Source: Patescibacteria group bacterium
GTDB taxonomy: Bacteria > Patescibacteriota > Minisyncoccia > Phycocordibacterales > UBA1550
Length of the DNA stretch: 64,000 nucleotides
Assembly (NCBI GenBank): GCA_038062675.1
Contig: JBBTWP010000001.1
Location: 186,059 to 250,058 of the forward strand
Direction: 5' to 3'
The position numbers and the translations under genes are program-made. Positions within the stretch are counted from its first letter, which is position 1. Each line of letters opens with the position of its first letter. The notes under the pieces were generated by a model. The model was not told the origin of the DNA. It ran no database searches and worked only from the letters and a program-made list of their open reading frames with translations. Below are positions 1 through 64,000 of this stretch, one piece after another.

Positions 1-19
1 AAACTACTGAGGAGGATTT

Positions 20-370
20 ATGCGTAAGCCCTTGTGCTACAACAAAGTCCCTGAAGATCGTTGCGCCGTTATCCCCCGAGAGCAGTCGGAAGAATTATCC
101 AAACTTGCCGGACAACGTATTCCGTCTGGAAATCCTTGGCTTCCCTGCGCTCTTGAAAAAGGGCATAAAGGCGATTGTGTTCCTATGTGCAACAAACCTG
201 TTGCTGGAAGATATGTTCGAATACCTTCTCAAAGAGGTCCAAAAGGAAGGGTTGTTGAGGAATTATGCTGGCTACCCAAAGGACACAAGGAAGGATGCCG
301 AGACAAACATGGATTTCTTGAAATCTATCGTACGTTTACGGTCTCTGAAAGAAGATTATTCCACCGATGA
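20..370 (+). CDS. hypothetical Cys-rich small protein
   Basis: ORF with a strong SD (gaggagg) 8 nt upstream of ATG 20. No recognisable family. An alternative-frame ORF at 105..425 overlaps it. Confidence 0.3.
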   Translation: MRKPLCYNKVPEDRCAVIPREQSEELSKLAGQRIPSGNPWLPCALEKGHKGDCVPMCNKPVAGRYVRIPSQRGPKGRVVEELCWLPKGHKEGCRDKHGFLEIYRTFTVSERRLFHR

Positions 371-454
371 GCACAACATTAAACCTCATACTTCAATAAG
401 GAGTGTGAGGTTTTTTTATGCATGAAGGTATCTGCACTTAAACAGATAAGTTTT

Positions 455-1288
455 TTAATAATGACCGCGTGCGTACACCATGGCACCATAGAGCCCCCCA
501 AAATCTTCAAGTGTCGCTTTTTCAACAAGAGGGATGGTTGGGAAAATTTTGCAGATTTTTTCAAGATGTGCACGCACAAGAGGCACAGGAATTCCAACTT
601 CTTTCATCATTGAGCCACCAAGCACAATAATATCCGGTGACCAGTACGCAATTATATTATTGAGCCCATAGGCGAGAAACTTTGCCAATTCATCCCACAC
701 TGCATCGTCGTGAATTTCATGCGGTTTTTTACCGAAACGTTTTTCAATCGCAGTTCCTGAAATATATGCTTCGAGGTCATTCCCCTCGCAGGTTGGACAA
801 AGGGTATTATCCGGATCGATAATCTGATGCCCCGGTTCGAACCCTTGCGAGCTTTCGTCAATAAGTCCGTCCACGATACGCGCACCGCCAACACCGGTAC
901 TTACTGTAATATATGCAACAATAGTCTTGCCTCGCCCCGCACCAAAATGCGCCTCGCCCAAACCAACGAGAGCTGCGTCATTCTCCAGCATAACTGGAAC
1001 TTTAAACGCATCAGCAAGAGCATTTTTGATATCACGTCCAACCCACCCACCTAGATTGGGACTTTTTACCAACATGTTTTTTTCCTTATTTAAAGGACCG
1101 GCAATACCTCCCACGATTGCTTGAATCGGAGTACCGTTTGCAATATTGCCAATGATGCGCTTCAACGTTTCAATGCCTTCGTTGAAATCTTTTGGCGTGG
1201 CAATGACCACCGGAGCTCCGGTGAATTTTTCTTTGTCTGCGCCAACCACACGCATTTTTGTCCCTCCAATATCAAATAAAATATACAT
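455..1288 (-). CDS. ROK family sugar kinase (glucokinase-like)
   Basis: N-terminal ILFDIGGTKMR. ROK hallmark ENDAALVGLGE. GVGGARIV and Cys-containing CPTCEGNDLE segments. Confidence 0.8.
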   Translation of the reverse strand: MYILFDIGGTKMRVVGADKEKFTGAPVVIATPKDFNEGIETLKRIIGNIANGTPIQAIVGGIAGPLNKEKNMLVKSPNLGGWVGRDIKNALADAFKVPVMLENDAALVGLGEAHFGAGRGKTIVAYITVSTGVGGARIVDGLIDESSQGFEPGHQIIDPDNTLCPTCEGNDLEAYISGTAIEKRFGKKPHEIHDDAVWDELAKFLAYGLNNIIAYWSPDIIVLGGSMMKEVGIPVPLVRAHLEKICKIFPTIPLVEKATLEDFGGLYGAMVYARGHY

Positions 1289-1300
1289 AGAATCGTTGAA

Positions 1301-1921
1301 TTACTTAATAAGCACTACGCGTGCCGGCGCGCCATCAATATCGCCCATTTTGAGAGGCAATCCGGCAAACAAATAACTTCCGGCACTCGCTTTGGCGAGA
1401 TCGAGTCCTTCAAAGATTACAATACCCTTTTTCAACAGCGCTGTATGCGGACGCTGATCATCACCTCCGCGTTTTTTCACCGAGAGCGCATCAATACCAA
1501 ACAGCATAATACCTTTCTTCGCCAAATAATCCGCCGCATCGCCATCAAGGTATACGTAGTCGTCATAAAAAGTTTTAAATCCGCGTCTTGAATTGCTTGT
1601 TTTTGCCAAAATACGCTCTCCTTTTTTGATAGCGTGTTTTTTTAGATCCTCTACGGTTATACACTTTTTTGACCTTGTGCAATCGAGCACGCGACAATTC
1701 CCAACAAATTTTGAAAGGGGGATTTTGTTCATGCCTACACCATTTGTAAATGAATGTCGCGGAGCATCAACGTGGGTTCCGGTATGAGTGCCGAAAGAAA
1801 CAAGCGAACGCAGAGTAGTTTCACCTTGCACGCTCTCTATTTTTACCTCAGGATTTTGAGGGTAAGTAATCATCCCCTCTTCGACTGTTAAAGATATGTC
1901 GATTATTTTTTTGAATTTCAT
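1301..1921 (-). CDS. cyclase-family protein (kynurenine formamidase-like)
   Basis: HTGTHVDAPRH motif characteristic of the putative cyclase / arylformamidase family. Confidence 0.7.
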   Translation of the reverse strand: MKFKKIIDISLTVEEGMITYPQNPEVKIESVQGETTLRSLVSFGTHTGTHVDAPRHSFTNGVGMNKIPLSKFVGNCRVLDCTRSKKCITVEDLKKHAIKKGERILAKTSNSRRGFKTFYDDYVYLDGDAADYLAKKGIMLFGIDALSVKKRGGDDQRPHTALLKKGIVIFEGLDLAKASAGSYLFAGLPLKMGDIDGAPARVVLIK

Positions 1922-1922
1922 G

Positions 1923-2831
1923 CTATTCTTTTTCTTGTTTTACTTCATGTCCGCCAAACTGATTGCGGAGTGCGGACACAACCTGCCCCGTATAGCTTGG
2001 ATTTTTTTGAGAATCTTCGCGAAACTTGAGCGAGCCCTCAATAATCGGCACAGGAACCCCGAGCTCTTTTGCGGTTTCCACCGTCCACAAACCCTCTCCA
2101 CTGTGCGACACTTTCCCGGAAATAGTTTTGAGATCTGTTCCGTATGTCTCAAAAGCGCTCTTCGCCCACCCCACCAAACGAGACTCAATAACACTTTGAT
2201 GATTGTACAGATCCGCCACGCGCACAAGGTCAAGGTCAAATGCGGATTTTTTGAGCACCTCAAATCCCTCGCCAAGAGCCTGCATCATGCCGTACTCAAT
2301 ACCATTGTGCACCATTTTTACAAAATGCCCGGCACCCACCTTGCCCATATAAGCATAGCCGTCCGGAACAGAAATGTCTTTAAATAATTCTTCATGCGCA
2401 TCAAACACATTCTTGTCGCCCCCCACCATCGTACACGCACCCTCGCGAGCCCCGCGGGGACCACCACTGGTACCAGCATCCATAAAGTGAATACCTTTCT
2501 TTTCAAGTTCCGCTCCGTGACGCATCGATTCTTTATAGAATGAATTCCCCCCGTCAATAACAACATCGCCCGCCTGAAGAAGTGGTGTGAGTTCAGCAAG
2601 CACCGCGTCAACCGCTTTATGAGGAACCATGAGCCATATCAGACGAGGCAACGTAAGCTTGCTCGTCATTTCTTCGAGCGTATACGCGGGCATCGCCCCC
2701 AATTCTTCAAGAGCGACAATGGGCGCAGGGCTTGTGTTATAGGCCACAACCTCCCACCCCTTTTCCAAAAGCCGCTCTGCCATCCCCTTTCCCATTTTCC
2801 CCAAACCGACATATCCAATTGTTTTTTTCAT
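1923..2831 (-). CDS. gnd: 6-phosphogluconate dehydrogenase (decarboxylating), short NAD-binding form
   Basis: GYVGLGKMGKGMAERL Rossmann motif. About 300 aa YqeC-like 6PGDH. Adjacent to zwf. Confidence 0.8.
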   Translation of the reverse strand: MKKTIGYVGLGKMGKGMAERLLEKGWEVVAYNTSPAPIVALEELGAMPAYTLEEMTSKLTLPRLIWLMVPHKAVDAVLAELTPLLQAGDVVIDGGNSFYKESMRHGAELEKKGIHFMDAGTSGGPRGAREGACTMVGGDKNVFDAHEELFKDISVPDGYAYMGKVGAGHFVKMVHNGIEYGMMQALGEGFEVLKKSAFDLDLVRVADLYNHQSVIESRLVGWAKSAFETYGTDLKTISGKVSHSGEGLWTVETAKELGVPVPIIEGSLKFREDSQKNPSYTGQVVSALRNQFGGHEVKQEKE

Positions 2832-2889
2832 ATTTGTGCCTTTAGTATATCAAACATATTGTCATTCCTAAAACATATCGATAGTGCAA

Positions 2890-4326
2890 CTATCCGCGCG
2901 GCTTTTCCAGTCCACGACTGCCCTTTTTATACCTATGAAGAGGGATGTTTTTTAGCACATCAAGAATTGGTGTAATGAATCCCCAACTTGCAGACACCTC
3001 TTCAGTGCTTGCAAAGAGCATCTGGTCGCCAGCAATGCCGTCAAACAAAACTTTTTCGTATGCGTCCACGAGCTGTGCTTCGGAGGATGGCTGGCGATAT
3101 GAAAAAGAGAGTTCTTTTGGTTCAAGCTCAGGAATCAATCCCGGTTTTTTTGCCCAAAAAAGAATCGAGATGCCTTCGTTGGGTTGTATCCTGAAAGTAA
3201 GAATATTTTGATGATGGTGCTCTGCCCCCGGAGGACAGAGACAGGATTCTGTTTTTTTGAAATATACTTTTATTTCAGTTTTTTCTTCATCAAGCGCTTT
3301 CCCACTTTCGAGAATAAAGGGAACTCCGCGCCACCTTGGGTTGTCTACGGCAACCTCCATGCGAAAATATGTTTCCGTTTGAGAATCTTTTGATACAGAA
3401 GCAATATCTCCGTATCCTTCGTACTGTCCGCGCACAAGCGGTATGTTTTCTGTTCCTGAAGTTATGGGACGAAGTGCACGCAAGACTTCGGCTCGAGACT
3501 TACGAATTCGTGAAGCCTCGAGTTCGATAGGGTCTTCCATTGCTACAAAAGTAAGCATTTGAAGCATGTGATTTTGTCCGACATCACGGAGTGCCCCCAC
3601 CGCATCATAGAAAGCACCTCTGTTTTGTACATCTCCTTTTTCCAAAAGCGAAATTTCAACGCGCTCTATATATGTATTGTTCCAAAGAGGCTCAAGCAAC
3701 ATATTGGAAAACCGAAACATAAGGATATCTTGGAGTGCCTCCTTTGCGAGATAGTGGTCGATGCGAAAAATTTGCTCTTCTTTGAAAAGCTTTCCGAGTG
3801 TGTCATCGAGCTCGCGTGCTGTTATCACATCGTTTCCAAACGGTTTCTCGACAAGTATGCGTGTCCATCCTGTTTCATCACTGCAAGATGCTGCAATGCC
3901 GGAATGGGCGAGGTTTTCAAATATCGCTTTGTAGTAGATTGGCGGGACTGCAAGATAAAAAAGTTTACTGGCGCATTGCCCCAAACGAAATTCTTCGGCC
4001 GCAAGAACTTCCCCTAAATGCTGATAGCTTTCAAGGTTATCAAATGATCCCTGAGCATACGAAATATTCGAAAGAAATTCTTCCAAACGGTCGCGTGACA
4101 CCAAAATAGGAGCCTTGCTTTCTATTGATTCTTTTGCAAATTGTCGATACTCATCATTTGAGAGTGCGCGGCGAGATACTCCCACAATATGAAATCTTTT
4201 TGGCAAAAACCCTCTGGTAAAAAGACTAAAGAGAGACGGAATGAGTTTTTTGGTACTCAAATCCCCCGTCGCGCCAAAAATGGTTATGATGGTTGGTGGA
4301 ATCATTACAGTATCACGAGAAGACAT
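2890..4326 (-). CDS. zwf: glucose-6-phosphate 1-dehydrogenase
   Basis: FGATGDLSTKKLIPSL NADP site and RIDHYLAKE G6PD signature. Confidence 0.9.
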   Translation of the reverse strand: MSSRDTVMIPPTIITIFGATGDLSTKKLIPSLFSLFTRGFLPKRFHIVGVSRRALSNDEYRQFAKESIESKAPILVSRDRLEEFLSNISYAQGSFDNLESYQHLGEVLAAEEFRLGQCASKLFYLAVPPIYYKAIFENLAHSGIAASCSDETGWTRILVEKPFGNDVITARELDDTLGKLFKEEQIFRIDHYLAKEALQDILMFRFSNMLLEPLWNNTYIERVEISLLEKGDVQNRGAFYDAVGALRDVGQNHMLQMLTFVAMEDPIELEASRIRKSRAEVLRALRPITSGTENIPLVRGQYEGYGDIASVSKDSQTETYFRMEVAVDNPRWRGVPFILESGKALDEEKTEIKVYFKKTESCLCPPGAEHHHQNILTFRIQPNEGISILFWAKKPGLIPELEPKELSFSYRQPSSEAQLVDAYEKVLFDGIAGDQMLFASTEEVSASWGFITPILDVLKNIPLHRYKKGSRGLEKPRG

Positions 4327-4337
4327 ATTTTTTGAGA

Positions 4338-6332
4338 CTAATTTTCTTGATAGAGGGGGTTACACCTTAGGCAAATACCGAGTTCTTCAAGTCGATTTAA
4401 GTATTTAATAACCGTAATAATATATTCTGCATGGCTCCATGCGAGCGGAGTAGCGGAAAGCTGCTCACCGGTGAATGGGTCGAGCTGTTCGGAAAGCATA
4501 CCTGAAGGGCCAGCATATTTCAATGTCCACGCAATCCATTTTTTCACTTCTTCAAAATCAGACTCTTTTTTTGCCCGAGCAATATAATACTGCGCAAGCC
4601 AAAGCGTAGTGATGATCCAAGGATTTCCGGGAACGCCAGTCGCGGAACGGAAGTAGCGATCATTTTCATAGCGCACCACACCTGAGATATTTGTCTTGCA
4701 AAGAATGCGCGCTTCAACCTGTTCGATGGCACGCGCCAATCGTGGGTCGTCGATGTCCAAAACCCCAAAAGTAAATACGCCGTAGATGCTCGACATATCG
4801 AGTGTTTTATCATACACAAATGTGCCATCATCAAGCACATTTAACATTTTGACGAAAATTCCTTCCTGTTCATCATACAAGTACGTGAGCATTGCCTGCT
4901 TAATCTCAAACGCCGCTGTACTATATACATGTTCGCTCTTTTCTTTACCGAGAAGCTTAGCAAACTTTGAAGCAGCAACGAGTGCACCGTAAACGGATGC
5001 AGCAGTAAAGGTGTGTATGCCGAATTTTTCTTCCCAAAGGTCATAGGACGCTTTAGGCAGACGAGTTTTAGGGTCACGGTATCCAACCATAAAGTCGGCA
5101 GCTTTTTTAATGAGCGTGTTATACACACTTTCGATGAATTCGAGGTCTTTCGTGTGTGTGTAATATTGCCAGAGCGCAATAAGGATCAATGCCGTTTCGT
5201 CTTCTTGGATAGGAAGTTCAATTTTCCCATCGCGCATCCATGGATGCCACGAGCTCCCAAGTGAACCGTCAGCTCGATATTTGTGCATAAAATATCCATC
5301 TTCCGTTATGATTGAGTTGCAGAAATTGAAAAAACGTTCTGCAATGTTGCCATTTCCTGTGCGAATAAACGCCATCATAGAAAATGCTCCGTCGCGCGGC
5401 CACACATAACCATACGTATCACGTCCGCTCTGAAGCATTCCAGAATCTGCGGAAGCGATAATCGAACCATGACGATCCGTATGTGAATGAATCATGAAGA
5501 GCGATTTTTTGAAAAGCGAAATTTCTTCTTTTTTAAGTCCGTAAAAATTGAAATCGTATTTGTTCACCCATGCGTGCCAATAATCGTGTGCGCTGCGAAC
5601 AAGGTGACCGGGTCTTTTCTCAAGCACATACGCATTAAGGTCGCGCGCCTCTTTGATTGATTCCGCAACAGCAACCCAATAGTAGAATGTTTTTGATTCA
5701 TGAGGAGCAAGGTTGAGATAAAATCCCAACACGGAATCCGACGGACCATGTTCAATGAGGTTTTTAGCAAGCAGGCCGTCTTCGGCGTCTTTGAAACTTC
5801 CTTCTTTTCCTTCAATTTTAAAAATGCCAGTCGTGTAATCATCAAACCCTCCATGATCAGAAACACCGTTGACAAGAAAAACGCGCTTGCCATTGTAGTG
5901 AATTACCGCGTGATGAATTGGGTCAAAATATGCCGTATCTCCTCGGTGCGATTCGTAAATCTCAAACTCATGATTAAAGAAGACCTTTATGGTGCGTGCA
6001 CGATCAGAATCATTCGTCACCGTAACTTCGCGTAAAAAAATATTTTTTTCATTATAGACTGAATCGTTAAGCTTGATTTTAACTCCTAATGCGCTGTTCT
6101 GCGCGAGCGTTTCACCAGCAAGAGCGGAATCCTGAAAATCTGAATCAATCCTCCAGTTTGAATGCGTAAACCAATTGAGTTGCCCGTCGGCGTACGCTCC
6201 CACGCGATGCGAAAAATGCCCACCGATGTGATTTTCGAGCCCAACATACGGAAAATAGATGTCACGAACCTCGGCGTACTTATCTGTGCAAACAAGCATA
6301 TTTCCGTTTCCAAGTGAAAGTGGTCTGGACAT
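4338..6332 (-). CDS. glycoside hydrolase family 15 (glucoamylase/glucodextranase-like)
   Basis: 664 aa with N-terminal beta-sandwich plus (alpha/alpha)6 catalytic region typical of bacterial GH15. Sits in an alpha-glucan gene cluster. Confidence 0.7.
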   Translation of the reverse strand: MSRPLSLGNGNMLVCTDKYAEVRDIYFPYVGLENHIGGHFSHRVGAYADGQLNWFTHSNWRIDSDFQDSALAGETLAQNSALGVKIKLNDSVYNEKNIFLREVTVTNDSDRARTIKVFFNHEFEIYESHRGDTAYFDPIHHAVIHYNGKRVFLVNGVSDHGGFDDYTTGIFKIEGKEGSFKDAEDGLLAKNLIEHGPSDSVLGFYLNLAPHESKTFYYWVAVAESIKEARDLNAYVLEKRPGHLVRSAHDYWHAWVNKYDFNFYGLKKEEISLFKKSLFMIHSHTDRHGSIIASADSGMLQSGRDTYGYVWPRDGAFSMMAFIRTGNGNIAERFFNFCNSIITEDGYFMHKYRADGSLGSSWHPWMRDGKIELPIQEDETALILIALWQYYTHTKDLEFIESVYNTLIKKAADFMVGYRDPKTRLPKASYDLWEEKFGIHTFTAASVYGALVAASKFAKLLGKEKSEHVYSTAAFEIKQAMLTYLYDEQEGIFVKMLNVLDDGTFVYDKTLDMSSIYGVFTFGVLDIDDPRLARAIEQVEARILCKTNISGVVRYENDRYFRSATGVPGNPWIITTLWLAQYYIARAKKESDFEEVKKWIAWTLKYAGPSGMLSEQLDPFTGEQLSATPLAWSHAEYIITVIKYLNRLEELGICLRCNPLYQEN

Positions 6333-6344
6333 AGTGTTGTTATG

Positions 6345-7685
6345 TTATTTCCTCACGGTACTTTTACCTCGCGGAACAAGTTTCTTTTTCTTTAAAACGT
6401 GTCCAGTTTTTTTCTGAGCGATTTTTGAAATACTTTTCCCATGTATTGCACTCTTGCGCGTCGTTGAAATTTTGTTTTTTTCTTTTGGTTTATGAGAGAG
6501 GATACGAAGCTTGAGGTCTTGAAGAGCGTTCATATAGGCAATAAAAGCTTCGTAGGGAGTGTTGTAAGGGTTAAAATATTTGTGTACATCCCCGTCAGAA
6601 AACCACTTTGTACACATATAATAAAAGTGATCAGAGGTTTGCAAGCGGCGCCAGTCGTCAATAATCCGCGCATCTTCTGTCTTCAAAGCCTGTTCTTCGA
6701 GTTCGTAGATACTTCGAATGGCGTCATGTTGCATTGGATTTGAGAGCCATGCGGACAAATCACGCTCAACATCTGCCCATGACATAAAATGATGCACATC
6801 AAGCTCAGCAACAGGCTCATAAAGTGCAATAGCTTCCGAAGGAGTCACAAAGTTGTTGTCGGGGTTTCGTAAAATTTCTTCAGGCAAATGTCGGAGGAAA
6901 TTAAAAATTCCGGTGTCTTCCCACTGGTGCTCACCAAAAGTCTCATAGTCCATAAAAAGATTAACGAGATTCCCCCCGCCATTCACCTGTGATACCCAGT
7001 CAGCAAATTTTGGTGCCGTGAGAGGAAACTCTGCCCAGTCGCGTGAAGAAAAACGAAAAGCAATATCATCCGAGAGACGATAATTTTTCAACAAAAGTTT
7101 AATTTTTGAGGTCCCTTGAGGGCGATAAAGGAAATTGGGGCTCCTCCAGCCCAAAACATGATCCGCTCCTTCGGCGAGAATCCCCTTGTAGCCCATCTTT
7201 TCGACTTCGTGCGCCAAAGCGTTATTGTAAATGAGTTCAGTATTGCGGAAAACTGTCGGTGTTACACCAAAAAGCTTTTGGACTTTTGCGCGATGAAGAG
7301 CAACCTGACGACGAAATTCTTCCGGCGAATACAAAAAAGAAAGTGAGTGGTAGTAGGTTTCCTCGAGTACTTCTACGCGTCCTGTCGCCACAAGTTTTTG
7401 AAATGATTCGAGTGTTTCTGGACTAAACATTTCGAGCTGTTCGAGAAAAACACCGGAAAAAGAAAAACTGACTTTGAATTCGGGATGCTTGTTAAGAAGT
7501 TCGAGCAAGACAGCATTTGCCGGTAAGTAACACTTCCCCGCCACTTTGTGTAAAATTTTTTTGTTGTTAATCGAGCGATCAGAATCATCATTGAAGTACT
7601 CGCTGTCATTTCCAATGTCAAAAACGCGATAATCCTTGACGCGAAAGGGCTGATGAACTTGAAAATAAAAACAGACAGATGCCAT
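6345..7685 (-). CDS. glycoside hydrolase family 57 (alpha-amylase/4-alpha-glucanotransferase-like)
   Basis: N-terminal FYFQVHQPFR (GH57 HQP motif). Lysine-rich C-terminal tail. Confidence 0.7.
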   Translation of the reverse strand: MASVCFYFQVHQPFRVKDYRVFDIGNDSEYFNDDSDRSINNKKILHKVAGKCYLPANAVLLELLNKHPEFKVSFSFSGVFLEQLEMFSPETLESFQKLVATGRVEVLEETYYHSLSFLYSPEEFRRQVALHRAKVQKLFGVTPTVFRNTELIYNNALAHEVEKMGYKGILAEGADHVLGWRSPNFLYRPQGTSKIKLLLKNYRLSDDIAFRFSSRDWAEFPLTAPKFADWVSQVNGGGNLVNLFMDYETFGEHQWEDTGIFNFLRHLPEEILRNPDNNFVTPSEAIALYEPVAELDVHHFMSWADVERDLSAWLSNPMQHDAIRSIYELEEQALKTEDARIIDDWRRLQTSDHFYYMCTKWFSDGDVHKYFNPYNTPYEAFIAYMNALQDLKLRILSHKPKEKNKISTTRKSAIHGKSISKIAQKKTGHVLKKKKLVPRGKSTVRK

Positions 7686-7720
7686 ATAAGTTTATTATAT
7701 CAGATTTTTCTGAGAAACAA

Positions 7721-8953
7721 TCAAATGAATCTCGACTCTGGCGCAGGACCGCACGAGCAAATTACTTTTGTGTAATAATCGATGCATTTTTGACCCGCCA
7801 CATCCCAATTCACCTGCCGAACTTCCTTGCGACTATTTCCCCACAGTGTGTCTTTGAGGGATTTATGTGACACAACCCCCAAAATCTTGTTCGCCATATC
7901 CTCGACATCCCAAAAGTCTGTCTTGAGTGCGTGCACAAGAACCTCCGAAACGCCTGACTGCTTTGAAACAAGGACTGGTGCACCGGCAATGATTGCTTCT
8001 AGTGGTGTAAGCCCAAACGGTTCCGACACCGACGGCATCACAAATAAATCAGCCGCACGATAGGCAGCATGCAAATCTTGTCCGCGCAGAAAACCGACAA
8101 AGAGAACGTGGTCACCAATACCGAGGTATGTCGCCTCCAACATCATTTGTCGTTCCATGTCACCACTTCCCGCCACCAAGAACAGCACATTGGGATTCAC
8201 ATCAAGCACGCGTTTCGCCGCGCGTACAAAATATTCGGGTCCTTTTTGAATCGTAATGCGCCCCGCAAAAAGCACAATCTTTTGCCCTGAATGTTTGAGT
8301 TCGATAAATCGCTCAGGAATATCCTCATAGTCGCACTCATCGATACCATTGTGCACAACCTGCACCTTGTCCGGCGAAATACCGTAATGTTCGACGATTT
8401 TTTGTTTAGTAAAATTACTCACGGCAATAATACCGTCGGCAAAATTCATTCCATCACGTTCAATCTGATAGACCTCTTGGTTTACCCCCTGTCCACCAGT
8501 GCGATCAAACTCAGTCGCATGCATGTGTACAATGAGTGGCTTGCCTGAGACGCGTTTTGCTTCAATTCCTGCCAAAAACGAAAGCCAATCATGGGCATGA
8601 ATGACGTCAAACTTCTCTTTTTTTGCAATTTCTCGCGCACGAAGGGCGTACCGATGTACTTCTTGGAGTAAAGTTCCACCGTAGATTTCAGTTTGCGTTT
8701 TGTCGCGCTCGCGAAGGTACCCCTCAGAGGTTACGTACGGCTTCAGTGTGGATTCGATGGTGTGAAATTTGATGCGTTTGGTATCAGCAAACACCATTTT
8801 CATAAACGAGGAAGCAACACCAACCTTTTTGGGGAGTACAAAAATGATTTCAATTCTTTTTGCAGCGAGTGCACGCGTCAAGCCGAAACAGGCTGTGCCG
8901 AGACCACCACTGTTATGAGGTGGAAATTCCCATCCGAACATAAGTACGCGCAT
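7721..8953 (-). CDS. GT4-family glycosyltransferase (glycogen/alpha-glucan synthase-like)
   Basis: MRVLMFGWEFPP start, internal to the 444-aa ORF. GT4 EX7E region EPFGLTPLEA. Clustered with GH57 and GH15. Confidence 0.75.
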   Translation of the reverse strand: MRVLMFGWEFPPHNSGGLGTACFGLTRALAAKRIEIIFVLPKKVGVASSFMKMVFADTKRIKFHTIESTLKPYVTSEGYLRERDKTQTEIYGGTLLQEVHRYALRAREIAKKEKFDVIHAHDWLSFLAGIEAKRVSGKPLIVHMHATEFDRTGGQGVNQEVYQIERDGMNFADGIIAVSNFTKQKIVEHYGISPDKVQVVHNGIDECDYEDIPERFIELKHSGQKIVLFAGRITIQKGPEYFVRAAKRVLDVNPNVLFLVAGSGDMERQMMLEATYLGIGDHVLFVGFLRGQDLHAAYRAADLFVMPSVSEPFGLTPLEAIIAGAPVLVSKQSGVSEVLVHALKTDFWDVEDMANKILGVVSHKSLKDTLWGNSRKEVRQVNWDVAGQKCIDYYTKVICSCGPAPESRFI

Positions 8954-9031
8954 AATATAAAGTTTGCTCTTATTGTACCATGCCGTAAGATGAAAAAGTG
9001 CAAAAATTTGTGTGGATAAGAATTTACTAAC

Positions 9032-9066
9032 AAAAAAAACTGCCACATGAGTCATGTGGCAGTTTT
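9032..9066 (-). terminator. rho-independent terminator
   Basis: Hairpin ctgccacatgagtcatgtggcag flanked by an A-run and a T-run. Downstream of minus ORF 9085..9558. Confidence 0.7.
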
Positions 9067-9084
9067 AAATCTAGTACCTTTTGA

Positions 9085-9558
9085 CTAAATAGTTTCAGGT
9101 GATTCGATCTTTACAATCTTATAGAGCGACCGCCTAGCTTTTCCATGCGACCATGACGCTTTTTTCTCTACCGTCTCAAGAAGGACCCAATTTCTTGACG
9201 CTACTTTGTATCTAAAAAAGAGTATTTTGCCTAGAGGGCTGCTTAAAACCTGTAAATTTAAGTAGACACCGTGGTAGTAAGTAATTTCTTGAACAACAAA
9301 CGTGCCTTCTTGAGCAGTCCCGCTGCAATGAATTTGCAATACGTCATTTTTATTAATCAAGGAGCTGTAGCTAATTGCCTTATTTCCACATGCATTATGT
9401 CTGCCTAAGTAATAATCACTCAACTGATTCTTGTTACTGAGTAATTGAATGTTCTTTGTTCCACAGTGCGGACAGGTAAGTGCTCCCTTTTGGGGGCCTA
9501 CTAATTGTTTACCGCTCTTTTTAAAGAAAACAACGGTCATCTTTTTTTCAATAGTCAC
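9085..9558 (-). CDS. hypothetical protein (CxxC-containing)
   Basis: ORF followed by a strong terminator. No family recognised. Confidence 0.45.
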   Translation of the reverse strand: MTIEKKMTVVFFKKSGKQLVGPQKGALTCPHCGTKNIQLLSNKNQLSDYYLGRHNACGNKAISYSSLINKNDVLQIHCSGTAQEGTFVVQEITYYHGVYLNLQVLSSPLGKILFFRYKVASRNWVLLETVEKKASWSHGKARRSLYKIVKIESPETI

Positions 9559-9666
9559 GAAACACGCCCTCTATATTTGTTGGTACATGGTTGTTTTCAA
9601 TATCCACTTAAAACATAGCACATTTTATGACGTTTGTACAGAGTTACTATCGAAATTCTGCTGGTA

Positions 9667-9695
9667 TTGATTTTCCAAATTGAGTATGTTATAAT
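9667..9695 (+). promoter_or_regulatory. sigma70-like promoter (TTGATT-17-TATAAT)
   Basis: -35 TTGATT at 9667-9672, 17-nt spacer, consensus -10 TATAAT at 9690-9695, just upstream of the 9702 start. Confidence 0.55.
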
Positions 9696-9701
9696 ATAAA
9701 A

Positions 9702-10418
9702 ATGAATGAAGAAACCTCATACCCAATGCGCATCAATCGCTACTTGGCACAAAAAGGATTTAGCACGCGTCGTGGCGCCGACAATATCATTACCAAAGGA
9801 TTGGTAAAAATAAACGGTGTTGTCGCGACCCTCGGTACAAAAGTACAAGAAAAAGACGTCGTTGAGGTTGCGGAATCTGTGCTTCTCAAAAATGCTTTAC
9901 AGTACCGCTACGTCGCCTACCACAAACCTCGTGGCATGACGACCGACCTCCAGAAAGACACCCAAGGTATTATCGGCGGTACGCCAGCACTCCGCGGACT
10001 CTTCCCTCTTGGTCGCCTCGACAAAGACTCGCACGGACTCCTTATCCTCACCAACGACGGCCGTCTCACCGACCGCCTTCTTCACCCCGACCATGCGCAT
10101 GAAAAAGAATACTTGGTCAGAGTTGATAAACCAGTGACGGACAGTTTTGTACGCCACCTTGAACGTGGCATCAACATTGAAGGCTATCGCACCAAACCTG
10201 CGGTTGCTCGTCGTGCCGGAGAAACCACCTTTCGTATCACACTCACCGAAGGAAAGAAGCATCAGATTCGTCGCATGTGCGCAGCAGAAGGTTTTCAAGT
10301 TGAAGACCTTGCCCGTGTACGCATCATGAGCATTAAATTGGGAACACTCAAAGAAACGGCGTACCGAAGCATCGAAGGCGCAGAGCTTGCGCTTCTTCTC
10401 AAACAAATAGGGCTCTAA
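9702..10418 (+). CDS. rRNA pseudouridine synthase (RsuA/RluB family)
   Basis: S4 domain (RINRYLAQKGFSTRR) and catalytic GRLDKDSHGLLILTNDG. Confidence 0.85.
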   Translation: MNEETSYPMRINRYLAQKGFSTRRGADNIITKGLVKINGVVATLGTKVQEKDVVEVAESVLLKNALQYRYVAYHKPRGMTTDLQKDTQGIIGGTPALRGLFPLGRLDKDSHGLLILTNDGRLTDRLLHPDHAHEKEYLVRVDKPVTDSFVRHLERGINIEGYRTKPAVARRAGETTFRITLTEGKKHQIRRMCAAEGFQVEDLARVRIMSIKLGTLKETAYRSIEGAELALLLKQIGL

Positions 10419-10424
10419 GAGCCA

Positions 10425-10630
10425 CGAAACTCCTTACTCGGCGCATCACTTTAAGGGTACGGATTTAGGTCGCGCCCAACGGACTTGCGCGACACGATTC
10501 CGCGGAATCGAAAATCCTGAAGTTCACCACAGGGGTACTTCAATCTCTAATCGCTTTGCTCAAGAGATTTTGGTCGCTCGCGTCGCCACGCTCGAAACCC
10601 CCTTAAAGTGATGCGCCTCGACAAGTTTCG
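10425..10630. repeat. structured about 200-nt element closed by an 18-bp perfect inverted repeat (MITE-like or ncRNA)
   Basis: ggcgcatcactttaaggg at 10440-10457 and its exact reverse complement at 10600-10617. Internal local hairpins gtcgcgc...gcgcgac and cgattccgcggaatcg. Confidence 0.5.
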
Positions 10631-10653
10631 TAATTCAAAGTAGAGTAGCTCAA

Positions 10654-10676
10654 CCCTTCACTATGAAGGGTTTTTT
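10654..10676 (+). terminator. rho-independent terminator
   Basis: cccttcactatgaaggg hairpin followed by tttttt. Confidence 0.65.
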
Positions 10677-10975
10677 AGTAAAATAAACTTTCGTGCCGCC
10701 AACAAAAAGAAAATCATCCCGATTGCCATAAGAGGACTATGAGGATCGAGCCACAATTTGGGAGCATTTGGAAACAAGTTTAAGCGCGTAAAGAAAATCA
10801 CCCACCCCAAGGCTGCGGCATTAAAAAATACGCCCCAGATTACCGGCTTGAGAGCAGCGCCGACGCGACCACCGATAGAATTTTTAAGATCAAAGAAAAT
10901 CATCGCTGCAATAACCGCCACCAAGATGCCGGTAATTTCAACAAGAAGTTCAGGAGAAATGATTGATTGTTCCAT
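10661..10975 (-). CDS. small integral membrane protein
   Basis: 104 aa with three hydrophobic segments. Confidence 0.45.
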   Translation of the reverse strand: MEQSIISPELLVEITGILVAVIAAMIFFDLKNSIGGRVGAALKPVIWGVFFNAAALGWVIFFTRLNLFPNAPKLWLDPHSPLMAIGMIFFLLAARKFILLKNPS

Positions 10976-11137
10976 ATGATAGTCTGATATTTTACTCTTT
11001 TAGTATACTTCACTTTTACAAAAATGAAAAATGCTCCAAAGGCGCAGAAACTTCCATCTTTACACTAAACTTGCCGAATCCTCGATAATGCGAACGAAGA
11101 ACTTTTTATCATACTGTACATAATGCATTTATGGTGT

Positions 11138-13240
11138 TTATCTTAAAAATATAACATCTATGCTTCCATCCCCGAAAAACTCCTCGCCTTCAGCAACTGC
11201 CGGCCTTGAACCCGCACCCCCTTGCTCTTGGTGTGACGAGGCGACAACTCCCGCTTTTCGCAAGTCAGCAAACAAAAGTTCTCGCTCTTCGTCCATTGCC
11301 ATATCTATTTGATACGTAAGCATCTGTCTAATGTTTTTATCAAAGCCAACCGTACCAACATAAATCAATCCCCCTTCCTTGGTCGTCAGATTTGTCCTCC
11401 AAAAACGTACATGATGGCGCTGTCCTACCGCTCCTGCGCTCGCAGCCTTCTCAAATCCAATCGTATGTGTTTCATTATTCCAAAACGATGGCGCAAGGGG
11501 TGCTTCCAGATATTCCTTACCCAAGAAAGCCGCTCTCAAAAAACCACCAGCAGAGCCTATGGTCAAATCATCCGCGCGCGACCATCCCGCTTTCGTGACC
11601 GCATCCACGAGACCCTGCTCGCTGTCCGTCACAACAATAACATTGATCGGTTCACGACTATTCCCCACAAGGGTCTCGGTTTGGTACGGCAATCCGTATT
11701 CAAGAAATGCACTCACAATATTCTTGCCCACCACCTGTGGTTTTTCTTTTAAAAATACCTGACTCGCCGGATGATACCATGTTGCCATGACGACATAAAA
11801 GAGGAAAGCCCCTGCCACCAGCACCCACGAGATAATCTTCCTGCTTCGTGGAGAAATTGTCGCGTTGCCCCAATTCTTTTCCGTTGCAACAAGCCATTTT
11901 GATACACTAATAGCAATAATGAGCCAAAGGGCACCCAAGAGATACCCGCCCCATACATCACTCAAAAAATGCACTCCTAAATAAAGTCGACTGAAACCAA
12001 TAGCCAAAATTACCAGTATTGTAGCAAAAAGAATATTCGCTCTGCGTTTCCAGTTTGTGGCGTCATGTTGCCAGAGAGCATACGCAAGGAATCCGTAAAA
12101 CGCAACCGCGATAGTGGCGTGACCACTTGGAAATGAAAATGATTTTTCCACATACGCCGCCACCTCGGGTCGTGGTCGATGCACCGCCAGCTTGCCAAAG
12201 AAATTTACCGCTTCACTCCCCAAGAGCGCAACCCAAAAAGGAATGACGTACATGCGCTTGTTCCATATCCATAAAAGTATTGACGCAACAAACGTAAAAA
12301 ATAGCACCACCTGCCATTTACCCAACAAGGTAATCCAAAGGAAAACTTGCGTCAGACCATCGTCGCGGAAGGCAAACAGGAGATTGGCAATGCGCATGTC
12401 TAGAACAACAACAACATCTGAAACCACCACATCTTGAACAATTCCCAAAAAAAGCACGAGCACATAGAAAAATGCAACAGACAAAAGCGTGAGGGTCATA
12501 CCAGTAAAACGATTGCGTGCAAAGCGCGCGGATAAAAATACACTGAATTGCGGATACTTTTTTACAAATTGAATACTGTACGGATGTGCGAAAACAATCT
12601 TCTTAAGTGAAGAAAGCATTTGTGACAAAAACTCGACCACTGGTCGACTCTTTTTGATAATAATCCACATTAAAAGCGCCACTAAAAGCCCAACAACTAT
12701 CACGAGACCCGCGCGCGAAATCCACGCCTCGGCAGAATGAAGAATCTCTCCAAAGAAATAGCCAAGGGAGACATGAGCGACCGCCCACAGCACGCCCCCC
12801 GAGATATTCCATAAAAGAAACGTCCGCTGTTTCATTTTGGACAAACCAGCAATAAACGGTACAATTGAGCGAATAGGTCCAACAAAACGACCGAAAAAGA
12901 TACTCTTGGGTCCATGCCGTGCAAAAAAAGCCTCTCCACGTTCTAGATGAGCAAGCTTCAGGAATTTATTTTCATTTCTAAAAAACTTAGTCCCTTTAGT
13001 CCCTAGCCAATAACTAATACTATCTCCCAAAATGGCTCCAACTGCTGCAAACCATATCAAATCGCCAATATCCAAATACCCCTTCGCGGACAAAACTCCA
13101 GCAAACACCACAATAGTCGCGCCCGGAACAAATGACCCGACGAATGCGAGGGATTCGAGGAGTGCCACAAAAAAAACAATCCAGTATCCAAAAACACCGA
13201 CATGCTCGAGGGTTGGCAACAAATTGTTGATAATATCCAT
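11138..13240 (-). CDS. DedA-family / PAP2 phosphatase fusion membrane protein
   Basis: N-terminal DedA/SNARE-associated region. PAP2 motifs KLAVHRPRP, FPSGHAT and SRLYLGVHFLSDV. Soluble C-terminal domain. Confidence 0.75.
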   Translation of the reverse strand: MDIINNLLPTLEHVGVFGYWIVFFVALLESLAFVGSFVPGATIVVFAGVLSAKGYLDIGDLIWFAAVGAILGDSISYWLGTKGTKFFRNENKFLKLAHLERGEAFFARHGPKSIFFGRFVGPIRSIVPFIAGLSKMKQRTFLLWNISGGVLWAVAHVSLGYFFGEILHSAEAWISRAGLVIVVGLLVALLMWIIIKKSRPVVEFLSQMLSSLKKIVFAHPYSIQFVKKYPQFSVFLSARFARNRFTGMTLTLLSVAFFYVLVLFLGIVQDVVVSDVVVVLDMRIANLLFAFRDDGLTQVFLWITLLGKWQVVLFFTFVASILLWIWNKRMYVIPFWVALLGSEAVNFFGKLAVHRPRPEVAAYVEKSFSFPSGHATIAVAFYGFLAYALWQHDATNWKRRANILFATILVILAIGFSRLYLGVHFLSDVWGGYLLGALWLIIAISVSKWLVATEKNWGNATISPRSRKIISWVLVAGAFLFYVVMATWYHPASQVFLKEKPQVVGKNIVSAFLEYGLPYQTETLVGNSREPINVIVVTDSEQGLVDAVTKAGWSRADDLTIGSAGGFLRAAFLGKEYLEAPLAPSFWNNETHTIGFEKAASAGAVGQRHHVRFWRTNLTTKEGGLIYVGTVGFDKNIRQMLTYQIDMAMDEERELLFADLRKAGVVASSHQEQGGAGSRPAVAEGEEFFGDGSIDVIFLR

Positions 13241-13342
13241 ATAAAATAATCCCTGCTTTCAGAGTGAAAACAATTCAAAGAGTATACCATAAAACAAAGA
13301 GAAATTTCTTTTGCTGCTGAGCACTAGGTTGTGCATTGAAAT

Positions 13343-13378
13343 TAGAAACACCGCGACCCTTTAAAGAGTTCGCGGTGT
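13343..13378 (-). terminator. hairpin terminator downstream of PEP-CTERM gene
   Basis: aacaccgcgac...tcgcggtgtt hairpin with T-rich flank. Confidence 0.4.
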
Positions 13379-13401
13379 TGTTTTCCTTCCATTTCAAGTT
13401 A

Positions 13402-14241
13402 TCAAACCACCCGTGCCGGAGACCGCTTGCGACGGAATGATGTCCACCCCATCAGCCCGAGACCAAGACCAAGCAATGCTACTGATGCTGGTTCTGGAAC
13501 CGCAGTTGAAGGGTCAGTTGGAGCTCCTCCGTTGATATCGAACGTTCCTGAGCCGGAAGCATCAAAATAACTAATGATTCCGGTCATACTCATGGGACCA
13601 TACTGAGCGGCACGTCCGTCAATCGAGGCCTGTTGTTGTTCCACTGTACACGACGGTGGACAATTTACACTAAAGCCTCTAGCAGGGATAATGCCAACCA
13701 ATGCATCGAATAATGTACTTGGCGGACCGGAAGTGCCAAATGTGTCATCGCCACCGCCAAATACATCGTCGCTGCCAAAATCAATCCCCCACATGCTCAC
13801 CGCAGAGTAACCATACCCGCCTCGTTCTTCAACTTGAAGAACATTGAGCGGATCGGTACTGCTTGCGCTAAACCGGAGGTTGTTCACCCGAAGGAGATCC
13901 CCTTCGCCAAGAGCAAGGAAGCCAAAGTATGGCACTCCACCTTGCTGCTCTTCGAATGGTGCCCCTGGATTCGCCATGCAATTCCACGAATAAAACGATG
14001 TGGAAAGAATATCGCACGACGAAACACTTCCTCCTGCCTGAAAATACTCAGGCGTTCCGGAAGTGCCACCAGTTGACGCTCCTGCATACAACGCGTTCAG
14101 AGCAACAGGACCCGCTCCCGTCAAACCCAAAGAAGTGGGTCCGACAAACGGGGTCACAGTGATAGCGATTGCATGCGCCGGAATACTCAAGAAACTTCCG
14201 AGCGCAAACAACACACCCCACATCCACACACGTATTTTCAT
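13402..14241 (-). CDS. secreted PEP-CTERM domain protein
   Basis: N-terminal signal peptide MKIRVWMWGVLFALGSFLSIPAHA. C-terminal VPEPASVALLGLGLGLMGW + RRKR sorting signal. Confidence 0.7.
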   Translation of the reverse strand: MKIRVWMWGVLFALGSFLSIPAHAIAITVTPFVGPTSLGLTGAGPVALNALYAGASTGGTSGTPEYFQAGGSVSSCDILSTSFYSWNCMANPGAPFEEQQGGVPYFGFLALGEGDLLRVNNLRFSASSTDPLNVLQVEERGGYGYSAVSMWGIDFGSDDVFGGGDDTFGTSGPPSTLFDALVGIIPARGFSVNCPPSCTVEQQQASIDGRAAQYGPMSMTGIISYFDASGSGTFDINGGAPTDPSTAVPEPASVALLGLGLGLMGWTSFRRKRSPARVV

Positions 14242-14359
14242 AAAACCTCCTTGGTTGAACCTGAAACTTACAAGGTACTGCTATTTCCCTAATATATAAG
14301 CATACCTTTTAGAAAAAAGCAAGCTTTACGAAACCTATTGTTTTTCAGACTTTTTAAAA

Positions 14360-15082
14360 CTATGCTACTAAAGTTCCCACAATTTCGCCACGCGTGATAC
14401 GTTTTATGTTGCCTCGAGAAAGGAGGTCAAAAATACGAATCGGCAGTTTATTGTCCATAGCAAGCGATATCGCCGCATTGTCCATGACCGAGATATGTTC
14501 GTTTTTAATGGCATCCATATGAGAAAGAGTTTCGTACTTTACCGCATCAGGATGTTTTTTGGGGTCTTTAGAATATACACCATCAACTTTTGTCGCCTTG
14601 AGCACAATGTCGCACCCCAGCTCGAGCGCAGTAGAGACCGCAGCTGTGTCGGTGGTAACGAATGGGTTCCCTGTTCCCCCTCCAATAATAACCACGCGTC
14701 CTTTTTCAAGGTGGCGGATTGCGCGACGACGGATGTAGGGCTCTGCGACAGAATCGATACGAATACGGGTTTGGAGACGCGCAGGCTGACCAAAATGCTC
14801 GAGGATATCAACGAGTGCCATACCGTTCATAACCGTTGCAAGCATTCCCATATAGTCCGCCGTCGCGCGCTCAATCATTGCTTCATTTTTTGAAAGTGTT
14901 GCCCCGCGTAGAAAGTTCCCGCCGCCAACAACGATAACAATCTGCACTTTTGTTTCCACCACAACTTCATGCAACTCCTTTGCCAAGTCAAGCAAGAAGT
15001 CGGTATCGATACCAAACGATTGTTTGCCGGCAAATTGTTCCCCTGAAAGTTTGAGAAGGATTCTTTTAGGAGATGATGGCAT
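14360..15082 (-). CDS. pyrH: UMP kinase
   Basis: ILLKLSGE N-terminus and amino-acid-kinase fold motifs. Confidence 0.9.
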   Translation of the reverse strand: MPSSPKRILLKLSGEQFAGKQSFGIDTDFLLDLAKELHEVVVETKVQIVIVVGGGNFLRGATLSKNEAMIERATADYMGMLATVMNGMALVDILEHFGQPARLQTRIRIDSVAEPYIRRRAIRHLEKGRVVIIGGGTGNPFVTTDTAAVSTALELGCDIVLKATKVDGVYSKDPKKHPDAVKYETLSHMDAIKNEHISVMDNAAISLAMDNKLPIRIFDLLSRGNIKRITRGEIVGTLVA

Positions 15083-15095
15083 GTTATTAGAATTT

Positions 15096-15977
15096 TTATT
15101 GCTGACTGACCAAAGGAACAGTAGTCTTGCTGGTCATGGCGCGAGCGACAAGTTCCGGAGAAAATCCCTGCGGAGGGGTGCCGGTGCGAGCGTACTCATA
15201 AAGTGCCATTTTGAAAATAGCGCTGAGTGATGAAAAAACAATACTCAGAATCACGACATAGAGAACGAATACTACCCCCACACCAATAGCAACTCGCACA
15301 TCACCTGCAAGCACAACGGCGCCAATGCTTGCCAGAAAACCGAGAAGAATAAGATGTGACGAGACGAGCCCAACGCCTACATTGCCAATAATGGTTTCTC
15401 CCCATGTTTTACGAATCATGGTAGCAGACTCTTTGAATGAGCCAGCGACGCTCATGTTTCCAACTACAATAAGCGGGAGGCTGAAATACGTGAGCAAATT
15501 CCATGCTGCCCCAAACAGAAATGCGACAATTTTTCCAATAAGTTCTGAACGATCCGCTATTGCGCGGAGCAGGACTCCGACTGTTGCCGAAATGCAGGAC
15601 CAAATAAAAATAGCACCAACGCGATGCAAGCTACCCCGTACACCGTCCATGAATGACAGGTCTTGTCCCGACATGCGTGCATGCGCAATAATAAAAATAC
15701 ATGCTTCAAAAAAATAGATGATGAAACACAAGATGATGTAGTAGCCGAGAAGTACGAGATAATGCCATGCGCTGGTAGCAGCTTGTTCGGGCGGGAGTGT
15801 TCCAATATCACTCAGACTTACGCCAAGAATCGCAAAAACGTATATTAATCCCATAATGCAGAGCGCAACACCCGTAGTGATCGCTGAAACGACCGGAAAC
15901 AACATGATCTCCTTGTCTTGTTTCAAGATTGCCCACGACTGTCGCACAATAGCGAGGCTCGTTGCAAACTTCCCCAT
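15096..15977 (-). CDS. polytopic membrane protein, unknown function
   Basis: Multiple TM helices. Start placed at internal MGKFATSL; the upstream extension is uncertain. Confidence 0.5.
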   Translation of the reverse strand: MGKFATSLAIVRQSWAILKQDKEIMLFPVVSAITTGVALCIMGLIYVFAILGVSLSDIGTLPPEQAATSAWHYLVLLGYYIILCFIIYFFEACIFIIAHARMSGQDLSFMDGVRGSLHRVGAIFIWSCISATVGVLLRAIADRSELIGKIVAFLFGAAWNLLTYFSLPLIVVGNMSVAGSFKESATMIRKTWGETIIGNVGVGLVSSHLILLGFLASIGAVVLAGDVRVAIGVGVVFVLYVVILSIVFSSLSAIFKMALYEYARTGTPPQGFSPELVARAMTSKTTVPLVSQQ

Positions 15978-16111
15978 TTTGACCGGCTGCGTTGGTGTAA
16001 TTGGTGGCATAATAGTATACTCACATACTATCATATTTGCGCACAAAAGGGCTACGCGTGCATTATGATTAAAAAAACCGCCGGTCGTTTGACTGGCGGC
16101 TCTGAAAACTA

Positions 16112-16963
16112 CTACACAAGAACTTCACGAAGAATTTTATTTACGTATGCCATTGATGTATCACCCGTGAGGACAACATCAAATGTATCTTCGTTGAGTT
16201 TGAGATTTTTATCAGTTGTTTCATTGAAAAATGAAATGCTCAACAGATTGTGGTAATCAAACCCCTGCACCATGCCAATATCACTCGGACTATCACCAAG
16301 AAGGATGACATTTTTTCGGTTCTTGATGGCATCAAATGCAGGATAATCTCGAATTGCGGTCTCGTACTTGTTGAGTGAGTGAATGATGGGCTCACGAAGT
16401 GCGGTTGCTCGCCCTGCACTATCCCACTCGTACACATTAGAGATAATGTGTACGTTGTCAGTCAGTTTTCCTGCGTGCTCCAGATAAAGACTAACCCCAT
16501 CAACGCCAAGCCCACTTGCTGACATGATAACAAGAGGAACATTATGTGCATTGAGCACATCGGCAAATTCAGAAAACTCCTCACGCAATCGAACTTTACC
16601 GGACGAAACTACTTTCTCAAGATCGCTCTTGTTAAGCCCAGATTCAATCAAGAGTTTTGCGTGCATGCGCCACCACTCATCCATCGCTTTCCACTTTTCC
16701 GCAAAAGGGACAGTGGGGTCGATTTCAATAGCATGATATTTGTCAAAAAGTGCGTGAGCGTTTTCTGTATAGTCCGGTGTCAAATAATTGCCATCACGCA
16801 ACACTGAGATGAGCGATGGTACGCTTTTGCCATCGACAAATGCGGTCGTAAGGGTGCGGTCAAAATCTGCTAATACGTGCAGATTTTCAGCGCCACCCTC
16901 GCGGATAACCTTCAATATTTCGTCGAAATGTTCGGGGTTTCGTATGATAATTTCTTTTTGCAT
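16112..16963 (-). CDS. HAD-superfamily pyrimidine 5'-nucleotidase (UMPH-1/cN-III-like)
   Basis: HAD motif I ADFDRTLT and overall resemblance to cytosolic 5'-nucleotidase III. Confidence 0.65.
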   Translation of the reverse strand: MQKEIIIRNPEHFDEILKVIREGGAENLHVLADFDRTLTTAFVDGKSVPSLISVLRDGNYLTPDYTENAHALFDKYHAIEIDPTVPFAEKWKAMDEWWRMHAKLLIESGLNKSDLEKVVSSGKVRLREEFSEFADVLNAHNVPLVIMSASGLGVDGVSLYLEHAGKLTDNVHIISNVYEWDSAGRATALREPIIHSLNKYETAIRDYPAFDAIKNRKNVILLGDSPSDIGMVQGFDYHNLLSISFFNETTDKNLKLNEDTFDVVLTGDTSMAYVNKILREVLV

Positions 16964-17116
16964 AGGGTGTCCTCTTTTGTTTGGTTGAACATCTATTCCA
17001 CACAGTACTATTTTCGATCAATTTAGTAAAGACCGTGTGCTGGAATGTGTAACACCTTTTCGATTTATTTAAGGATACAATTTGTTTTTTACAGACAGTA
17101 ATTTTCTGTAAATAAA

Positions 17117-17150
17117 AGCCCTCTGTTTTGAACAGAGGGCGTAGAGGGAA
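17117..17150 (-). terminator. rho-independent terminator
   Basis: gccctctgttcaaaacagagggc hairpin followed by a T-rich tract on the minus strand. Confidence 0.55.
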
Positions 17151-17155
17151 ACGAT

Positions 17156-17464
17156 TTATGAAATAGTGTACGCTCCTTTTGGTCCATCAAGTTTTTGGTC
17201 CCACTCAGGGTAATCACCTTCGGGAATATGACCAGTCCACATAATGACAACAAAACTGTAAACATATGTAGAACGTGTCACTTTTCCAACACTGATCTCA
17301 CTGTTTTTAGCTTGCGGAAATGTTTTTCTAAGCAAACGGGCCATTCTTGCGATGGCAGTGAGGCTTGAATCGTAGTCCTTAAGCAAGTGAACATTTGCGC
17401 ATCTCTCTCCCTCTTTGTTTCTGGGCAGGTCGTTTCTCCAATAGATGTACTGATAGGTCGCCAT
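17156..17464 (-). CDS. hypothetical protein
   Basis: 102-aa ORF with a terminator downstream. Confidence 0.4.
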   Translation of the reverse strand: MATYQYIYWRNDLPRNKEGERCANVHLLKDYDSSLTAIARMARLLRKTFPQAKNSEISVGKVTRSTYVYSFVVIMWTGHIPEGDYPEWDQKLDGPKGAYTIS

Positions 17465-17564
17465 GAATTTCCTCCTGATGAATGGTTGTGTATAAATCCA
17501 CTAACATTTACTCTGAAATATACAATACACTATCAAGTGCATTTTGTCAACTAGCCTTGGGTAT

Positions 17565-19061
17565 TTAACGACTCTGCAACACTCGAAAAATCTCTACCAT
17601 AGCTAGGGTGTCGAGTGCGCAGTATTTGAGGAGGTTTGTTTTAGAGATTTCAATTTCGTCCGCAGTCATCTCGCCCTTAATCATCTTTTCCCATTCACTG
17701 AGTGCCATGGTGCCGTTTTGGATATCGAGACTTTTGTACGAGAGCTCGGGGAGGAGTACGGGAAGCACTTTTTTGATCGAGGCACTCCCTTGGAAGTCGG
17801 GGTGTTGGTAGTCGTCCTTAAACACTTTCATCAAATCAAAGATTCTGTTGTTGATGTCCTGCAAGAATTCACGGTGTTCAGGGTGGAGTTCAGCAAGCTC
17901 GATATTCCTTCCCTTTTCAAAACTTTCGTACCATACGATGACGCTACCGGTTGGACTAATGTGTGTTCGCAACATCTCAACGAGTCCGCTTGTTGCATTT
18001 TCAAGTTGGTCGGCCAGATATTCAAAATGAGTAAGCGTGCCATCAGCGTCAAGTCTGTGCACAGAGACTTGGAACACGATCTGTTGATTGGTTTTGTAGC
18101 CGTCGAGAAGCGGGATGGGGGTGCCGTATGTTTCGTAGTCGAGAAAATAGAGTGGAAAAACGAGCTGGGAGAAAGTCTTGCGAATTGCAGTGCGGTTGAT
18201 TATGGGTGAGCCTGTTTTTTGAAGGGTTACTTTATTGCGCTGAATGTCGGTGAGGTCAAAATCTTCGGGAATGTCATGGATTTCAAGAATATCTTGATCA
18301 AGGAGAAGTTTGAGTTTATTTCCCTGCACAATGTGGTGCACTGAGTATTCGGGAACCTGTGGATTGAACTTAAAAAAACAATCACAGCGTTGTCCGTGGC
18401 TTTTGTAGAGACAACTACACTCTGCGAGTGAGATATCGTCTTGTTTGAGGAGCGTAAGTGCACGGGCGATCTCTTCGCGTACCTCCTCTTTTTCTTCGCG
18501 GATGCGCTCGGTGACATTTTCGACGATAAAAAGTTGTCTGATGTCCACCTCTCCCCTCCGGCGGTATTCTTTGTTGATGTAAATGATGTAGCTATCCCCT
18601 ACTTTCACCCCCGCGTCTTCCGCCACAATCGTCTGAAAACCAACATCTTTTATGTGGTTGTGCTTAAGGTCAGTTTTTATTTCTGAACTCGCTTTTATTT
18701 CATAGATATCCCACGCGTGTGTTTCTTGATTGAAATCCAAAACATCTATTTTTGCAAAGAGTCCGTCGGCGGTTTCAAACGTCGCCTGGAAAATGGGTTT
18801 GTCGCCACGCAAAAGTTCCTGTGTACGCGCAAGGAGTGTCTCTTTGTTCCCGGACACTGCGACACCGTCGGGGAAAAGTTTCTGCACATACTCCTCCACT
18901 TCGTAACCATCTTTAATGAGTTTTTGCAGGAACAACGAAAACTCACCGGGGGTGTATTCCTCGGGGCGTTTTTTCTTGAGCCACAAACACTTGTCGCACA
19001 AGAGAAATTCTTTAAAATCTGTTTTGGTGAGGGTCATGATGATGTGTGTTTTATGGTTCAT
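17565..19061 (-). CDS. DUF2779-like protein with Cas4/RecB-type PD-(D/E)xK nuclease features
   Basis: Cys clusters LLCDKCLWL and CSCLYKSHGQRCDCFF (Cas4-like Fe-S). C-terminal DUF2779-like region. The true start may be the internal Met at about 19037. Confidence 0.6.
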   Translation of the reverse strand: MNHKTHIIMTLTKTDFKEFLLCDKCLWLKKKRPEEYTPGEFSLFLQKLIKDGYEVEEYVQKLFPDGVAVSGNKETLLARTQELLRGDKPIFQATFETADGLFAKIDVLDFNQETHAWDIYEIKASSEIKTDLKHNHIKDVGFQTIVAEDAGVKVGDSYIIYINKEYRRRGEVDIRQLFIVENVTERIREEKEEVREEIARALTLLKQDDISLAECSCLYKSHGQRCDCFFKFNPQVPEYSVHHIVQGNKLKLLLDQDILEIHDIPEDFDLTDIQRNKVTLQKTGSPIINRTAIRKTFSQLVFPLYFLDYETYGTPIPLLDGYKTNQQIVFQVSVHRLDADGTLTHFEYLADQLENATSGLVEMLRTHISPTGSVIVWYESFEKGRNIELAELHPEHREFLQDINNRIFDLMKVFKDDYQHPDFQGSASIKKVLPVLLPELSYKSLDIQNGTMALSEWEKMIKGEMTADEIEISKTNLLKYCALDTLAMVEIFRVLQSR

Positions 19062-19103
19062 TATATCATGTCTGCGCTTGTGGATGGGGTTGTTAATTCT
19101 TGA

Positions 19104-20348
19104 CTACAAAAACAACAAATTGTGCTCTATGTTGTCTGCTTCTGTTCCGATTTTTTCTTGTTTGAGTGCCTGCTGTGTGGAAGCAAGGTATACAACACGC
19201 TTGCCGAGCTTGTCCTCAAGGATATCGATCTGCTTGTGTATTGCGCTAAACTTTTCAGCTTTTTTTGTGTCACCAAATAGATCACGCTGTGAGGTGTAAT
19301 TCTGGAGAAGGTCATGAAGGGTGACGCCGGCGGTGCGGTACCGTGTATTTTTGTTGTGTATGGAATCAAATTTTTCATGCGCAAGAGTGGCAAGGATTTC
19401 GGGTGAGTTTGATGGCGACGAAAGTGGTATGGTGCCCGTTACTATTTTGAAGTCAGTTGTTTTGAGAAAAATAGAGAATTTTTTGGGGACCAGATTGTAG
19501 TGGCGTGCTTTCATGCACGCATCTTCCAAGTGCTTTGAGATTTGTGACCAGAGAAAAGTCTTGTCGCTGGTCACAGGATGAAAGGTTCGTGTCTTTTGTA
19601 TCGACGAGTAAGCAGCTTTTGTTTTGACATCGACGTCCATAAGGGATGTTCCGTGGAGTTCCTGCCAAATAGTCACATACGGTTTTGAGAGGTTTTGCTC
19701 CACCCATGCCAGCTCTTTCATGGTAAAATCAAACGCTGTGTGCACACCCCATCTCATGAGATGCTCGGAAGTTTTTGGGCCAATACCCCATACTTTGTTG
19801 ATGGGTATTTTTTTGAGAAATGTTGGCGCGGTGGCTGTTTCAATGATGGTTAGCCCGTTTGGCTTTACCCAGTTTGAGGCAACTTTTGCAAGCACCTTTG
19901 TGGGGGCGAGACCAATCGATACCGAAATGCAAAGCTCACTTTGTATTTCATTCTTGATCTGCTCGGCTATCTGGAGGTAGGGCATCTTGAGTGTTCGGTC
20001 GAGTCCAGTAAAGTCGGCAAAGCATTCGTCGATGCTGTACTCTTCTACGCCATATGCGTAGCGGTTGACGATGGCAAACATCATGTCTGAATATTGAACA
20101 TAGGAACGATAGTCTCCGGGAAGAATGACTACATTGGGAAAGTCTTGTTTAATTTTGAATATCGGCATTCCTCGCGTGACGCCAAGCGCCTTTGCTTCGT
20201 AGGAAAGCGCCGAAGCAATCCCCCGCTCCTCGCCGGTGACGACGGGCAGCCCTTTTAGTTTTGGATTTTTTGCAACCTCGACACCCACGAAAAAAGCATC
20301 ACCATCGATGTGGAAAATAACTTTTTCTTTTTTTATTGCGGTGCTCAT
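19104..20348 (-). CDS. dinB: DNA polymerase IV (Y-family)
   Basis: FHIDGDAFFVGVE and SIDECFADFTG catalytic motifs. Confidence 0.85.
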   Translation of the reverse strand: MSTAIKKEKVIFHIDGDAFFVGVEVAKNPKLKGLPVVTGEERGIASALSYEAKALGVTRGMPIFKIKQDFPNVVILPGDYRSYVQYSDMMFAIVNRYAYGVEEYSIDECFADFTGLDRTLKMPYLQIAEQIKNEIQSELCISVSIGLAPTKVLAKVASNWVKPNGLTIIETATAPTFLKKIPINKVWGIGPKTSEHLMRWGVHTAFDFTMKELAWVEQNLSKPYVTIWQELHGTSLMDVDVKTKAAYSSIQKTRTFHPVTSDKTFLWSQISKHLEDACMKARHYNLVPKKFSIFLKTTDFKIVTGTIPLSSPSNSPEILATLAHEKFDSIHNKNTRYRTAGVTLHDLLQNYTSQRDLFGDTKKAEKFSAIHKQIDILEDKLGKRVVYLASTQQALKQEKIGTEADNIEHNLLFL

Positions 20349-20411
20349 CTATTGCATTACTTTAATACGTTATTTGAGAGTACCGAAAAATGTTTTGTAG
20401 TCAACAGCTCT

Positions 20412-20816
20412 TTAGCTATTTAAAAAGGTGATGGTTAGCTGTAATGCTGTTGCGAATGTGACCCACAGGAGATAGGGAATGTTTACGTAAACTATCCAGC
20501 GGAGGGTAGGAGCAAGACGCCAAAGGGAGACGAGCGCCCACACCAGCGTACCGAGAACAAGGAGGATATCAAGAGCCGCCAGTAAATTGTTTTGGAGTCC
20601 AAACTGTATTGGTGTGAATGCAAAATTGAATACAAGGTTTAAAATAAATGGCAATGCAATAATGCGGGGAATGTGTCTTCGGTATGCATGGTACAGGACC
20701 ATGCCAAAAGTCACGGCGATGATGACATAGAGCACGGTCCATACCGGGCCAAACAACCAGCTTGGTGGTGCCCAGGTTGGCTTAATGAGCTCCGCGTACC
20801 ACTGGTAGGTTTCCAT
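20412..20816 (-). CDS. tspO: TspO/MBR family tryptophan-rich sensory protein
   Basis: WAPPSWLFGPVWTVLY and five TM helices. Start at METYQWY. Confidence 0.75.
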   Translation of the reverse strand: METYQWYAELIKPTWAPPSWLFGPVWTVLYVIIAVTFGMVLYHAYRRHIPRIIALPFILNLVFNFAFTPIQFGLQNNLLAALDILLVLGTLVWALVSLWRLAPTLRWIVYVNIPYLLWVTFATALQLTITFLNS

Positions 20817-20891
20817 ACATACATTGTAGCACGATGTGCCTGATTGCAAATAAAAACCGCTGCGTGTAAATACGCAACGGTTTTTTGGTTA

Positions 20892-21329
20892 TCACACCCA
20901 CTTTATCGTGTGTCGACGATCGCGACACCCTGGTTGAGCAACATATATATATGTGCCAACAACAGGACAAATGCGCACGTATTTCCATCCACGCCTCTTC
21001 TCGTCATAAAGAAATAGTATTTGACCTGTCTCATCTTCTGTTTCGGCCTCTTCTCTTAATCGTAAAGTTTTCATTCTACCGTTTTCCATAAATAAGAGTC
21101 CTGCAACTTGGAAAAGTTCATCTTCCTCAAAGTGTGGACCAATGATGTGTACCATGTCCCCTATTTTGAGAAACTCGCGGTGTTTAAAGTTGCAACCTCG
21201 ATGACCAAGCAAAGAAGTGCCTCTTGCTGTTTTTTCGATTGGAACACCATGTTGAAGGCAAAACGGACAACGAAGAAATCCATTGATTGGTTCATAGAAA
21301 TCATTTACTTTAATCTGTGGGATACTCAT
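20892..21329 (-). CDS. hypothetical zinc-ribbon-containing protein
   Basis: CPFC...HRGC motif. No family assigned. Confidence 0.4.
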   Translation of the reverse strand: MSIPQIKVNDFYEPINGFLRCPFCLQHGVPIEKTARGTSLLGHRGCNFKHREFLKIGDMVHIIGPHFEEDELFQVAGLLFMENGRMKTLRLREEAETEDETGQILFLYDEKRRGWKYVRICPVVGTYIYVAQPGCRDRRHTIKWV

Positions 21330-21422
21330 GTGTCACCTCCTGACGTGGTGGTAGTTGGGCACCGCAACAGCTCTGTCTGATTGAAACCATAGCATGTTTC
21401 CTAATGTTTGTACATCCTATTT

Positions 21423-23057
21423 TTAGAGGGTGGGTGTTTCGATGATTCTCACAGGAAAAGACTGCAAGTGAAATTGTTGTTCAATTTTAAGGTGCGAACG
21501 ATCGGCCCAAGGCGTACTCTTCGGCTCAGTCGTCGGGGTAATACGACCCTCACTCCAAGTGAGGATGTACGAATTGTTTTCAAGGCCACCATAAGGATGT
21601 GCAACTTCAGCTTCCCCGCGCTCCTCGGGTGTTTCAATATGGACTAGTGGGGGATTCTCATAATCCTCGCATCCACCAAATGAACCAGCACTCGAGACTG
21701 CTCCAGTGGATAAATGTACACGATCGAATGTCCGACTCCAGCATCCCGCATCACCAAAAGGTGTCATGAGCAAAATTGTATTCAGTGTTTTCGAAACCCC
21801 AACAATACTATTGCGCTTGAGGGTGGTTGCAATTGTTTTGGTTTTTTGTAATGCCGGATCGTACATGTAGAGTGTTGTCGAGCATTGTCCTCGATAATCG
21901 TGGCAGCTTGTGGGGCCGGTGAGATAATAAATCACATTGTCGCTCGGGAGGAAATCTGAAATAATTGAGTTTTCAGAAACGATAAAACCGCTCTCAGCTG
22001 AAAAGGTGTGTTCTGTGGCACCATCGCTTGACAGGTGAAGACGTACAAGTGATGGTTGTTTGTTGTTTTTTGAAAAATAAAAATCTTGTGTGCTGGGTGA
22101 AAATGAATACATGTCGGCCCCACGGGGAAGCGAGAATATTTTGCGTGCAATACGAGTGTTTGTGTCTATAAAGAATAATCCCCTGTTGGAAGTTTTTTCA
22201 AATTTATCCTCTGCAACCAAAATACGTCCCACTCCAACTTTAGGAAATATCCCGTTTGCGATGGTGCTCTCGAGTGTCTTTACAATCCCGCGTGATTCCA
22301 GTTCGCACGCTTCAGGAAGCGGGTTTTCGTTGGTGCTTATTACACGAAAAGCAAGCGGATTTGGCTCAGAGAATCGCAGGTATAACGACAGATATTCGTA
22401 GGGGCGGTATGGTTCGTTTGATCCACCCCAGAGAAATGTCATGCGTGTCGTTGTTGCGGGATTGAATGGTGCGTATGACGTGAGGAGGTCGCGGTTTGCA
22501 GTTATGCTTCTCAACCATGACTCCTCTTTGTTGTTGCCGAATGTAACATTGTAGGTTGTTCGTGACTGGCCATGTTCCACGGACGGGTCCCCCGACAGAA
22601 GAATCGCGCAGGAATTATTTTTATTTACAAATACTTGTTGTATATTCTCAAAAAAGTATGGTTTGGTATCAAATGCCGATGGTTCGACAGCGATCCACGC
22701 ATCGGGCATGCGGACACGGAATGAATATTCCGGGAACTCGACATACGCCCCTTGTATATCCGGTATCTCGGGAATTTTTTCAGGGGACTTTTCAAACGGA
22801 GGAGTGCCAATAAAGCTTGGTGGGAATGTAGTTGGAAGGGGCCCGCCATACGTGGGAGCAGCAAGCCTTCTTCCTGAGGGGTCCCATGGGGGAGGCGGTA
22901 AGCTTGTAACGAGTGGTGTGCTCGACAAATTGGGCGCCCTTCCCTCAGCCACACGTTTTCCGACGAGATATCCACCAACCCCGATTATTGCAATGACGAT
23001 AAAAGTAGAGAAGATGAGCAACGCTAGATCCTGTTGTTTTTTAATTTTGAATGCCAT
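21423..23057 (-). CDS. membrane-anchored extracytoplasmic protein, unknown function
   Basis: N-terminal TM anchor and a large Pro-rich ectodomain. Confidence 0.5.
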   Translation of the reverse strand: MAFKIKKQQDLALLIFSTFIVIAIIGVGGYLVGKRVAEGRAPNLSSTPLVTSLPPPPWDPSGRRLAAPTYGGPLPTTFPPSFIGTPPFEKSPEKIPEIPDIQGAYVEFPEYSFRVRMPDAWIAVEPSAFDTKPYFFENIQQVFVNKNNSCAILLSGDPSVEHGQSRTTYNVTFGNNKEESWLRSITANRDLLTSYAPFNPATTTRMTFLWGGSNEPYRPYEYLSLYLRFSEPNPLAFRVISTNENPLPEACELESRGIVKTLESTIANGIFPKVGVGRILVAEDKFEKTSNRGLFFIDTNTRIARKIFSLPRGADMYSFSPSTQDFYFSKNNKQPSLVRLHLSSDGATEHTFSAESGFIVSENSIISDFLPSDNVIYYLTGPTSCHDYRGQCSTTLYMYDPALQKTKTIATTLKRNSIVGVSKTLNTILLMTPFGDAGCWSRTFDRVHLSTGAVSSAGSFGGCEDYENPPLVHIETPEERGEAEVAHPYGGLENNSYILTWSEGRITPTTEPKSTPWADRSHLKIEQQFHLQSFPVRIIETPTL

Positions 23058-23083
23058 TTTTTTTAATAATATCATATTTCAGT

Positions 23084-23797
23084 TCATGCTCGAATGGGCA
23101 CCTCAATAAGGAGAACTGTGGCGGGGGTGGTTGCGGAGATGGAAAAGCGGGCTGTTTCGGAAATGCCGATTGCATCGCGTTTTGAAAGATGTTCGCCGTC
23201 GATTTCCACTTCCCCTTCCACAACCATAACATATGCGCCATTTCCCTTGTGTGCAATGGTGTACACAAGGGAAGTTTTTGCATCCATGTCCGTCCATGCA
23301 ATGCGCGTGTTTTGGTAGATTTGCAACGTGCCAGGTGTCTGATCTCCTGAAACTAAAAACTGCCAAGCATTTTTTCTGAGAGTGGGGTCAAAGCGGGTTT
23401 GCGCATAGCGAGGTTCTGCGTTTTTTATGTTTGGCTCAATCCAAATCTGAAAAAGAGAAAGAGGTTCCGTTTTGGAAGCATTGTATTCGGAATGCACAAC
23501 TCCGGTCCCTGCGGACATTGCTTGTACTTCTCCTGCGTGTACCATACCCTTGTTTCCCATGTTGTCCTCGTGAGTGACAGCGCCCGAAAGCGGGATAGTG
23601 ATGATCTCAAAATTGCGATGCGGGTGCATGTCGAATTTTCCCGGAGGTGCAATGTGGTCGTCGTTCAAGACCCGCAACGCCCCAAACCCCATGCGCGTCG
23701 GCTCATACCAATCAGCAAAGCTAAAACTAAAATGAGTTTTTAGCCAGCCGTGATCCCCCTCCCCACGTTCCCCCGCTCGGTGAATTATTTTCTGCAT
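23084..23797 (-). CDS. pirin family cupin protein
   Basis: HPHRNFEIITIPLSG pirin N-terminal motif. Confidence 0.85.
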   Translation of the reverse strand: MQKIIHRAGERGEGDHGWLKTHFSFSFADWYEPTRMGFGALRVLNDDHIAPPGKFDMHPHRNFEIITIPLSGAVTHEDNMGNKGMVHAGEVQAMSAGTGVVHSEYNASKTEPLSLFQIWIEPNIKNAEPRYAQTRFDPTLRKNAWQFLVSGDQTPGTLQIYQNTRIAWTDMDAKTSLVYTIAHKGNGAYVMVVEGEVEIDGEHLSKRDAIGISETARFSISATTPATVLLIEVPIRA

Positions 23798-23810
23798 GGC
23801 TAAAAAGCTG

Positions 23811-24824
23811 TTATTTCTTTTTTCCTACTGCAAGCATGGTCAAAATGAGGCCAAGCATCTTGTCCTTGTGGGAGGGATCACTCTCGGCAACCAAGAGCGT
23901 GATGGCGGTAAGTGCTGGGGGTGTAATGCGCGAAGTGTCGAGCGCCTTCGCTTTTGCCAGGAACCACACAAACGCATATGCACCACTTCGTTTGTTCCCG
24001 TCGACGAAGGGGTGATTTTTAATAATGAAGTAAAGAAGGTGAGCAGCTTTTTCCTCGACACTTTGATACACATCTGCGCCGCCAAAAGATTGCATGACAT
24101 TTCCCACAATCCCGGCAATACTTCCCCGCTCGCGTTCAGTGGCAAAAAGGTCAGTCGCCTCACCTTTTCCAAGAAGTGATTTTTTAAGTGAAGAAAGAGC
24201 ATCGGAAAAAACATCGGCCGTGAGTTTAACCGATTTTTTTGTAGCACCCTTTGTGATCAAGGTGTCCTTGTCGTATGCGTCGAGAGAAAGCCATGTGTCA
24301 GCAAAAAGCGTAATGAGTTCAAGGACACCCTCTGTATCGATCGCCGTTCCCTTTGGGAGGAGCGCTTTTACGTCAGCTACGGTCTTCAGGAACGCATCAT
24401 AATTCTGTGCGATGCGCGACTTGTTGATGGTGTAGCCGTCGACGATATGAGCGCGTAAAGTTTTTGTCGCCCATTGGCGGAAAATGGTTGCTTTCTTGCT
24501 ATTCACTCGATATCCAACAGAAAGAATCATGTCGAGATTGTAATGCATTACATCACGGTCAACCTCGCGCTTCCCCTCCTTCTGAACTATCCGGAAATTC
24601 CGGAGAGTTGCAGAGGCTGTTAACTCCTTTGTTTTATAGATATTTTTGATATGTTCATTGATGGTACGCACATCCACGTCAAAAGCTGTCGCAATCTGCG
24701 CCTGTGTTGCCCATACGGTTTCCTTGCCAAAGTCGCCCCGAAGCTCGATAGCCCCCGATTTTGCTTGGTAAATCACTGTCTCTTTTTTTGTCGCCTTCGC
24801 TTTCATAATGACGTATTGTAACAC
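23811..24824 (-). CDS. RhuM-like N-domain fused to Fic/Doc family domain
   Basis: RhuM-like TVIYQAKSGAIELRGDFGKETVWATQAQIA. Doc-type motif HPFVDGNKRSGA. Confidence 0.7.
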   Translation of the reverse strand: MLQYVIMKAKATKKETVIYQAKSGAIELRGDFGKETVWATQAQIATAFDVDVRTINEHIKNIYKTKELTASATLRNFRIVQKEGKREVDRDVMHYNLDMILSVGYRVNSKKATIFRQWATKTLRAHIVDGYTINKSRIAQNYDAFLKTVADVKALLPKGTAIDTEGVLELITLFADTWLSLDAYDKDTLITKGATKKSVKLTADVFSDALSSLKKSLLGKGEATDLFATERERGSIAGIVGNVMQSFGGADVYQSVEEKAAHLLYFIIKNHPFVDGNKRSGAYAFVWFLAKAKALDTSRITPPALTAITLLVAESDPSHKDKMLGLILTMLAVGKKK

Positions 24825-24839
24825 ATCAACGCTTGTTTT

Positions 24840-25889
24840 CTAGGACGCTTTTTGGTCAGTAGCAAAATCTAGGTCTTGCTCAGGTATTCCTAGTGTCTTG
24901 CCGTACGCAGTTGCGTCTGTCCAAGTTGATTTGTCTCCACTTTGAATCGTGAAAATTCTATCCTTAAAAATAATTTTGCCGATATTTTTTTCTGATTGTC
25001 GCAGATGAATATACCACGGGCCGCTCGTCAGGGACTGTGAAAGCTCGGTGAGTTGTTTTTCGCCTACCGAGACGTGGTACACCATTTCGTCCCCTTCTCG
25101 TTCTGTTTTGTTGACCTTCAGCTTCTCAAGGATACGCTCGTCGCTCAAACTTTTCTTGATGACCACTCCCTTGAATGCTCGTTTTTCAAAATTGATTACG
25201 CATTCCTCGTAGAGTTTTTTGATTCTATTGTATTCCTTTTCTGCCTTCTCGACAGCAGCAAGAAGATCGCCCGCTTTTGAGTTTTTGACGGTATCACGTA
25301 CTGCCTCTTTTGCAATGTCTTTTGCCTTGCTTTCGAGATGTCCTCGTACGTTGGTGAGCTCTTTCAATTTTTCCTCAAGTAACTTTTTCAAGTTGAAACA
25401 TCCAGGCTCGTCACCCCCTTCTCCCCCCTTTTTCTTTTTTAGTAATTTACCAGCAATGAAACCAAACGGAAGCGTTGCAAGAAGTGCAAGGATTACCCAA
25501 AGTATCGGATTTGTGGAGGTCTTTTGTGGGGTGGTCGGTATCGGACTTGAGGGTGTTGGTGTGGTGGGTGCTATTGTCGTGACCGGCGTTGGTGCTTGGG
25601 GGTTCGCCGGACGCGGCGCGAGAGGCGTGGAGGTTGTTGCTGGCTTGGGTGCTGATGCCGGTGCGGTTATAGGTGCCGGGCGCGGCGCCGACACCGCTCC
25701 TGATGTCGAAGTGGAAGCAGGTGCAACTGCGGGGTCGGTAGTCCCTGTTGGTTCTATAGCTGGCTTAGTTTTAGAAAGGGTTGCGGGGACTGGCTCTGCT
25801 ATCGCGCCCGAGTCTCCCGTTTGTGCGAGTATTGGGCTTGGGGTGAACAGAACGAGGAGTAACAGTAATTTGGTCATGCTTCTGTTCAT
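24840..25889 (-). CDS. secreted Pro/Thr/Ala-rich protein with central TM segment
   Basis: Signal peptide, long PT-rich low-complexity region, TM segment, charged coiled C-terminal domain. Confidence 0.5.
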   Translation of the reverse strand: MNRSMTKLLLLLVLFTPSPILAQTGDSGAIAEPVPATLSKTKPAIEPTGTTDPAVAPASTSTSGAVSAPRPAPITAPASAPKPATTSTPLAPRPANPQAPTPVTTIAPTTPTPSSPIPTTPQKTSTNPILWVILALLATLPFGFIAGKLLKKKKGGEGGDEPGCFNLKKLLEEKLKELTNVRGHLESKAKDIAKEAVRDTVKNSKAGDLLAAVEKAEKEYNRIKKLYEECVINFEKRAFKGVVIKKSLSDERILEKLKVNKTEREGDEMVYHVSVGEKQLTELSQSLTSGPWYIHLRQSEKNIGKIIFKDRIFTIQSGDKSTWTDATAYGKTLGIPEQDLDFATDQKAS

Positions 25890-26197
25890 GTGGTTGTTAT
25901 GTTAAAAAATATTCTACGCCTTTTGTTCGTATTTCAAGATCGCATCAACAAGTGGTGGCACCCACTTTTTTTGAGTAAACAAAAGTGCCAAACCAACGAG
26001 AATCAGGACCAAAAGAACTACGCGCACTACTCGAATAGTTTTGCTCGAGTTATTTTCCATTCGCTCTAAGATGGGCTGCATATATATTAATAGTATACTA
26101 CAATTTTGAGATTGTGAATGTGCAGAAATTAATCGCTATTTAGTTGTGTTGCTTGAGCGCCAGCCGAGCTCACGAAGAATTTCTTTGGTTCCGTTCA

Positions 26198-26680
26198 CTA
26201 CAAAAAAAGCGGATTGTAGGTAAAACTAAAAGCTCCCGAGGGTTCGGTGTAAGTCAATGTTTCAGGACGATTTTCAGTATTTGATAGGCGTGTTGTGAAA
26301 ATGTGTGGCAAAAATATAAATGCGCCGATGATGCCTGCAGTAAGTGTTGCCAAGAGGACTGCTCCTGCTGCGACGTCTTTTGTATCCCGTGCGTAGGGGT
26401 GGTATTCGGGAGACGTGAGGTTGATATCGATTTCAATCGCGGTGTTGAATGCTTCTGCAACCAAAACAAGTCCACTTGCAAGAATGAGGGCAATCCACTC
26501 CGTGCTCGTAATCTTGAATACAAATCCAAGCGCCACCGCAAGCACGAGAACTGCTGCGTGCACCCACGCATTATGAGTGCTCTTGAAAAAAATTGTTATT
26601 CCTCGACCAGCATGCGTAAAACTCTCTGCACGCTTCACCATCGAAAACTTTTCATCTCTAATCCCCTTGTTGTCTATCAT
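26198..26680 (-). CDS. dgkA: diacylglycerol kinase / undecaprenol kinase (DgkA family)
   Basis: Three-TM small kinase with a conserved EAFNTAIE region. Confidence 0.75.
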   Translation of the reverse strand: MIDNKGIRDEKFSMVKRAESFTHAGRGITIFFKSTHNAWVHAAVLVLAVALGFVFKITSTEWIALILASGLVLVAEAFNTAIEIDINLTSPEYHPYARDTKDVAAGAVLLATLTAGIIGAFIFLPHIFTTRLSNTENRPETLTYTEPSGAFSFTYNPLFL

Positions 26681-26758
26681 GGTGTAATTATAGCAGATTA
26701 CGGATTTTTTTAGATCACTGTTCGCCTACGGCAAGGACCGCCCTTGCCGTAGGCATTG

Positions 26759-27262
26759 TTATACAATCTTTACTCTTTGTGTAATCTGCGCCCTTAAGTT
26801 GTCTTCATTTGGGGTTGAAGTTACATGAAGAATAGGAATACCGCAATGATTTAATACCCTATCTACAAATCCGTCACGTAGTTGCCTTTCTGGTTTTTCG
26901 TGTGAGGGGTCATCAAGTTCAATTACTAAAATAGGTGAGATATTCTGCTTATCAAAAAGTACAAAGTCCACCGACTTTAAATCAATTTTGTTTCTGTAGC
27001 CGCTTTTTAGTGAACCCTTGCCACTTAGTAGGACAATTTTATCGAGAGCTAATTGTGGGAAAATATAATATTGACCCTCAACAGCTTTTTCAAGTATCAC
27101 AAAAAACTCATGCTCAGCGCGAGTAAGCAAGTAGGACTTTTTCATATATGGGAGCCACTCTTCTTTTTTGGCTGATTTTCCAAGATCATTTTTCTGAGCA
27201 AGCAACTTAAAAATGAACCCCAGAACAAAGACAATGAGCGCGAGAACTATAAGCTTGTTCAT
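26759..27262 (-). CDS. DUF2726-like membrane-anchored protein
   Basis: N-terminal TM anchor plus NERD/DUF2726-like domain (LVIELDDPSHEKPER). Confidence 0.55.
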   Translation of the reverse strand: MNKLIVLALIVFVLGFIFKLLAQKNDLGKSAKKEEWLPYMKKSYLLTRAEHEFFVILEKAVEGQYYIFPQLALDKIVLLSGKGSLKSGYRNKIDLKSVDFVLFDKQNISPILVIELDDPSHEKPERQLRDGFVDRVLNHCGIPILHVTSTPNEDNLRAQITQRVKIV

Positions 27263-27429
27263 ATTGCACTAAGTATAGCCTGTGAAATTAACCTCGGCAA
27301 CCTTATTTCGGCCTCTCAAAGTAGGTTTTCTTTGTGGTTCGGGAGTCTTTGCAAATTACACCACACAACTTATTTCACGAGGTCTCACCTCGAGCCCGTC
27401 GAATCAACGAGAGGTGGTACCCACATTTT

Positions 27430-28293
27430 TTAGGTAAACAAATTGAATTTGTTGTTATACTGATAATCGTGCAGTTTTTCTATAAAGTTTATCTTTTTTT
27501 CGGCGAAATGATCTTTTGACGGCATAAGGAATTCTTTTATTTTTTTATCTAGCCAAGTAGAAAATTTCTCGCATGAAAACAAAATCAAAAAGAAAAGCAG
27601 AAGTAATGACGGGTTTGATAGTGAAAAATCTCCATACGCCCAGAGATGACCGAAAAAAATGGCGGACGGGAAAGTCGCCAATAAAATGGCAAAAAGAACA
27701 TTCTTTGAGATATAGAAGTACTTGAAAAACGGCTCAATATTTTTCTTCTCGTCTTTAGGCGGAGGATTCTCACCCCTACCATAATGATATTTGTCGATAG
27801 CCGTTTGAATTCGTTCATAACGAGCATCGGATAACCAAAACAAAAATTTCAACACTCTATTGGCTAACTCGTTGAGCATGCGTTTGAAAAAAAGTCTATC
27901 AGAGAGATGATTTGCCACTAAAATCTCTACAAACTCATTCATTGTAAAACTTCTACTTGATAACTGGTGGTTAACTTTTTGGGTCGCATTATCAAATGTA
28001 AATTCGCTACCATCCGAAAAAAAGTTTGTGACTTTTCTTTTGTACTCCTCTCCTTCGGTGATGATATAACTAGTCTTTCCCACCTCTTTTTCGGGCCTAG
28101 TCATTACTACGGAATAAAAAAATCCGCGATCTAGGGCAGCGATTTTGATAAACATCCGCCTTTCATCCTTAAAATAGGGCGTATTTTCCGGATAAAGACG
28201 AATCAGAGAAAATCCCATTTCATTCTGAAATGCTGTGATTGACTCATCGGAGTTTTGGTGTGTATAAAGTTTTACGAATTCATCGCTCTTCAT
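27430..28293 (-). CDS. hypothetical protein with C-terminal TM segments
   Basis: ORF only. AT-rich island gene. Confidence 0.4.
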   Translation of the reverse strand: MKSDEFVKLYTHQNSDESITAFQNEMGFSLIRLYPENTPYFKDERRMFIKIAALDRGFFYSVVMTRPEKEVGKTSYIITEGEEYKRKVTNFFSDGSEFTFDNATQKVNHQLSSRSFTMNEFVEILVANHLSDRLFFKRMLNELANRVLKFLFWLSDARYERIQTAIDKYHYGRGENPPPKDEKKNIEPFFKYFYISKNVLFAILLATFPSAIFFGHLWAYGDFSLSNPSLLLLFFLILFSCEKFSTWLDKKIKEFLMPSKDHFAEKKINFIEKLHDYQYNNKFNLFT

Positions 28294-28315
28294 AGGATTT
28301 TATGCTTTTAGCACA

Positions 28316-29479
28316 TTATCGATTTCCTTTTGCTCGATTGTGTGTTTTACAGAGCATCTGACAGTTCTTTACTGAGGTAGCGCCACCCTTGCTCCACGCT
28401 GATACATGGTCGGCATCCATTTCGGCTAGCTTCCAAACTTTACCCTTGTTGGCATCATGTCCAAGAGTACAAAGAGGACAGTTCGATTCATTTTTAGCTT
28501 TAGCTTTGTCTGTTTGCGTTGCGTAAACTGACTTTTTTGTTGCTTCGTCAAAAACTCTCACCTCTAGCAGTTTTGTATCGGCTGAACCGCCGAGAATGTA
28601 CTCAAAAATCCCTTTACGGTTTTTGATATACGGATCACCGTAGAGCTTATGTAACTCTCTTGATACCTTAGCGGGGTCGTAAGCTTTCTTGTGGTACTCC
28701 TCATACAGTCGTCCCCACTCAAGACCTTTCATCTCGCTCTCCACATCTTTGAATATACTAGAAACCCACTCTATAACACTATTAAAATATGTTTTTAATT
28801 CAGTGATATTTTTGTTACTACGATGACTACTCATGTAATCGTTGATATTACCTTTGCTCACCCAATCAAGTGCTCGCTCCAGAAACTCCTGCCTGTTTGC
28901 GCTACCTGAGACATACGCACTCCATTTTTGAATATTGGCATTCTGGCTGTTACTAAATTCTTCTTTACCAAGTGTTACAAATGGACCATAATAAACAGCG
29001 TTCAATAACTCTTGATGACTCAAAGGAACACCAGAGATGTTAATCGTCTTAAACCACTCTATTATTTCACTTTCTTTACCTTCACATTCGTAAATGAGTA
29101 GCTTCGATTCCAAAATCTTAATCTGCTTATCTTTAGCAATACCACTAAAATATTGCTCCATACCATTTTCATCCTTAACAGCAAATTTGTCGGTCACGTA
29201 GCGTCCAATACTGGTAATGCGTTGTTGTCCGTCCAAAACTTCAAGGACATCGTCACTGACTTTATTAAAATATATCAATCCAAGTGGGTACCCCTTTAGG
29301 ATTGATTCGATAACGGCAACATCCTTTTTACCATCTGCATAAATATAGTTACGCTGATACTCTGGCTGAATAGTTAATTTGCCTGACAAGCCAAACAACC
29401 CCTTGCCTTCAAGCTCGTTGTAAACAAATCCTTCACAGATATCTTTGACGGTGATGCTAGTTTTTAAAATTGTTTTCAT
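28316..29479 (-). CDS. DUF262 (ParB-like/GmrS) domain protein fused to C-terminal HNH nuclease
   Basis: DUF262 hallmark [11 protein letters not shown]-terminal [13 protein letters not shown]...[15 protein letters not shown]. Confidence 0.7.
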
Positions 29480-29492
29480 ATTATTTTTTTGT

Positions 29493-30098
29493 TTAACTTA
29501 CTATGTCTGGCAAGTCTCGCAATTTCTTGCCTTTATATTTAAAATAATCCGCACCTGCATAAGCTCCACTCTCGTTCAGTTCGCCTCGTTGCTCATAGAG
29601 TTTATACGCGAGCGGAGATAATTTCCAAACCTGACCACCATATTCCACTTCTCGTTCACCGACAATTTTCGCTGTTATTTTTTCATCATCCTTAAAAACA
29701 ATCTCTTCCCCATTTTTCAAACCTTTTTTATAAAAGCTGAACAGTCTGCCTTGTCTTCTCACTTTCGATACTTCATCAAACTCTTTTTCCTGGTCAATGT
29801 TTTCAGGGTAAATAACTTTACCTTTAAATGAAAGTAGGAGCTCCCGAATCAATTCTTGGTCTAGGGCGAATAGTTCACTCTCACCAACTCGGTGTTTATT
29901 AAAAATATCGTGTAAGAGAGTTTCTTTCTCGACATAATCCTCAAGTTCAATTGCAAAAAATCTCTTTAACCCAGCAACATTGTAATAACCATTCGCTTCA
30001 AGGTTTCGCATCCTCTCCTGGTAATTATTTGTGCCTGTTTGTCCGATTTTTATCAAACCTGAAACAGCTGTTGTCGTTATATAAATAATTCCCTTCAT
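29493..30098 (-). CDS. GIY-YIG superfamily (T5orf172-like) nuclease
   Basis: [21 protein letters not shown] (GIY...YIG-like) followed by RMRNLE...N. Stop abuts the upstream methyltransferase gene. Start taken at internal MKGIIY. Confidence 0.6.
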
Positions 30099-30099
30099 A

Positions 30100-31272
30100 T
30101 TATTTTTTATTATGCCTGATAAAAATTCTTTTATACGCCATCTTTGCGACGTTATTTTCATAATAACCAGCTGTTGGGTTACCTTCCTTATATGCGCCTG
30201 TACCACCTGCTTTATAGTAATCGGCAACAAATTCTTTTGTTAAACCTGGTGTTTTCTTAAATTTATCATCAACAATACCATTATCACTTGTTCCTAAAAT
30301 ACTAAATTGTTCCGGAGAATATTTGTCGAGAAAACTAATCGGTACCCCTATAACACCTTTATAATCGCTCGGAATGGCATCAGTAAATGGTACTTCTATA
30401 GCGTCATAATTGTCATAGCGGTTATAGGATTCTTTGCCTTTGACTTCTTTATGTTTGCTGTACTTCAAATTGTCCTCCATAGTCATGAGTGGTAATGGCT
30501 TGTGACGTCGCCCGTGGTCAAGATTGGTAAACCAACAAGAATTACCGAGTCTTGTATAATCACCCACATATCCGAGTCGAGCAGCTTTCTGCTTGTCTTT
30601 TTCGTCAACTTCTGTACCTTTTGGAACGGCAAAAACCATATCACTACCATTTCCAGTCGCCCCCAACCAAGCTTTGTTTTCCTTAATTAGAGGAAAAACT
30701 TCCTTGTAGGTAATCGCGTTCATGTTGCCGATAATCACAAACTGTTTATTGGCTTCCACGATCCACGCCAAAAATTCACGGAACAGCGAGAACGGCGGAT
30801 TGGTAATGATGATGTCTGCCTCATCGCGGAGTTTTTTAATCTCATCACTCTTAAAGTCCCCGTCACCTTTTAAATACCGCCACTCAAGGTCTTCGACATC
30901 TGTCTTGCCGTCACCAGTCTTGTCGTGAGTTAGGGTAAAAATTTTTCCGTTTTTGGAAGTTTTGTTTTTATTGTATTGCGAGTCGTTTGCTTCAAAGAGG
31001 GTCGGCTGATAGTCACTTTTATAGCTCTTGCTATCTGAAGCATAACTGGTACTAATAAGTTTTTTTAAACCGAGTTTCTGAAAGTTTTGAGCTAAAAATT
31101 TTGTAAAGTTGCTCCACTCTGGGTCATCGCAAGGCAATAAAATTATTTTACCCCGAAATGCGTCCGGGTTATATTCCAAATACGCTTCAATCTCTTTTTG
31201 AATATCGTTATACTGCGTATAGAACTCGTCATTTTTTGCCTTTTTTGCGTTTGTGAGATTACTGTTTGCCAT
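30100..31272 (-). CDS. N6-adenine DNA methyltransferase (EcoRI-methylase-like)
   Basis: NDEFYTQ N-terminal motif and IITNPPFS (NPPF motif IV). Confidence 0.75.
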   Translation of the reverse strand: MANSNLTNAKKAKNDEFYTQYNDIQKEIEAYLEYNPDAFRGKIILLPCDDPEWSNFTKFLAQNFQKLGLKKLISTSYASDSKSYKSDYQPTLFEANDSQYNKNKTSKNGKIFTLTHDKTGDGKTDVEDLEWRYLKGDGDFKSDEIKKLRDEADIIITNPPFSLFREFLAWIVEANKQFVIIGNMNAITYKEVFPLIKENKAWLGATGNGSDMVFAVPKGTEVDEKDKQKAARLGYVGDYTRLGNSCWFTNLDHGRRHKPLPLMTMEDNLKYSKHKEVKGKESYNRYDNYDAIEVPFTDAIPSDYKGVIGVPISFLDKYSPEQFSILGTSDNGIVDDKFKKTPGLTKEFVADYYKAGGTGAYKEGNPTAGYYENNVAKMAYKRIFIRHNKK

Positions 31273-31280
31273 AATATTTT

Positions 31281-31310
31281 AATCGAACCTAGATATACAG
31301 CTTCAAAGGG
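31281..31310 (-). repeat. partial copy 1 of tRNA-Gln 3' portion
   Basis: aatcgaacctagatatacagcttcaaaggg, identical to tRNA positions. Its following 28 nt resemble the flank of copy 2. Confidence 0.7.
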
Positions 31311-31338
31311 CAACCTATTGTCGGTTTATGTTCTTGGC

Positions 31339-31380
31339 TGGGAGACTAGGAATCGAACCTAGATATACAGCTTCAAAGGG
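31339..31380 (-). repeat. partial copy 2 of tRNA-Gln 3' 42 nt (att-like direct repeat)
   Basis: tgggagactaggaatcgaacctagatatacagcttcaaaggg, identical to the 3' 42 nt of the adjacent tRNA. Its 5' continuation cannot form acceptor or anticodon stems. Confidence 0.75.
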
Positions 31381-31408
31381 CGGCCTATTGGTGGTTCATG
31401 AAGAGTGC

Positions 31409-31478
31409 TGGGAGACTAGGAATCGAACCTAGATATACAGCTTCAAAGGCTGCTGTCCTACCGTTAGACGATCTCCCA
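31409..31478 (-). tRNA. tRNA-Gln (anticodon UUG)
   Basis: Manual fold of the 70-nt gene: acceptor UGGGAGA/UCUCCCA with a U1-A72 pair, D-stem GUCU/GGAC, anticodon stem GCAGC/GCUGU, loop CUUUGAA, T-arm CUAGG-UUCGAUU-CCUAG. CCA not encoded. Confidence 0.75.
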
Positions 31479-31513
31479 GCACTATTCACGAACAACACCA
31501 ATTCCTACGGACC

Positions 31514-31548
31514 GGATAAAACAGTGTACAGACACTGTTTTATTATCC
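31514..31548. repeat. hairpin repeat 1 upstream of tRNA
   Basis: ggataaaacagtgtacagacactgttttattatcc. Part of an about 100-nt tandem unit that also contains cacgaacaacaccaattcctacgg. Confidence 0.6.
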
Positions 31549-31610
31549 TACCATCAGACGCCCTCTTGAGCCAAGAACACAAACAACGACAATTTCTACT
31601 GCGTAGAATC

Positions 31611-31645
31611 GGATGAAACAATGTACTCACATTGTTTCATTATCC
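31611..31645. repeat. hairpin repeat 2 upstream of tRNA
   Basis: ggatgaaacaatgtactcacattgtttcattatcc. Followed by a degenerate tcctacc...cacaaacaacaccaattcctgcg unit. Confidence 0.6.
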
Positions 31646-31779
31646 TACCGCTCGCCGATCTTCCCTGCACTCTTCACAAACAACACCAATTCCTGCGAAT
31701 TCTGAAAAATAGTGCGTCGTCATAAAATCGTTGACGCTGTCGCCATATTAGCGCGAAATGGCTCTGAAAACAAGCGAAA

Positions 31780-32055
31780 CTAGAACAAATCACTGTGTGA
31801 GCCAATGTCTACGAGCACCAAGACAAGCTTATCGCCTATTATCTGATACATGAGTAAAATATCATTTTGTATATGACATTCACGGAGACTTTTGAGCCCA
31901 CCGGAAAGTTCATGATCTAGATATTTAGGGTCAAGCTTTTTTCCTTGTGCGAGGGCGTCAACCACTTCTTCAAGTTTCGTCGGATTAAAATCTTTGTGGC
32001 GTTTGATACGCTTATGTGCACGCTGGTATCTGCGCGATGGGAAGATTAGATACAT
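31780..32055 (-). CDS. yafQ: type II toxin, YafQ/RelE family mRNA interferase
   Basis: YafQ-like C-terminus LLMYQIIGDKLVLVLVDIGSHSDLF. Confidence 0.8.
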   Translation of the reverse strand: MYLIFPSRRYQRAHKRIKRHKDFNPTKLEEVVDALAQGKKLDPKYLDHELSGGLKSLRECHIQNDILLMYQIIGDKLVLVLVDIGSHSDLF

Positions 32056-32062
32056 GAAACTT

Positions 32063-32326
32063 CTATGCTATCGCATCATGGAGTTCGCGTGCTGTGCGAT
32101 ACCCCTTACCCTTTAAAGCTTCTTTTGCCTCGCGGACCAGTTCAGCCTTTTTTTCTTCAGGCAAAAAATCTGCACTCATGACCGGAAACGGAATAGAGTT
32201 CGTGCGCACAACTTGGGCGAGAAAAAGCTTCACGCCAGTTGACATGTCGAGCCCCATCGCTTGCAGGGCTTTGTTTGCCGCTTTTTTCATCTTGGGGTCA
32301 ATGCGAATTTGTACGGTTGTTGTCAT
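32063..32326 (-). CDS. dinJ: type II antitoxin, DinJ/RelB family
   Basis: Ribbon-helix-helix N-terminus IRIDPKMKKAANKALQAMGL. Immediately upstream of the toxin. Confidence 0.8.
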   Translation of the reverse strand: MTTTVQIRIDPKMKKAANKALQAMGLDMSTGVKLFLAQVVRTNSIPFPVMSADFLPEEKKAELVREAKEALKGKGYRTARELHDAIA

Positions 32327-32368
32327 AATACTTCTAGTATAGACAATGTAGTGACAATGTCAATACCG

Positions 32369-33415
32369 CTATTTTTCAGCTGGGGTTGTGCCCACAATGC
32401 GCATGAGTGCAAGCTCGAGGGGGAGGGTGGGGATGGTGGCGACGTGGAGGTCGCGGTAGGCGCTCAAGAGCTCGGCAACTTCGCGGGAGGCAAGGGTTTT
32501 GACAGCTTCTTTTGCGAGGCGCTCCAAAAATGCAAAATCTTCTTCGGCGACATCCTCTTGGATGTGCTTTTTCATTGCTGGCGCGAAACGGAGCAGGAGC
32601 ACAAAGCGCACTTTGCGGAGCACGAGGTCGAGAAGCACTTTCATGTCCCCTGTCCCCTTTTCTGCTTCCCTGAGTGTGATGAGCCCTTTTTCCAAGTTGC
32701 GGTCGGCAATGGCGGAAATGATGTCGTTCACGATGCGGTTTTGGGGTGCGCCGACAATAGCCTCGACTTCTTCGTGGGATATTTTTTTGTCGGGCGATGA
32801 CGTGATGACTTTTTGTAAAATGCCGAGCGTGTCGCGAAATGATCCATCGCCCAAAAGTGCCAAGAGGTCGGCAGACGAAGGCTCGAGTTTAATCCCCTCT
32901 TTTTTTGCGACGGTCTCAATCAATTTTTTCAAAATTGCGTGCGTTGGTGTTTTGAATCGATACGTCTGACAGCGCGAGACGATAGTCTCGGGGAGTTTTT
33001 GTTCTTCAGTGGTGGCGAGGATAAAAATGACATGACGTGGCGGTTCCTCGAGAGTTTTCAAAAGTGCGTTGAACGCTTCTTTGGTGAGCATGTGCACTTC
33101 GTCGACAATATACACTTTGTATTTTGAGTCGAAGGGTAATGTGTGGACCGCGTCGCGGAGTGCGCGAATGTCATCCACGCCACGGTTTGAGGCAGCGTCG
33201 ATCTCATACGTGTCGTTGTCGGTGGAGCCAATCTCGCGGGCAAAAATACGCGCAAGCGAGGTTTTGCCGGTGCCACGTGAGCCGGAGAAAAGGTAGGCGT
33301 GGGCGATGGTATCGTTCTTGATAGCGCCCGAAAGCCCTGTAACTACGGCCTCCTGCCCAATGACGTCCGCAAATGAAGCAGGGCGGTATTTGCGGTAGAG
33401 GGTTATGTCTGACAT
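32369..33415 (-). CDS. dnaX: DNA polymerase III subunit gamma/tau (short form)
   Basis: Walker A GSRGTGKTS and clamp-loader box SRCQTYRF. Confidence 0.85.
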   Translation of the reverse strand: MSDITLYRKYRPASFADVIGQEAVVTGLSGAIKNDTIAHAYLFSGSRGTGKTSLARIFAREIGSTDNDTYEIDAASNRGVDDIRALRDAVHTLPFDSKYKVYIVDEVHMLTKEAFNALLKTLEEPPRHVIFILATTEEQKLPETIVSRCQTYRFKTPTHAILKKLIETVAKKEGIKLEPSSADLLALLGDGSFRDTLGILQKVITSSPDKKISHEEVEAIVGAPQNRIVNDIISAIADRNLEKGLITLREAEKGTGDMKVLLDLVLRKVRFVLLLRFAPAMKKHIQEDVAEEDFAFLERLAKEAVKTLASREVAELLSAYRDLHVATIPTLPLELALMRIVGTTPAEK

Positions 33416-33525
33416 GGCGATAGTATATCATGTTGGCGCCCCAGCGGGCAAAAAAAAGCGCCTTTGGAAAATATCCGTGGGGCGCTTGCGGAATGCATCT
33501 CGGGTCAATATGTGGCTCTCGTGCC

Positions 33526-33795
33526 TTAGGTTTCTTTGTGTGCTTCGAGAGCCTCCTTTGCTTGTTGATGTCGAACCTCGGCGGTGCTCAGGTGGTTTTC
33601 GAGTCGTTCCCGTTCCTTGAGTAGCAGTGCGCACTCGGGAAATCGTGAACTGTCAGCATCACAACCCCGCAGTTTTTCCATGCGCCAATTACATTCATTT
33701 AATGCTTGCCTTGTCTCAACCAGTAAGGTTTCCGCAGTGCGGACATCTTGTATCAGTAACTCTCGTTGTTTGAGGGACTGAGGGGTGGTCGCCAT
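33526..33795 (-). CDS. hypothetical coiled-coil protein
   Basis: 89-aa ORF with charged helical composition. Confidence 0.35.
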   Translation of the reverse strand: MATTPQSLKQRELLIQDVRTAETLLVETRQALNECNWRMEKLRGCDADSSRFPECALLLKERERLENHLSTAEVRHQQAKEALEAHKET

Positions 33796-33943
33796 ATAGT
33801 ACCTCCAGTTGAGAAATTTAAAAGATTAACTACGCTCTTTTCTCATCCTACGGTATATTATCTATTTTGTACAGATACTGTTTGGGTGGGCAAAAAAATA
33901 CACCGCACAGATAAATTCCTGTTCGGTGCAATATATGATAGTG

Positions 33944-34219
33944 CTAACCTTGGAGTGTTCGCTGTTTTTTCTTCATGTTGTCCAAATTCTGGCGCAACTT
34001 GAGTAACTTTTGCTCCAATAGAGCACGTTTTTTCTTGTTAATATTAAGCGGGTCTTTTGCGCGTGAGACAAAACCAACAAAACTAAATTGACGATTTTTA
34101 ATGACCCGCTCAGCTTCGTCAAGTTTGCGTATCTTTGTTTCAATCTCGGCAACGAGTTGCCAGCCTGTCGAAATTTTCTGCGCAATTGCCTTTCCTGGAT
34201 CGTACTTCCTACGTCGCAT
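33944..34219 (-). CDS. hypothetical basic small protein
   Basis: Start at internal Met with a strong SD (aagaggag) 7 nt upstream. Lys/Arg-rich. Confidence 0.5.
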   Translation of the reverse strand: MRRRKYDPGKAIAQKISTGWQLVAEIETKIRKLDEAERVIKNRQFSFVGFVSRAKDPLNINKKKRALLEQKLLKLRQNLDNMKKKQRTLQG

Positions 34220-34343
34220 GGGGTATATCTCCTCTTTAGCTAAGAACTGTTCTACGTACCATAATAGGACAAATGAATAATTTTGCAATTGTTTATAAAA
34301 AAACCGCCGACGCAAGTGCGTGGCGGTTCAAGTGAAAACATCG

Positions 34344-34784
34344 TCATTGTAAGTACCCCATCCAGGATTTCCCTTGCTTTGCAAGGTCGTGCTCCTCGTG
34401 GGATATTTCACTAACGAACAGAGCTTTGTCAGTGTCATCTTCAGACCCATCCAGAGTGTAAGCTTTGGGGATTTCCTGAATTTTCGCAAACGGTGACTGT
34501 ATTACCAAGAGCAACATAAACAGAAAATCTTCTGTGGTGATTGAGTAGCCAATCGGGAGCAATCCTCTGTTGCAGAGGTTGAAAAGAATCCGAGCCGTTG
34601 CCTCATCGGGAAATTGCCAAATGATGTGAGGGCAGTGTCGCGCTAGGTCCTGACCGTACACAACAAACTTTTCACATTCTGAATCGAGCTCCCTGATTGC
34701 TGCTAAAAAAATATCGCTAGACAGAGTGTTTGGCTGCTTCCTGACCAAGATTGAGGGCTCGAGAACTCTCACGGTGTATGCCAT
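34344..34784 (-). CDS. hypothetical protein
   Basis: 146-aa ORF, no family recognised. Confidence 0.4.
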   Translation of the reverse strand: MAYTVRVLEPSILVRKQPNTLSSDIFLAAIRELDSECEKFVVYGQDLARHCPHIIWQFPDEATARILFNLCNRGLLPIGYSITTEDFLFMLLLVIQSPFAKIQEIPKAYTLDGSEDDTDKALFVSEISHEEHDLAKQGKSWMGYLQ

Positions 34785-34868
34785 ATCGTCCTCCTAGTGT
34801 AGTGGTGAGTGTGGTCGTATGAATGTCAAACAACTACTGCTACTTTTAGAATACAATAAAAAAACAGA

Positions 34869-35882
34869 CTACGCAAGGGTCGTGTTTTTAAGAAAATCAC
34901 GAGCAATCCTTTCGACGTCGGCTGCAGTGGGTGCGTCCATAAGGCGCATACGGATTTCTTTTGCGCCATCGAAGCCATTTACGTACGCACGATAGTGTTT
35001 TTTCATCACGGCGAAACTCTTGATGTCGCCTAAAAGTTTTTCAAAAAGGTGGGTGTGCTCGATGAGTGCTTCGAATTTTTCGCGATGAGTTACAGGATTG
35101 TTTGCATCCCGCGTTTCGTCAAAGAGCCACGGATTGCCAAACGCCGCGCGTCCGAGCATGGCGCCGTCGGCACCGGTTTCTGTAGTCTTTGTGCGTGCAT
35201 CAAAAATGTCGCGAACGTCGCCGTTGCCAATAATGAGTGTGCCAGTCCCCCGCGCAAACTCCACGGCGCGCTTCACGAGTTCCCACCGCGCAGGAACAAG
35301 GGAGAGTTCTTTGCGCGTACGGGCATGCACAGTAATGGCGGCAGGTTTTGTTTCTAAAATTGCGCCCAGCCATTCATCCAGATTTTCTTTGTTGTAGCCC
35401 ACGCGCGTTTTCACGGACACAGGAAGTCCTCCTGCTCCCTCCATGACGGCTCGAATGACTTCCACAGCACGTTTTGGGTCTTTGATATGCGCTGCGCCAC
35501 AACCCTGCTTCTCAATACTCTTATCAGGACATCCCATATTGATATCGATACCATCAAAGCCAAGTTCTTTAATAAGCGCTGCCGTTTTTTTCATATGTTC
35601 GGGGTTTGAGCCGAAAATTTGTGCGACAATAGGATGCTCGCCTTTCGTGAATGCGAGGTCGCGAAGAAGCACCTGTCGACCAAGGCTACACAAGCCGTCG
35701 GCAGAAACAAACTCTGTCCAAAATACATGTGGCCCACCACCCTCCTCGCCATGGCGACTATACTTTGCAACAATCTGCCGAAATGCCTCGTCGGTCACGT
35801 CTGCCATTGGTGCCAACACAAAAAAGGGCTTTTTAATATCTGCCCAGAAGCCCATAATCGGTTTTTGCGACTCGTCTTTCAT
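34869..35882 (-). CDS. dus: tRNA-dihydrouridine synthase
   Basis: FVLAPMADVTDEAFR FMN-binding Dus signature. Confidence 0.85.
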   Translation of the reverse strand: MKDESQKPIMGFWADIKKPFFVLAPMADVTDEAFRQIVAKYSRHGEEGGGPHVFWTEFVSADGLCSLGRQVLLRDLAFTKGEHPIVAQIFGSNPEHMKKTAALIKELGFDGIDINMGCPDKSIEKQGCGAAHIKDPKRAVEVIRAVMEGAGGLPVSVKTRVGYNKENLDEWLGAILETKPAAITVHARTRKELSLVPARWELVKRAVEFARGTGTLIIGNGDVRDIFDARTKTTETGADGAMLGRAAFGNPWLFDETRDANNPVTHREKFEALIEHTHLFEKLLGDIKSFAVMKKHYRAYVNGFDGAKEIRMRLMDAPTAADVERIARDFLKNTTLA

Positions 35883-35904
35883 GTTTGCACTCTAACACAT
35901 TTTA

Positions 35905-36756
35905 TTAATTTTCAAACCCGAAAAAGACTTTGTTGCCGAAACGCAAATCAATGTATTCAAGCTTTTTTTGTTGCGGACCATTTACAGGAAACTGCACCGG
36001 CAAAGCGGCGAGAAGGTTTTTTGCCAAGACGACACTATCTTGTTCTTTGTTAAAACGAAGTTCAACGCCAACAAGAACGCGATATGCACTGCTTGCATGA
36101 ATATTAATACTCATTGCTCCGTCTTCCGAAAGTGCGACACGAGATGGTTCTATGCCATGAGCACGAAGCTCACCGATAAACGTGCGAATATTTTCAAATT
36201 CCGCGCGAGGAACAATTTTGCATAGCGGTTCAAGAGCGTCTTCCTCATCAAGAAAACCGTAAAGCTGGAGGTATGCACCGTCCGAAAAAATCGGCGCGGA
36301 GTCGAAAATGAATCCGGTTTCGTCGAGGTACCAACACGGAGACATGGACTTCACTGCCACCAGACCACACCAGAGCGCGAAAGGTTTTCGTTCCGTAACG
36401 GCAACAGTGATGCTGTGCGCAGAGTCTCGTGTCGCTTTTACCGTAGCTAAACGAGGAAACTGCATTAGCACACCCTTCTCAACATCTTTTTGCGGGAACA
36501 AACGGCTGTTTTTTCTTGAATATACAAAATAATTATTTCCACCTAGAATTACATCGGTTGCACGTACAATCTCGTCAAAGGGCACTGCACGTGCACCGGT
36601 CACCTGTACCTGCTCAATGCGCCATCGCTCATGTTGAGAGATTCCTCCGCCTGCAACAAAAAAAATAATAAGAAGGAGGAAAATCGGCAACCCTCGCCCA
36701 AAGACCACGCGGAGATGCGCTCCCACCTTATTGATAATCGTGGAGATGTTTGTCAT
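35905..36756 (-). CDS. ftsQ: cell division protein FtsQ/DivIB-like (POTRA)
   Basis: N-terminal TM plus a POTRA-like region beginning RWRIEQVQVTGA. Confidence 0.6.
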   Translation of the reverse strand: MTNISTIINKVGAHLRVVFGRGLPIFLLLIIFFVAGGGISQHERWRIEQVQVTGARAVPFDEIVRATDVILGGNNYFVYSRKNSRLFPQKDVEKGVLMQFPRLATVKATRDSAHSITVAVTERKPFALWCGLVAVKSMSPCWYLDETGFIFDSAPIFSDGAYLQLYGFLDEEDALEPLCKIVPRAEFENIRTFIGELRAHGIEPSRVALSEDGAMSINIHASSAYRVLVGVELRFNKEQDSVVLAKNLLAALPVQFPVNGPQQKKLEYIDLRFGNKVFFGFEN

Positions 36757-36776
36757 GGTGCAGAAAAAACACAACG

Positions 36777-38039
36777 TTATCCAATCTTATCCTTCCCCAA
36801 ATATGGGCGCAACGCTTCCGGCACCGTAATACTGCCATCCTCATTCTGATAGTTTTCCAAAAGAGGAACAAGGATGCGCGGAGTTGCAATGGCAGTGTTG
36901 TTGAGCGAGTGTGCAAATTGCATTTTGCCTTCTTTGTTGCGGTAGCGAATGTTGAGACGACGTGTTTGGAAATCGTGGAAGTACGAAGCTGAGTGTGTCT
37001 CGCGGTATTTCCCTTCTGATGGCACCCACGCTTCGATATCATACTTTTTTACCTGTCCGAGACCAAGGTCACCAGCGCAGTTTAACACGACGTGGTACGG
37101 AATTTTGAGCTTCTGCATGAGTTTCTCTGACATCTGAAGGAGGAATTCATGATGCTTCACACTTTCTTCGTGACTCGCTTCGCACAAAATAACTTGCTCC
37201 CATTTGAAAAACTCGTGTACGCGGATGAGTCCTTTTACGTCTCTACTGTGACTGCCCGCTTCGCGACGAAATGCTGGCGAAAAAGAAATGTACTTTTTGG
37301 GAAGGTCAGCAGAAGAGAGCACTTCATCCATATGGTAGCCCATCGTCGCGACTTCAGCGGTGCCGGCAAGGAAATCTCCGTCTTGCGTCTTATAGAGATC
37401 CTCTTCGCCTTGAGGAAGAAATCCGGTGCCGAGGAGCGATTCGCGGCGCACAAGAGAGGGAACAATGAGTGGCGTAAATCCTTCCGCAGAAAGTTCGTTG
37501 AGTACAAACTGTGAAAGCGCAAAGATGAGACGCGCGCCATCATTTTTGAGTACATACCCGCGGAAACCGGAGATTTTCGTCCCACGTTCAAAGTCAGCCA
37601 TGTCGTGCTTCTGCAAAAGCTCCATCTGCCCCTTGGGGGTAAAAGAAAATTTTGGTATTTCACCCCATACTTTTATTTCCATATTGTCCGCATCGGTCGC
37701 ACCCTCGGGCACCGACATATCGGGAATGTTGGGAACCTGAAGCATAAGCGTTTGCCATTTTTTCATGGCATTCGTAAGCTCTTCTTCTTTCTTTTGAAGT
37801 TCCTCTTTTACCAACTTTGATTCTACGATCATCTGCGTACGGATAGCATCATCTGTTGCGCGAGCAACCGCTGCCGCTGTTTCGTTTTGTCGAGCACGCA
37901 TTGCCTCCACCTCAAGAAGAAGTGCTCGGCGGAGGTCATCTGCCGTGAGAAGTTCGTCAATGTTAAAATCGATATGCTTTTTTTGAGCACCGGAAGCAAC
38001 GAGATCTTTGTTTTCGCGGATGAATTTTATGTCCAACAT
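36777..38039 (-). CDS. serS: seryl-tRNA synthetase
   Basis: MLDIKFIREN N-terminal coiled coil and class II aaRS motifs. Start trimmed to the internal Met. Confidence 0.9.
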   Translation of the reverse strand: MLDIKFIRENKDLVASGAQKKHIDFNIDELLTADDLRRALLLEVEAMRARQNETAAAVARATDDAIRTQMIVESKLVKEELQKKEEELTNAMKKWQTLMLQVPNIPDMSVPEGATDADNMEIKVWGEIPKFSFTPKGQMELLQKHDMADFERGTKISGFRGYVLKNDGARLIFALSQFVLNELSAEGFTPLIVPSLVRRESLLGTGFLPQGEEDLYKTQDGDFLAGTAEVATMGYHMDEVLSSADLPKKYISFSPAFRREAGSHSRDVKGLIRVHEFFKWEQVILCEASHEESVKHHEFLLQMSEKLMQKLKIPYHVVLNCAGDLGLGQVKKYDIEAWVPSEGKYRETHSASYFHDFQTRRLNIRYRNKEGKMQFAHSLNNTAIATPRILVPLLENYQNEDGSITVPEALRPYLGKDKIG

Positions 38040-38143
38040 GATAAGGATAGTATAGCAAAGGGAAGCTTGTTGCGCAAAAATGGGCGCGGCGTACGCCGCG
38101 CCCATTTTTGCGCCGAACAACTCTGTGCTAAAATTTACCCATC

Positions 38144-39013
38144 ATGCCATCAACTCCCTACCAAATCCAAGCACTCAACCAAGAAGACTTCCCTGACCTC
38201 CTCCGCGAAATCCCCCAACCGCCCGAAAAACTTTTCCTCGCCGGCGCACTCCCCGACCCGACTGAGTATTACTACCTCTCCGTTGTCGGCTCGCGAAAAT
38301 TTACCAGCTACGGTCGCGAAGTCACCGAGCGTCTCATTGCCGGACTTGCCGGATTCCCCATCTGCATTGTTTCAGGGCTCGCTATCGGCATCGACGGTAT
38401 CGCTCATCGAGCCGCCCTCGACCACGGTCTTCCCACTCTTGCCATCCCCGGCTCCGGTCTTGATGAACGCGTGCTTTACCCGCGCGCACATCTTACACTT
38501 GCACAAGAAATCATCGCCTCAGGTGGCGGACTCCTATCTGAATACGACCCCGACCTCCGCGCTGCACCGTGGACATTCCCTCAAAGAAACCGCATCATGG
38601 CGGGCATCTCGCACGGCACTCTTGTCATTGAGGCTGAAGAAAAATCCGGAACGCTCATCACCGCGCGCATGGCGCTCGATTACAACAAAAATGTCTACGC
38701 TGTCCCCGGTTCTATTTTCACTGCCACCTCCAAAGGCACCAACAAACTCATTCGGCAAGGCGCCACCCCCATTACTTGCGCGCAAGATTTGCTTGACGAA
38801 CTTGGCTTTACTACACCTACCGCGGGCACACTCAACCTCACCCTCTTCTCTCCCGAAGAACAGGAAATCCTCACTCTCCTCAACGAACCCTGCGCACGTG
38901 AAGACATTCTCGCGACCACATCACTCTCCCCCGCCAAGGCCCTCTCCACACTCACCATCCTCGAAATCAAAGGCATCACCCGCGAGCGCATGGGCAAAAT
39001 TGAACGCATCTAA
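38144..39013 (+). CDS. dprA: DNA processing protein DprA (Smf)
   Basis: YLSVVGSRKFTSYG and GLAIGIDGIAHRAAL Rossmann-like DprA core. Block is notably GC-rich relative to its flanks. Confidence 0.85.
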   Translation: MPSTPYQIQALNQEDFPDLLREIPQPPEKLFLAGALPDPTEYYYLSVVGSRKFTSYGREVTERLIAGLAGFPICIVSGLAIGIDGIAHRAALDHGLPTLAIPGSGLDERVLYPRAHLTLAQEIIASGGGLLSEYDPDLRAAPWTFPQRNRIMAGISHGTLVIEAEEKSGTLITARMALDYNKNVYAVPGSIFTATSKGTNKLIRQGATPITCAQDLLDELGFTTPTAGTLNLTLFSPEEQEILTLLNEPCAREDILATTSLSPAKALSTLTILEIKGITRERMGKIERI

Positions 39014-39110
39014 ACACTACCCTAAATTCTGGGTGAAAACTTGACAAAACCGACAAAAAAGTGTTTCATATGGGCAGAAGTGCTCATTCATATACCTAAA
39101 GGAGAGTCGC

Positions 39111-39452
39111 GTGAACCTTCCAAGTCAAGAAATCATTTCCCGCATCGAAAAGACTATCAAAGATGCTGGATTTTTAATCAATCCTGCCACCCTCCAAAAG
39201 TCGAATTCCGACCCAACAGGTGTCTTGAGGATTGATATCTTTGGCTCTGAATCATCCAAAATGCTTCCCCGACCGATTGTCGGTTGCATGACTTTTGACG
39301 AAAAACTTTGGAAAATTTTGGTATGCGACGGAGCATACATGGTACAGATTATCGACCTTCATGCCAAACTGACTGCTGAATTGCGGAAAAGGTTTGAACT
39401 AAGGGTCCATATACTTATTACCGCTCCAGAAGCCCCGTTGGTATCTATATGA
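39111..39452 (+). CDS. hypothetical protein
   Basis: ORF only. Confidence 0.35.
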   Translation: MNLPSQEIISRIEKTIKDAGFLINPATLQKSNSDPTGVLRIDIFGSESSKMLPRPIVGCMTFDEKLWKILVCDGAYMVQIIDLHAKLTAELRKRFELRVHILITAPEAPLVSI

Positions 39453-39832
39453 ACGCCGACCTGTTGAGATGGACCAATTATCTCATTACGCGAAACAACT
39501 ACGACCGCATCTGGAGAAATCTCGATGTGGATTCGGATGAGTTTCTTACGTATCTGACTGACCATCTTCTGTATGTAGACGATGAGCTCACAAAGATGTC
39601 ACAAGAAACTCTGGAAGAAATCATTAATGCCTTTGAAGAAAACCCCACACTGGCGGACAAAAAAGAATTATTCACCAGTGCTAACGTTTCAAGGACTTAC
39701 GGAAACATGCTTCGCGGAACGGTCGTCTTGTGTCTCGCGTCGGTAATCCGAGATCGTCTTGATCCGATTATTGCACACGAAAAAAATATTCCACCTTATC
39801 TCACAATAGAAGCGGAGCGGGCTCAAAAATAG
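39449..39832 (+). CDS. hypothetical protein
   Basis: ORF overlapping the previous stop by 4 nt. Followed by a strong terminator. Confidence 0.4.
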   Translation: MNADLLRWTNYLITRNNYDRIWRNLDVDSDEFLTYLTDHLLYVDDELTKMSQETLEEIINAFEENPTLADKKELFTSANVSRTYGNMLRGTVVLCLASVIRDRLDPIIAHEKNIPPYLTIEAERAQK

Positions 39833-39845
39833 TAGCCTCTTTCAC

Positions 39846-39880
39846 CCCCTCATACTGGCAACAGTATGAGGGTTTTTTGT
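39846..39880 (+). terminator. rho-independent terminator
   Basis: ccctcatactggcaacagtatgaggg hairpin plus tttttt. Confidence 0.75.
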
Positions 39881-39959
39881 ATTTTTTATGCGATACTTGC
39901 ACACTGAAATTATCTAAAATATTTGCAAAAATAATTGTTTCGTGTACTACTATAGGGTA

Positions 39960-42167
39960 ATGGCTCTTAAATCATACAAGCTCCTTATTGTCGAGTCGCC
40001 CTCAAAAGCGAAGACGATTGGGAAATATTTGGGCGATGAATACGTCGTAAAAGCAAGCGTAGGACACATTCGTGACCTTCCCAAAAGCAACAAGAAAGCG
40101 ATTGACATCCCTGCTGGTTTTGTCCCCCACTACGAAATCTCGAAAGGCAAAGATTCCGTCGTGCATGAAATAGACACCCTCGCAAAAAAAGCAAGTGAAG
40201 TCCTCCTGGCGACCGACCCCGACCGTGAAGGCGAGGCTATTGCATGGCACATCAAAGAGGCGTGTGGACTCAAAAAACCAAAACGCATTGTCTTTCATGA
40301 AATCACCAAGAAGGCAATTGAAGAGGCGCTCAAACATCCGCGCACGATTGACGAGAACTTGCGCATTGCGCAGGAGGCACGTCGCGTGCTCGACCGCTTG
40401 GTGGGTTACGACCTCTCGGGTCTCATTTGGAAAAAAGTGCGCTACGGACTTTCTGCGGGGCGCGTACAGTCCCCTGCGCTCCGCATCATTATGGAACGCG
40501 AACGTGAAATTCGCGCATTTATTCCCGAAGCATATTGGGTGCTGAACGCCCGCGTAAAAACACAGGGCAATGCCGAACTTGAACTTTCGTGCACCAAAGA
40601 ACCGCGCGAAGAATCGGTGGTGAAAAACATTTTGAAAGTCGGTCGCGAGAATCAATGGTTTGTCCGCGAAGTAAAAGAAAGCGAAGTTGGACGTTCACCC
40701 AAGGCGCCATTCATCACCTCCACCTTGCAACAAACCGCAAGCTCACGCTTTGGTTTTGCCCCCTCGCGCACCATGATGGTTGCACAAAAGTTGTACGAAA
40801 AAGGTTTCATTACCTATATGCGTACCGACAGCACAACCCTTTCCAAAGACGCGCAGACGGCGGTTTTGGCGGAGATTGCCAAACGCTACGGCGTAGCATC
40901 CGCAGAAGAGCGCGTCTTTAAAACCAAAAGCAAAAATGCTCAGGAGGCACATGAAGCAATCCGTCCGACGGATGTCTCAAAAGACCATCTTGGCATTACT
41001 CCCGAGGAGCGAAAACTCTACCAGCTCATTTGGGCACGCACCATCGCCTCACAAATGACCGACGCTAAACTCGCGCGAACCACCGTTCTTGCCAATGTTC
41101 GCGCCGGCGAAATGCCAGATTTCTCTGTAACTGGCTCGCGTGTCATCCTTCCCGGCTGGCTTGCCGCCGACCCCGACGCGCGCGGTGAAGACGTACAGCT
41201 TCCAAAAGTTTCCGAGGGCGAGCCTTTAATATTACTCTCTCTTTCTGACGAGGCAAAGTTCACCGAACCTCCAAGTCGCTACTCTGAGGCAGGACTTGTG
41301 AAGGAGCTCGAAAAGCGTGGCATCGGTCGCCCTTCAACATACGCGTCTATCATCAAGACTATTATTGATCGTGGATATGTCCTCAAAGACGGAAAAACAC
41401 TCAAACCTACTGACACTGGCGATGTAGTAAGCTCCTTCCTTGAAAATCATTTTGCAAACTACATCAGCGATTCGTTTACAGCAGAAATGGAAGATAAGCT
41501 TGACGATATTGCAAACGGTGAACGAGAATATGTGAAGACGCTCAAAGAATTTTACGGCCCATTCACCAAGGAGGTAAAATCCAAAGATAAAATCGATAAA
41601 CTCACCACCCTTGGAGAAGCTGACCCGAAACACAAGTGTCCAAAGTGTAATGGTCCGATGATTATTAAACTCGCCCGCACAGGGAAATTTCTTTCGTGCA
41701 AAAACTATCCCGAATGTACCGGTGCACGCATGATCGATGGCACCGAGCTTGCAGGACCAAAAGACACGGGTGAGCTTTGCCCAAAATGTGAAAAAGTAAA
41801 TCTTGTAGAACGCGACGGGCGCTTTGGTAGATTCATTGCCTGCAGTAGTTATCCGAAATGTAAATTCATCAAGAAAGATGAGGCAGCGGCACTTCTCAAC
41901 CACACGGGCGTCCCCTGCCCTGTCTGCAAAAAAGGTTTTATGACTGAGCGCAAAGGTCGCTTTGGTATTTTCTATAGTTGTACCGGCTACCCCGACTGCA
42001 AACATGCCATCAAAGCAAAGCCAACCGGCAATTTCTGTACGTACCCAAAACCCGACGGCACAGCCTGTGGCGCCCTCATGATGCTCGGCACAAAAACAAT
42101 TCCCGAACGTTGCAGCGACAAAACGTGTCCCATGCACAACCCACACAAGCTCGACAAAGCACAATAA
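39960..42167 (+). CDS. topA: DNA topoisomerase I
   Basis: TOPRIM LLIVESPSKAKTI, catalytic core, several C-terminal C4 zinc ribbons (CPKCNGPM, CPKCEK, CPVCKKG). Confidence 0.9.
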   Translation: MALKSYKLLIVESPSKAKTIGKYLGDEYVVKASVGHIRDLPKSNKKAIDIPAGFVPHYEISKGKDSVVHEIDTLAKKASEVLLATDPDREGEAIAWHIKEACGLKKPKRIVFHEITKKAIEEALKHPRTIDENLRIAQEARRVLDRLVGYDLSGLIWKKVRYGLSAGRVQSPALRIIMEREREIRAFIPEAYWVLNARVKTQGNAELELSCTKEPREESVVKNILKVGRENQWFVREVKESEVGRSPKAPFITSTLQQTASSRFGFAPSRTMMVAQKLYEKGFITYMRTDSTTLSKDAQTAVLAEIAKRYGVASAEERVFKTKSKNAQEAHEAIRPTDVSKDHLGITPEERKLYQLIWARTIASQMTDAKLARTTVLANVRAGEMPDFSVTGSRVILPGWLAADPDARGEDVQLPKVSEGEPLILLSLSDEAKFTEPPSRYSEAGLVKELEKRGIGRPSTYASIIKTIIDRGYVLKDGKTLKPTDTGDVVSSFLENHFANYISDSFTAEMEDKLDDIANGEREYVKTLKEFYGPFTKEVKSKDKIDKLTTLGEADPKHKCPKCNGPMIIKLARTGKFLSCKNYPECTGARMIDGTELAGPKDTGELCPKCEKVNLVERDGRFGRFIACSSYPKCKFIKKDEAAALLNHTGVPCPVCKKGFMTERKGRFGIFYSCTGYPDCKHAIKAKPTGNFCTYPKPDGTACGALMMLGTKTIPERCSDKTCPMHNPHKLDKAQ

Positions 42168-42261
42168 CAGCTACACCTTGTAAATTTTTAAACTATGTGG
42201 TAAAAGTATCAACAGAAGGATCATTTCGCAAGTACTACTATCTACGTCACGAGGAGGAGTT

Positions 42262-42615
42262 ATGGACCAATTATTCCCCACGATACCTATCGACAAATTC
42301 GATGAAGAAATTTTCGAAGCAATACTCCAAATATACAACGAGGTAGCAAAAACTGAACACTCCCCCGTCCAAAACAATCGCGAGAATGTTGTACTAATTG
42401 TCGACTTGCTCAAAAACATGTCTCACGTTGAGTTCGTTCTTGGTTCCAGTTTGCACAATCGCTCAAAACTGTTCCTGTGGCCAATATACAAACAAAACGG
42501 ACTGTGTGTAGGATTTGACATTGAACCTAACACATCCAACGACTTTGAACCGCACCCGCAATTTATGATGATTGAATTTCGAGACAAGGTGAGCGCATAC
42601 ATCGAAACTCTTTGA
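42262..42615 (+). CDS. hypothetical protein
   Basis: ORF followed by a terminator hairpin at 42636-42690. Confidence 0.4.
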   Translation: MDQLFPTIPIDKFDEEIFEAILQIYNEVAKTEHSPVQNNRENVVLIVDLLKNMSHVEFVLGSSLHNRSKLFLWPIYKQNGLCVGFDIEPNTSNDFEPHPQFMMIEFRDKVSAYIETL

Positions 42616-42635
42616 ATTAAGTAGGAAGAACCACA

Positions 42636-42690
42636 TCTCGTCTGCGCATTGCGTAGACGAGATGTTTGCTTTTCATCCAAAACTCATCTA
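42636..42690 (+). terminator. rho-independent terminator
   Basis: catctcgtctgcgcattgcgtagacgagatg hairpin followed by a T-rich tract. Confidence 0.6.
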
Positions 42691-42702
42691 GTATGAGATT
42701 AT

Positions 42703-44211
42703 ATGGGAGAAAAACGCAGCAAAAGTCTTGTGCACCCAAGTGCACACGATATTATAGCCCTCATGAAAGCACCGACGGCAAAAGACCGAGCGGTCATAGA
42801 AAAAGCGTATGCATTTGCAGAAAAAGCGCATGAGGGGCAAACTCGTTACTCAGGCGAACCCTACTTCAACCACGTTGCTTTTGTAGCGCAAAATTTGGCA
42901 ACTATCAAAATGGACACTATCACAGTGGCGGCAGGACTCCTCCATGACACCATCGAGGATGCCAATGTGCCTGAAAAAACTATTGAGCAAGAATTTGGAA
43001 AAGAAGTATTATTCCTCGTTCTCGGTGTCACCAAACTTGGCAAACTAAAATATCGTGGCGTTGAGCGTCACGTCGAAAGTTTGCGGAAATTTTTCGTTGC
43101 TATGTCCGCGGACATTCGCGTCCTCCTAATCAAGCTCGCTGATCGGCTCCACAACATACAAACTCTCGAACATGTTCCGGAGGAAAAGAGGAAACGTATC
43201 GCGATTGAGACCCTTGAGGTTCACGCACGTCTTGCCGACCGCCTCGGCATGGGTAAGTGGAAAAGTCTCTTTGAGGACGCGGCGTTTAGGTACGCGTATC
43301 CAAAAGAATACATGGAAACTGCCGCCATCATCAAAACAAAACGAGTTACCGATGAAAAATATGCCGAAAAGATTTACCGGTCCATTCAAAAAGAACTCGT
43401 CGCAAATGGCATTAAAACAGCACGTGTTGAATATCGCGTCAAAAATCTCTACAGTCTTTGGAAAAAACTGGCACGAAAAGAAAAAGACCCAAGCAAAGTG
43501 TACGATATCCTCGCGCTCCGTGTTATTGTGGATTCTCTTGAAGATTGCTACCGAGCGCTCGGAATCATCCATAAACACTGGCGACCAGTTCCGGGACGCA
43601 TCAAAGATTACATTGCTGTTGGAAAGCCCAATGGCTATCGCTCGCTCCATACCACAATCTTCCGCGGGGATGGAGGGATTGTTGAGATTCAAATTCGTAC
43701 GCGTGAAATGCACGAAGAAGCGCAGTACGGAATCGCTTCACATTTAGGGTACAAAGAAGGGAGCTCAGGAAACAATACCTTGCAGAAAAATGTTGCTTGG
43801 GTTAAAGAACTTGTAGATTTACAAAAAAATGTTACTAAATCGGAAGAATTTCTCGAGCACCTCAAAATGGACTTCTTTAAAAATCGCGTATTTGTAATGA
43901 CTCCAAAAGGCGACATAATAGACCTGCCCGAAGACTCAACGGCAATCGATTTTGCCTATGCCATTCATTCAAACATCGGCGACCATGTCGCGGGGGTAAA
44001 AATCAATCATAAACTCGTCTCTCTTGATACAAAACTAAAAAATGGCAACATCGTAGAGATTGAGACAAAAGAATCGGCGACGCCGAAAAGAAAGTGGCTT
44101 GATTATACAAAAACCACACTTGCAAAGAGGCACATCCGCGCACGACTTGAAGAGGCAAATTCTTCCAACCCGATTGAGATGCTTGCAAGAAAATTCTTTA
44201 GGAAAAAATAA
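42703..44211 (+). CDS. rel: short bifunctional (p)ppGpp synthetase/hydrolase (HD + RelA/SpoT + TGS)
   Basis: HD motif HDTIED. Synthetase region RSLHTTI...EIQIRTREMH. TGS-like C-terminus. 502 aa, lacking the ACT/RIS domains. Confidence 0.85.
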   Translation: MGEKRSKSLVHPSAHDIIALMKAPTAKDRAVIEKAYAFAEKAHEGQTRYSGEPYFNHVAFVAQNLATIKMDTITVAAGLLHDTIEDANVPEKTIEQEFGKEVLFLVLGVTKLGKLKYRGVERHVESLRKFFVAMSADIRVLLIKLADRLHNIQTLEHVPEEKRKRIAIETLEVHARLADRLGMGKWKSLFEDAAFRYAYPKEYMETAAIIKTKRVTDEKYAEKIYRSIQKELVANGIKTARVEYRVKNLYSLWKKLARKEKDPSKVYDILALRVIVDSLEDCYRALGIIHKHWRPVPGRIKDYIAVGKPNGYRSLHTTIFRGDGGIVEIQIRTREMHEEAQYGIASHLGYKEGSSGNNTLQKNVAWVKELVDLQKNVTKSEEFLEHLKMDFFKNRVFVMTPKGDIIDLPEDSTAIDFAYAIHSNIGDHVAGVKINHKLVSLDTKLKNGNIVEIETKESATPKRKWLDYTKTTLAKRHIRARLEEANSSNPIEMLARKFFRKK

Positions 44212-44267
44212 CTCGCTCGTTTCAAGGTCAAGCCCCCCTTACTAACTACGCAACGCAAAATACATCA

Positions 44268-45275
44268 TTAAATAGCAAAATTTTTGATATTGTAAATATC
44301 GTCATCCTTGTCCATCTCGTTGTTGATGTCTGCTTCGGCAAGATCGCCTGGCTCAGCTGGTTTCGCGGCTTCCTCTGCTGATTCCCCAAGCGGTACTGAA
44401 AGGGTCTCTCCTCCCAGTTTAACCCCCTGCATTTCAGCGCGAAAACGCTGTGCAAAGTTGCGCACATCATCGCGTGAGAAAAAGTCGATAACAATCTTTC
44501 CGCCGACTTCGCGTTTTTCAATCTGAACACGCGTACCAAGCTTCTCGGTAAGCTCATGCTCAAGCTCGATAATTTCAGGATCCAAATTAGGGTCCTTCTT
44601 TCGTGTCTTATCAACTGCAATCCTTCGGGCAATGCGCTCCGCCTCGCGTACGTTAAGCTTCTTGAAAATAATTTCTTTGTAGAGCGTCAGCTGTTCCTCG
44701 GTGCGCCCAGAAAGCATGAGAAGGGGGCGTGTATGCCCTTCGTTGATACGGCGCGCAGCGAGCGCAAGCAACATCTCTTCCGGCAATGCTAGAATGCGGA
44801 GCGTATTGGAAACATATTCGCGACTTTTGCCCACCTTGTGCGCAATTTGTGCGTGCTTGAAACCAAACTCGTCGGCAAGACGCTGGAATGCTTTTGCGCG
44901 ATCAACAGGATTCAAATCTTCACGCTGCAAATTTTCAATGATTGCAAGCTCAAGCTTGATGCGGTCCTCTTCTTCTTTCCCCTCCGACCCAATGCGAATA
45001 AGAACCGGAACCTGCGTAAGCATGGCGAGTTTTGACGCACGCAAACGGCGCTCCCCCGCGATGAGTTCGTATTCCACAGCAAGTCCCCCTTCAGGTTTTT
45101 CAATCTCACGGCGTGTCACCACCAAAGGTTGCAAGATACCGTACTGCTTTATAGAGTCCGCCAGATCTCGAAGTTTTGAATCATCAAACTCCTTGCGTGG
45201 TTGAAACGGATTTGGTTTTATTTTTTCAACTTCGATCCAGAAGATCGCATTTTGGTACATGTTGTGCGTGGTCAT
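44268..45275 (-). CDS. parB: chromosome partitioning protein ParB/Spo0J
   Basis: ParB box LIAGERRLRAS and HTH region. Confidence 0.85.
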   Translation of the reverse strand: MTTHNMYQNAIFWIEVEKIKPNPFQPRKEFDDSKLRDLADSIKQYGILQPLVVTRREIEKPEGGLAVEYELIAGERRLRASKLAMLTQVPVLIRIGSEGKEEEDRIKLELAIIENLQREDLNPVDRAKAFQRLADEFGFKHAQIAHKVGKSREYVSNTLRILALPEEMLLALAARRINEGHTRPLLMLSGRTEEQLTLYKEIIFKKLNVREAERIARRIAVDKTRKKDPNLDPEIIELEHELTEKLGTRVQIEKREVGGKIVIDFFSRDDVRNFAQRFRAEMQGVKLGGETLSVPLGESAEEAAKPAEPGDLAEADINNEMDKDDDIYNIKNFAI

Positions 45276-45395
45276 GAAAGGTATTGTTTCCTCTCATTAT
45301 ACATGCAATTCGTCTCAGTGCAAAAAATAAAAATATTGACATTTTTTGCTTCACTGCTACACTTATTATCATGTCCTCAAGAAAAGGGTCTCATC

Positions 45396-45650
45396 ATGGC
45401 AAATTTCGAAAATGTTCCACGAATAAAGCTGAGTGCTCACGACAAAGCTATAAGGGAAATACACGGAGTCTTGAATGATGGAGTCCTACCAGAACCGAAA
45501 AGTATCGAAGAGATTAACAATCTCTTCCCAGAACGAAGGCAGGTACCGCGAGAAAAAGTTGGTGAGATTATTCCTGATTCGGCAACAACGAATACAGCAA
45601 AACAACCACCAAAATGGACATACGCTGACCATTCATCAAAGGACAGCTAG
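45396..45650 (+). CDS. hypothetical small protein
   Basis: Internal Met start with a TTGACA-17-like promoter upstream at about 45335. Weak terminator downstream. Confidence 0.35.
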   Translation: MANFENVPRIKLSAHDKAIREIHGVLNDGVLPEPKSIEEINNLFPERRQVPREKVGEIIPDSATTNTAKQPPKWTYADHSSKDS

Positions 45651-45988
45651 AAAATACCCCTGCCAGCTCAGAGCGCCTCACTTGGCGTTCTTTTTTTTAT
45701 ATAAAAGTCCCGCAAGGTACAATCTCGCGGGAAGGGAGGGGTCATTCTATTTTTTCGGAGTCCACGGGGGTGGCTCTGGGACACTTGAAGCTGTGGTACT
45801 CTTTTTGTTCTCGATCCCAAGTTCTTCAGGGTATTCCTGAGGCACCCAACATGCACGAATTCCATGTCCTAGTGCCCTCAATAAACGCATGAATAGGTTT
45901 TCCATAAAAACCTATTCAAATGAAATGTGCCTGCCTCTTTTCACCATACCACAGAGTTCTCCATCTCCGCAACCTTTTCGAAATCAGT

Positions 45989-46681
45989 CTACTTCTTATT
46001 GAGCTCGTATACCACGTCTTTGCGCTCGACAAACACTTCCCATCCGTTTCGTTTTGCATGCTTCCACAACTTCATATTTGGATTGAAGCAAATGGGGCGC
46101 TCAACAAGCTCAAGAAACGCAACGTCACCCTCTGTGTCCCCCACCCCGACCGACCCCTCGAGCGTCAGCCCTTCTTTTTCGACCGCACGACGCACTACGG
46201 CAGCTTTGTTGGCAATGATATGCTCATCTTCAATACGACCCGTAAAACAGTCTGTCGGACCCAATTCATAAAATCTCCCATACACTTTGTCGAAACCGAG
46301 CTCCTGACAAAACAAGTCAAGAATGCCCTTCGGTGACTGCGAGACCGCAAGAAGGTAGTAATCTTTTTTCTTTAGCTCTTGGATAAGATCCTCAGTAAAG
46401 CGATACGTGCGATTGCGATAACGATCCACCACAATCTTTGCGGCAGTTGTAAATTCGCCAAAGTGCACGCCTTTGATATGCTTCAGGAACACTTTTACCA
46501 CTGCCATAATATACTCCTCGTAATCCCCTTTACGATCGAGCCACTGTACTTTCTCCTCATGATATTCGACCCGCACCGAAAGAGGAAACGTCCCCCGCTC
46601 GATGAGAACCTCAACGAGTTCGATCAACAAACTCGACCGAAAGATGGTCCCGTCAATATCAAAAATAGCTACTTTGCGCAT
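45989..46681 (-). CDS. HAD-IB family hydrolase (phosphoserine phosphatase-like)
   Basis: MRKVAIFDIDGTIF motif I. TATAAT lies 8 nt upstream of this ATG, suggesting a leaderless or short-leader transcript. Confidence 0.6.
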   Translation of the reverse strand: MRKVAIFDIDGTIFRSSLLIELVEVLIERGTFPLSVRVEYHEEKVQWLDRKGDYEEYIMAVVKVFLKHIKGVHFGEFTTAAKIVVDRYRNRTYRFTEDLIQELKKKDYYLLAVSQSPKGILDLFCQELGFDKVYGRFYELGPTDCFTGRIEDEHIIANKAAVVRRAVEKEGLTLEGSVGVGDTEGDVAFLELVERPICFNPNMKLWKHAKRNGWEVFVERKDVVYELNKK

Positions 46682-46733
46682 AGGGCTATTATACCATGCG
46701 CTCCAAAACTGCCGTACATGAGAAATTTTGAAA

Positions 46734-47216
46734 TTATTGCATTCCGGCACCGCGATGTATTTCAATATCCGAAACCGATGAAGTGGTTACGGGTACAAGT
46801 TCTCCATTTCCACCCATCATAAACGTGAATTTCGCACCTTTTTTTGCTACAAATATTCCTTCGCTATACAACGAACGCGGAACACCCCATGTTTCTTCAT
46901 TGTTTGTCTTTCTGTACACCACCACCTTCCCCGGCTCATCTTTCAAACTTTCAAATAAATAACGACTGCCGCTCTCCGTCTTTACAAAAACCTTGTCGCC
47001 TCCCTGAAGAGTCTTGAAGTCGAGCTCGTTTGGGTGTTCCATTCCCTCCAAGACGGGCGTTTCTGCCTCCACAGGTGAAGCCTCGGGTGACGCAGGGGGA
47101 TTTTGCGGAGATTGCGGAGCACGTTCAAAATTAAAGCCAAAAACCATAAATAATATAAAGCTAACAACGTTAATAATCTTACTTGCTATTTTACACCAAA
47201 AACGCTGTTGCAACAA
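46734..47216 (-). CDS. hypothetical signal-anchored protein
   Basis: N-terminal hydrophobic anchor and a Pro-rich linker. Confidence 0.4.
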   Translation of the reverse strand: MLQQRFWCKIASKIINVVSFILFMVFGFNFERAPQSPQNPPASPEASPVEAETPVLEGMEHPNELDFKTLQGGDKVFVKTESGSRYLFESLKDEPGKVVVYRKTNNEETWGVPRSLYSEGIFVAKKGAKFTFMMGGNGELVPVTTSSVSDIEIHRGAGMQ

Positions 47217-47289
47217 TCAACTGTGTAGACCCAACCCACTTTCATAGCTCGCACCAGAATTTGACCAAAATAGATAGTCAAAGTCTAAG

Positions 47290-47545
47290 CAGATTACACT
47301 CTGTGACCCTACCGGGAATCTCCCGCGACTCTCAGTTCGTCGTCACTCACCTCGGTCTGGGCACCGCCTCGCGGCCTCGCAAGGTTGCGCGACAACGCTC
47401 CGGCGTTCGATTCCCGGATGTTCAGTAAAACAGTAAGCCCCGAATGCTCCACGCATCCGAGGCTAACTGTTTTATGTGAGCCAAGCTTAACGACGTTCGA
47501 ACACTCATCGAATCCCGCGACCCAGAAACAATGACGGCGATCCAG
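47290..47545. ncRNA. candidate structured noncoding RNA (unassigned)
   Basis: About 300 nt free of credible ORFs, locally GC-rich. Internal repeats gaatctcccgcgac / gaatcccgcgac and gttcgattcccgg. No family motif identified. Confidence 0.3.
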
Positions 47546-47549
47546 AATA

Positions 47550-47759
47550 TTAAGATGCTTCTGGCTCGCAATCATGTAACGTTACTTCCATCAATTCATC
47601 GGCATGAACATCAGGGGGAAGAGGGCGTAGGAACAACCGATACATGTTAACTAAACGGCGTGCCATGAGCACAGCATCTTCACGGGAGATTCGCTCGTCG
47701 AAATTGCGCTCGTAGATTTCTATAAACTCGTTGATTGCTTCTTCGGTGAATTGCATCAA
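47550..47759 (-). CDS. hypothetical small acidic protein
   Basis: 69-aa ORF downstream of the RelA/SpoT-domain gene. Confidence 0.35.
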   Translation of the reverse strand: MMQFTEEAINEFIEIYERNFDERISREDAVLMARRLVNMYRLFLRPLPPDVHADELMEVTLHDCEPEAS

Positions 47760-47911
47760 GTAAGTGTATTGATTGTGGGATAAGTACTAAAGGGGGTGAA
47801 GTGTGCCTACACGACATAATTCCTCAATTGAAAGTATATTTTCGGATCGTTGAAGACATCAGTCAAGGTATAAAATATTACATCACAGTATGTACACTGC
47901 TACGTTCCGCG

Positions 47912-48877
47912 CTAGTCAAACGATATTCCGAACGCATTGGCAATGCGTTCTAGTTCGCGTTCGGGATAATGCGCACTCCACACTTTCCGAATCACAGCGG
48001 TGTCCGCACACAGTCGATCATAAATCATCAGTGCTTCAGGTTGATAAAGATAAGCACTTCGGTTGGGCGTGCCCTCGGCCTCCTCGTAAACTTCGCGAAT
48101 CACGTCTTCGTGTTCAGCGTAAAAATGATCAAGATGGGACACGATCTGTCGCGACTCTTTTTCATACAGCGGCATAAGTAAATGGATCAACGCAAGTGAT
48201 ATTTCTGGATCACCGCGTCGCGTCGTGAGTTTGTAGTAATGCCGCTCTAGCGACTTCAGCAAATCAAGTTCTGGGGTTGTAGGCGTTTCCATATTTAGCC
48301 TAGTAAATTCACTATCGGCTACCTCGACTACTCCTGCAAGAAGGAAAATTCGACGCTTTATCGAATTCGGCAACGGATTAAGGGTATCGTCATTCTTGTA
48401 GTAGGTGTCATGTGACATCTCAGACCACAAATGTTGGGCAAGGGTTCGCACTTGAAGTTCAGCTTGAAACTTTTGCGGCGGATAAGTGGCCACCAGCGGG
48501 TCGTCCGCACACAGTTTCACATCGACATGTACACTCAGATATCCGACTTGATCCAGTTTCAGCGTATCAGCCTTCTGCTCTGGCTGCCCGCACTTAAACG
48601 ACTTTTCGGCTAACGCCAAAACCGCGTCGACTTCATTCTTGTACCGAAGAATCACACGAATGCCGGACTTATCGCTCACCGATTCATAATTATGACTCGG
48701 CTTCTTGATCAACTTGCGAATGAAACCATCCATTTCCTTCGCACGGCTGGTTACATCAGCCCAGATGCCCGCTTGACGCAATTCAGTACGTAGCCGCTTT
48801 TCAAGTTCTTTGCCGAATTGCTCATACTTGGGCCTCTCTTGAAGCCAGCGCTTCCGGGCGGTTTCCAAATCGGTCAT
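47912..48877 (-). CDS. RelA/SpoT-domain nucleotidyltransferase (toxSAS/CapRel-like) with C-terminal extension
   Basis: GIRVILRYKNEVD, VGYLSVHVDV and ELQVRTLAQHLWSEMSHDTYYK match the RelA_SpoT synthetase fold. No HD or TGS domains. Overlaps the upstream gene by 4 nt (ATGA). Confidence 0.7.
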   Translation of the reverse strand: MTDLETARKRWLQERPKYEQFGKELEKRLRTELRQAGIWADVTSRAKEMDGFIRKLIKKPSHNYESVSDKSGIRVILRYKNEVDAVLALAEKSFKCGQPEQKADTLKLDQVGYLSVHVDVKLCADDPLVATYPPQKFQAELQVRTLAQHLWSEMSHDTYYKNDDTLNPLPNSIKRRIFLLAGVVEVADSEFTRLNMETPTTPELDLLKSLERHYYKLTTRRGDPEISLALIHLLMPLYEKESRQIVSHLDHFYAEHEDVIREVYEEAEGTPNRSAYLYQPEALMIYDRLCADTAVIRKVWSAHYPERELERIANAFGISFD

Positions 48878-49905
48878 TTATGCACAATGTTTTGTAGTTG
48901 ATCATGCACAACTATTTGGTCAGTTTCGATGTCGACCAGATGTTCCTCGTCAACAGGCACAGTTACTGTCACGCCCTTAATCGTGTAGAGCGACTTTCGA
49001 CGAAGCTTGCTTTGAATATCTGAGGTATCTTTCTCGAACCCTTGCAGCGAAACTCGGTTATCGGCAAGGAAGTCCGAGTACAGCTTTTGGTAACTGTCCG
49101 GGATGTAATCCTCTATAAATTTCTTGGGTATAATTTTTGTCTTCTTGGATTTCAGCTCCGACAGGAGATGCTCGTACACATCATTTTTCTCCACCGGATC
49201 AGTAATGTAACTGTTAACGAAATTAACAGTCGCATCAAACCACTTCTGCGTTGCGATACGCGGTTCTTCTGTGGCACGGCATCCCAAAAACCGCATCCAG
49301 AATCGTGCTACATCCGTGCTTCTGGTTACTGAGCGCTGGCTGTCACACGCCGCAGCGCGGAACGTGTTCTCGCCAGTTCTAATAAACAGCGCGGATTTAA
49401 AAAGACGCGTGCCATCGGTAAACACAAGGTTGTCGAGCACGGACATCTCAAACCTCCGTCTACCATCAATTGTGCGCAGCTCAAGGTCGGCACCTTGCTC
49501 GCGCTCCAACTTTAAAATAGCTAGGCTGGCACGGCCGGCGCTGGCGATATCAATGACACATAACAATCCTGGAGACATCTGACCGCCCTGTTGGTCAAAC
49601 AAGTATTGCGCCAGCCGTTGTGACATATCAACGAAGTGCTTGATCGAATGAGACTTAGCTGTGAACTTCCCCACTTCATCGGGAACCGGCGAGCTGGTCT
49701 CAGGAAGAAATTCAGTCTCGTAGGCAGATTTAGACCCTAGCGCCCGCGTTAGTCGATCCTTCAACATACCAGCCCGCGACGAATCAATCTCCGTTTCGGC
49801 ATCGGCCAGGGTTGGTATGTTCGTACCGCCCTTAGAATTGTTTGGTACGTCATGGAAAATGATGTGTCTGATTTTTAGTCTGGCGAGATCGTCGGATGTA
49901 ATCAT
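48874..49905 (-). CDS. NA37 (YejK/NdpA-like) nucleoid-associated-protein family member
   Basis: N-terminal LKIRHIIFHDV and mid-protein FWMRFLGCRA resemble E. coli YejK (INQIALHQLIK, FFMDFLGASE). About 340 aa, as in YejK. Confidence 0.6.
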   Translation of the reverse strand: MITSDDLARLKIRHIIFHDVPNNSKGGTNIPTLADAETEIDSSRAGMLKDRLTRALGSKSAYETEFLPETSSPVPDEVGKFTAKSHSIKHFVDMSQRLAQYLFDQQGGQMSPGLLCVIDIASAGRASLAILKLEREQGADLELRTIDGRRRFEMSVLDNLVFTDGTRLFKSALFIRTGENTFRAAACDSQRSVTRSTDVARFWMRFLGCRATEEPRIATQKWFDATVNFVNSYITDPVEKNDVYEHLLSELKSKKTKIIPKKFIEDYIPDSYQKLYSDFLADNRVSLQGFEKDTSDIQSKLRRKSLYTIKGVTVTVPVDEEHLVDIETDQIVVHDQLQNIVHK

Positions 49906-50149
49906 CTAAACGCTCACTCCCTTTGAGTCAAAAATAGCCTGCATGCCCGGGCCTCATTTATGTGACGCTGTGCCGCAGTGATTATCTTGATTTTTAAAAA
50001 GGCACCGATATTTCAAATGGCACCAAACGACAGGGGGTATTATAGACGCGTTACCCAACTGCGTAGCGCTAAATATGGCACAAATATTACGCACCACACG
50101 TAGTGATCGACACAGTGACTCATAAATTAGCCAACAAAAACCCCGCCAT

Positions 50150-50180
50150 CAGGCGGGGGTGTGCTTCTCTACTTTTTCCC
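50150..50180 (-). terminator. rho-independent terminator
   Basis: cccccgcctgatggcggggg hairpin followed by tttttg on the minus strand, downstream of radC. Confidence 0.75.
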
Positions 50181-50747
50181 TCACATCAATCCTCGCTCCG
50201 CCATACTCACCACCGCGCTCCCCGTCACCACAAAGTGATCGAGCACGCTCACTTCGACGAGAGCAAGTGCATCCTTGAGCCTCATCGTAAGTGCCGTGTC
50301 TGCGGCACTTGGTTCTGCAACCCCTGAAGGATGGTTATGGGCAAAGATGACACTGGCGGCGTTAAGCGCAAGTGCCCGCTTTACCACTTCGCGCGGATGG
50401 ACGGATGCACCCGCGAGGGTGCCGCGAAAGAGTTCCTCGGCAAGAATGAGATGATGTTGCGTAGTAAGGAAAAGAACAACAAAGACCTCATGTTCTCGTC
50501 CGTGGAGCAATACCTTGAGATACTCCTTAACGGTGTACGGTGAAGAAAAAACGTCTTCACCGTAAAGCTTTTCTTCAAGCGAGAGACGGACGAGTTCCCG
50601 GGCCACCGCAAGTTTCGGTACGTAGTTTTTGCTTCCTTCCTCTGCATAAAGAAGGGTGGTGAGTGAGCCTTGGTACAGCTTCTGTGCTTTCTTCGAACCT
50701 ACAAGAAGGGACAGAAGGTCAAGGTGTGATAGGTGGTGAAATGTCAT
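50181..50747 (-). CDS. radC: RadC-like JAB domain protein
   Basis: [18 protein letters not shown] motif. SD aaggag 7 nt upstream of the chosen ATG. Confidence 0.8.
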
Positions 50748-50810
50748 ATCGAGCTCCTTTATGTAAAGAACAAACCCGATATACATAATTATCTTTATAT
50801 AGCCCGAAAA

Positions 50811-50880
50811 CACGACGCGAGAATGTGCCGCGTGGACACGCTGCTAATCACTCAAACAGGCGGGTCATAATTCATGAAAA
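50811..50880. repeat. direct repeat R1 (about 70 nt)
   Basis: cacgacgcgagaatgtgccgcgtggacacgctgctaatcactcaaacaggcgggtcataattcatgaa. Related to R2 and R3. Confidence 0.7.
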
Positions 50881-51017
50881 TAAGGTGTGACAATGGTGTT
50901 CAATCTGAAAAGGCACAGGAAAAGGCACCTGCAAATTATCAATAAAGAATCGGGGACTATAATTTTGCTCTGTCATAAAATGCTCAATGCTACTAGCGTA
51001 ATGGGGAAGATTTCATC

Positions 51018-52322
51018 GTGGGATATTTTCGGCAACTTACCGAAGCAGCAGATTGGCTAGTCACTCATCAAAATTTGGACGGAGGGTGGGGACTTAGCCC
51101 AAAGCAAGCTTCGTCAGTGGTAAATACGGCTGAATCAATATTTATTCTCGTAGAGGCAAACCACCTATGCGGTACTCATTACTCTGACCAGATTTTGAAG
51201 GGGTTTGAATTCATTTGGCGGCAACTACTAGAACAACTTGAAAAATATCCAAGAACTCGCTATGTCCAATTTGCGCTATGGAATTTCCCAAACCCAATAG
51301 TTGATTATCCAGGGGAGGTAAAGCGATACACTGAATGGCTTTTGGGCGCGCAAAATGATGATGGTGGCTGGGGGCACCACTCCAAGGACGGACAGTCCTC
51401 ACTCTTCCCGTCGGTACTTTCTTTGCTGGTATTGAATCGCCTCGGCACACTCACGAAAGAGAGTCGTGCAAAGGGCATTTCTTGGCTGCTTTCCAAAAGG
51501 GACGGGAAGGGGCTATGGGGATTTGTCTCTGGTCAACAAAGCAAAGTTGCAACCGCACAAGCTGTTCATGCTCTAGTAAATAACAAATATGAGATTGACG
51601 ATAGTGCAGTAAAAAATCTGATCGACTTTTTAAGTTCAGACTTGGATTGGGGTGTGGAAATTGAAAATGTGCCAGGGACAAAATGGGAGCATTCAAAAGT
51701 ACTGTGGATCGTGCCAAGCCTTCTTCTGCTTGGAACTGAGCCATATGAACATGTCATAGCCGACGCTGTTCGTAAAGTTAACACTCTACGGTATGAGAAT
51801 GGATGGAAAGAGCCCGATGGAGCAGAGACAATCCGCGGTCAGTTCTGGATTACAAGTATGTACGCCAAACTACATAAGGCTTTCGATCCAGCCATCGTGA
51901 CTTACAGAATTGAGTCAGCCTTATCAATCCAAAAACAAAAATACCTAGAGCCGGAGTATGTTCACCTCTTGCCCTCATCCAAATATTTTAGATTTGTGTT
52001 TCATTCACGCTGGTATCGCATAGCGACATATTTCTGTTTTTTCAGCAGCTTTTGTATACTGTTCCTTGTACCAACAATTGATTTGACCATTAAGAGATCG
52101 GCAATCGTTAGTGCATTATCAGTCCTAACCGTGAGCTTGTTTGCATCCTCGCTCATTCTTATAAAGAAACGAAAATCTTTTTTCCCTCCTTGGATAAGCA
52201 AAGGAATATTTCCGATTATTATAGGGATTATTATAGTCTTCGAGATTGTGAGTGCTGCGTTAGGAATAAGCGTACAGGATATTTATAAAATATTGTTAAC
52301 ACCCGCAATAACTTCCAAATAA
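51018..52322 (+). CDS. prenyltransferase/squalene-cyclase-repeat (alpha-toroid) protein with C-terminal TM helices
   Basis: Repeated (D/N)GGWG motifs: HQNLDGGWGLS, AQNDDGGWGHH, KRDGKGLWGF. Three or four C-terminal TM segments. Confidence 0.6.
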   Translation: MGYFRQLTEAADWLVTHQNLDGGWGLSPKQASSVVNTAESIFILVEANHLCGTHYSDQILKGFEFIWRQLLEQLEKYPRTRYVQFALWNFPNPIVDYPGEVKRYTEWLLGAQNDDGGWGHHSKDGQSSLFPSVLSLLVLNRLGTLTKESRAKGISWLLSKRDGKGLWGFVSGQQSKVATAQAVHALVNNKYEIDDSAVKNLIDFLSSDLDWGVEIENVPGTKWEHSKVLWIVPSLLLLGTEPYEHVIADAVRKVNTLRYENGWKEPDGAETIRGQFWITSMYAKLHKAFDPAIVTYRIESALSIQKQKYLEPEYVHLLPSSKYFRFVFHSRWYRIATYFCFFSSFCILFLVPTIDLTIKRSAIVSALSVLTVSLFASSLILIKKRKSFFPPWISKGIFPIIIGIIIVFEIVSAALGISVQDIYKILLTPAITSK

Positions 52323-52324
52323 TT

Positions 52325-52735
52325 ATGCAGTACATGTACAAAATAGGACTTGCACACATAAGAAACAACAGATTACTTTTGTGCCGTCCATTCGCATTTG
52401 ACCCCCTGATTCTTCCAGGCGGTTTGAAAAAAACAGGGGAATCACCGGTTGAAAATCTGATGCGGCAGATCGTCGAAGAGCTTGGCGGAGGGGCTCATTT
52501 GGAAACCAGTTCTCTCCGTTACTTGGGTAATTTCTCAGATTTTGCGGCTGGCAAAACAGAAAGGATTGTAGAGATTGAACTATATAGCGGGGAGTTGTCA
52601 GGAACTCTTGTAGCTTCTTCTGAGATACAGGAACTCAAGTGGTTCTCACCAACAGATGATTGGGAAACGCTTTCCCCCATAATTAAAAACAAGATACTTC
52701 CGTTCCTCATACAGAATGGTTCTTTATTGAAATAA
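52325..52735 (+). CDS. NUDIX hydrolase
   Basis: Nudix box PGGLKKTGESPVENLMRQIVEELGG. Separated from the upstream gene by 2 nt. Confidence 0.65.
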   Translation: MQYMYKIGLAHIRNNRLLLCRPFAFDPLILPGGLKKTGESPVENLMRQIVEELGGGAHLETSSLRYLGNFSDFAAGKTERIVEIELYSGELSGTLVASSEIQELKWFSPTDDWETLSPIIKNKILPFLIQNGSLLK

Positions 52736-52755
52736 TACGAGTTGCTCGCGTCAAA

Positions 52756-52790
52756 CACGACGTGAGAATGCGCCATGTGGACACACTGCA
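52756..52790. repeat. direct repeat R2 (34-nt core)
   Basis: cacgacgtgagaatgcgccatgtggacacactgc. Confidence 0.65.
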
Positions 52791-52794
52791 TTGT

Positions 52795-52830
52795 TCCCGA
52801 AAAACGCGAACACAAAAAACCCGGCCTTCC
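52795..52830. terminator. bidirectional terminator
   Basis: aaaaaacccggccttccgaccgggttct hairpin with an A-run and a T-run on opposite sides, between convergent genes. Confidence 0.6.
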
Positions 52831-52849
52831 GACCGGGTTCTACAACTTC

Positions 52850-53767
52850 CTATGCGCACTGATCCGCACTACTCTTTTCCAACGCAACCTCCTTCAGATA
52901 TCGACAAGCGACCTGAGCTGCACTTGATGCGGTAAAGATTGCCGTCTTCTCTTGGTGGAGCACCGTAAGCCAGCTTCTCACGTAGAACGCATGGTCACGC
53001 CGTGGATGCAGATAGATGCCAAGATCAGCACAAAGAAATGCCGCGCCGAGCTCTGCCACCAACTCTTCCATGGCATAGGCAAAGGTACCGAAGCGACCCG
53101 AAAGATCACGGTTCAAGCGCTTGGGGTGTCCCGACCAATGCACATGTTCATGGAGCAGCACCGAGTAGAAGGACTCAGTTGCCGAGCTTGTTTCCGTGCC
53201 CACGAATTGCCGACGCTCCGGCATACTGATACGGTCAAAAGCTCTGCTGTAAGCCGCGATGTCACCGCCATAGAGCACTTCCGCACCAAGCGACGAGATG
53301 AACGTATCTACGGTCTCCAATTGCTGTGTGCGGTCTTCTGGCAGTTCCTCTGCCTTCTGCCAGCCGTCTACTTGTTCCGCATTGAATACGGAGGAGCTGC
53401 GCATAATGGGAGGAAGCTTGGGGGTGTTGTCATTATGTGGCTCGTCTTCACCTTCTGCTTCCCTCTGTTTGAAGTAGATGATGGGTGAGGCTTTTTCTCC
53501 CCGCCTGACCTGAGCGCCGAGTTCGCTCCACTGACGGTAGGTGGCAAAGTAGGGTGATGTGTAACCGCGCAGTTGGCACGTAACCCATAATGCGAGGGTA
53601 TTAACCCCGTGGTAATGGTTGTGGGTGAGTGCATTCCGTGGCATGCCTCCGGCACGTTGGTGCCACGGCATAACATACTCTTCCCCGCTCGCTTCAATGG
53701 CCTTGATGATTTCATCGGTTATGCGGGCATGTACATCTCCCCGCTCAAAAGAACGTTCCGCTTTCAT
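52850..53767 (-). CDS. ardC: ArdC-like antirestriction protein (ssDNA-binding N-domain + zincin)
   Basis: N-terminal ITDEIIKAIEASGEEYVMPWH. C-terminal metalloprotease HEHVH motif. Confidence 0.7.
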   Translation of the reverse strand: MKAERSFERGDVHARITDEIIKAIEASGEEYVMPWHQRAGGMPRNALTHNHYHGVNTLALWVTCQLRGYTSPYFATYRQWSELGAQVRRGEKASPIIYFKQREAEGEDEPHNDNTPKLPPIMRSSSVFNAEQVDGWQKAEELPEDRTQQLETVDTFISSLGAEVLYGGDIAAYSRAFDRISMPERRQFVGTETSSATESFYSVLLHEHVHWSGHPKRLNRDLSGRFGTFAYAMEELVAELGAAFLCADLGIYLHPRRDHAFYVRSWLTVLHQEKTAIFTASSAAQVACRYLKEVALEKSSADQCA

Positions 53768-53873
53768 ATCTGTCTCCTTGTCACGCCAGGAACACCGGGG
53801 ATTCGGTGCTCCAAAGTGACAACGAGAGAAATGCGGTTTCCTACTTCATCATCGCCCAACGGGTGAGCGCCGG

Positions 53874-53940
53874 CACGACGTGGGAATGTGCCGCGTGGAC
53901 ACGCTACTATTTGTTCAATCAGGCAGGTCGTAATTCATGA
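53874..53940. repeat. direct repeat R3 (about 70 nt)
   Basis: cacgacgtgggaatgtgccgcgtggacacgctactatttgttcaatcaggcaggtcgtaattcatgaa. Shares extended similarity with R1. Confidence 0.7.
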
Positions 53941-54019
53941 AGTGCAATCTTTCCGCACGACGCGAAAAGTGTCTGTAAGGACATGGCTTCCGTGCCGTGT
54001 ATTCCCCTGTGTACTAGGT

Positions 54020-55216
54020 ATGCTTTCTTTCATGAAGAAGCATGTACCCATCTCGTATTTCGGAGTAACCAACGGACGGAAGAAGCTGCGGTTCGGTATC
54101 AAAGAGCGCGACCGGCTTTTTCACCTGTACGCCATTGGCAAGACCGGTACCGGAAAATCGACACTTCTGGAAACGCTGGCGCGTCAGGATATACGGCACG
54201 GGCACGGTCTGTGTGTCATTGACCCCCACGGTGATTTGGCAGAGCGGCTGGTAGCGTATGCGATGGGTGTGCGCCGAGGTGACCTCATCTACCTTGATGC
54301 TGCGGACATCACTCAGCCGTACGGATACAACCCACTACGGCGTGTGCGAAAAGACAAAGTACCACTTGCAGTGTCAGGCCTTCTTGAGGCATTCAAGAAG
54401 CTGTTTGACGATGCGTGGGGAGTGCGTATGGAGCACATATTTCGGAACACGCTCTATGCCTTGATCGAGTATGGCAACGCGACGCTCCCCGATGTGCTCC
54501 GCATGGTATCTGATGCCAAATTCCAGAGGGACGTGCTCAAACACGTGGAGAATGTACAGGTGCGGAAATTCTGGGAAGAGGAATTTCCGCACTACAATCC
54601 GCGCTACCGGCAGGAGATGATCTCCCCCATTCAGAACAAAATCGGTGCCTTCTTGGCCGACCCCCGACTCCATCGAATATTCACGGAACCACCGGTTGAC
54701 CTCCACTTCCGCCACATCATGGATACGGGAAAAATCCTCATCGTTAATCTCGCCAAAGGGCGGTTGGGGGACGACAGTGCGAATTTGTTGGGAGCCTTAC
54801 TCGTTACCACGCTCAGTCTTGCTGGGTGGTCCCGGAGTGAGATTCCCGAACGAGAACGTCGCAACTTTTTTGTGTATCTCGATGAGTTTCAAACCTTCAC
54901 CACGCTTTCCGTGACGAATGCGGTTTCTGAACTGCGGAAGTACGCTCTGGGGTTCGTGCTTGCCAACCAACACCTCCACCAGCTCACCGAGGACGTGCGG
55001 CATGCGGTGCTCGGGAATGTCGGTACCATCATCACCTTCCGTGTGGGGCCGGAGGATGCACGCATTCTTGCGCGTGAATTTAGTCCGGTGTTTTCCCCTG
55101 AAGACTTGTCGAGCCTTCCCAACCACGACATCTACGTGAAGCTCATGATCGACGGTGCGCCGGGGAGGCCGTTCAGTGCGACAACGCTCCATCCCCAAAA
55201 CCAAGAAGCATCTTGA
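54020..55216 (+). CDS. TraD/TrwB/HerA-like P-loop ATPase (FtsK-HerA superfamily)
   Basis: Walker A AIGKTGTGKST, IDPHGDL and FVYLDEFQTF (Walker B). The ORF-track start at 53888 is a GTG inside repeat R3, so the start is taken at ATG 54020. Confidence 0.6.
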   Translation: MLSFMKKHVPISYFGVTNGRKKLRFGIKERDRLFHLYAIGKTGTGKSTLLETLARQDIRHGHGLCVIDPHGDLAERLVAYAMGVRRGDLIYLDAADITQPYGYNPLRRVRKDKVPLAVSGLLEAFKKLFDDAWGVRMEHIFRNTLYALIEYGNATLPDVLRMVSDAKFQRDVLKHVENVQVRKFWEEEFPHYNPRYRQEMISPIQNKIGAFLADPRLHRIFTEPPVDLHFRHIMDTGKILIVNLAKGRLGDDSANLLGALLVTTLSLAGWSRSEIPERERRNFFVYLDEFQTFTTLSVTNAVSELRKYALGFVLANQHLHQLTEDVRHAVLGNVGTIITFRVGPEDARILAREFSPVFSPEDLSSLPNHDIYVKLMIDGAPGRPFSATTLHPQNQEAS

Positions 55217-55277
55217 GGGATATGGCATGAGGGAGTCTAATGCAAAGCTTCGCAAACGATCATGAGGGGAGAACATC

Positions 55278-55784
55278 ATGGGAAAGGTCGTACCGGAAAC
55301 CATCCTTTCGCATTGGAACACTATGGTCCAGGGGATGAAGCATTCGTCGAAGAGCTTCTATGATTCTGTTGAGCAAATCTTGGGTGCCCACCATCTTGAA
55401 CATATCAAGATTGAGCGTGTGAATCTTTTCGAGGGCAGTATTCTGTCCGCGAAACGCGAGTATCTGCAAATAAGGCGAGAAGCGTTGGTGTTTCATATCT
55501 GTGCCGCACCGTTCGGCAACGGCTTCTTTGTTTCGTGGTGGCTGGGAGAACGGGAAAAAGGATTCTTTGCACTCTTGGCGCGTATTCCCGTTATTGGTTT
55601 TTTCCTCCGCTCTGTACTGAAGCCTCTTACCTACTACAAATTTGATACCACAGGCATGTTTCAGTCGGTAACCCACGCGGCGGTGCTCGAAACGCTGGAT
55701 GCCGTGGTGAATGCGCAGGGCATACGGGCACTGTCCGACCTTGACCGGAAGCCGATCATGCGTGATTTCTTCGGGCGTACGTAG
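55278..55784 (+). CDS. hypothetical protein
   Basis: 168-aa ORF between the two ATPase genes. Confidence 0.4.
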   Translation: MGKVVPETILSHWNTMVQGMKHSSKSFYDSVEQILGAHHLEHIKIERVNLFEGSILSAKREYLQIRREALVFHICAAPFGNGFFVSWWLGEREKGFFALLARIPVIGFFLRSVLKPLTYYKFDTTGMFQSVTHAAVLETLDAVVNAQGIRALSDLDRKPIMRDFFGRT

Positions 55785-55801
55785 CGCTTCGTGAGTCTCT
55801 C

Positions 55802-58800
55802 GTGACACGCCCCCTTGCAGAGCGCATTACCGAAAGCTTCTACGCATGGGAATTGCGGGGACGTGGGTGGTCCCTTTCCGATTACCCGGTATCCCTTGAG
55901 CCGCCCTACCGACCAATCTTTTTGCTTCCTTCGCAAGGTAATGACGGCGTGTGTGACGACGGGAAACGGCCAACATTTCTTTCCTCGCTCGCGTTGGTGA
56001 CAAAGAATATTTGGAAGAGCGGCAATCATCCCTTTCCAGCTCTTCCCGCTCCACCCTTCGAGGAAATGCTGCCATTCCCCGCTCCCCCGTCCAGTGAGCG
56101 TGCAACACTTACGATACGGGTACCGGCGGATTTCGCGGCACAGGTCGAGGTTGCACAAAAGCTTCTGCTTACACTCTCGACCGCGCTTCAACCTCTTTGC
56201 TTTGAAATTGTAGGTCGGTACAAATCTGTGGTGTTTCAAATTACCTGCGCCGCATCTGACACGACCCACGTCATTGAAACCATCCGTGGATATGTCCCCG
56301 ATGCGGTCGTTACCGAAGAATCCGATATTTTGGTGGACGCGTGGGATATCAGAGAAGAGGGCGCCGTTATTGACTTCGGCCTGTCCCACGAATTCTTTCT
56401 GCCGCTTCAAGCCGTCAATTCCTTCACCATTGATCCATACATTCCCCTCGTTGGAGCGCTCGGGCAGATGGGTGCAGACGAGTTGGGCTGCGTTCAAATA
56501 CTCTTCGCGCGGGTCAGGAACCCATGGGCAGAAAGTGCCAGAGATGCGGTGAATGACGGCAAAGGCGGGTGCATTTTTGCCGACGCGCCAGAATTTGTGA
56601 AGCTCACGCGCGAGAAAACGGAAACGCCGCTCTTTGCGGTAGTGATTCGTATTGCAGCACAAGGAATGGCACCAGAACGGGCATGGAGTATTGCGCGTTC
56701 TCTCGGAAGCTTCTTTCTTCAATTCGCACGCTCGGGCAGCAATGAACTCATACCGCTCGACAATGACGCATACCCCGACGAACTGCATACGCAAGCGCTC
56801 CTTGCACGCGAGAGCTACCGCACGGGAATGATTCTTTCCCTTCCAGAACTCTCCGGGTTGGTGCACTTCCCTGACGCATCCGTTCTCCATGAAGCGCTTC
56901 ACCGTGAACGTAAATCCACCAAAGCACTTCCCGAGGTAGCGCTCGGTCATCATTTGATTCTGGGAGAAAATATACACCGGGGTATTTGCACGCCGGCGAC
57001 ACTGGGGACTAGTGACCGGCTCCAACATGTACATGTGATTGGTGCTTCGGGTACCGGGAAATCTACGCTTCTCCTCAACCTCATCGAGCAGGATATTGCA
57101 AAGGGTGAAGGTGTCGCTGTCTTTGACCCCCATGGAGACTTGATCGAAGAAATTCTTGCGCGTGTTCCCGAGGAACGTACTCACGACGTGGTGGTATTTG
57201 ATCCCGGTGATGAAGCGTGGCCCATGGGATTCAATGTACTGTCTGCAACCAGTGAAATTGAAAAGAACCTCATTGCATCCGACATGGTGGGCATCTTCAA
57301 ACGCTTAGCGACAAGCTGGGGCGACACTATGAGCGCAGTGTTGGGGAATGCGGTGCTTGCCATGCTCGAAGGTAAGCAGGGCGGAACGCTTCTCGATCTG
57401 CGGCGTTTTCTCCTTGATGACATGTTTCGGAAGCGGTTTCTCGCCGAGATTGCTGATGAGGAAATCCGTTTCTTCTGGCACAAGGAATACCCGCTCATCG
57501 GTTCCCGCTCCATTGGGCCGATCCTCACCAGATTGAACGCATTCCTTCGCGCCAAGCTCATCCGTAACATTGTGGGGCAGAAGGGTGGCACGCTCGATAT
57601 TTCAAAAATCATGAACGTGCGCAAGGTGCTCTTGGTTAAACTTTCTCATGGCATCATCGGTGAAGAGAACGCGCACCTTCTGGGAAGCTTACTCGTGAGC
57701 AAATTCCACCAGTCGGCGCTCCTCCGACAACAGGTAGCTAAAGACTCGCGCAGTCCGTATTTTCTTTACCTTGATGAATTTCAGCACTTCGTCACGCCTT
57801 CAATGTCATCCCTCCTTACCGACTCACGGAAATATGCATTGGGGCTTACCTTGGCGCATCAGACGCTTGCACAGCTTGATGATTCTCCTGTGAAGAGTGC
57901 GGTCCTTGGCAATGCGCATACGCGCATCGTGTTTCGGGTTGATTACGCTGATGTGGCGACCCTTGCACGCGGGTTTGCTTCCTTTGATGCAGAGGATGTG
58001 CAGAACCTGTCGCGGGGGGAGGCGGTGGTCCGAATGGGGCGTGCGGAGAACGACTTTAATCTGCACACGTTCCCCGCGACGCATATTGAACAAGATGTGG
58101 CACGAGCACGGAGCGCATCCGTTATTGCACATTCACGAGAGATGTTTGCGACACCGCGTGCCGTACTCGAAGAAGGGTTCCGTACAGCACAGGAGCCGCA
58201 GGAAGCGGCGGTGGTTGGTGCGGTAACAGTTGCAGAAGAAAAACGAGAGGCGACGCAAAAGGAAAAAGCACTTGCCACCCGTAAACGCGAAATCACTCCT
58301 CCTGTTCTACCACCATCTCCACCAACTCTCCGGGCACACCCCATTCCCCCACCGGAACCGTCACCCCTTGGCCGGGGCGGGCAGGAACATAAGTACCTTC
58401 AACATCTGGTGAAGCGATTAGGTGAGGAGCGGGGGTTTCGCGCAATCATTGAAGAACAGGTGCCGAATGGCCAGGTTGACGTGGTGCTCCGCAAAGAATC
58501 GTTGGTGATTGCTTGTGAAATTTCAATCACCACGAACGTCGATCACGAAGTCGAGAATATCCAAAAATGTCTGGCTTCAGGGTTTACTAAAATTCTCTTC
58601 ATTACGCCCGATGCAAAGCGGCGCGAAAAAGTCGGAAAAAAGCTGAAGGAGGTTCCGAATGGAACACTTGTTGACCTATTGGGACCGGAAGACATTTTGC
58701 CTACTTTGGATCGGCTTGATACCATGACGCCGACCCAAACAACAGTGCGGGGTTACAAGGTGAAAGTGACACGGCAAACGCTCTCCCCCGCAGATGTTGC

Positions 58801-58864
58801 AGAGCGGCGGTCGGTGGTGGCGCAGGTTATTGCGCGGTCGCTTTCAAGAGTGAAGAAGGGGTGA
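55802..58864 (+). CDS. large multidomain protein: unknown N-domain, TraD/HerA-like ATPase, Pro-rich linker, C-terminal nuclease-like domain
   Basis: Second Walker A VIGASGTGKST, FDPHGDL, FLYLDEFQHF. C-terminal VDVVLRKE...HEVENIQKC resembles a restriction-endonuclease-like fold. Confidence 0.6.
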   Translation: MTRPLAERITESFYAWELRGRGWSLSDYPVSLEPPYRPIFLLPSQGNDGVCDDGKRPTFLSSLALVTKNIWKSGNHPFPALPAPPFEEMLPFPAPPSSERATLTIRVPADFAAQVEVAQKLLLTLSTALQPLCFEIVGRYKSVVFQITCAASDTTHVIETIRGYVPDAVVTEESDILVDAWDIREEGAVIDFGLSHEFFLPLQAVNSFTIDPYIPLVGALGQMGADELGCVQILFARVRNPWAESARDAVNDGKGGCIFADAPEFVKLTREKTETPLFAVVIRIAAQGMAPERAWSIARSLGSFFLQFARSGSNELIPLDNDAYPDELHTQALLARESYRTGMILSLPELSGLVHFPDASVLHEALHRERKSTKALPEVALGHHLILGENIHRGICTPATLGTSDRLQHVHVIGASGTGKSTLLLNLIEQDIAKGEGVAVFDPHGDLIEEILARVPEERTHDVVVFDPGDEAWPMGFNVLSATSEIEKNLIASDMVGIFKRLATSWGDTMSAVLGNAVLAMLEGKQGGTLLDLRRFLLDDMFRKRFLAEIADEEIRFFWHKEYPLIGSRSIGPILTRLNAFLRAKLIRNIVGQKGGTLDISKIMNVRKVLLVKLSHGIIGEENAHLLGSLLVSKFHQSALLRQQVAKDSRSPYFLYLDEFQHFVTPSMSSLLTDSRKYALGLTLAHQTLAQLDDSPVKSAVLGNAHTRIVFRVDYADVATLARGFASFDAEDVQNLSRGEAVVRMGRAENDFNLHTFPATHIEQDVARARSASVIAHSREMFATPRAVLEEGFRTAQEPQEAAVVGAVTVAEEKREATQKEKALATRKREITPPVLPPSPPTLRAHPIPPPEPSPLGRGGQEHKYLQHLVKRLGEERGFRAIIEEQVPNGQVDVVLRKESLVIACEISITTNVDHEVENIQKCLASGFTKILFITPDAKRREKVGKKLKEVPNGTLVDLLGPEDILPTLDRLDTMTPTQTTVRGYKVKVTRQTLSPADVAERRSVVAQVIARSLSRVKKG

Positions 58865-58938
58865 AAGTAGGCTATTGGGCTGGCGTATTCGTGGTTGCTG
58901 TGCAATTCTACAAACTATTCCATTAAAGGCGTCTTGTA

Positions 58939-58966
58939 TTGACAAATTATTACAATATGTTACTAT
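58939..58966 (+). promoter_or_regulatory. sigma70-like promoter (TTGACA-16-TACTAT)
   Basis: Consensus -35 TTGACA with a 16-nt spacer and -10 TACTAT. Followed by an about 260-nt leader before the next start. Confidence 0.5.
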
Positions 58967-59228
58967 GGTAGTTAGAAGTTCTCCTCTCAGGTACGAACCC
59001 AGAAATTATCCCACACTGACGCGCCGATGTTTGCGCGCAAATACATCGAGCAATTCCACAACCCGCGATGTCGGCGAAGACTTGAAGTCGGTCAACAGCA
59101 GAAATTACTCTTAACTCAACCGTCCGTGAAAAAGCGGTAGAACCCCTCCCCGTACGTCGCCCGTTAGTTTGTAGGCTGAGGTGCATATTTGCTTGTGCAT
59201 CTCCACTGCAAATCAACTGGAGAAATTT

Positions 59229-59462
59229 ATGGCGGAAAATTCTAGACTTTTTTACTGGATAGACAAAAATATGTTGCCAATTGGTACCGTGGCTATTGTA
59301 TTGATCACGTCAGTGCTAATCGCCATGTTTTTTGGAGAGAGACCGCATGACGTAGTCTATAAAGGACAATTTTGGGTATATTTCGGCATGGATGTGATTT
59401 GCATCGCGTTACTGGTAGCGGAGGTTATCAGTAGCTACTACTATAAGAAACCACGAAAATAA
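59229..59462 (+). CDS. small membrane protein
   Basis: Start at MAENS with a ggag SD 8 nt upstream. Two TM helices. Confidence 0.45.
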   Translation: MAENSRLFYWIDKNMLPIGTVAIVLITSVLIAMFFGERPHDVVYKGQFWVYFGMDVICIALLVAEVISSYYYKKPRK

Positions 59463-59514
59463 TAAGTACAGAATTACACCGTCTCAAGAAGGCGGTGTTT
59501 TTAATTCACCAAGG

Positions 59515-60759
59515 ATGAAGATGACTGTTGGGGCAGAAGAACCAAGCGCAACGATATCTCGTTTGCCGTCAGGTGGTATAGCCACAACGTGGCTATTTGT
59601 TGTCAGTAGCACATTACTTTCAGCGTACGTGTGTATTCCCACAATTAACGCACTTTTCAATCGATTACTTAAACTTGCCTTACTCAATCAAGTAGAGATT
59701 TCAGGGTCTCCCTTTGTGCTTGTCTATATCATTGTTTTAATATCAGCATATTGTGGAATAGCTTCGCGCGATGGCGACAACAAGGATGCCATCGTTAAAT
59801 CAAGATGGGTCGTTGCCAGTCTAGTAGTAGCATTTGCTGCCGCTTATGCGCTCACAGCTTACCAATCAGTTTTGGTATTTTCGATAGGCATGTTGTTTCT
59901 TCCTACTGTTGGAGTTTCTTGTATTCCGAAACATGCACGTAGTCCATGGACACAATTTATTGCTGTTGGAACAGTATTTTCTACCTTCATAACGCTTGGT
60001 TATTCCATTTTTAGATTTTCTGAATCTGTACTCTCACCTAAATTTCTGGACTTTATTTTTGTAATCCGCCTAACCTTTTTTATTGTGGCAAGTTTCTGGC
60101 TTTTTGTACGTATCACTACAAAAACAATACATGAGTATCGAGAATCTGGGCTGCGCCGAGAATCAGACAACTTAGAGTCATCTAGTCCTATTTTTCGCAT
60201 TTTTAATGGTTTGGTGGATCTAGCTATCCACTTTGCGCACTCGATCCCTGGCTGGTGGGAAATATTCTGGCGCGTACTCAAGTCTGAAGTTGGCGATTTT
60301 TTTAACGCAAAAATATGGGGACGATTGTGGAAATTTTTGATTTCATTGGTCGTGATTTTGTTTGTTGCTTCACTACTTCCCTTTGCTCTAGATAGCCTAG
60401 TTCAGCACCTTCAGACTGATTACTTCGTTGGCGAATTCTCTTTGTTTCCCCTATTCACCCTAACTGTCTATGTCCTTGCGGGGGTGTTTGTCGCTGTTGG
60501 GTGTCGCTGGCTATTAGATGTTAAATTTGAAATTCGGAAAGACTTTGCACACCGAATTGGTGATCCCATATTAGCACTTGCGCTTGTCGCGTTTGCAATC
60601 GGTTGTGTTGGTAAGTTGGCTCATTTTCTCGGTTTGGAGATGATGGGGTTCGCAGGTTGGCCCGTTGCAACACTCATTCTTTTAAGCATCTTCATAATAA
60701 TGGTCGTTAAGCGCTTTATATCTACCTCAGGACGCTATCGTAAAATCTCATCTCAATAG
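59515..60759 (+). CDS. polytopic membrane protein, unknown function
   Basis: About 10 predicted hydrophobic helices. Confidence 0.5.
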   Translation: MKMTVGAEEPSATISRLPSGGIATTWLFVVSSTLLSAYVCIPTINALFNRLLKLALLNQVEISGSPFVLVYIIVLISAYCGIASRDGDNKDAIVKSRWVVASLVVAFAAAYALTAYQSVLVFSIGMLFLPTVGVSCIPKHARSPWTQFIAVGTVFSTFITLGYSIFRFSESVLSPKFLDFIFVIRLTFFIVASFWLFVRITTKTIHEYRESGLRRESDNLESSSPIFRIFNGLVDLAIHFAHSIPGWWEIFWRVLKSEVGDFFNAKIWGRLWKFLISLVVILFVASLLPFALDSLVQHLQTDYFVGEFSLFPLFTLTVYVLAGVFVAVGCRWLLDVKFEIRKDFAHRIGDPILALALVAFAIGCVGKLAHFLGLEMMGFAGWPVATLILLSIFIIMVVKRFISTSGRYRKISSQ

Positions 60760-60783
60760 AATGTATTCGTGGACGGATCGAAA

Positions 60784-62763
60784 CTAGAAAATATCTACTC
60801 CCAAAAACCCATTCATCAATTCCCGCCACCGCCCCCTCGGTACCGTCTCACCACTCTCCCAAACCCGCCACGTCCCCTCGTCGACACCAAGGTGCCGTGC
60901 TGCTTCCTTGAGGGACCAGCCCATCGCGCGCCGTTTGGCGAGCAGGCGTTCAGGAAGGCTCTCCGGCTTCGGAAAGGGGTCGTAGCCTAAGAAGCGGAAG
61001 ATGGCGGGCATGGACGCAATCGGTGGTTCAGTTTTCGTCTTCTCCCAATTTAGTACCGTGGCAGAACTGACCCCGAGGAGCTTCCCGGCTTCTCGTTGGT
61101 TGAGCTTCATTTCCTTACGTCGCTTGTGAATATGCTCGCCCAAAGTTTGGGGCATAATTTCGGTTTCCTTTGGTTTCAATGCTTTAAGGCACACGCGGAC
61201 GTATGGCAAGAAGGCAACGCGTCTATGAGGTTTCGTTGCCATTCCGCCACCGTCTAAGAGGGTAGGGGGAGTGTCCGGCGTTTCAGGGGTGAAGGGGGTC
61301 TCGGTGGAAGTCACAGAAGCAGGTGGTGCATAGAAGAGGTGGATTTCTACTTCGCCGACGTGAACAATGATCCGCTCAGTAATGGCCTCCACGATTTGGC
61401 GCTTTTCTTCGTTAGGAAGCGTTGGCCAACGGGTATAGAGATCACGGGCGCTGGTGACGATTTCCTCCTGCGAGAGGTGGGAGATTTTGAGGACATCCAG
61501 TTCCGCTTGTACCTGAGGAAGTTCCTCTTCGAGTTGCCGTTGCCGCAAGGCCATTGGGTGGTATTTTGCTCCGAAGCCTGCCTTGTCAATTGCGCTTGAT
61601 TGGTAGAGGTCATAGAGCTTGTCTACTTCGGCAGCAAGCTTCTTTTGTTCCTTGTGGAGCACCGTGAGGAGTTCTTCTTTTTCATGAATGGCGGCGTGTG
61701 CCTTGCTCAAGTGCGCGGCGATTTCATGGGGTGAAAAGAAGAAGTTTTTGATCTGTTCGTGGAATACCCCCTCCAAGTCAACAACCGGGATTTTGTTGCG
61801 GCAGGCGTAACAGACGTATTTCGGAGTGTTGGACGGCACATACATTTTTTGGCCACAGCCGCAGTGGGTAAGCCCAGCAAAGAGGTGGACGGTTTGCCTC
61901 GCTAGGCGCTTCCCTTTCGCCCTTTGACCGTCCAAGATGGCATTGCATTCGTTCCAGAGTTCTTCGGGGACGATGGCTTCTACTTCAAGGAGCACCCATT
62001 CACTTTCAGGCTTCCGTTCCCATGTCTTTTTGTTGTTCTTTGTTTGGGTGTAGTTTGCGCGACGGATGCCCTTGGCGGTTGGGTCGCGCAAAAGGCGGTC
62101 TACCGTCGTGTCGGAAAACAGTGAGCCGTTCCGGGTGCGGTAGCCACGTTCATTGAGGAGCCGTGCCACGGTTTTCTTGCGGCGGTATTCCCGAAAGAGT
62201 TCGTACATGAGCTTTCGTACCGGTGCTTCCTTGAGGTCAGGAATAAGCTTTCGATCTTTCCACTGATAGCCGAAAGGTGCTTGGCCACCGAGCGGCTTCC
62301 CCATCTTGGCGCGGATAGGGACCGATGCGGCAACCCGCTGCGCGATTTCCTCACGTTCCCACTGCGCCATGGCGGCAATCATCGTATAGAAGAGGCGGCC
62401 TGCTGGGGTTGAGGTGTCGATGGATTCCCCGAGCGATATGAGGTCAGCATTGTACGTGCGGAACTCTTCCGCGAATTCGAGGAGTTCTCGGGTGTTACGG
62501 GCAAGGCGAGCGAGCTTCGAAAAGATGATGCCGGTGATGTGGCCCTTCTTGATGTCACCCAGCATGCGCTTGGCTTCGGCGGTTTCTTTGACAGTCTTTC
62601 CCGAAATGGCGTCAAGACGGTACACCTCGATCACGTCCCAGCCTTTCGCTTCGGCGTAGTGGCGAGCGCGGCGTTCGTGGTGCTCGGGTGATTCCCCTCT
62701 TACTTGATCTTCGGTCGAGACACGAATCCAAATGCCGACCCGTTTGGAGCTTTCAGCGTGCAT
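60784..62763 (-). CDS. large serine recombinase fused to C-terminal tandem XRE-type HTH domains
   Basis: Resolvase N-domain VGIWIRVSTEDQ with catalytic Ser. Recombinase and zinc-ribbon regions. C-terminal LNQREAGKLLGVSSATVLNWEK and SLKEAARHLGVDEGTWRVWE HTH motifs. SD gggagga upstream of ATG 62763. Confidence 0.8.
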   Translation of the reverse strand: MHAESSKRVGIWIRVSTEDQVRGESPEHHERRARHYAEAKGWDVIEVYRLDAISGKTVKETAEAKRMLGDIKKGHITGIIFSKLARLARNTRELLEFAEEFRTYNADLISLGESIDTSTPAGRLFYTMIAAMAQWEREEIAQRVAASVPIRAKMGKPLGGQAPFGYQWKDRKLIPDLKEAPVRKLMYELFREYRRKKTVARLLNERGYRTRNGSLFSDTTVDRLLRDPTAKGIRRANYTQTKNNKKTWERKPESEWVLLEVEAIVPEELWNECNAILDGQRAKGKRLARQTVHLFAGLTHCGCGQKMYVPSNTPKYVCYACRNKIPVVDLEGVFHEQIKNFFFSPHEIAAHLSKAHAAIHEKEELLTVLHKEQKKLAAEVDKLYDLYQSSAIDKAGFGAKYHPMALRQRQLEEELPQVQAELDVLKISHLSQEEIVTSARDLYTRWPTLPNEEKRQIVEAITERIIVHVGEVEIHLFYAPPASVTSTETPFTPETPDTPPTLLDGGGMATKPHRRVAFLPYVRVCLKALKPKETEIMPQTLGEHIHKRRKEMKLNQREAGKLLGVSSATVLNWEKTKTEPPIASMPAIFRFLGYDPFPKPESLPERLLAKRRAMGWSLKEAARHLGVDEGTWRVWESGETVPRGRWRELMNGFLGVDIF

Positions 62764-62835
62764 ACGTCCTCCCTTTGGTAGGGTGAGCAGGCGCACATTT
62801 TACGACAGAGGGTGAGAATTGTGGTGATGGTTTAG

Positions 62836-63141
62836 TTAACTGGCGCGCCGACGATCAATGCCTTCAGGAAATCTTACCTCACCAGTCACACGCGCAAGTT
62901 CGCGCCTGAGTCTTTGCACTTCGGTTTTGAGCAGCAAAACTTCGTGCCCTTGTGATTCAAGGCGCATACGATCGAATATATTCATACCTGTCGTTACCGC
63001 ACTGTTCCACAGGGGAAGAAGTGCGGTAAGCGGTATCAGCGGATAATCTGTTTGGAGGGACGCTTGCCACTGTGCGCCTATCATTTCAACTTCATTCCAC
63101 AGTTCCGCACGTTTCGTTTGTTCGGTCATACGACACCCCAA
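62836..63141 (-). CDS. hypothetical protein adjacent to recombinase
   Basis: 101-aa ORF with a TTG start per the track. Possible accessory or directionality factor; no motif recognised. Confidence 0.35.
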   Translation of the reverse strand: MGCRMTEQTKRAELWNEVEMIGAQWQASLQTDYPLIPLTALLPLWNSAVTTGMNIFDRMRLESQGHEVLLLKTEVQRLRRELARVTGEVRFPEGIDRRRAS

Positions 63142-63203
63142 GATTTTTGATCGACCAAATTCTACAACTGCGAGAGGAAAAATATAGCGGAATTTTCACA
63201 TCT

Positions 63204-63581
63204 TCACCTTGCAGGCAAACGACCCCCACTCGCAATGCACTCATCCAGCGTGGTGTAGGGGCTGAAGTTGGTGGTACGTGAATAATAGGTTGTTTCAGGG
63301 GCGTGACAAATACCGCTCTTACTTTTCTTCACCACGTCGATGTCCACGGGAATGCCTTCTTTGTTCGGAGGTTGCGCCGCCCTAGCTTTCGCGCTTGCAC
63401 TTGGTGACGTCGGCTCATTCGACTGTCTTTGTGGCGACGGCGCGGACGTCTTTGCATTGTGGCAGTGATACCCGCCGTTTTTGCGATCATTATGACATCC
63501 TTCCGCATTCGTTCGACCTCCATGCGCAAATGAGATGGATGGTATCGCGAGGGCTATGATGATAAAAAGTGCGGTGCGCAT
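63204..63581 (-). CDS. secreted YHYH-domain protein
   Basis: Start trimmed to MRTALFIIIALAIPSISFA (signal peptide). GGYHCH motif. Confidence 0.55.
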   Translation of the reverse strand: MRTALFIIIALAIPSISFAHGGRTNAEGCHNDRKNGGYHCHNAKTSAPSPQRQSNEPTSPSASAKARAAQPPNKEGIPVDIDVVKKSKSGICHAPETTYYSRTTNFSPYTTLDECIASGGRLPAR

Positions 63582-63648
63582 TGTCCGTCCCTCTTTAGAG
63601 ATTTTTATGTCAACACAATACTCGCTCATATTCCGCTCGCAAAACAGT

Positions 63649-64000
63649 ATGTGGCACGCCTTGATACTCCTAATCGCGACAGGTGCGACAAATCTGGTAA
63701 ACGCGGCAGACATCCGTGAGCTGATTCCGGGGAAAATACTGGAAGTTCATTATGAGGGGTTCACGGTGTGGCTTGATTGCATGAAACGGGGTGCATTTCG
63801 TTTCGAATATACCGCTACGAAAGACACGGGGACATTACCACGTGTTGCAAAGTTTCTTCTCGATTCCGATGTACCCGGAGAATGTCAGCAAGAGAGTGCG
63901 GCTACATACCGTGCTCCGGGGGTAAGTTACGACCGGGGACATCTTGTCCCAGCGAACCATCTCGACGGGTCTGCTATCGGGATACGGCAGAGCAATTTCA
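63649..64000 (+). CDS. secreted DNA/RNA non-specific endonuclease (partial, runs off the window end)
   Basis: Signal peptide MWHALILLIATGATNLVNA. YDRGHLVPA (DRGH active-site motif of Serratia-type nucleases). No stop within the window. Confidence 0.6.
   Translation, partial: MWHALILLIATGATNLVNAADIRELIPGKILEVHYEGFTVWLDCMKRGAFRFEYTATKDTGTLPRVAKFLLDSDVPGECQQESAATYRAPGVSYDRGHLVPANHLDGSAIGIRQSNF

Follow-up and report, generated by a model that had tools for sequence, protein, structure and literature searches.

The ‘mobile regulatory cassettes’ of T4-type phages, termed PeSL, are composed of promoter-early and stem-loop motifs, and their proposed mechanism is that repeats recombine with one another by homology, also by way of small circles (PMC2839356, PMC4122927). 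The repeats studied here resemble PeSL elements in being short repeated promoter parts with a dyad beside variable genes in hyperplastic regions, with end points of indels and replacements falling in the repeats. Yet they lie in a chromosomal serine-recombinase island and not in a lytic phage, have no sequence similarity to PeSL, and contain a dyad that behaves like a duplex operator, whereas the PeSL dyad is a terminator stem-loop. Integrons (attI/attC/IntI) offer a further comparison, having module arrays, imperfectly palindromic repeats in the same orientation between the modules and an adjacent platform bearing the recombinase, all of which have counterparts here. Multi-operator regulons of prophages and ICEs with XRE/cI-type regulators share with this locus a palindrome of conserved arms and free spacer at several promoters, a fixed distance to the -10 box, the recombinase promoter among the sites (in the related loci L090 and L094), and an XRE-type HTH protein encoded by the element itself. 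Frpo elements of plasmid leading regions are likewise dyads upstream of anti-restriction-type genes (here ArdC and RadC) on a transferable element, but the element described here is far shorter, has no strand bias, and lacks one arm in three of its four copies.

In the window, by which we mean the whole 64-kb stretch of DNA analyzed, a 34-nt degenerate core has three exact matches, all on the plus strand, at 50811-50844 (R1), 52756-52789 (R2) and 53874-53907 (R3), in agreement with an earlier sequence-only reading. None of 100 dinucleotide shuffles contained a match (chance expectation, none). The cores are identical at 31 of 34 positions between R1 and R3, 29 of 34 between R1 and R2, and 28 of 34 between R2 and R3; widened to 37 nt (50808-50844, 52753-52789 and 53871-53907), they are 84-86% identical. 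R1 and R3 also share the additional downstream sequence that had been noticed before, with 68 nt in common (50811-50878 and 53874-53941) at 85% identity. This extension, B', is limited to these two copies; it spans 50845-50878 in R1, where it runs towards the cyclase-like gene and includes CAGGCGGGTCATAATTCATGAA, and 53908-53941 in R3. A search for B' in 80 related loci gave no match past the core. Within R1, a left outer arm, CACGACG (50811-50817), is followed by an inner palindrome, GTGCC-GCGTG-GACAC (50825-50839), and R3 has the same left outer arm and palindrome. In R2, the inner left arm reads GCGCC: C replaces the T that is the best conserved of all arm positions, with 28 of 29 related loci keeping the consensus there.

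The region was previously described as partitioned by three copies; those three are real, but a fourth was missed. P4 (53956-53999, plus strand) is a diverged copy immediately upstream of the first ATPase gene and reads CACGACGCG-AAAA-GTGTC-TGTAAG-GACAT-..-CCGTGCCGTG. It is the only complete copy in the window, the one of the four with both outer arms, and the positional ortholog of the dyad site that precedes the ATPase gene in related loci. B' of R3 together with 53942-53955 makes up a 48-49-nt ‘empty’ spacer ahead of it. Scanning the window with a profile built from R1-R3 found no further significant copy; two weak candidates, at 57160-57192 (minus strand, inside ATPase 2; E about 0.02-0.06) and at 47795-47825, were unconvincing. 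Only four copies, all within 3.2 kb of the island, do not fit a dispersed repeat of the REP/MITE type, for which many copies across the genome and terminal inverted repeats or target duplications are expected. A scan of 185,579 species genomes with the exact core pattern gave two chance-level matches, inside coding sequence; JGI metagenomes and viral contigs gave none, and a plasmid collection contained no similar DNA.

Gene coordinates and strands agree with the earlier placement of R1 and R3 in divergent regions and of R2 between convergent gene ends. R1 separates a leftward backbone gene for a RadC-like JAB protein (50181-50747, minus strand, start at 50747) from a rightward cargo module (51018-52735, plus strand) that encodes a prenyltransferase/squalene-cyclase-repeat protein (51018-52322) and a NUDIX protein (52325-52735). 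R2 lies between the NUDIX stop codon (52735) and an intrinsic terminator (52816-52841, minus strand, 11-bp stem). This terminator had been called bidirectional; it is present, but its T-run is on the minus strand only, and it is mainly the terminator of ArdC. A terminator in the same place, to the right of the RadC-proximal copy, is found in L010, L011, L093 and L096, which also share the ArdC cargo module (ArdcN plus zincin peptidase; 52850-53767, minus strand, start at 53767). R3 lies between ArdC and the rightward backbone operon (54032-58864, plus strand), which encodes a T4CP/HerA-like ATPase 1 (54032-55216), a 168-aa protein (55278-55784) and ATPase 2 (55802-58864). Searches of the backbone ATPases with PADLOC, NCBIfam and PHROGs returned generic T4CP/HerA-type matches only. 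The island has a single recombinase, a large enzyme of the serine type (60784-62796, minus strand) that ends in a pair of XRE-type HTH domains (aa 553-662).

In relatives, the divergent RadC and ATPase genes flank a conserved dyad-symmetric site of about 46 bp, CACGACG..GTGYC-N5-GRCAC..CGTCGTG, and R1-R3 correspond to its left two-thirds; R3 matches the single site of L090 at 30 of 34 positions. Across 29 related loci with the site upstream of ATPase 1, the outer arms pair in 80% and the inner arms (GTGYC/GRCAC) in 82% of cells, compared with 28-47% for slid partner columns. A T-A pair of the inner arms is conserved in 28 of the 29 loci, while the N5 spacer is unconstrained. The position of the site is also fixed: in 21 of 25 canonical sites, 41-42 nt separate the centre of the palindrome from a TATGCT box downstream. 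This box is exact in most loci, and of the 32 loci in which a -10-like box is present, 23 have a gap of 6 nt between it and the ATG. The 42-nt spacing is kept by paralogous copies at L016:1590 (TATATA) and L017:1057 (TAGATT); B', which forms the right half of R1 and of R3, does not follow it, a point against the promoter-operator reading given below. Of the 12 extra copies found in relatives, 11 immediately precede a gene start, mostly that of a leftward gene. They include two in L016 (3857 and 5047), one at ArdC in L037 (9202), one at a RadC paralog in L095 (3564), and two in promoter regions of the recombinase (L090, about 3835; L094, 4480), with further loci being L015, L017, L020 and L038.

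Comparable boxes can be read from the sequence in the window. On the minus strand, R1 gives a CGTCGTG box and a predicted operator upstream of RadC, and a putative -10-like TATGTA (50782-50787) follows CGTCGTG after 23 nt, a spacing identical to that of TATGAG at RadC in relatives. For ArdC, the candidate box TGATGA/GATGAT (53846-53851, minus strand) lies 22 nt after CGTCGTG, and L010, L011 and L093 have an identical box at identical spacing. Upstream of ATPase 1, TATGCT (54019-54024, within 54019-54034) is separated by a 7-nt gap from the ATG at 54032, a placement that would suit a leaderless mRNA. Against the promoter reading, the proposed -35 equivalents (CGTCGTG) and the -10 boxes (TATGAG/GATGAT) are poor matches to sigma-70, and the only good sigma-70-like promoter that a promoter scanner placed near R1 (50936-50963) is outside the repeat. 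A sigma-54 promoter in the core (TGGACAC..GCTGC) is ruled out by a GG-to-GC spacing that is 3 nt too short.

On balance, we think it probable that the control region of a widespread kind of mobile island, equipped with a serine recombinase, has been duplicated here, with R1-R3 and P4 as its paralogous copies, and that these also act as junctions, probably through homology, for the shuffling of modules. In its simplest version this region would be a single duplex dyad of about 46 bp between divergent RadC and ATPase 1 genes. Its inner palindrome, (GARAAY)GTGYC-N5-GRCAC(RTTYTC), would be the operator of a dimeric regulator encoded by the island, and its outer arms, CACGACG and CGTCGTG, would occupy the -35 places of the divergent promoters, 20-23 nt upstream of -10 boxes of the TATG type. 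R1-R3 retain the inner palindrome and, of the two outer arms, the left one, and so would have all that a leftward promoter-operator needs. R1 would serve RadC and the genes behind it, R3 would serve ArdC, and P4 the ATPase operon; R2 would be an orphan relic left when the cyclase-like/NUDIX pair was inserted beside the RadC-proximal copy. Every leftward cargo unit would then be headed by one copy. Conserved arms, a variable spacer, a lack of strand asymmetry and a fixed position at several promoters together suggest an operator regulon. In relatives, extra copies are nearly always close to promoters, at a fixed distance from -10-like boxes, which speaks against dedicated recombination sites; the better-supported reading is the alternative that the sequence-only reading had named, a shared regulator binding site. 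The terminator context that it raised against an operator applies to one copy, R2, which has the look of an orphan in decay.

Members of the island family keep a tandem XRE HTH domain, either fused to the recombinase, as in the window, or standing alone, as in L090, and in loci with both this domain and the operator the operators are all similar. Conservation of the domain favours the operator reading, and the XRE-HTH/recombinase fusion, named earlier as a candidate regulator, is a conserved candidate for binding the palindrome. Two features differ from known multi-operator regulons: the palindrome is centred at about -54 with the outer arms over the -35 region, which would be unusual for a simple repressor, and the HTH pair of the candidate binder is fused to a recombinase.

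The number of copies varies with cargo content. Loci without cargo have one copy (L090, L091, L092, L013 and L097-L100), those with ArdC inserted have two (L010, L011, L093 and L096), and the window, with ArdC, the cyclase-like/NUDIX pair and a 49-nt remnant, has four. Comparison with relatives shows that the bracketed modules are present or absent with boundaries at core edges: the site is empty in L090, L092, L013 and L100 where the window has ArdC and the cyclase-like/NUDIX pair, and homology ends at the edges of the core. On the right, the break comes 3-5 nt past GRCAC (window, L093, L095 and L037); on the left, at R2, it precedes CACGACG by 3 nt. Only two to three independent events near the window, together with those in L037, L095 and L016, make up this boundary evidence. 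Since the copies are the only sequence common to the modules, they end up at module junctions, where they probably supply the homology by which modules are gained, lost and reordered. Four copies of a putatively promoter-containing motif within 3.2 kb, beside three variable modules, and indels or replacements between close relatives that appear to end in the repeats recall PeSL elements, from which the island differs in that its copies head leftward units and that recombination at the repeats is inferred from few events. The earlier interpretation of the copies as cassette junctions thus holds in so far as they are at the borders of modules that come and go; the integron-like or dedicated recombination sites that went with it are unsupported.

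An identical junction position at core edges over several events is also compatible with site-specific recombination. The cores might be dedicated sites for it, with circular one-core cassettes entering a resident core, possibly through the HTH-tethered serine recombinase, and with an integron-like array of RadC, cyclase-like/NUDIX, ArdC, remnant and ATPase as the outcome. Direct copies bound each inserted module, homology breaks at core edges, copy number equals the number of modules plus one, the order of RadC and ArdC in L037 is permuted relative to L010, and the recombinase has extra DNA-binding domains. The spacers of R1, R2 and R3 (GCGTG, ATGTG and GCGTG) are also alike and differ from TTCTT in the positional ortholog of L093, as expected from duplication at insertion. 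We nevertheless consider this unlikely. Selection on complete leftward transcription units, from operator to terminator, gives identical boundaries; the cyclase-like/NUDIX pair of two other family elements (L094 and L095) has no flanking cores; and homology of the duplicated units in L016 (3857 and 5047) continues about 100 nt past the core, which shows that the repeat is not a discrete site. Serine recombinases use a symmetric central dinucleotide, which the odd 5-nt spacer lacks. An exact look-up of the ArdC and RadC proteins found one arrangement only in assembled contigs of the population (12 places from 17 contigs), though assemblies are weak for rare variants. An integron-like mechanism is not supported: no tyrosine integrase (IntI-type, Phage_integrase) was found in the scanned island ORFs plus 10 chromosomal ORFs, and R1-R3 do not fold, whereas attC sites form imperfect hairpins on one strand. 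Moreover, integron cassettes are co-oriented, and each has its repeat behind a promoterless ORF, on the 3' side; here the repeats are found on the 5' side of transcription units, and module orientation is mixed, with copies heading leftward RadC and ArdC units (also in L016, L037 and L095) and the cyclase-like/NUDIX pair facing the opposite way. A serine-recombinase cassette platform, in which the HTH-tethered enzyme captures, excises and reorders modules and the 37-bp element is operator and recombination site at once, appears very improbable; if true, it would be a functional integron analogue made from unrelated parts, across many bacterial phyla.

The dyad may instead act as a folded single-strand element of which R1-R3 are copies: a structured RNA leader, or an ssDNA hairpin used at entry, either as an Frpo-like promoter or as an oriT/clt-like site at which the T4CP/FtsK-like ATPases would act. 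Nested inverted repeats with strong predicted hairpins in some relatives (-17.9 kcal/mol and z -4.3 in L019) would suit such a role, as would the neighbouring genes, which include T4CP-like ATPases as well as ArdC and RadC, genes typical of anti-restriction or leading regions. So would compensatory changes in both arms, seen in the divergent relatives L024, L033 and L036 and compatible with a hairpin (columns 25-42: CG 13, UA 6, UG 3 and AU 1). Hairpin strength is, however, widely spread across loci (z -4.3 to -0.8), P4 and L090 being weak at -1.3 and -0.8, and R1, R3 and R2, which lack the 3' arm, fold as single-stranded DNA no better than shuffles (z -0.8, +0.9 and +0.1), as do R1-R3 as RNA on both strands. 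Mismatches of the G.T and A.C kinds occur equally often (15 versus 19, and 13 versus 11), RNAalifold gave no consensus structure for the 29-locus alignment, and the region had no Rfam match at the gathering threshold or at E<=1. The lack of mismatch bias and of an alifold structure, the variable hairpins and the lack of an Rfam match form the pattern of a duplex protein site rather than a folded strand. Frpo holds both the -35 and the -10 box in its stem, for which the 23-bp stem here is too short, and if transcription starts at the ATG, the site is upstream of the start and untranscribed; a folded element is hard to credit. A local hairpin within R1-R3 (ACGYG..CRYGT), apparently compensated in R2, was taken as a coincidence, being absent from canonical sites and folding no better than shuffles. 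It is also unlikely that R1-R3 are neutral scars of duplications or insertions, with P4 alone functional, as could be argued from R2, which has no gene to serve and is mutated at a conserved arm position, and from P4 being the only copy with both outer arms. In R1 and R3 the palindrome GTGYC-N5-GRCAC is intact, their placement relative to the RadC and ArdC leaders is exactly that of the single or ArdC-proximal site in relatives, with equal spacing to the -10-like box, and RadC and ArdC otherwise have no conserved upstream element.

Nothing matching the island family was found in the literature, and the comM islands of PMC12595487 have a tyrosine integrase and are a different family. The backbone ATPase is 68-82% identical in MAGs labelled Patescibacteria, Proteobacteria, Acidobacteria and Actinobacteria. 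Following up the repeats revealed how control is organized, by a conserved layout of a predicted dyad operator and divergent promoters with a start of the leaderless type, in what is apparently an undescribed family of islands, the variable region of which carries anti-restriction genes and defence-like cargo. A concrete candidate pair of operator and regulator is the result, together with a predicted leaderless promoter that may work in very different hosts. If one island-wide operator heads each cargo unit and also marks the points of exchange, this would explain how newly acquired genes are co-regulated and how cargo can be shuffled without a dedicated cassette integrase.

The degenerate 34-nt core matches the window three times, at 50811, 52756 and 53874, all on the + strand, and has no match in shuffled sequence, in agreement with the three same-orientation copies (R1, R2 and R3) claimed by the sequence-only reading. 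Pairwise identity among them is 84–86% over 37 nt (28–31 of 34 positions within the core), and R1 and R3 have 68 nt in common at 85% identity, which includes a downstream extension of about 34 nt (B') found in these two only. Their gene contexts are also as that reading described: R1 lies between RadC (-) and the prenyltransferase/squalene-cyclase-repeat gene (+) that precedes NUDIX, R2 separates the NUDIX stop from the ArdC terminator, and R3 separates ArdC (-) from the first gene (+) of a T4CP/HerA-like ATPase pair. While these copies are real, the inventory was incomplete, as it overlooked a fourth copy, P4 (53956–53999), within a + strand module upstream of ATPase 1 (53956–54034; CACGACGCGAAAAGTGTC-TGTAAG-GACAT..CCGTGCCGTG..TATGCT-TTCTTTC-ATG). 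A profile built from R1–R3 found no other significant copy in the window. Weak resemblances to the core at 57160–57192 (-), which falls within the ATPase 2 reading frame (E about 0.02–0.06), and at 47795–47825 (GAAGTGTGCC-TACAC-GACAT), downstream of a RelA-like gene, are probably due to chance.

The locus and its repeats occur identically in several Hainich groundwater assemblies, and the source genome is labeled at NCBI as a Patescibacteria MAG. Because the exact core pattern has just two matches in 185,579 species genomes, both at chance level and inside coding sequence, and none in JGI metagenomes and viral contigs, with no similar plasmid DNA found, this database form of the genome-wide search suggested earlier confines the literal sequence to the element in the window. 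One of its genes has many relatives: ATPase 1 (394 aa, T4CP/HerA-like, downstream of R3) has more than 7,900 homologs, with 68–82% identity in MAGs named Gammaproteobacteria, Gallionellaceae, Acidobacteria, Acidimicrobiales, Pacebacteria and others, and the MAG labels at this identity span very different phyla (Patescibacteria, Gamma- and Betaproteobacteria, Acidobacteria and Actinobacteria). The island backbone comprises RadC, the two ATPases with a small protein between them, and a large serine recombinase; its ATPase part is at 54032–58864 in the window. For comparison we used 80 related metagenome loci plus 16 more retrieved via exact-protein look-ups (handles beginning with L).

Just upstream of ATPase 1, the relatives carry a dyad of about 46 bp, CACGACG-(c)GAGAAY-GTGYC-N5-GRCAC-RcatCa-CGTCGTG, followed by about 20 nt, TATGCT, 6 nt and the ATG; in most of them RadC is divergent from ATPase 1, some 140–200 bp away, with one dyad between the two. 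R1–R3 correspond to the left outer arm and inner palindrome of this dyad, R3 being identical to the single site of locus L090 at 30 of 34 positions, and RadC has, left of R1, the leader that is conserved in the relatives. The left inner arm of R2 reads GCGCC, a change at a T kept in 28 of 29 aligned loci. Arm sequences also come in variants, one typified by L033 (AAATTACC) and another by L024.

Pairing between the arms could reflect a dyad that works as folded single-stranded DNA or RNA. The outer and inner arms pair in 80% and 82% of the cells of the 29-locus alignment (28–47% for slid partner columns), and some positions change on both sides, such as pair 25–42 (CG 13, UA 6, UG 3, AU 1). Against such a role, which we consider unlikely, G.T mismatches are as common as A.C mismatches (15 versus 19 in the outer arms, 13 versus 11 in the inner arms), RNAalifold on related loci yielded no consensus structure, and hairpin strength varies from z -4.3 (L019) to -1.3 (P4) and -0.8 (L090), with R1, R3 and R2 folding no better than shuffles (z -0.8, +0.9 and +0.1). 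An Rfam search of the region gave no match at the gathering threshold or at E<=1. Arms conserved in sequence around a free 5-nt spacer are the signature of a dimer-binding operator, so the dyad is predicted to be a protein site on duplex DNA rather than a folded strand, although cruciform or hairpin use would also be compatible with this pattern. As for the protein, the large serine recombinase of the island (60784–62796, -) has two C-terminal XRE-type HTH domains (aa 553–662), and homologs of this tandem are found in many family elements, fused to the recombinase in L013, L022, L098 and L099 and standalone in others, such as the 158-aa protein of L090 (16801–17277). Due to this recurrence, the recombinase-linked tandem HTH is the most plausible candidate for binding the operator, and is the same protein that had been proposed for EMSA; loci with both HTH and operator have near-identical arms.

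The palindrome centre lies 41–42 nt before TATGCT in 21 of 25 loci, and the paralogous copies at positions 1590 of L016 (TATATA) and 1057 of L017 (TAGATT) show an equal 42-nt spacing. TATGCT precedes the ATPase 1 ATG by 6 nt in 23 of the 32 loci having a -10-like box, versus 7 nt in the window (54019–54034). This spacing is as expected for transcription starting at the A of the ATG, from which we infer that the ATPase 1 mRNA would be leaderless. CGTCGTG on the opposite strand precedes TATGAG/TATGTA (RadC) or GATGAT (ArdC) by 22–23 nt in the window and in L010, L011 and L093; since these boxes match sigma-70 weakly, their promoter function is putative. A conserved inverted repeat covers the RadC Shine-Dalgarno sequence and start codon (50745–50790, -; TATCGGG..CTCGATATG) and recurs, as TGTCGGA..N19..TCCGACATG, in the RadC leaders of L013–L034, L090 and L092, with compensatory changes between the two versions; it is a probable leader hairpin through which the translation of RadC or the stability of its mRNA would be controlled.

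Additional copies in relatives are promoter-proximal. On top of its canonical site, L016 has copies upstream of a 163-aa gene (1590), a leftward two-gene unit (3857) and a leftward trypsin-like gene (5047). The copy in L037 precedes ArdC; in L095, where three RadC paralogs stand in tandem (2255–4208), each of the two nearest ATPase 1 follows a dyad-core copy; L090 and L094 have one copy each in the divergent promoter region at the serine recombinase gene, and further copies occur in L015, L017, L020 and L038. Among all copies found, only R2 sits between convergent gene ends. The L016 palindrome copies at 3857–3960 and 5047–5150 have about 100 nt downstream in common (CCTTRACTGGGGCTCRTCGACGA..GAACCCG.TAC.TC.ATCGTGATCCGC), which parallels the R1/R3 extension. 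The best-supported explanation, judged from sequence comparison, is that R1 and R3 would be working promoter-operator copies for RadC and ArdC, respectively, and P4 the complete site for the ATPase operon, while R2 would be an orphan left behind when the cyclase-like/NUDIX module inserted.

As the sequence-only reading had proposed, the copies mark where exchangeable modules join. Among the closest relatives (ATPase 1 77–82% identical), L090, L091, L092, L013, L097–L099 and L100 have one site between RadC and ATPase 1 and no cargo; L010, L011, L093 and L096 carry ArdC alone, in the order RadC, copy, ArdC terminator, ArdC, full site and ATPase 1; and the window has both cargo units, reading RadC, R1, B', cyclase-like/NUDIX, R2, ArdC terminator, ArdC, R3, B', P4 and ATPase 1. 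R2 adjoins the ArdC terminator that also borders the RadC-proximal copy of L093 and kindred loci. The cyclase-like/NUDIX segment, which spans 1,945 bp between R1 and R2, is thereby placed exactly between two cores, and homology breaks at the core edges. The core spacers of R1–R3 (GCGTG, ATGTG and GCGTG) resemble each other and that of L090, unlike the positional ortholog in L093 (TTCTT), indicating duplication or conversion at insertion. L037 has the RadC and ArdC units in a permuted order.

Junctions of this kind might point to an integron-like or recombinase-targeted cassette mechanism, yet leftward units running from operator to terminator yield the same boundaries anyway, and the duplicated L016 units reach about 100 nt past the core. 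The cyclase-like/NUDIX pair also occurs without flanking cores in L094 and L095, in L095 and probably in L094 at a different position within a same-family island. The ORFs scanned included no tyrosine integrase, and each assembled source-population contig examined that carries the exact ArdC or RadC protein (12 places from 17 contigs) has the same arrangement. Together with the shuffle-like folding of R1–R3, the negative integrase scan and the coreless cargo speak against the integron-like sites of the earlier proposal, and we regard any such cassette mechanism as improbable. The unit boundaries, the L016 extension and the coreless pairs make a dedicated site-specific system unnecessary; under the promoter-operator reading, module shuffling would probably be mediated by recombination between copies. 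Among described systems, the PeSL 'mobile regulatory cassettes' known from T4-type phages (PMC2839356, PMC4122927) come closest.

The cyclase-like/NUDIX pair (51018–52735), whose first protein is membrane-tailed and belongs to a rare family (about 15 homologs), is a conserved two-gene module, found also at 10001–11724 in L094 and 10001–11726 in L095, and a candidate for a role in defence or anti-defence. Backbone flanks in L090, L092, L093, L096 and L016 are rich in defence- and toxin-type genes; cargo in relatives includes AHH nuclease with Imm11, a Bil/Bub-type ubiquitin-like system (E1/E2/JAB-like), Peptidase_U49, PLD nuclease, AAA_13 ATPase, trypsin-like protease, and DNA methylase with Vsr. 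In L090 and L092 the island borders on a truncated Mg-chelatase (comM-like) gene that may be an integration target. Downstream of RadC in the window (47912–49905, -), a small RelA/SpoT-like nucleotide pyrophosphokinase gene (PADLOC match PDC-S33) overlaps a gene for a 37-kDa nucleoid-associated protein; transcription from the R1 side probably covers both. Outside the island there is a second, small defence cluster (27430–31478), where a tRNA gene (31408–31478, -) adjoins an EcoRI-type adenine methylase (30100–31272) and a GmrSD/HNH restriction protein (28316–29479).

More notable than the repeats is the by-product of their study, the island family itself, for which literature searches found no description, with its conserved leaderless-type control region. 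A leaderless mRNA would suit an element working in many phyla.

Follow-up and report, generated by a model that had tools for sequence, protein, structure and literature searches.

Type IV coupling proteins, such as TrwB of R388, TraD and VirD4, have an FtsK/HerA-clade P-loop core with an all-alpha insert, matched by the Pfam families TrwB_AAD_bind and TraG-D_C. Motors of this clade pump DNA in segregation and end-processing, and MobC-class relaxases have a restriction-endonuclease fold. Where IMEs and plasmids bring a VirD4-type coupling protein of their own, a MobC relaxase accompanies it, as in CloDF13 and some Streptococcus IMEs (PMC5704250), and archaeal ICEs and Sulfolobus plasmids contain a VirB4/VirD4 pair and no relaxase (PMC6563490). 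Elements inserted in comM often carry defence systems (PMC11472951).

The locus described here comprises genes A, B and C, in a window of 64,000 nucleotides (the whole stretch of DNA analysed; Table 1), and is the conserved core of a widespread island family inserting into bacterial chromosomes, apparently not yet described. A and C share core, insert and Pfam families with the type IV coupling proteins. Unlike these, they lack an N-terminal membrane anchor, a linked relaxase and a mating pore, they are two paralogues in one operon with scores far below the cut-offs, and C further has an N-domain of 280 aa and, at its other end, a nuclease tail. The VirD4-MobC elements are similar in having a coupling ATPase and a restriction-endonuclease-fold cutter on a small non-conjugative element, inserted by a serine recombinase into a dispensable gene, which is thereby disrupted; here, in contrast, the nuclease is fused to ATPase C and the hosts span many phyla. 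In the archaeal elements, too, the signature genes are two FtsK/HerA-clade ATPases and a relaxase is undetectable, but VirB6, VirB3, pilins and further membrane components are also encoded there, and none of these is conserved in the bacterial elements. HerA-nuclease machines (HerA-NurA in end resection, HerA-associated defence, MADS mad8) resemble C in joining a ring ATPase of the same superfamily to a nuclease; they differ from it in that the all-alpha insert of C is TrwB-type, its PD-(D/E)xK nuclease is linker-fused and its gene sits in the backbone of a mobile element instead of a locus for repair or defence. Finally, phage proteins of phrog_5156 (matched by C at 6e-65), from SPO1-like phages, phage G (gp156, adjacent to its paralogue gp155), phage JL and 0305phi8-36, share the N-domain (in part) and the ATPase, and Foldseek matched C to Bacillus phage proteins at 9e-44 and 1e-39 (TM 0.54/0.60). 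Unlike C, these proteins have no nuclease tail, no detected B homologue and a virulent phage setting.

Table 1. Features of the A-B-C locus and its surroundings (window coordinates).
Feature	Position	Strand	Evidence
RadC-like JAB-domain gene	50181..50813	-	Pfam RadC E 1.9e-41; GC 0.504
Low-GC cargo between RadC and ArdC	51018..52735	+	Pfam; GC 0.43
Prenyltransferase/terpene-cyclase-like protein, 3 C-terminal hydrophobic segments	51018-52322	+	Pfam, hydropathy
NUDIX hydrolase	52325-52735	+	Pfam
ArdC-type gene, ArdcN ssDNA-binding + zincin metallopeptidase	52850..53767	-	Pfam ArdcN 4.4e-33, MPTase-PolyVal 1.5e-43; GC 0.544
Nested palindrome upstream of A, conserved non-coding	53954..54000	.	Alignments A5, A6
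Gene A, soluble TraD/TrwB-type P-loop ATPase, 394 aa	54032..55216	+	Pfam, PDB sequence match, hydropathy
Gene B, 168 aa	55278..55784	+	Homologue searches, hydropathy, position 5' of C
Gene C, multidomain, 1020 aa	55802..58864	+	Homologues, AlphaFold model
C N-domain, alpha/beta, DUF8128 (PF26449), residues 92-372	56075..56917	+	Precomputed Pfam
C ATPase, TraD/TrwB-type with inserted all-alpha domain, residues 385-760	56954..58081	+	Pfam, Foldseek
C disordered Pro-rich linker, residues 805-856	58214..58369	+	pLDDT 41-52; variable in family alignment
C C-terminal domain, residues 857-1020	58370..58861	+	Domain model, Foldseek, conserved residues
Small two-TM ORF, low-GC cargo between C and recombinase	59181-59462	+	Hydropathy
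Membrane protein, ~10 segments, low-GC cargo between C and recombinase	59515-60759	+	Hydropathy
Large serine recombinase fused to double-HTH module	60784..62796	-	Pfam Resolvase, Recombinase, Zn_ribbon_recom, HTH_3, HTH_31
attP-like site, intact, inside recombinase-HTH ORF	61201..61242	-	Reads ATGGCAACGAAACCTCATAGACGCGTTGCCTTCTTGCCAT on minus strand

The A-B-C operon and its proteins

The first-pass annotation had described a three-gene operon with two paralogous TraD/HerA-like ATPases, the larger with an extra N-domain, a Pro-rich linker and a restriction-endonuclease-like C-terminal domain, and this description holds. The three ORFs are co-directional, with spacers of 61 nt (A-B) and 17 nt (B-C) and no terminator-like site between the genes. 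A can be read from 53888, 54020 or 54032; its start is most likely ATG 54032, or 54020, the NCBI model of the protein having 394 aa, and the longer ORF from GTG 53888 covers 53954-54000, which is conserved non-coding DNA. All motifs were identified as described: Walker A GKTGTGKST in A and GASGTGKST in C, I/FDPHGDL in both, and Walker B VYLDEFQ in A and LYLDEFQ in C. The ATPase region of C is a true paralogue of A (37% identity across 347 aa, E 1.8e-61), and both match TrwB_AAD_bind, DUF87 and TraG-D_C. The exception is the composition, since the 58-60% GC given for the block was too high: the measured value is 53.6% (0.536; A 0.549, B 0.511, C 0.538) against a background of 0.454.

Gene A is the ATPase domain alone (TrwB_AAD_bind 4.1e-11, DUF87, TraG-D_C). 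A PDB sequence search with it gave a match to TrwB, hydropathy identified no hydrophobic or transmembrane segment, and its homologues are 68-82% identical across phyla. Gene B has more than 500 homologues and no match in Pfam, NCBIfam or PHROG; it contains a single moderately hydrophobic stretch (residues 95-115), borderline as a membrane segment by hydropathy.

Full-length homologues of gene C number more than 1300 (about 1000-1060 aa); the protein has a mean pLDDT of 85.7 in the AlphaFold model and no membrane anchor by hydropathy. Its separate N-domain (about 280 aa, pLDDT >90) is structurally common to Bacillus phage proteins and has no PDB sequence relative; 1646 representative clusters match the DUF8128 profile. 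In the ATPase, Walker A corresponds to residues 414-422 (57041-57067) and the Walker B DE to residues 658-659, and G414, G417, G419, K420, S421, D658 and E659 are invariant in the family alignment. Foldseek aligned C with TrwB (TMt 0.64 over about 415 columns); with full-length C the best E-value was VirB4/TrwK (1.8e-16), and HerA was also matched. The linker is of low pLDDT.

For the tail, the domain model (pLDDT 85.5) confirms a restriction-endonuclease (PD-(D/E)xK) fold in residues 857-975, after which come a beta-hairpin and a helix, both conserved. Foldseek matches were AF1548/Mrr-like (1.7e-5), R2 RLE endonuclease, R.BspD6I, Can2, Bax1 and Hjc, and Mrr_cat was matched weakly by 18 of 30 family members; no similarity to relaxase families was detected in Pfam and NCBIfam scans. 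Residues H863, Y865, E884, D893, E906 and E916 are invariant and K922 nearly so. Nuclease activity is not assured, since E-x-S stands where the canonical motif has E-x-K.

Neighbouring genes and insertion site

The RadC-like gene is a backbone gene of the element, divergent to A in compact relatives: it is directly upstream of A in this orientation in loci L003 and L005-L008, and also in five of the six loci sampled through A. The ArdC-type gene is a frequent accessory of the family, with homologues in 8-9 related loci, and the cargo between the two has no homologue in any related locus. The RadC/A intergenic region of related elements contains a nested palindrome (consensus CACGAC..GTGyC-N5/6-GrCAC..CCGTG), aligned in 11-12 elements of several phyla (A5 and A6). 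Paired cells amount to 80% (slid controls, 19-52%), changes on both sides occur in five outer pairs, and the covariation score was reached by 0 of 500 shuffles. As a candidate cis element, the palindrome would be an operator or an origin of processing, and it could be a plain operator for the HTH protein.

Downstream of C, the cargo at 59181..60759 (GC 0.418) is without homologues in related loci and is followed by the recombinase (residues 1-494) fused to the double HTH (residues 524-667). Recombinases 50-80% identical were identified in 52 of the 87 loci collected through C; in 17 of the 52 the gene follows C immediately and in the same orientation. The attP-like site of the window, the single match of the arm-sequence search (0.09 expected by chance), matches both element ends at the comM junctions of related loci. 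In these elements comM is split between the codons for AAMNP and CPCG, inverted attP arms lie at both ends, and the recombinase occupies one end and an HTH gene the other. Insertion in comM was seen in Proteobacteria and other groups.

Related loci

The relatives comprise about 95 loci from many phyla, sampled through A and C only (six and 87, respectively). The invariant core is B-C or a second subtype, B2-C2; the ORF cluster of B was identified, directly upstream of C, in 77 of the 87 C-sampled loci, and all six A-sampled loci have the order A, small gene, C2 (897-921 aa). Usual companions are A, a divergent RadC and a large serine recombinase with its HTH partner, and sometimes ArdC. The remaining genes are variable, unshared cargo, including restriction-modification systems, toxins and ubiquitin-like defence genes. 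N-domains and small partner proteins are unrelated between C1 and C2, the ATPase cores are 26-28% identical and the nuclease tails 49%. Given this tail identity across subtypes and the 70-80% conservation of A, constraint falls on the tail and on A, as might be expected if they recognise one another or a conserved DNA site.

The first-pass annotation was correct in reading the context as free of relaxase, VirB4 and pilus genes: none of these, nor any T4SS gene, was found in the window ORFs scanned, and no relaxase, T4SS or mating-pore gene is conserved across the about 95 loci. It missed, however, the mobile-element surroundings, with RadC and ArdC upstream and the recombinase-HTH fusion downstream. 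Genes for replication, a capsid or a T4SS are likewise not conserved among the elements, which leaves A-B-C as the sole candidate for propagation. Full-length homologues are absent from 72,556 plasmids; plasmids of Sulfolobus and haloarchaea do carry relatives of the ATPase domain. Hosts of the A/C family are monoderms, diderms and Patescibacteria.

Proposed role and alternatives

The triad is the backbone of the element and, with neither conserved relaxase or T4SS genes nor a membrane anchor in A and C, reads as neither defence cargo nor a canonical coupling-protein pair. We tentatively favour, with slightly less than even confidence, a DNA-processing and translocation module that mobilises the element's own DNA, the element being moved by its recombinase and often inserted in comM; transfer as the purpose is what we infer. 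On this reading, C would form a ring ATPase similar to TraD and TrwB, and its PD-(D/E)xK domains, tethered by the flexible Pro-rich linker, may cut or nick the excised DNA at a site in cis, possibly the palindrome upstream of A; translocation of the element DNA by C would follow. Alongside C, A would work on this substrate as a further, minimal ring ATPase from that clade, with B as a putative adaptor binding the N-domain of C, and RadC and ArdC would act as leading-region genes do on plasmids.

This mobilisation is suggested by the backbone status of A-B-C in the sampled loci, the integrative behaviour (split comM, inverted attP arms), the coupling-protein clade of both ATPases, the nuclease fold with conserved acidic residues, the modular co-variation of the C1/C2 subtypes, the palindrome with compensatory changes between RadC and A, and the precedents of MobC-pairing mobilisable elements and archaeal VirB4/VirD4 pairs. 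Against it stand the absence of a transmembrane anchor in A or C (B having just one borderline stretch) and of a mating-pore gene, either conserved in the about 95 loci or in the scanned window ORFs; a host span from monoderms to Patescibacteria, hard to reconcile with one helper T4SS type; the E-x-S motif; and a palindrome that is perhaps just an HTH operator. The N-domain and ATPase also occur in virulent Bacillus phages, which do not conjugate, and these homologues keep non-conjugative roles open.

That A and C are ordinary coupling proteins (TraD/VirD4), with the other conjugation genes elsewhere in the genome, is very unlikely. Database names ([quoted passage not shown]) and TraD-type matches in Pfam and NCBIfam suggest it, but the scores are 35-37 bits against a cut-off of 366 (SXT_TraD) and 23 against 643 (VirB4_CagE), and it is opposed by the lack of a transmembrane domain, of relaxase or T4SS genes in the scanned window ORFs or conserved in the about 95 loci, and of full-length homologues in the 72,556 plasmids. 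The doubt of the first-pass annotation that they serve a nearby T4SS is supported. Its alternative of a DNA-processing or defence module was fair in the first term and unsupported in the second, the triad being invariant backbone and defence and toxin genes variable cargo. An anti-phage or anti-plasmid system of HerA-type ATPase and nuclease, as the commonest payload of a recombinase island, is unlikely but credible. Both ATPases match PADLOC mad8 of MADS (3e-17, 61 bits), HerA is matched weakly, the tail resembles the defence nucleases Can2, Cap4 and Mrr, and the elements are rich in defence and toxin cargo, as known for comM elements (PMC11472951). The mad8 match is a family-level ATPase match alone, though, PADLOC calling no complete system: no other MADS component was identified and B had no match. 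Moreover, the recognisable defence systems around A-B-C all vary and A-B-C does not, and its tie to the palindrome and to RadC and ArdC, typical of transferred DNA, suits processing of self DNA better.

A role within the cell, on the excised circle or incoming DNA and without transfer (maintenance, segregation, resolution, replication initiation or establishment), is an unlikely but credible option. A, B and C all look cytoplasmic by hydropathy, phage homologues combine N-domain and ATPase, some as tandem paralogues, and the family occurs regardless of the envelope type of the host. However, the triad has no conserved neighbour encoding a replication initiator, primase or partition protein, RadC and ArdC point to DNA entering a new cell, and the nuclease tail, which of all parts of C is best conserved between subtypes, is missing from the phage homologues. 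By extension of such an intracellular role, the homologous sets of two ATPases in large virulent Bacillus phages would work likewise.

Organisation of the operon and its surroundings

The operon comprises three genes, as the first-pass annotation had described, all on the forward strand: A (a small TraD/TrwB-type ATPase), B (a 168-aa protein) and C (a 1020-aa ATPase-nuclease). They are separated by spacers of 61 and 17 nt, and the promoter/terminator scan, otherwise uninformative, identified no terminator-like site between them. Of the alternative starts of A, 54032 is the probable one: the identical protein in NCBI is modelled at 394 aa, and the sequence at 53954-54000 is conserved and non-coding. 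Walker A and Walker B are readable in A and C and invariant across 63 C homologues, and the motifs quoted in that annotation were recovered as GKTGTGKST / GASGTGKST, IDPHGDL / FDPHGDL and VYLDEFQ / LYLDEFQ (A / C). The proposed paralogy of the two ATPases was borne out by the alignment of A with residues 405-745 of C (37% identity, E 1.8e-61), and both proteins match TrwB_AAD_bind, DUF87 and TraG-D_C in Pfam. The block is richer in GC than its background, as had been claimed, with the proposed 58-60% being an overestimate (0.536 versus 0.454 in the first 50 kb). The window belongs to a Patescibacteria MAG, C being 100% identical to an NCBI protein assigned to that group. Copies identical to C were identified in nine contigs from Hainich groundwater, all nine with the same context.

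Features of the window and domains of protein C
Feature	Position	Strand	Remark
RadC	50181-50813	-	window context
Prenyltransferase/squalene-cyclase-like alpha-alpha toroid with three C-terminal membrane segments	51018-52322		low-GC cargo
NUDIX hydrolase	52325-52735		low-GC cargo
ArdC	52850-53767	-	window context
Nested palindrome	53954-54000		RadC/A intergenic; candidate cis site
A	53888/54020/54032-55216	+	ORF, alternative starts
B	55278-55784	+	ORF
C	55802-58864	+	ORF
Two membrane-protein ORFs	between C and recombinase		low-GC
Large serine recombinase with C-terminal double HTH, 670 aa	60784-62796	-	window context
Unsplit attP-like site	61201-61242	-	both arms joined
C: N-terminal helix and motif WExRGRGW...LEPP			short, conserved; AlphaFold model
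C: disordered stretch	between N-terminal motif and N-domain		AlphaFold model
C: N-domain	~residues 92-372		alpha/beta, confident; DUF8128 in public Pfam tables
C: ATPase with helical insert	~residues 385-760		insert at residues 485-605 in the model
C: two long helices	between ATPase and linker		AlphaFold model
C: Pro-rich linker	residues 805-856		disordered; AlphaFold model
C: C-terminal domain	after linker		folded; AlphaFold model

The toroid and NUDIX genes, very low in GC (0.43), form an insertion in the backbone between RadC and ArdC, and no homologue of either was identified in the related elements. The remaining window ORFs scanned have housekeeping and other functions, and an exact-sequence look-up of the YHYH protein of the right flank gave no match. 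A short way upstream of RadC there is a gene pair (47912-49905, -) formed by a RelA_SpoT-only gene (small alarmone synthetase-like) and a divergent gene for an NA37 nucleoid-associated protein, overlapping by 4 nt. The product of the former has matches among phage families (phrog_9640, 5.9e-31), and the pair may represent additional cargo or be a toxin-like module.

Architecture of C and its nuclease domain

An AlphaFold model of C, built on an alignment of 63 sequences (mean pLDDT 85.7), shows the Pro-rich linker of the first-pass annotation as a disordered stretch. The N-domain is widespread: its profile matched at least 1646 of the 50%-identity clusters in a representative library, with no novel domain context among the best 150 matches, all of the same architecture. 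Neither the N-domain nor B had a meaningful match when its profile was searched against PDB sequences and Pfam, and a limited text search found no paper on DUF8128, which is weak evidence. An HUH relaxase in the N-domain was rejected, its invariant residues containing neither a conserved His pair nor an HUH pattern. B has >500 homologues and had no match in any of the family libraries; it contains a single borderline hydrophobic segment (residues 95-115), and its matches to GPCRs were rejected as a mere reflection of its hydrophobic composition.

The C-terminal domain, which the first-pass annotation had called nuclease-like, was modelled separately (pLDDT 85.5) and has the PD-(D/E)xK fold: the alpha-beta-beta-beta-alpha-beta order is restriction-endonuclease-like in the model and in Foldseek searches of the PDB. 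The best match was AF1548 (1.7e-5), followed by the R2 retrotransposon endonuclease (RLE), R.BspD6I, Can2, Bax1 and Hjc. Weak Pfam matches to Mrr_cat were found in 18 of 30 family members and to PDDEXK_9 in 9 of 30. The invariant residues of this tail are H863, Y865, E884, D893, E906 and E916, with K922 nearly invariant; D893 is aligned to the strand of AF1548 carrying the catalytic aspartate (IDVV). E906 is followed by x-S908, giving E-x-S in place of the classical E-x-K, and E916 and K922 lie on the next helix, to which the catalytic lysine may have migrated. Because of this E-x-S the catalytic competence of the domain is likely but uncertain. The restriction-endonuclease fold is also that of MobC-class relaxases; Pfam and NCBIfam scans of the 30 tail domains identified no relaxase or replication-relaxation family.

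Related loci and the element backbone

Full-length homologues of C number >1300 (~1000-1060 aa) and were identified in Proteobacteria, Bdellovibrionota, Binatota, Myxococcota, Nitrospinota and Patescibacteria. Of the 87 loci sampled through C, an alignment-based metagenome scan supplied 80 and look-ups in genomes 7, and all their ORFs were clustered; scanning genome contigs with a single protein gave 4 loci. In these loci B lies directly upstream of C (the ORF cluster of B is present in 77 of 87), and a serine recombinase 50-80% identical to that of the window is present in 52; in 17 of the 52 it lies immediately downstream of C and co-directional with it. A was present in 17 of the 36 loci with at least 9 kb of upstream sequence, RadC in 14 and ArdC in 9 of the C-sampled loci, and the ORF clustering revealed no further shared genes.

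The six loci sampled through A all contain A, then a small gene, then a protein of 897-921 aa, with RadC divergent and upstream of A in five. The small protein and large ATPase form here a second subtype (B2 and C2). A is 68-82% identical across phyla; the C2 ATPase shares 26-28% and its nuclease tail 49% identity with C, while hhalign detected no relation between B2 and B or between the two N-domains. A and the nuclease tail are, on these alignments, the strongly constrained parts, and the small protein and the N-domain are accordingly swapped together.

The variable genes are of types usual for cargo and include a C5-methylase with Vsr (L005), DUF4365 with an N6-methylase (L003), Endonuclease_1 and an AHH toxin with Imm11 (both L092), a ubiquitin-like Bub/E1/E2 set (L091) and a NotI restriction-modification system with SMC-like ATPases (L095). 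Full-length C was absent from the sequenced plasmid and phage collections searched, and the plasmid collection held no close homologue of the window recombinase. Among plasmids A has a single close relative (46% identity), in Sulfitobacter mediterraneus (L089; NZ_CP081110, 97127-101181), where it adjoins a serine 'recombinase family protein' gene and a DUF3768 gene, followed by transposases; this locus resembles the decayed remains of such an element.

Integration into comM

The ends of many related elements lie within comM/yifB, a known target of integrative elements (PMC7192596), including some that carry defence genes (PMC11472951). In ~20 loci (among them L010, L012, L015, L016, L033, L061-L065, L074 and L077) the recombinase is followed by the N-terminal ~350 codons of comM/yifB, and in ~10 others (among them L003, L006, L027, L036, L052, L058, L091 and L092) the C-terminal ~170 codons come after an HTH gene. 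The break falls in every case at the codons AAMNP|CPCG, and the two element ends carry the same arm in inverted orientation (..|TGAGGTTGCGTTGCCTTTCTGCCAT.. and ..ATGGCAAAAAGGCAACGCGGCC|..). Junctions of this kind mark recombination between a serine-integrase attP and an attB within comM.

The window recombinase contains the Resolvase, Recombinase and zinc-ribbon integrase domains. Homology with the recombinases at comM-N junctions stops at residue 491-494 of the window protein and homology with the HTH proteins at comM-C junctions begins at residue 524-527; between the two blocks lies the unsplit attP-like site, also identified in L005, L009, L040 and L097. In relatives integrated in comM the recombinase and the HTH protein stand at opposite element ends. 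As the breakpoints flank the joined arms, integration into comM splits the recombinase-HTH reading frame that is single in the window, and this splitting, with rejoining on excision, could be a built-in switch. No comM fragment is present in the window. The domains of its recombinase, together with the split comM and inverted arms of its relatives, point to a large-serine-recombinase integrative element. At the right junctions of L003, L006, L091 and L092 (L092 ~17255-17300) the element end ATGGCAAAAAGGCAACGCG.. is in frame with the CPCG... codons of comM, and gene callers start a Mg_chelatase_C ORF of 166-193 aa there; the element may thus supply the start codon for the C-terminal ComM fragment. 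A limited text search found no description of a comM-targeting serine-recombinase island with such ATPases, which is weak evidence.

Comparison with coupling proteins, VirB4 and defence systems

A and C resemble type IV coupling proteins (VirD4/TraD/TrwB) in their FtsK/HerA-clade nucleotide-binding domain and, more particularly, TrwB in the inserted all-alpha domain (TrwB_AAD_bind, 1.6e-11 and 4.1e-11). Foldseek aligned C with TrwB over ~415 columns (TMt 0.61-0.64, rmsd ~5.3 A), TrwB giving the best superposition on the ATPase part (TMt 0.64). Unlike coupling proteins, neither has an N-terminal transmembrane anchor: no hydrophobic segment of at least 1.4 was found, the Kyte-Doolittle 19-residue maximum being 1.23 in A and 1.24 in C. 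The curated NCBIfam cut-offs for TraD/VirD4 were not reached (SXT_TraD 35.1 and 37.3 bits versus 366; F-type TraD 21-26 bits versus 521). As the first-pass annotation had noted for relaxase, VirB4 and pilus genes, the window ORFs scanned include no relaxase or T4SS gene, and no relaxase or mating-pair-formation gene is conserved in the ~95 related loci. A canonical coupling protein was accordingly rejected: a membrane anchor is missing, neither a relaxase nor a mating pore is linked, and the scores are ten times lower than the cut-offs. TrwK/VirB4 gave the best Foldseek E-value for full-length C (1.8e-16, ~800 columns) with a low TM of 0.25-0.31; NCBIfam VirB4_CagE scored 23 bits versus 643, and B had no match in Pfam to VirB3, the small membrane protein that partners VirB4.

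As for the earlier suggestion of a defence or DNA-processing module, no known defence system was recognised and DNA processing is kept as the favoured reading. PADLOC matched the mad8 model (61 bits) to the ATPase domains only, and none of its other models to B, ArdC or genes nearby. As MADS comprises eight genes, mad1-mad8, in one operon (bioRxiv 10.1101/2023.03.30.534895), membership was rejected.

Proposed role of the module

A-B-C is tentatively proposed as a module that mobilises the DNA of its own element by processing and translocation. C would assemble into a ring like that of TrwB and, with its tethered nuclease domains, would nick or cleave the element after excision, at a cis site, before pumping the DNA. 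A would act as another ring motor and B would dock on the N-domain of C, while RadC and ArdC would attend to the DNA once it has reached a new cell. The proposal has two precedents: mobilisable elements carrying a VirD4-type protein paired with a MobC-class relaxase (PMC5704250), and archaeal elements with VirB4/VirD4 pairs from which the relaxase is absent (PMC6563490).

The candidate cis site is the palindrome between RadC and A, conserved in Patescibacteria, Proteobacteria, Bdellovibrionota and others. Across 12 elements of both C subtypes 80% of cells are paired versus 19-52% in slid controls, five pairs of the outer stem are changed on both sides (compensatory) and the observed covariation score was reached by 0 of 500 shuffles; the sample is small and the structure was derived from the same sequences, so that these figures are no more than suggestive. 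The palindrome may serve as a processing origin or as an operator to which the HTH protein binds. A second GTGCC-N5-GGACAC-like copy is found at 53888-53902.

Against transfer between cells stand the cytoplasmic look of A, B and C, the lack of conserved pore genes, the very different envelopes of the hosts and the homologues carried by lytic phages. The large virulent Bacillus phages encode a family (phrog_5156) matching the N-domain and ATPase part of C (6e-65), represented in phage G by gp156 (9e-44) with a second paralogue, gp155, adjoining it; a protein of Bacillus phage JL superposes on C with TM 0.54/0.60, and the same architecture is encoded by SPO1-like phages (H16-H25). These proteins are experimentally tractable relatives of C. 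The four points together keep alive two readings, both of which we consider rather unlikely: that A-B-C acts inside the cell in maintenance or establishment, or that it is a defence system.

A bolder form of the mobilisation reading, and quite an improbable one, is that RadC-A-B-C and the serine recombinase constitute a self-sufficient, envelope-independent, T4SS-free DNA mover (by launch or by exploiting uptake), acting between cells or into new genomes. Its ring ATPase, of the coupling type and with a nuclease tethered to it, would process the circle formed on excision, and related motors would have been co-opted by the large virulent phages. Such a mover, if real, would account for the near-identical copies of A (70-80% identity) in Patescibacteria, Proteobacteria, Acidobacteria and Actinobacteria.

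The superfamilies are known and their combination appears undescribed: a coupling-type ATPase-PD-(D/E)xK fusion, a minimal paralogue of that ATPase and an exchangeable adaptor, as the backbone of a cross-phylum integrative element. If correct, this is a large, apparently undescribed family of small integrative islands with a recognisable backbone, carrying restriction-modification, toxin and other defence cargo and knocking out the transformation gene comM. The fused coupling ATPase-nuclease would be a testable candidate for relaxase-free DNA mobilisation, and A, B/C and the attP arms would be a marker set for such islands in metagenomes, Patescibacteria included.

Other features of the window

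At 42703-44211 there is a Rel/SpoT homologue of only 502 aa (HD, RelA_SpoT and TGS) without the usual C-terminal regulatory region. The segment ~27000-31500 (GC 0.37-0.41) adjoins a tRNA-Gln (31407-31478, -) and is probably a separate restriction/defence islet, comprising an EcoRI-type adenine methyltransferase (30100-31272) and a GmrSD_N and HNH protein (28316-29479).
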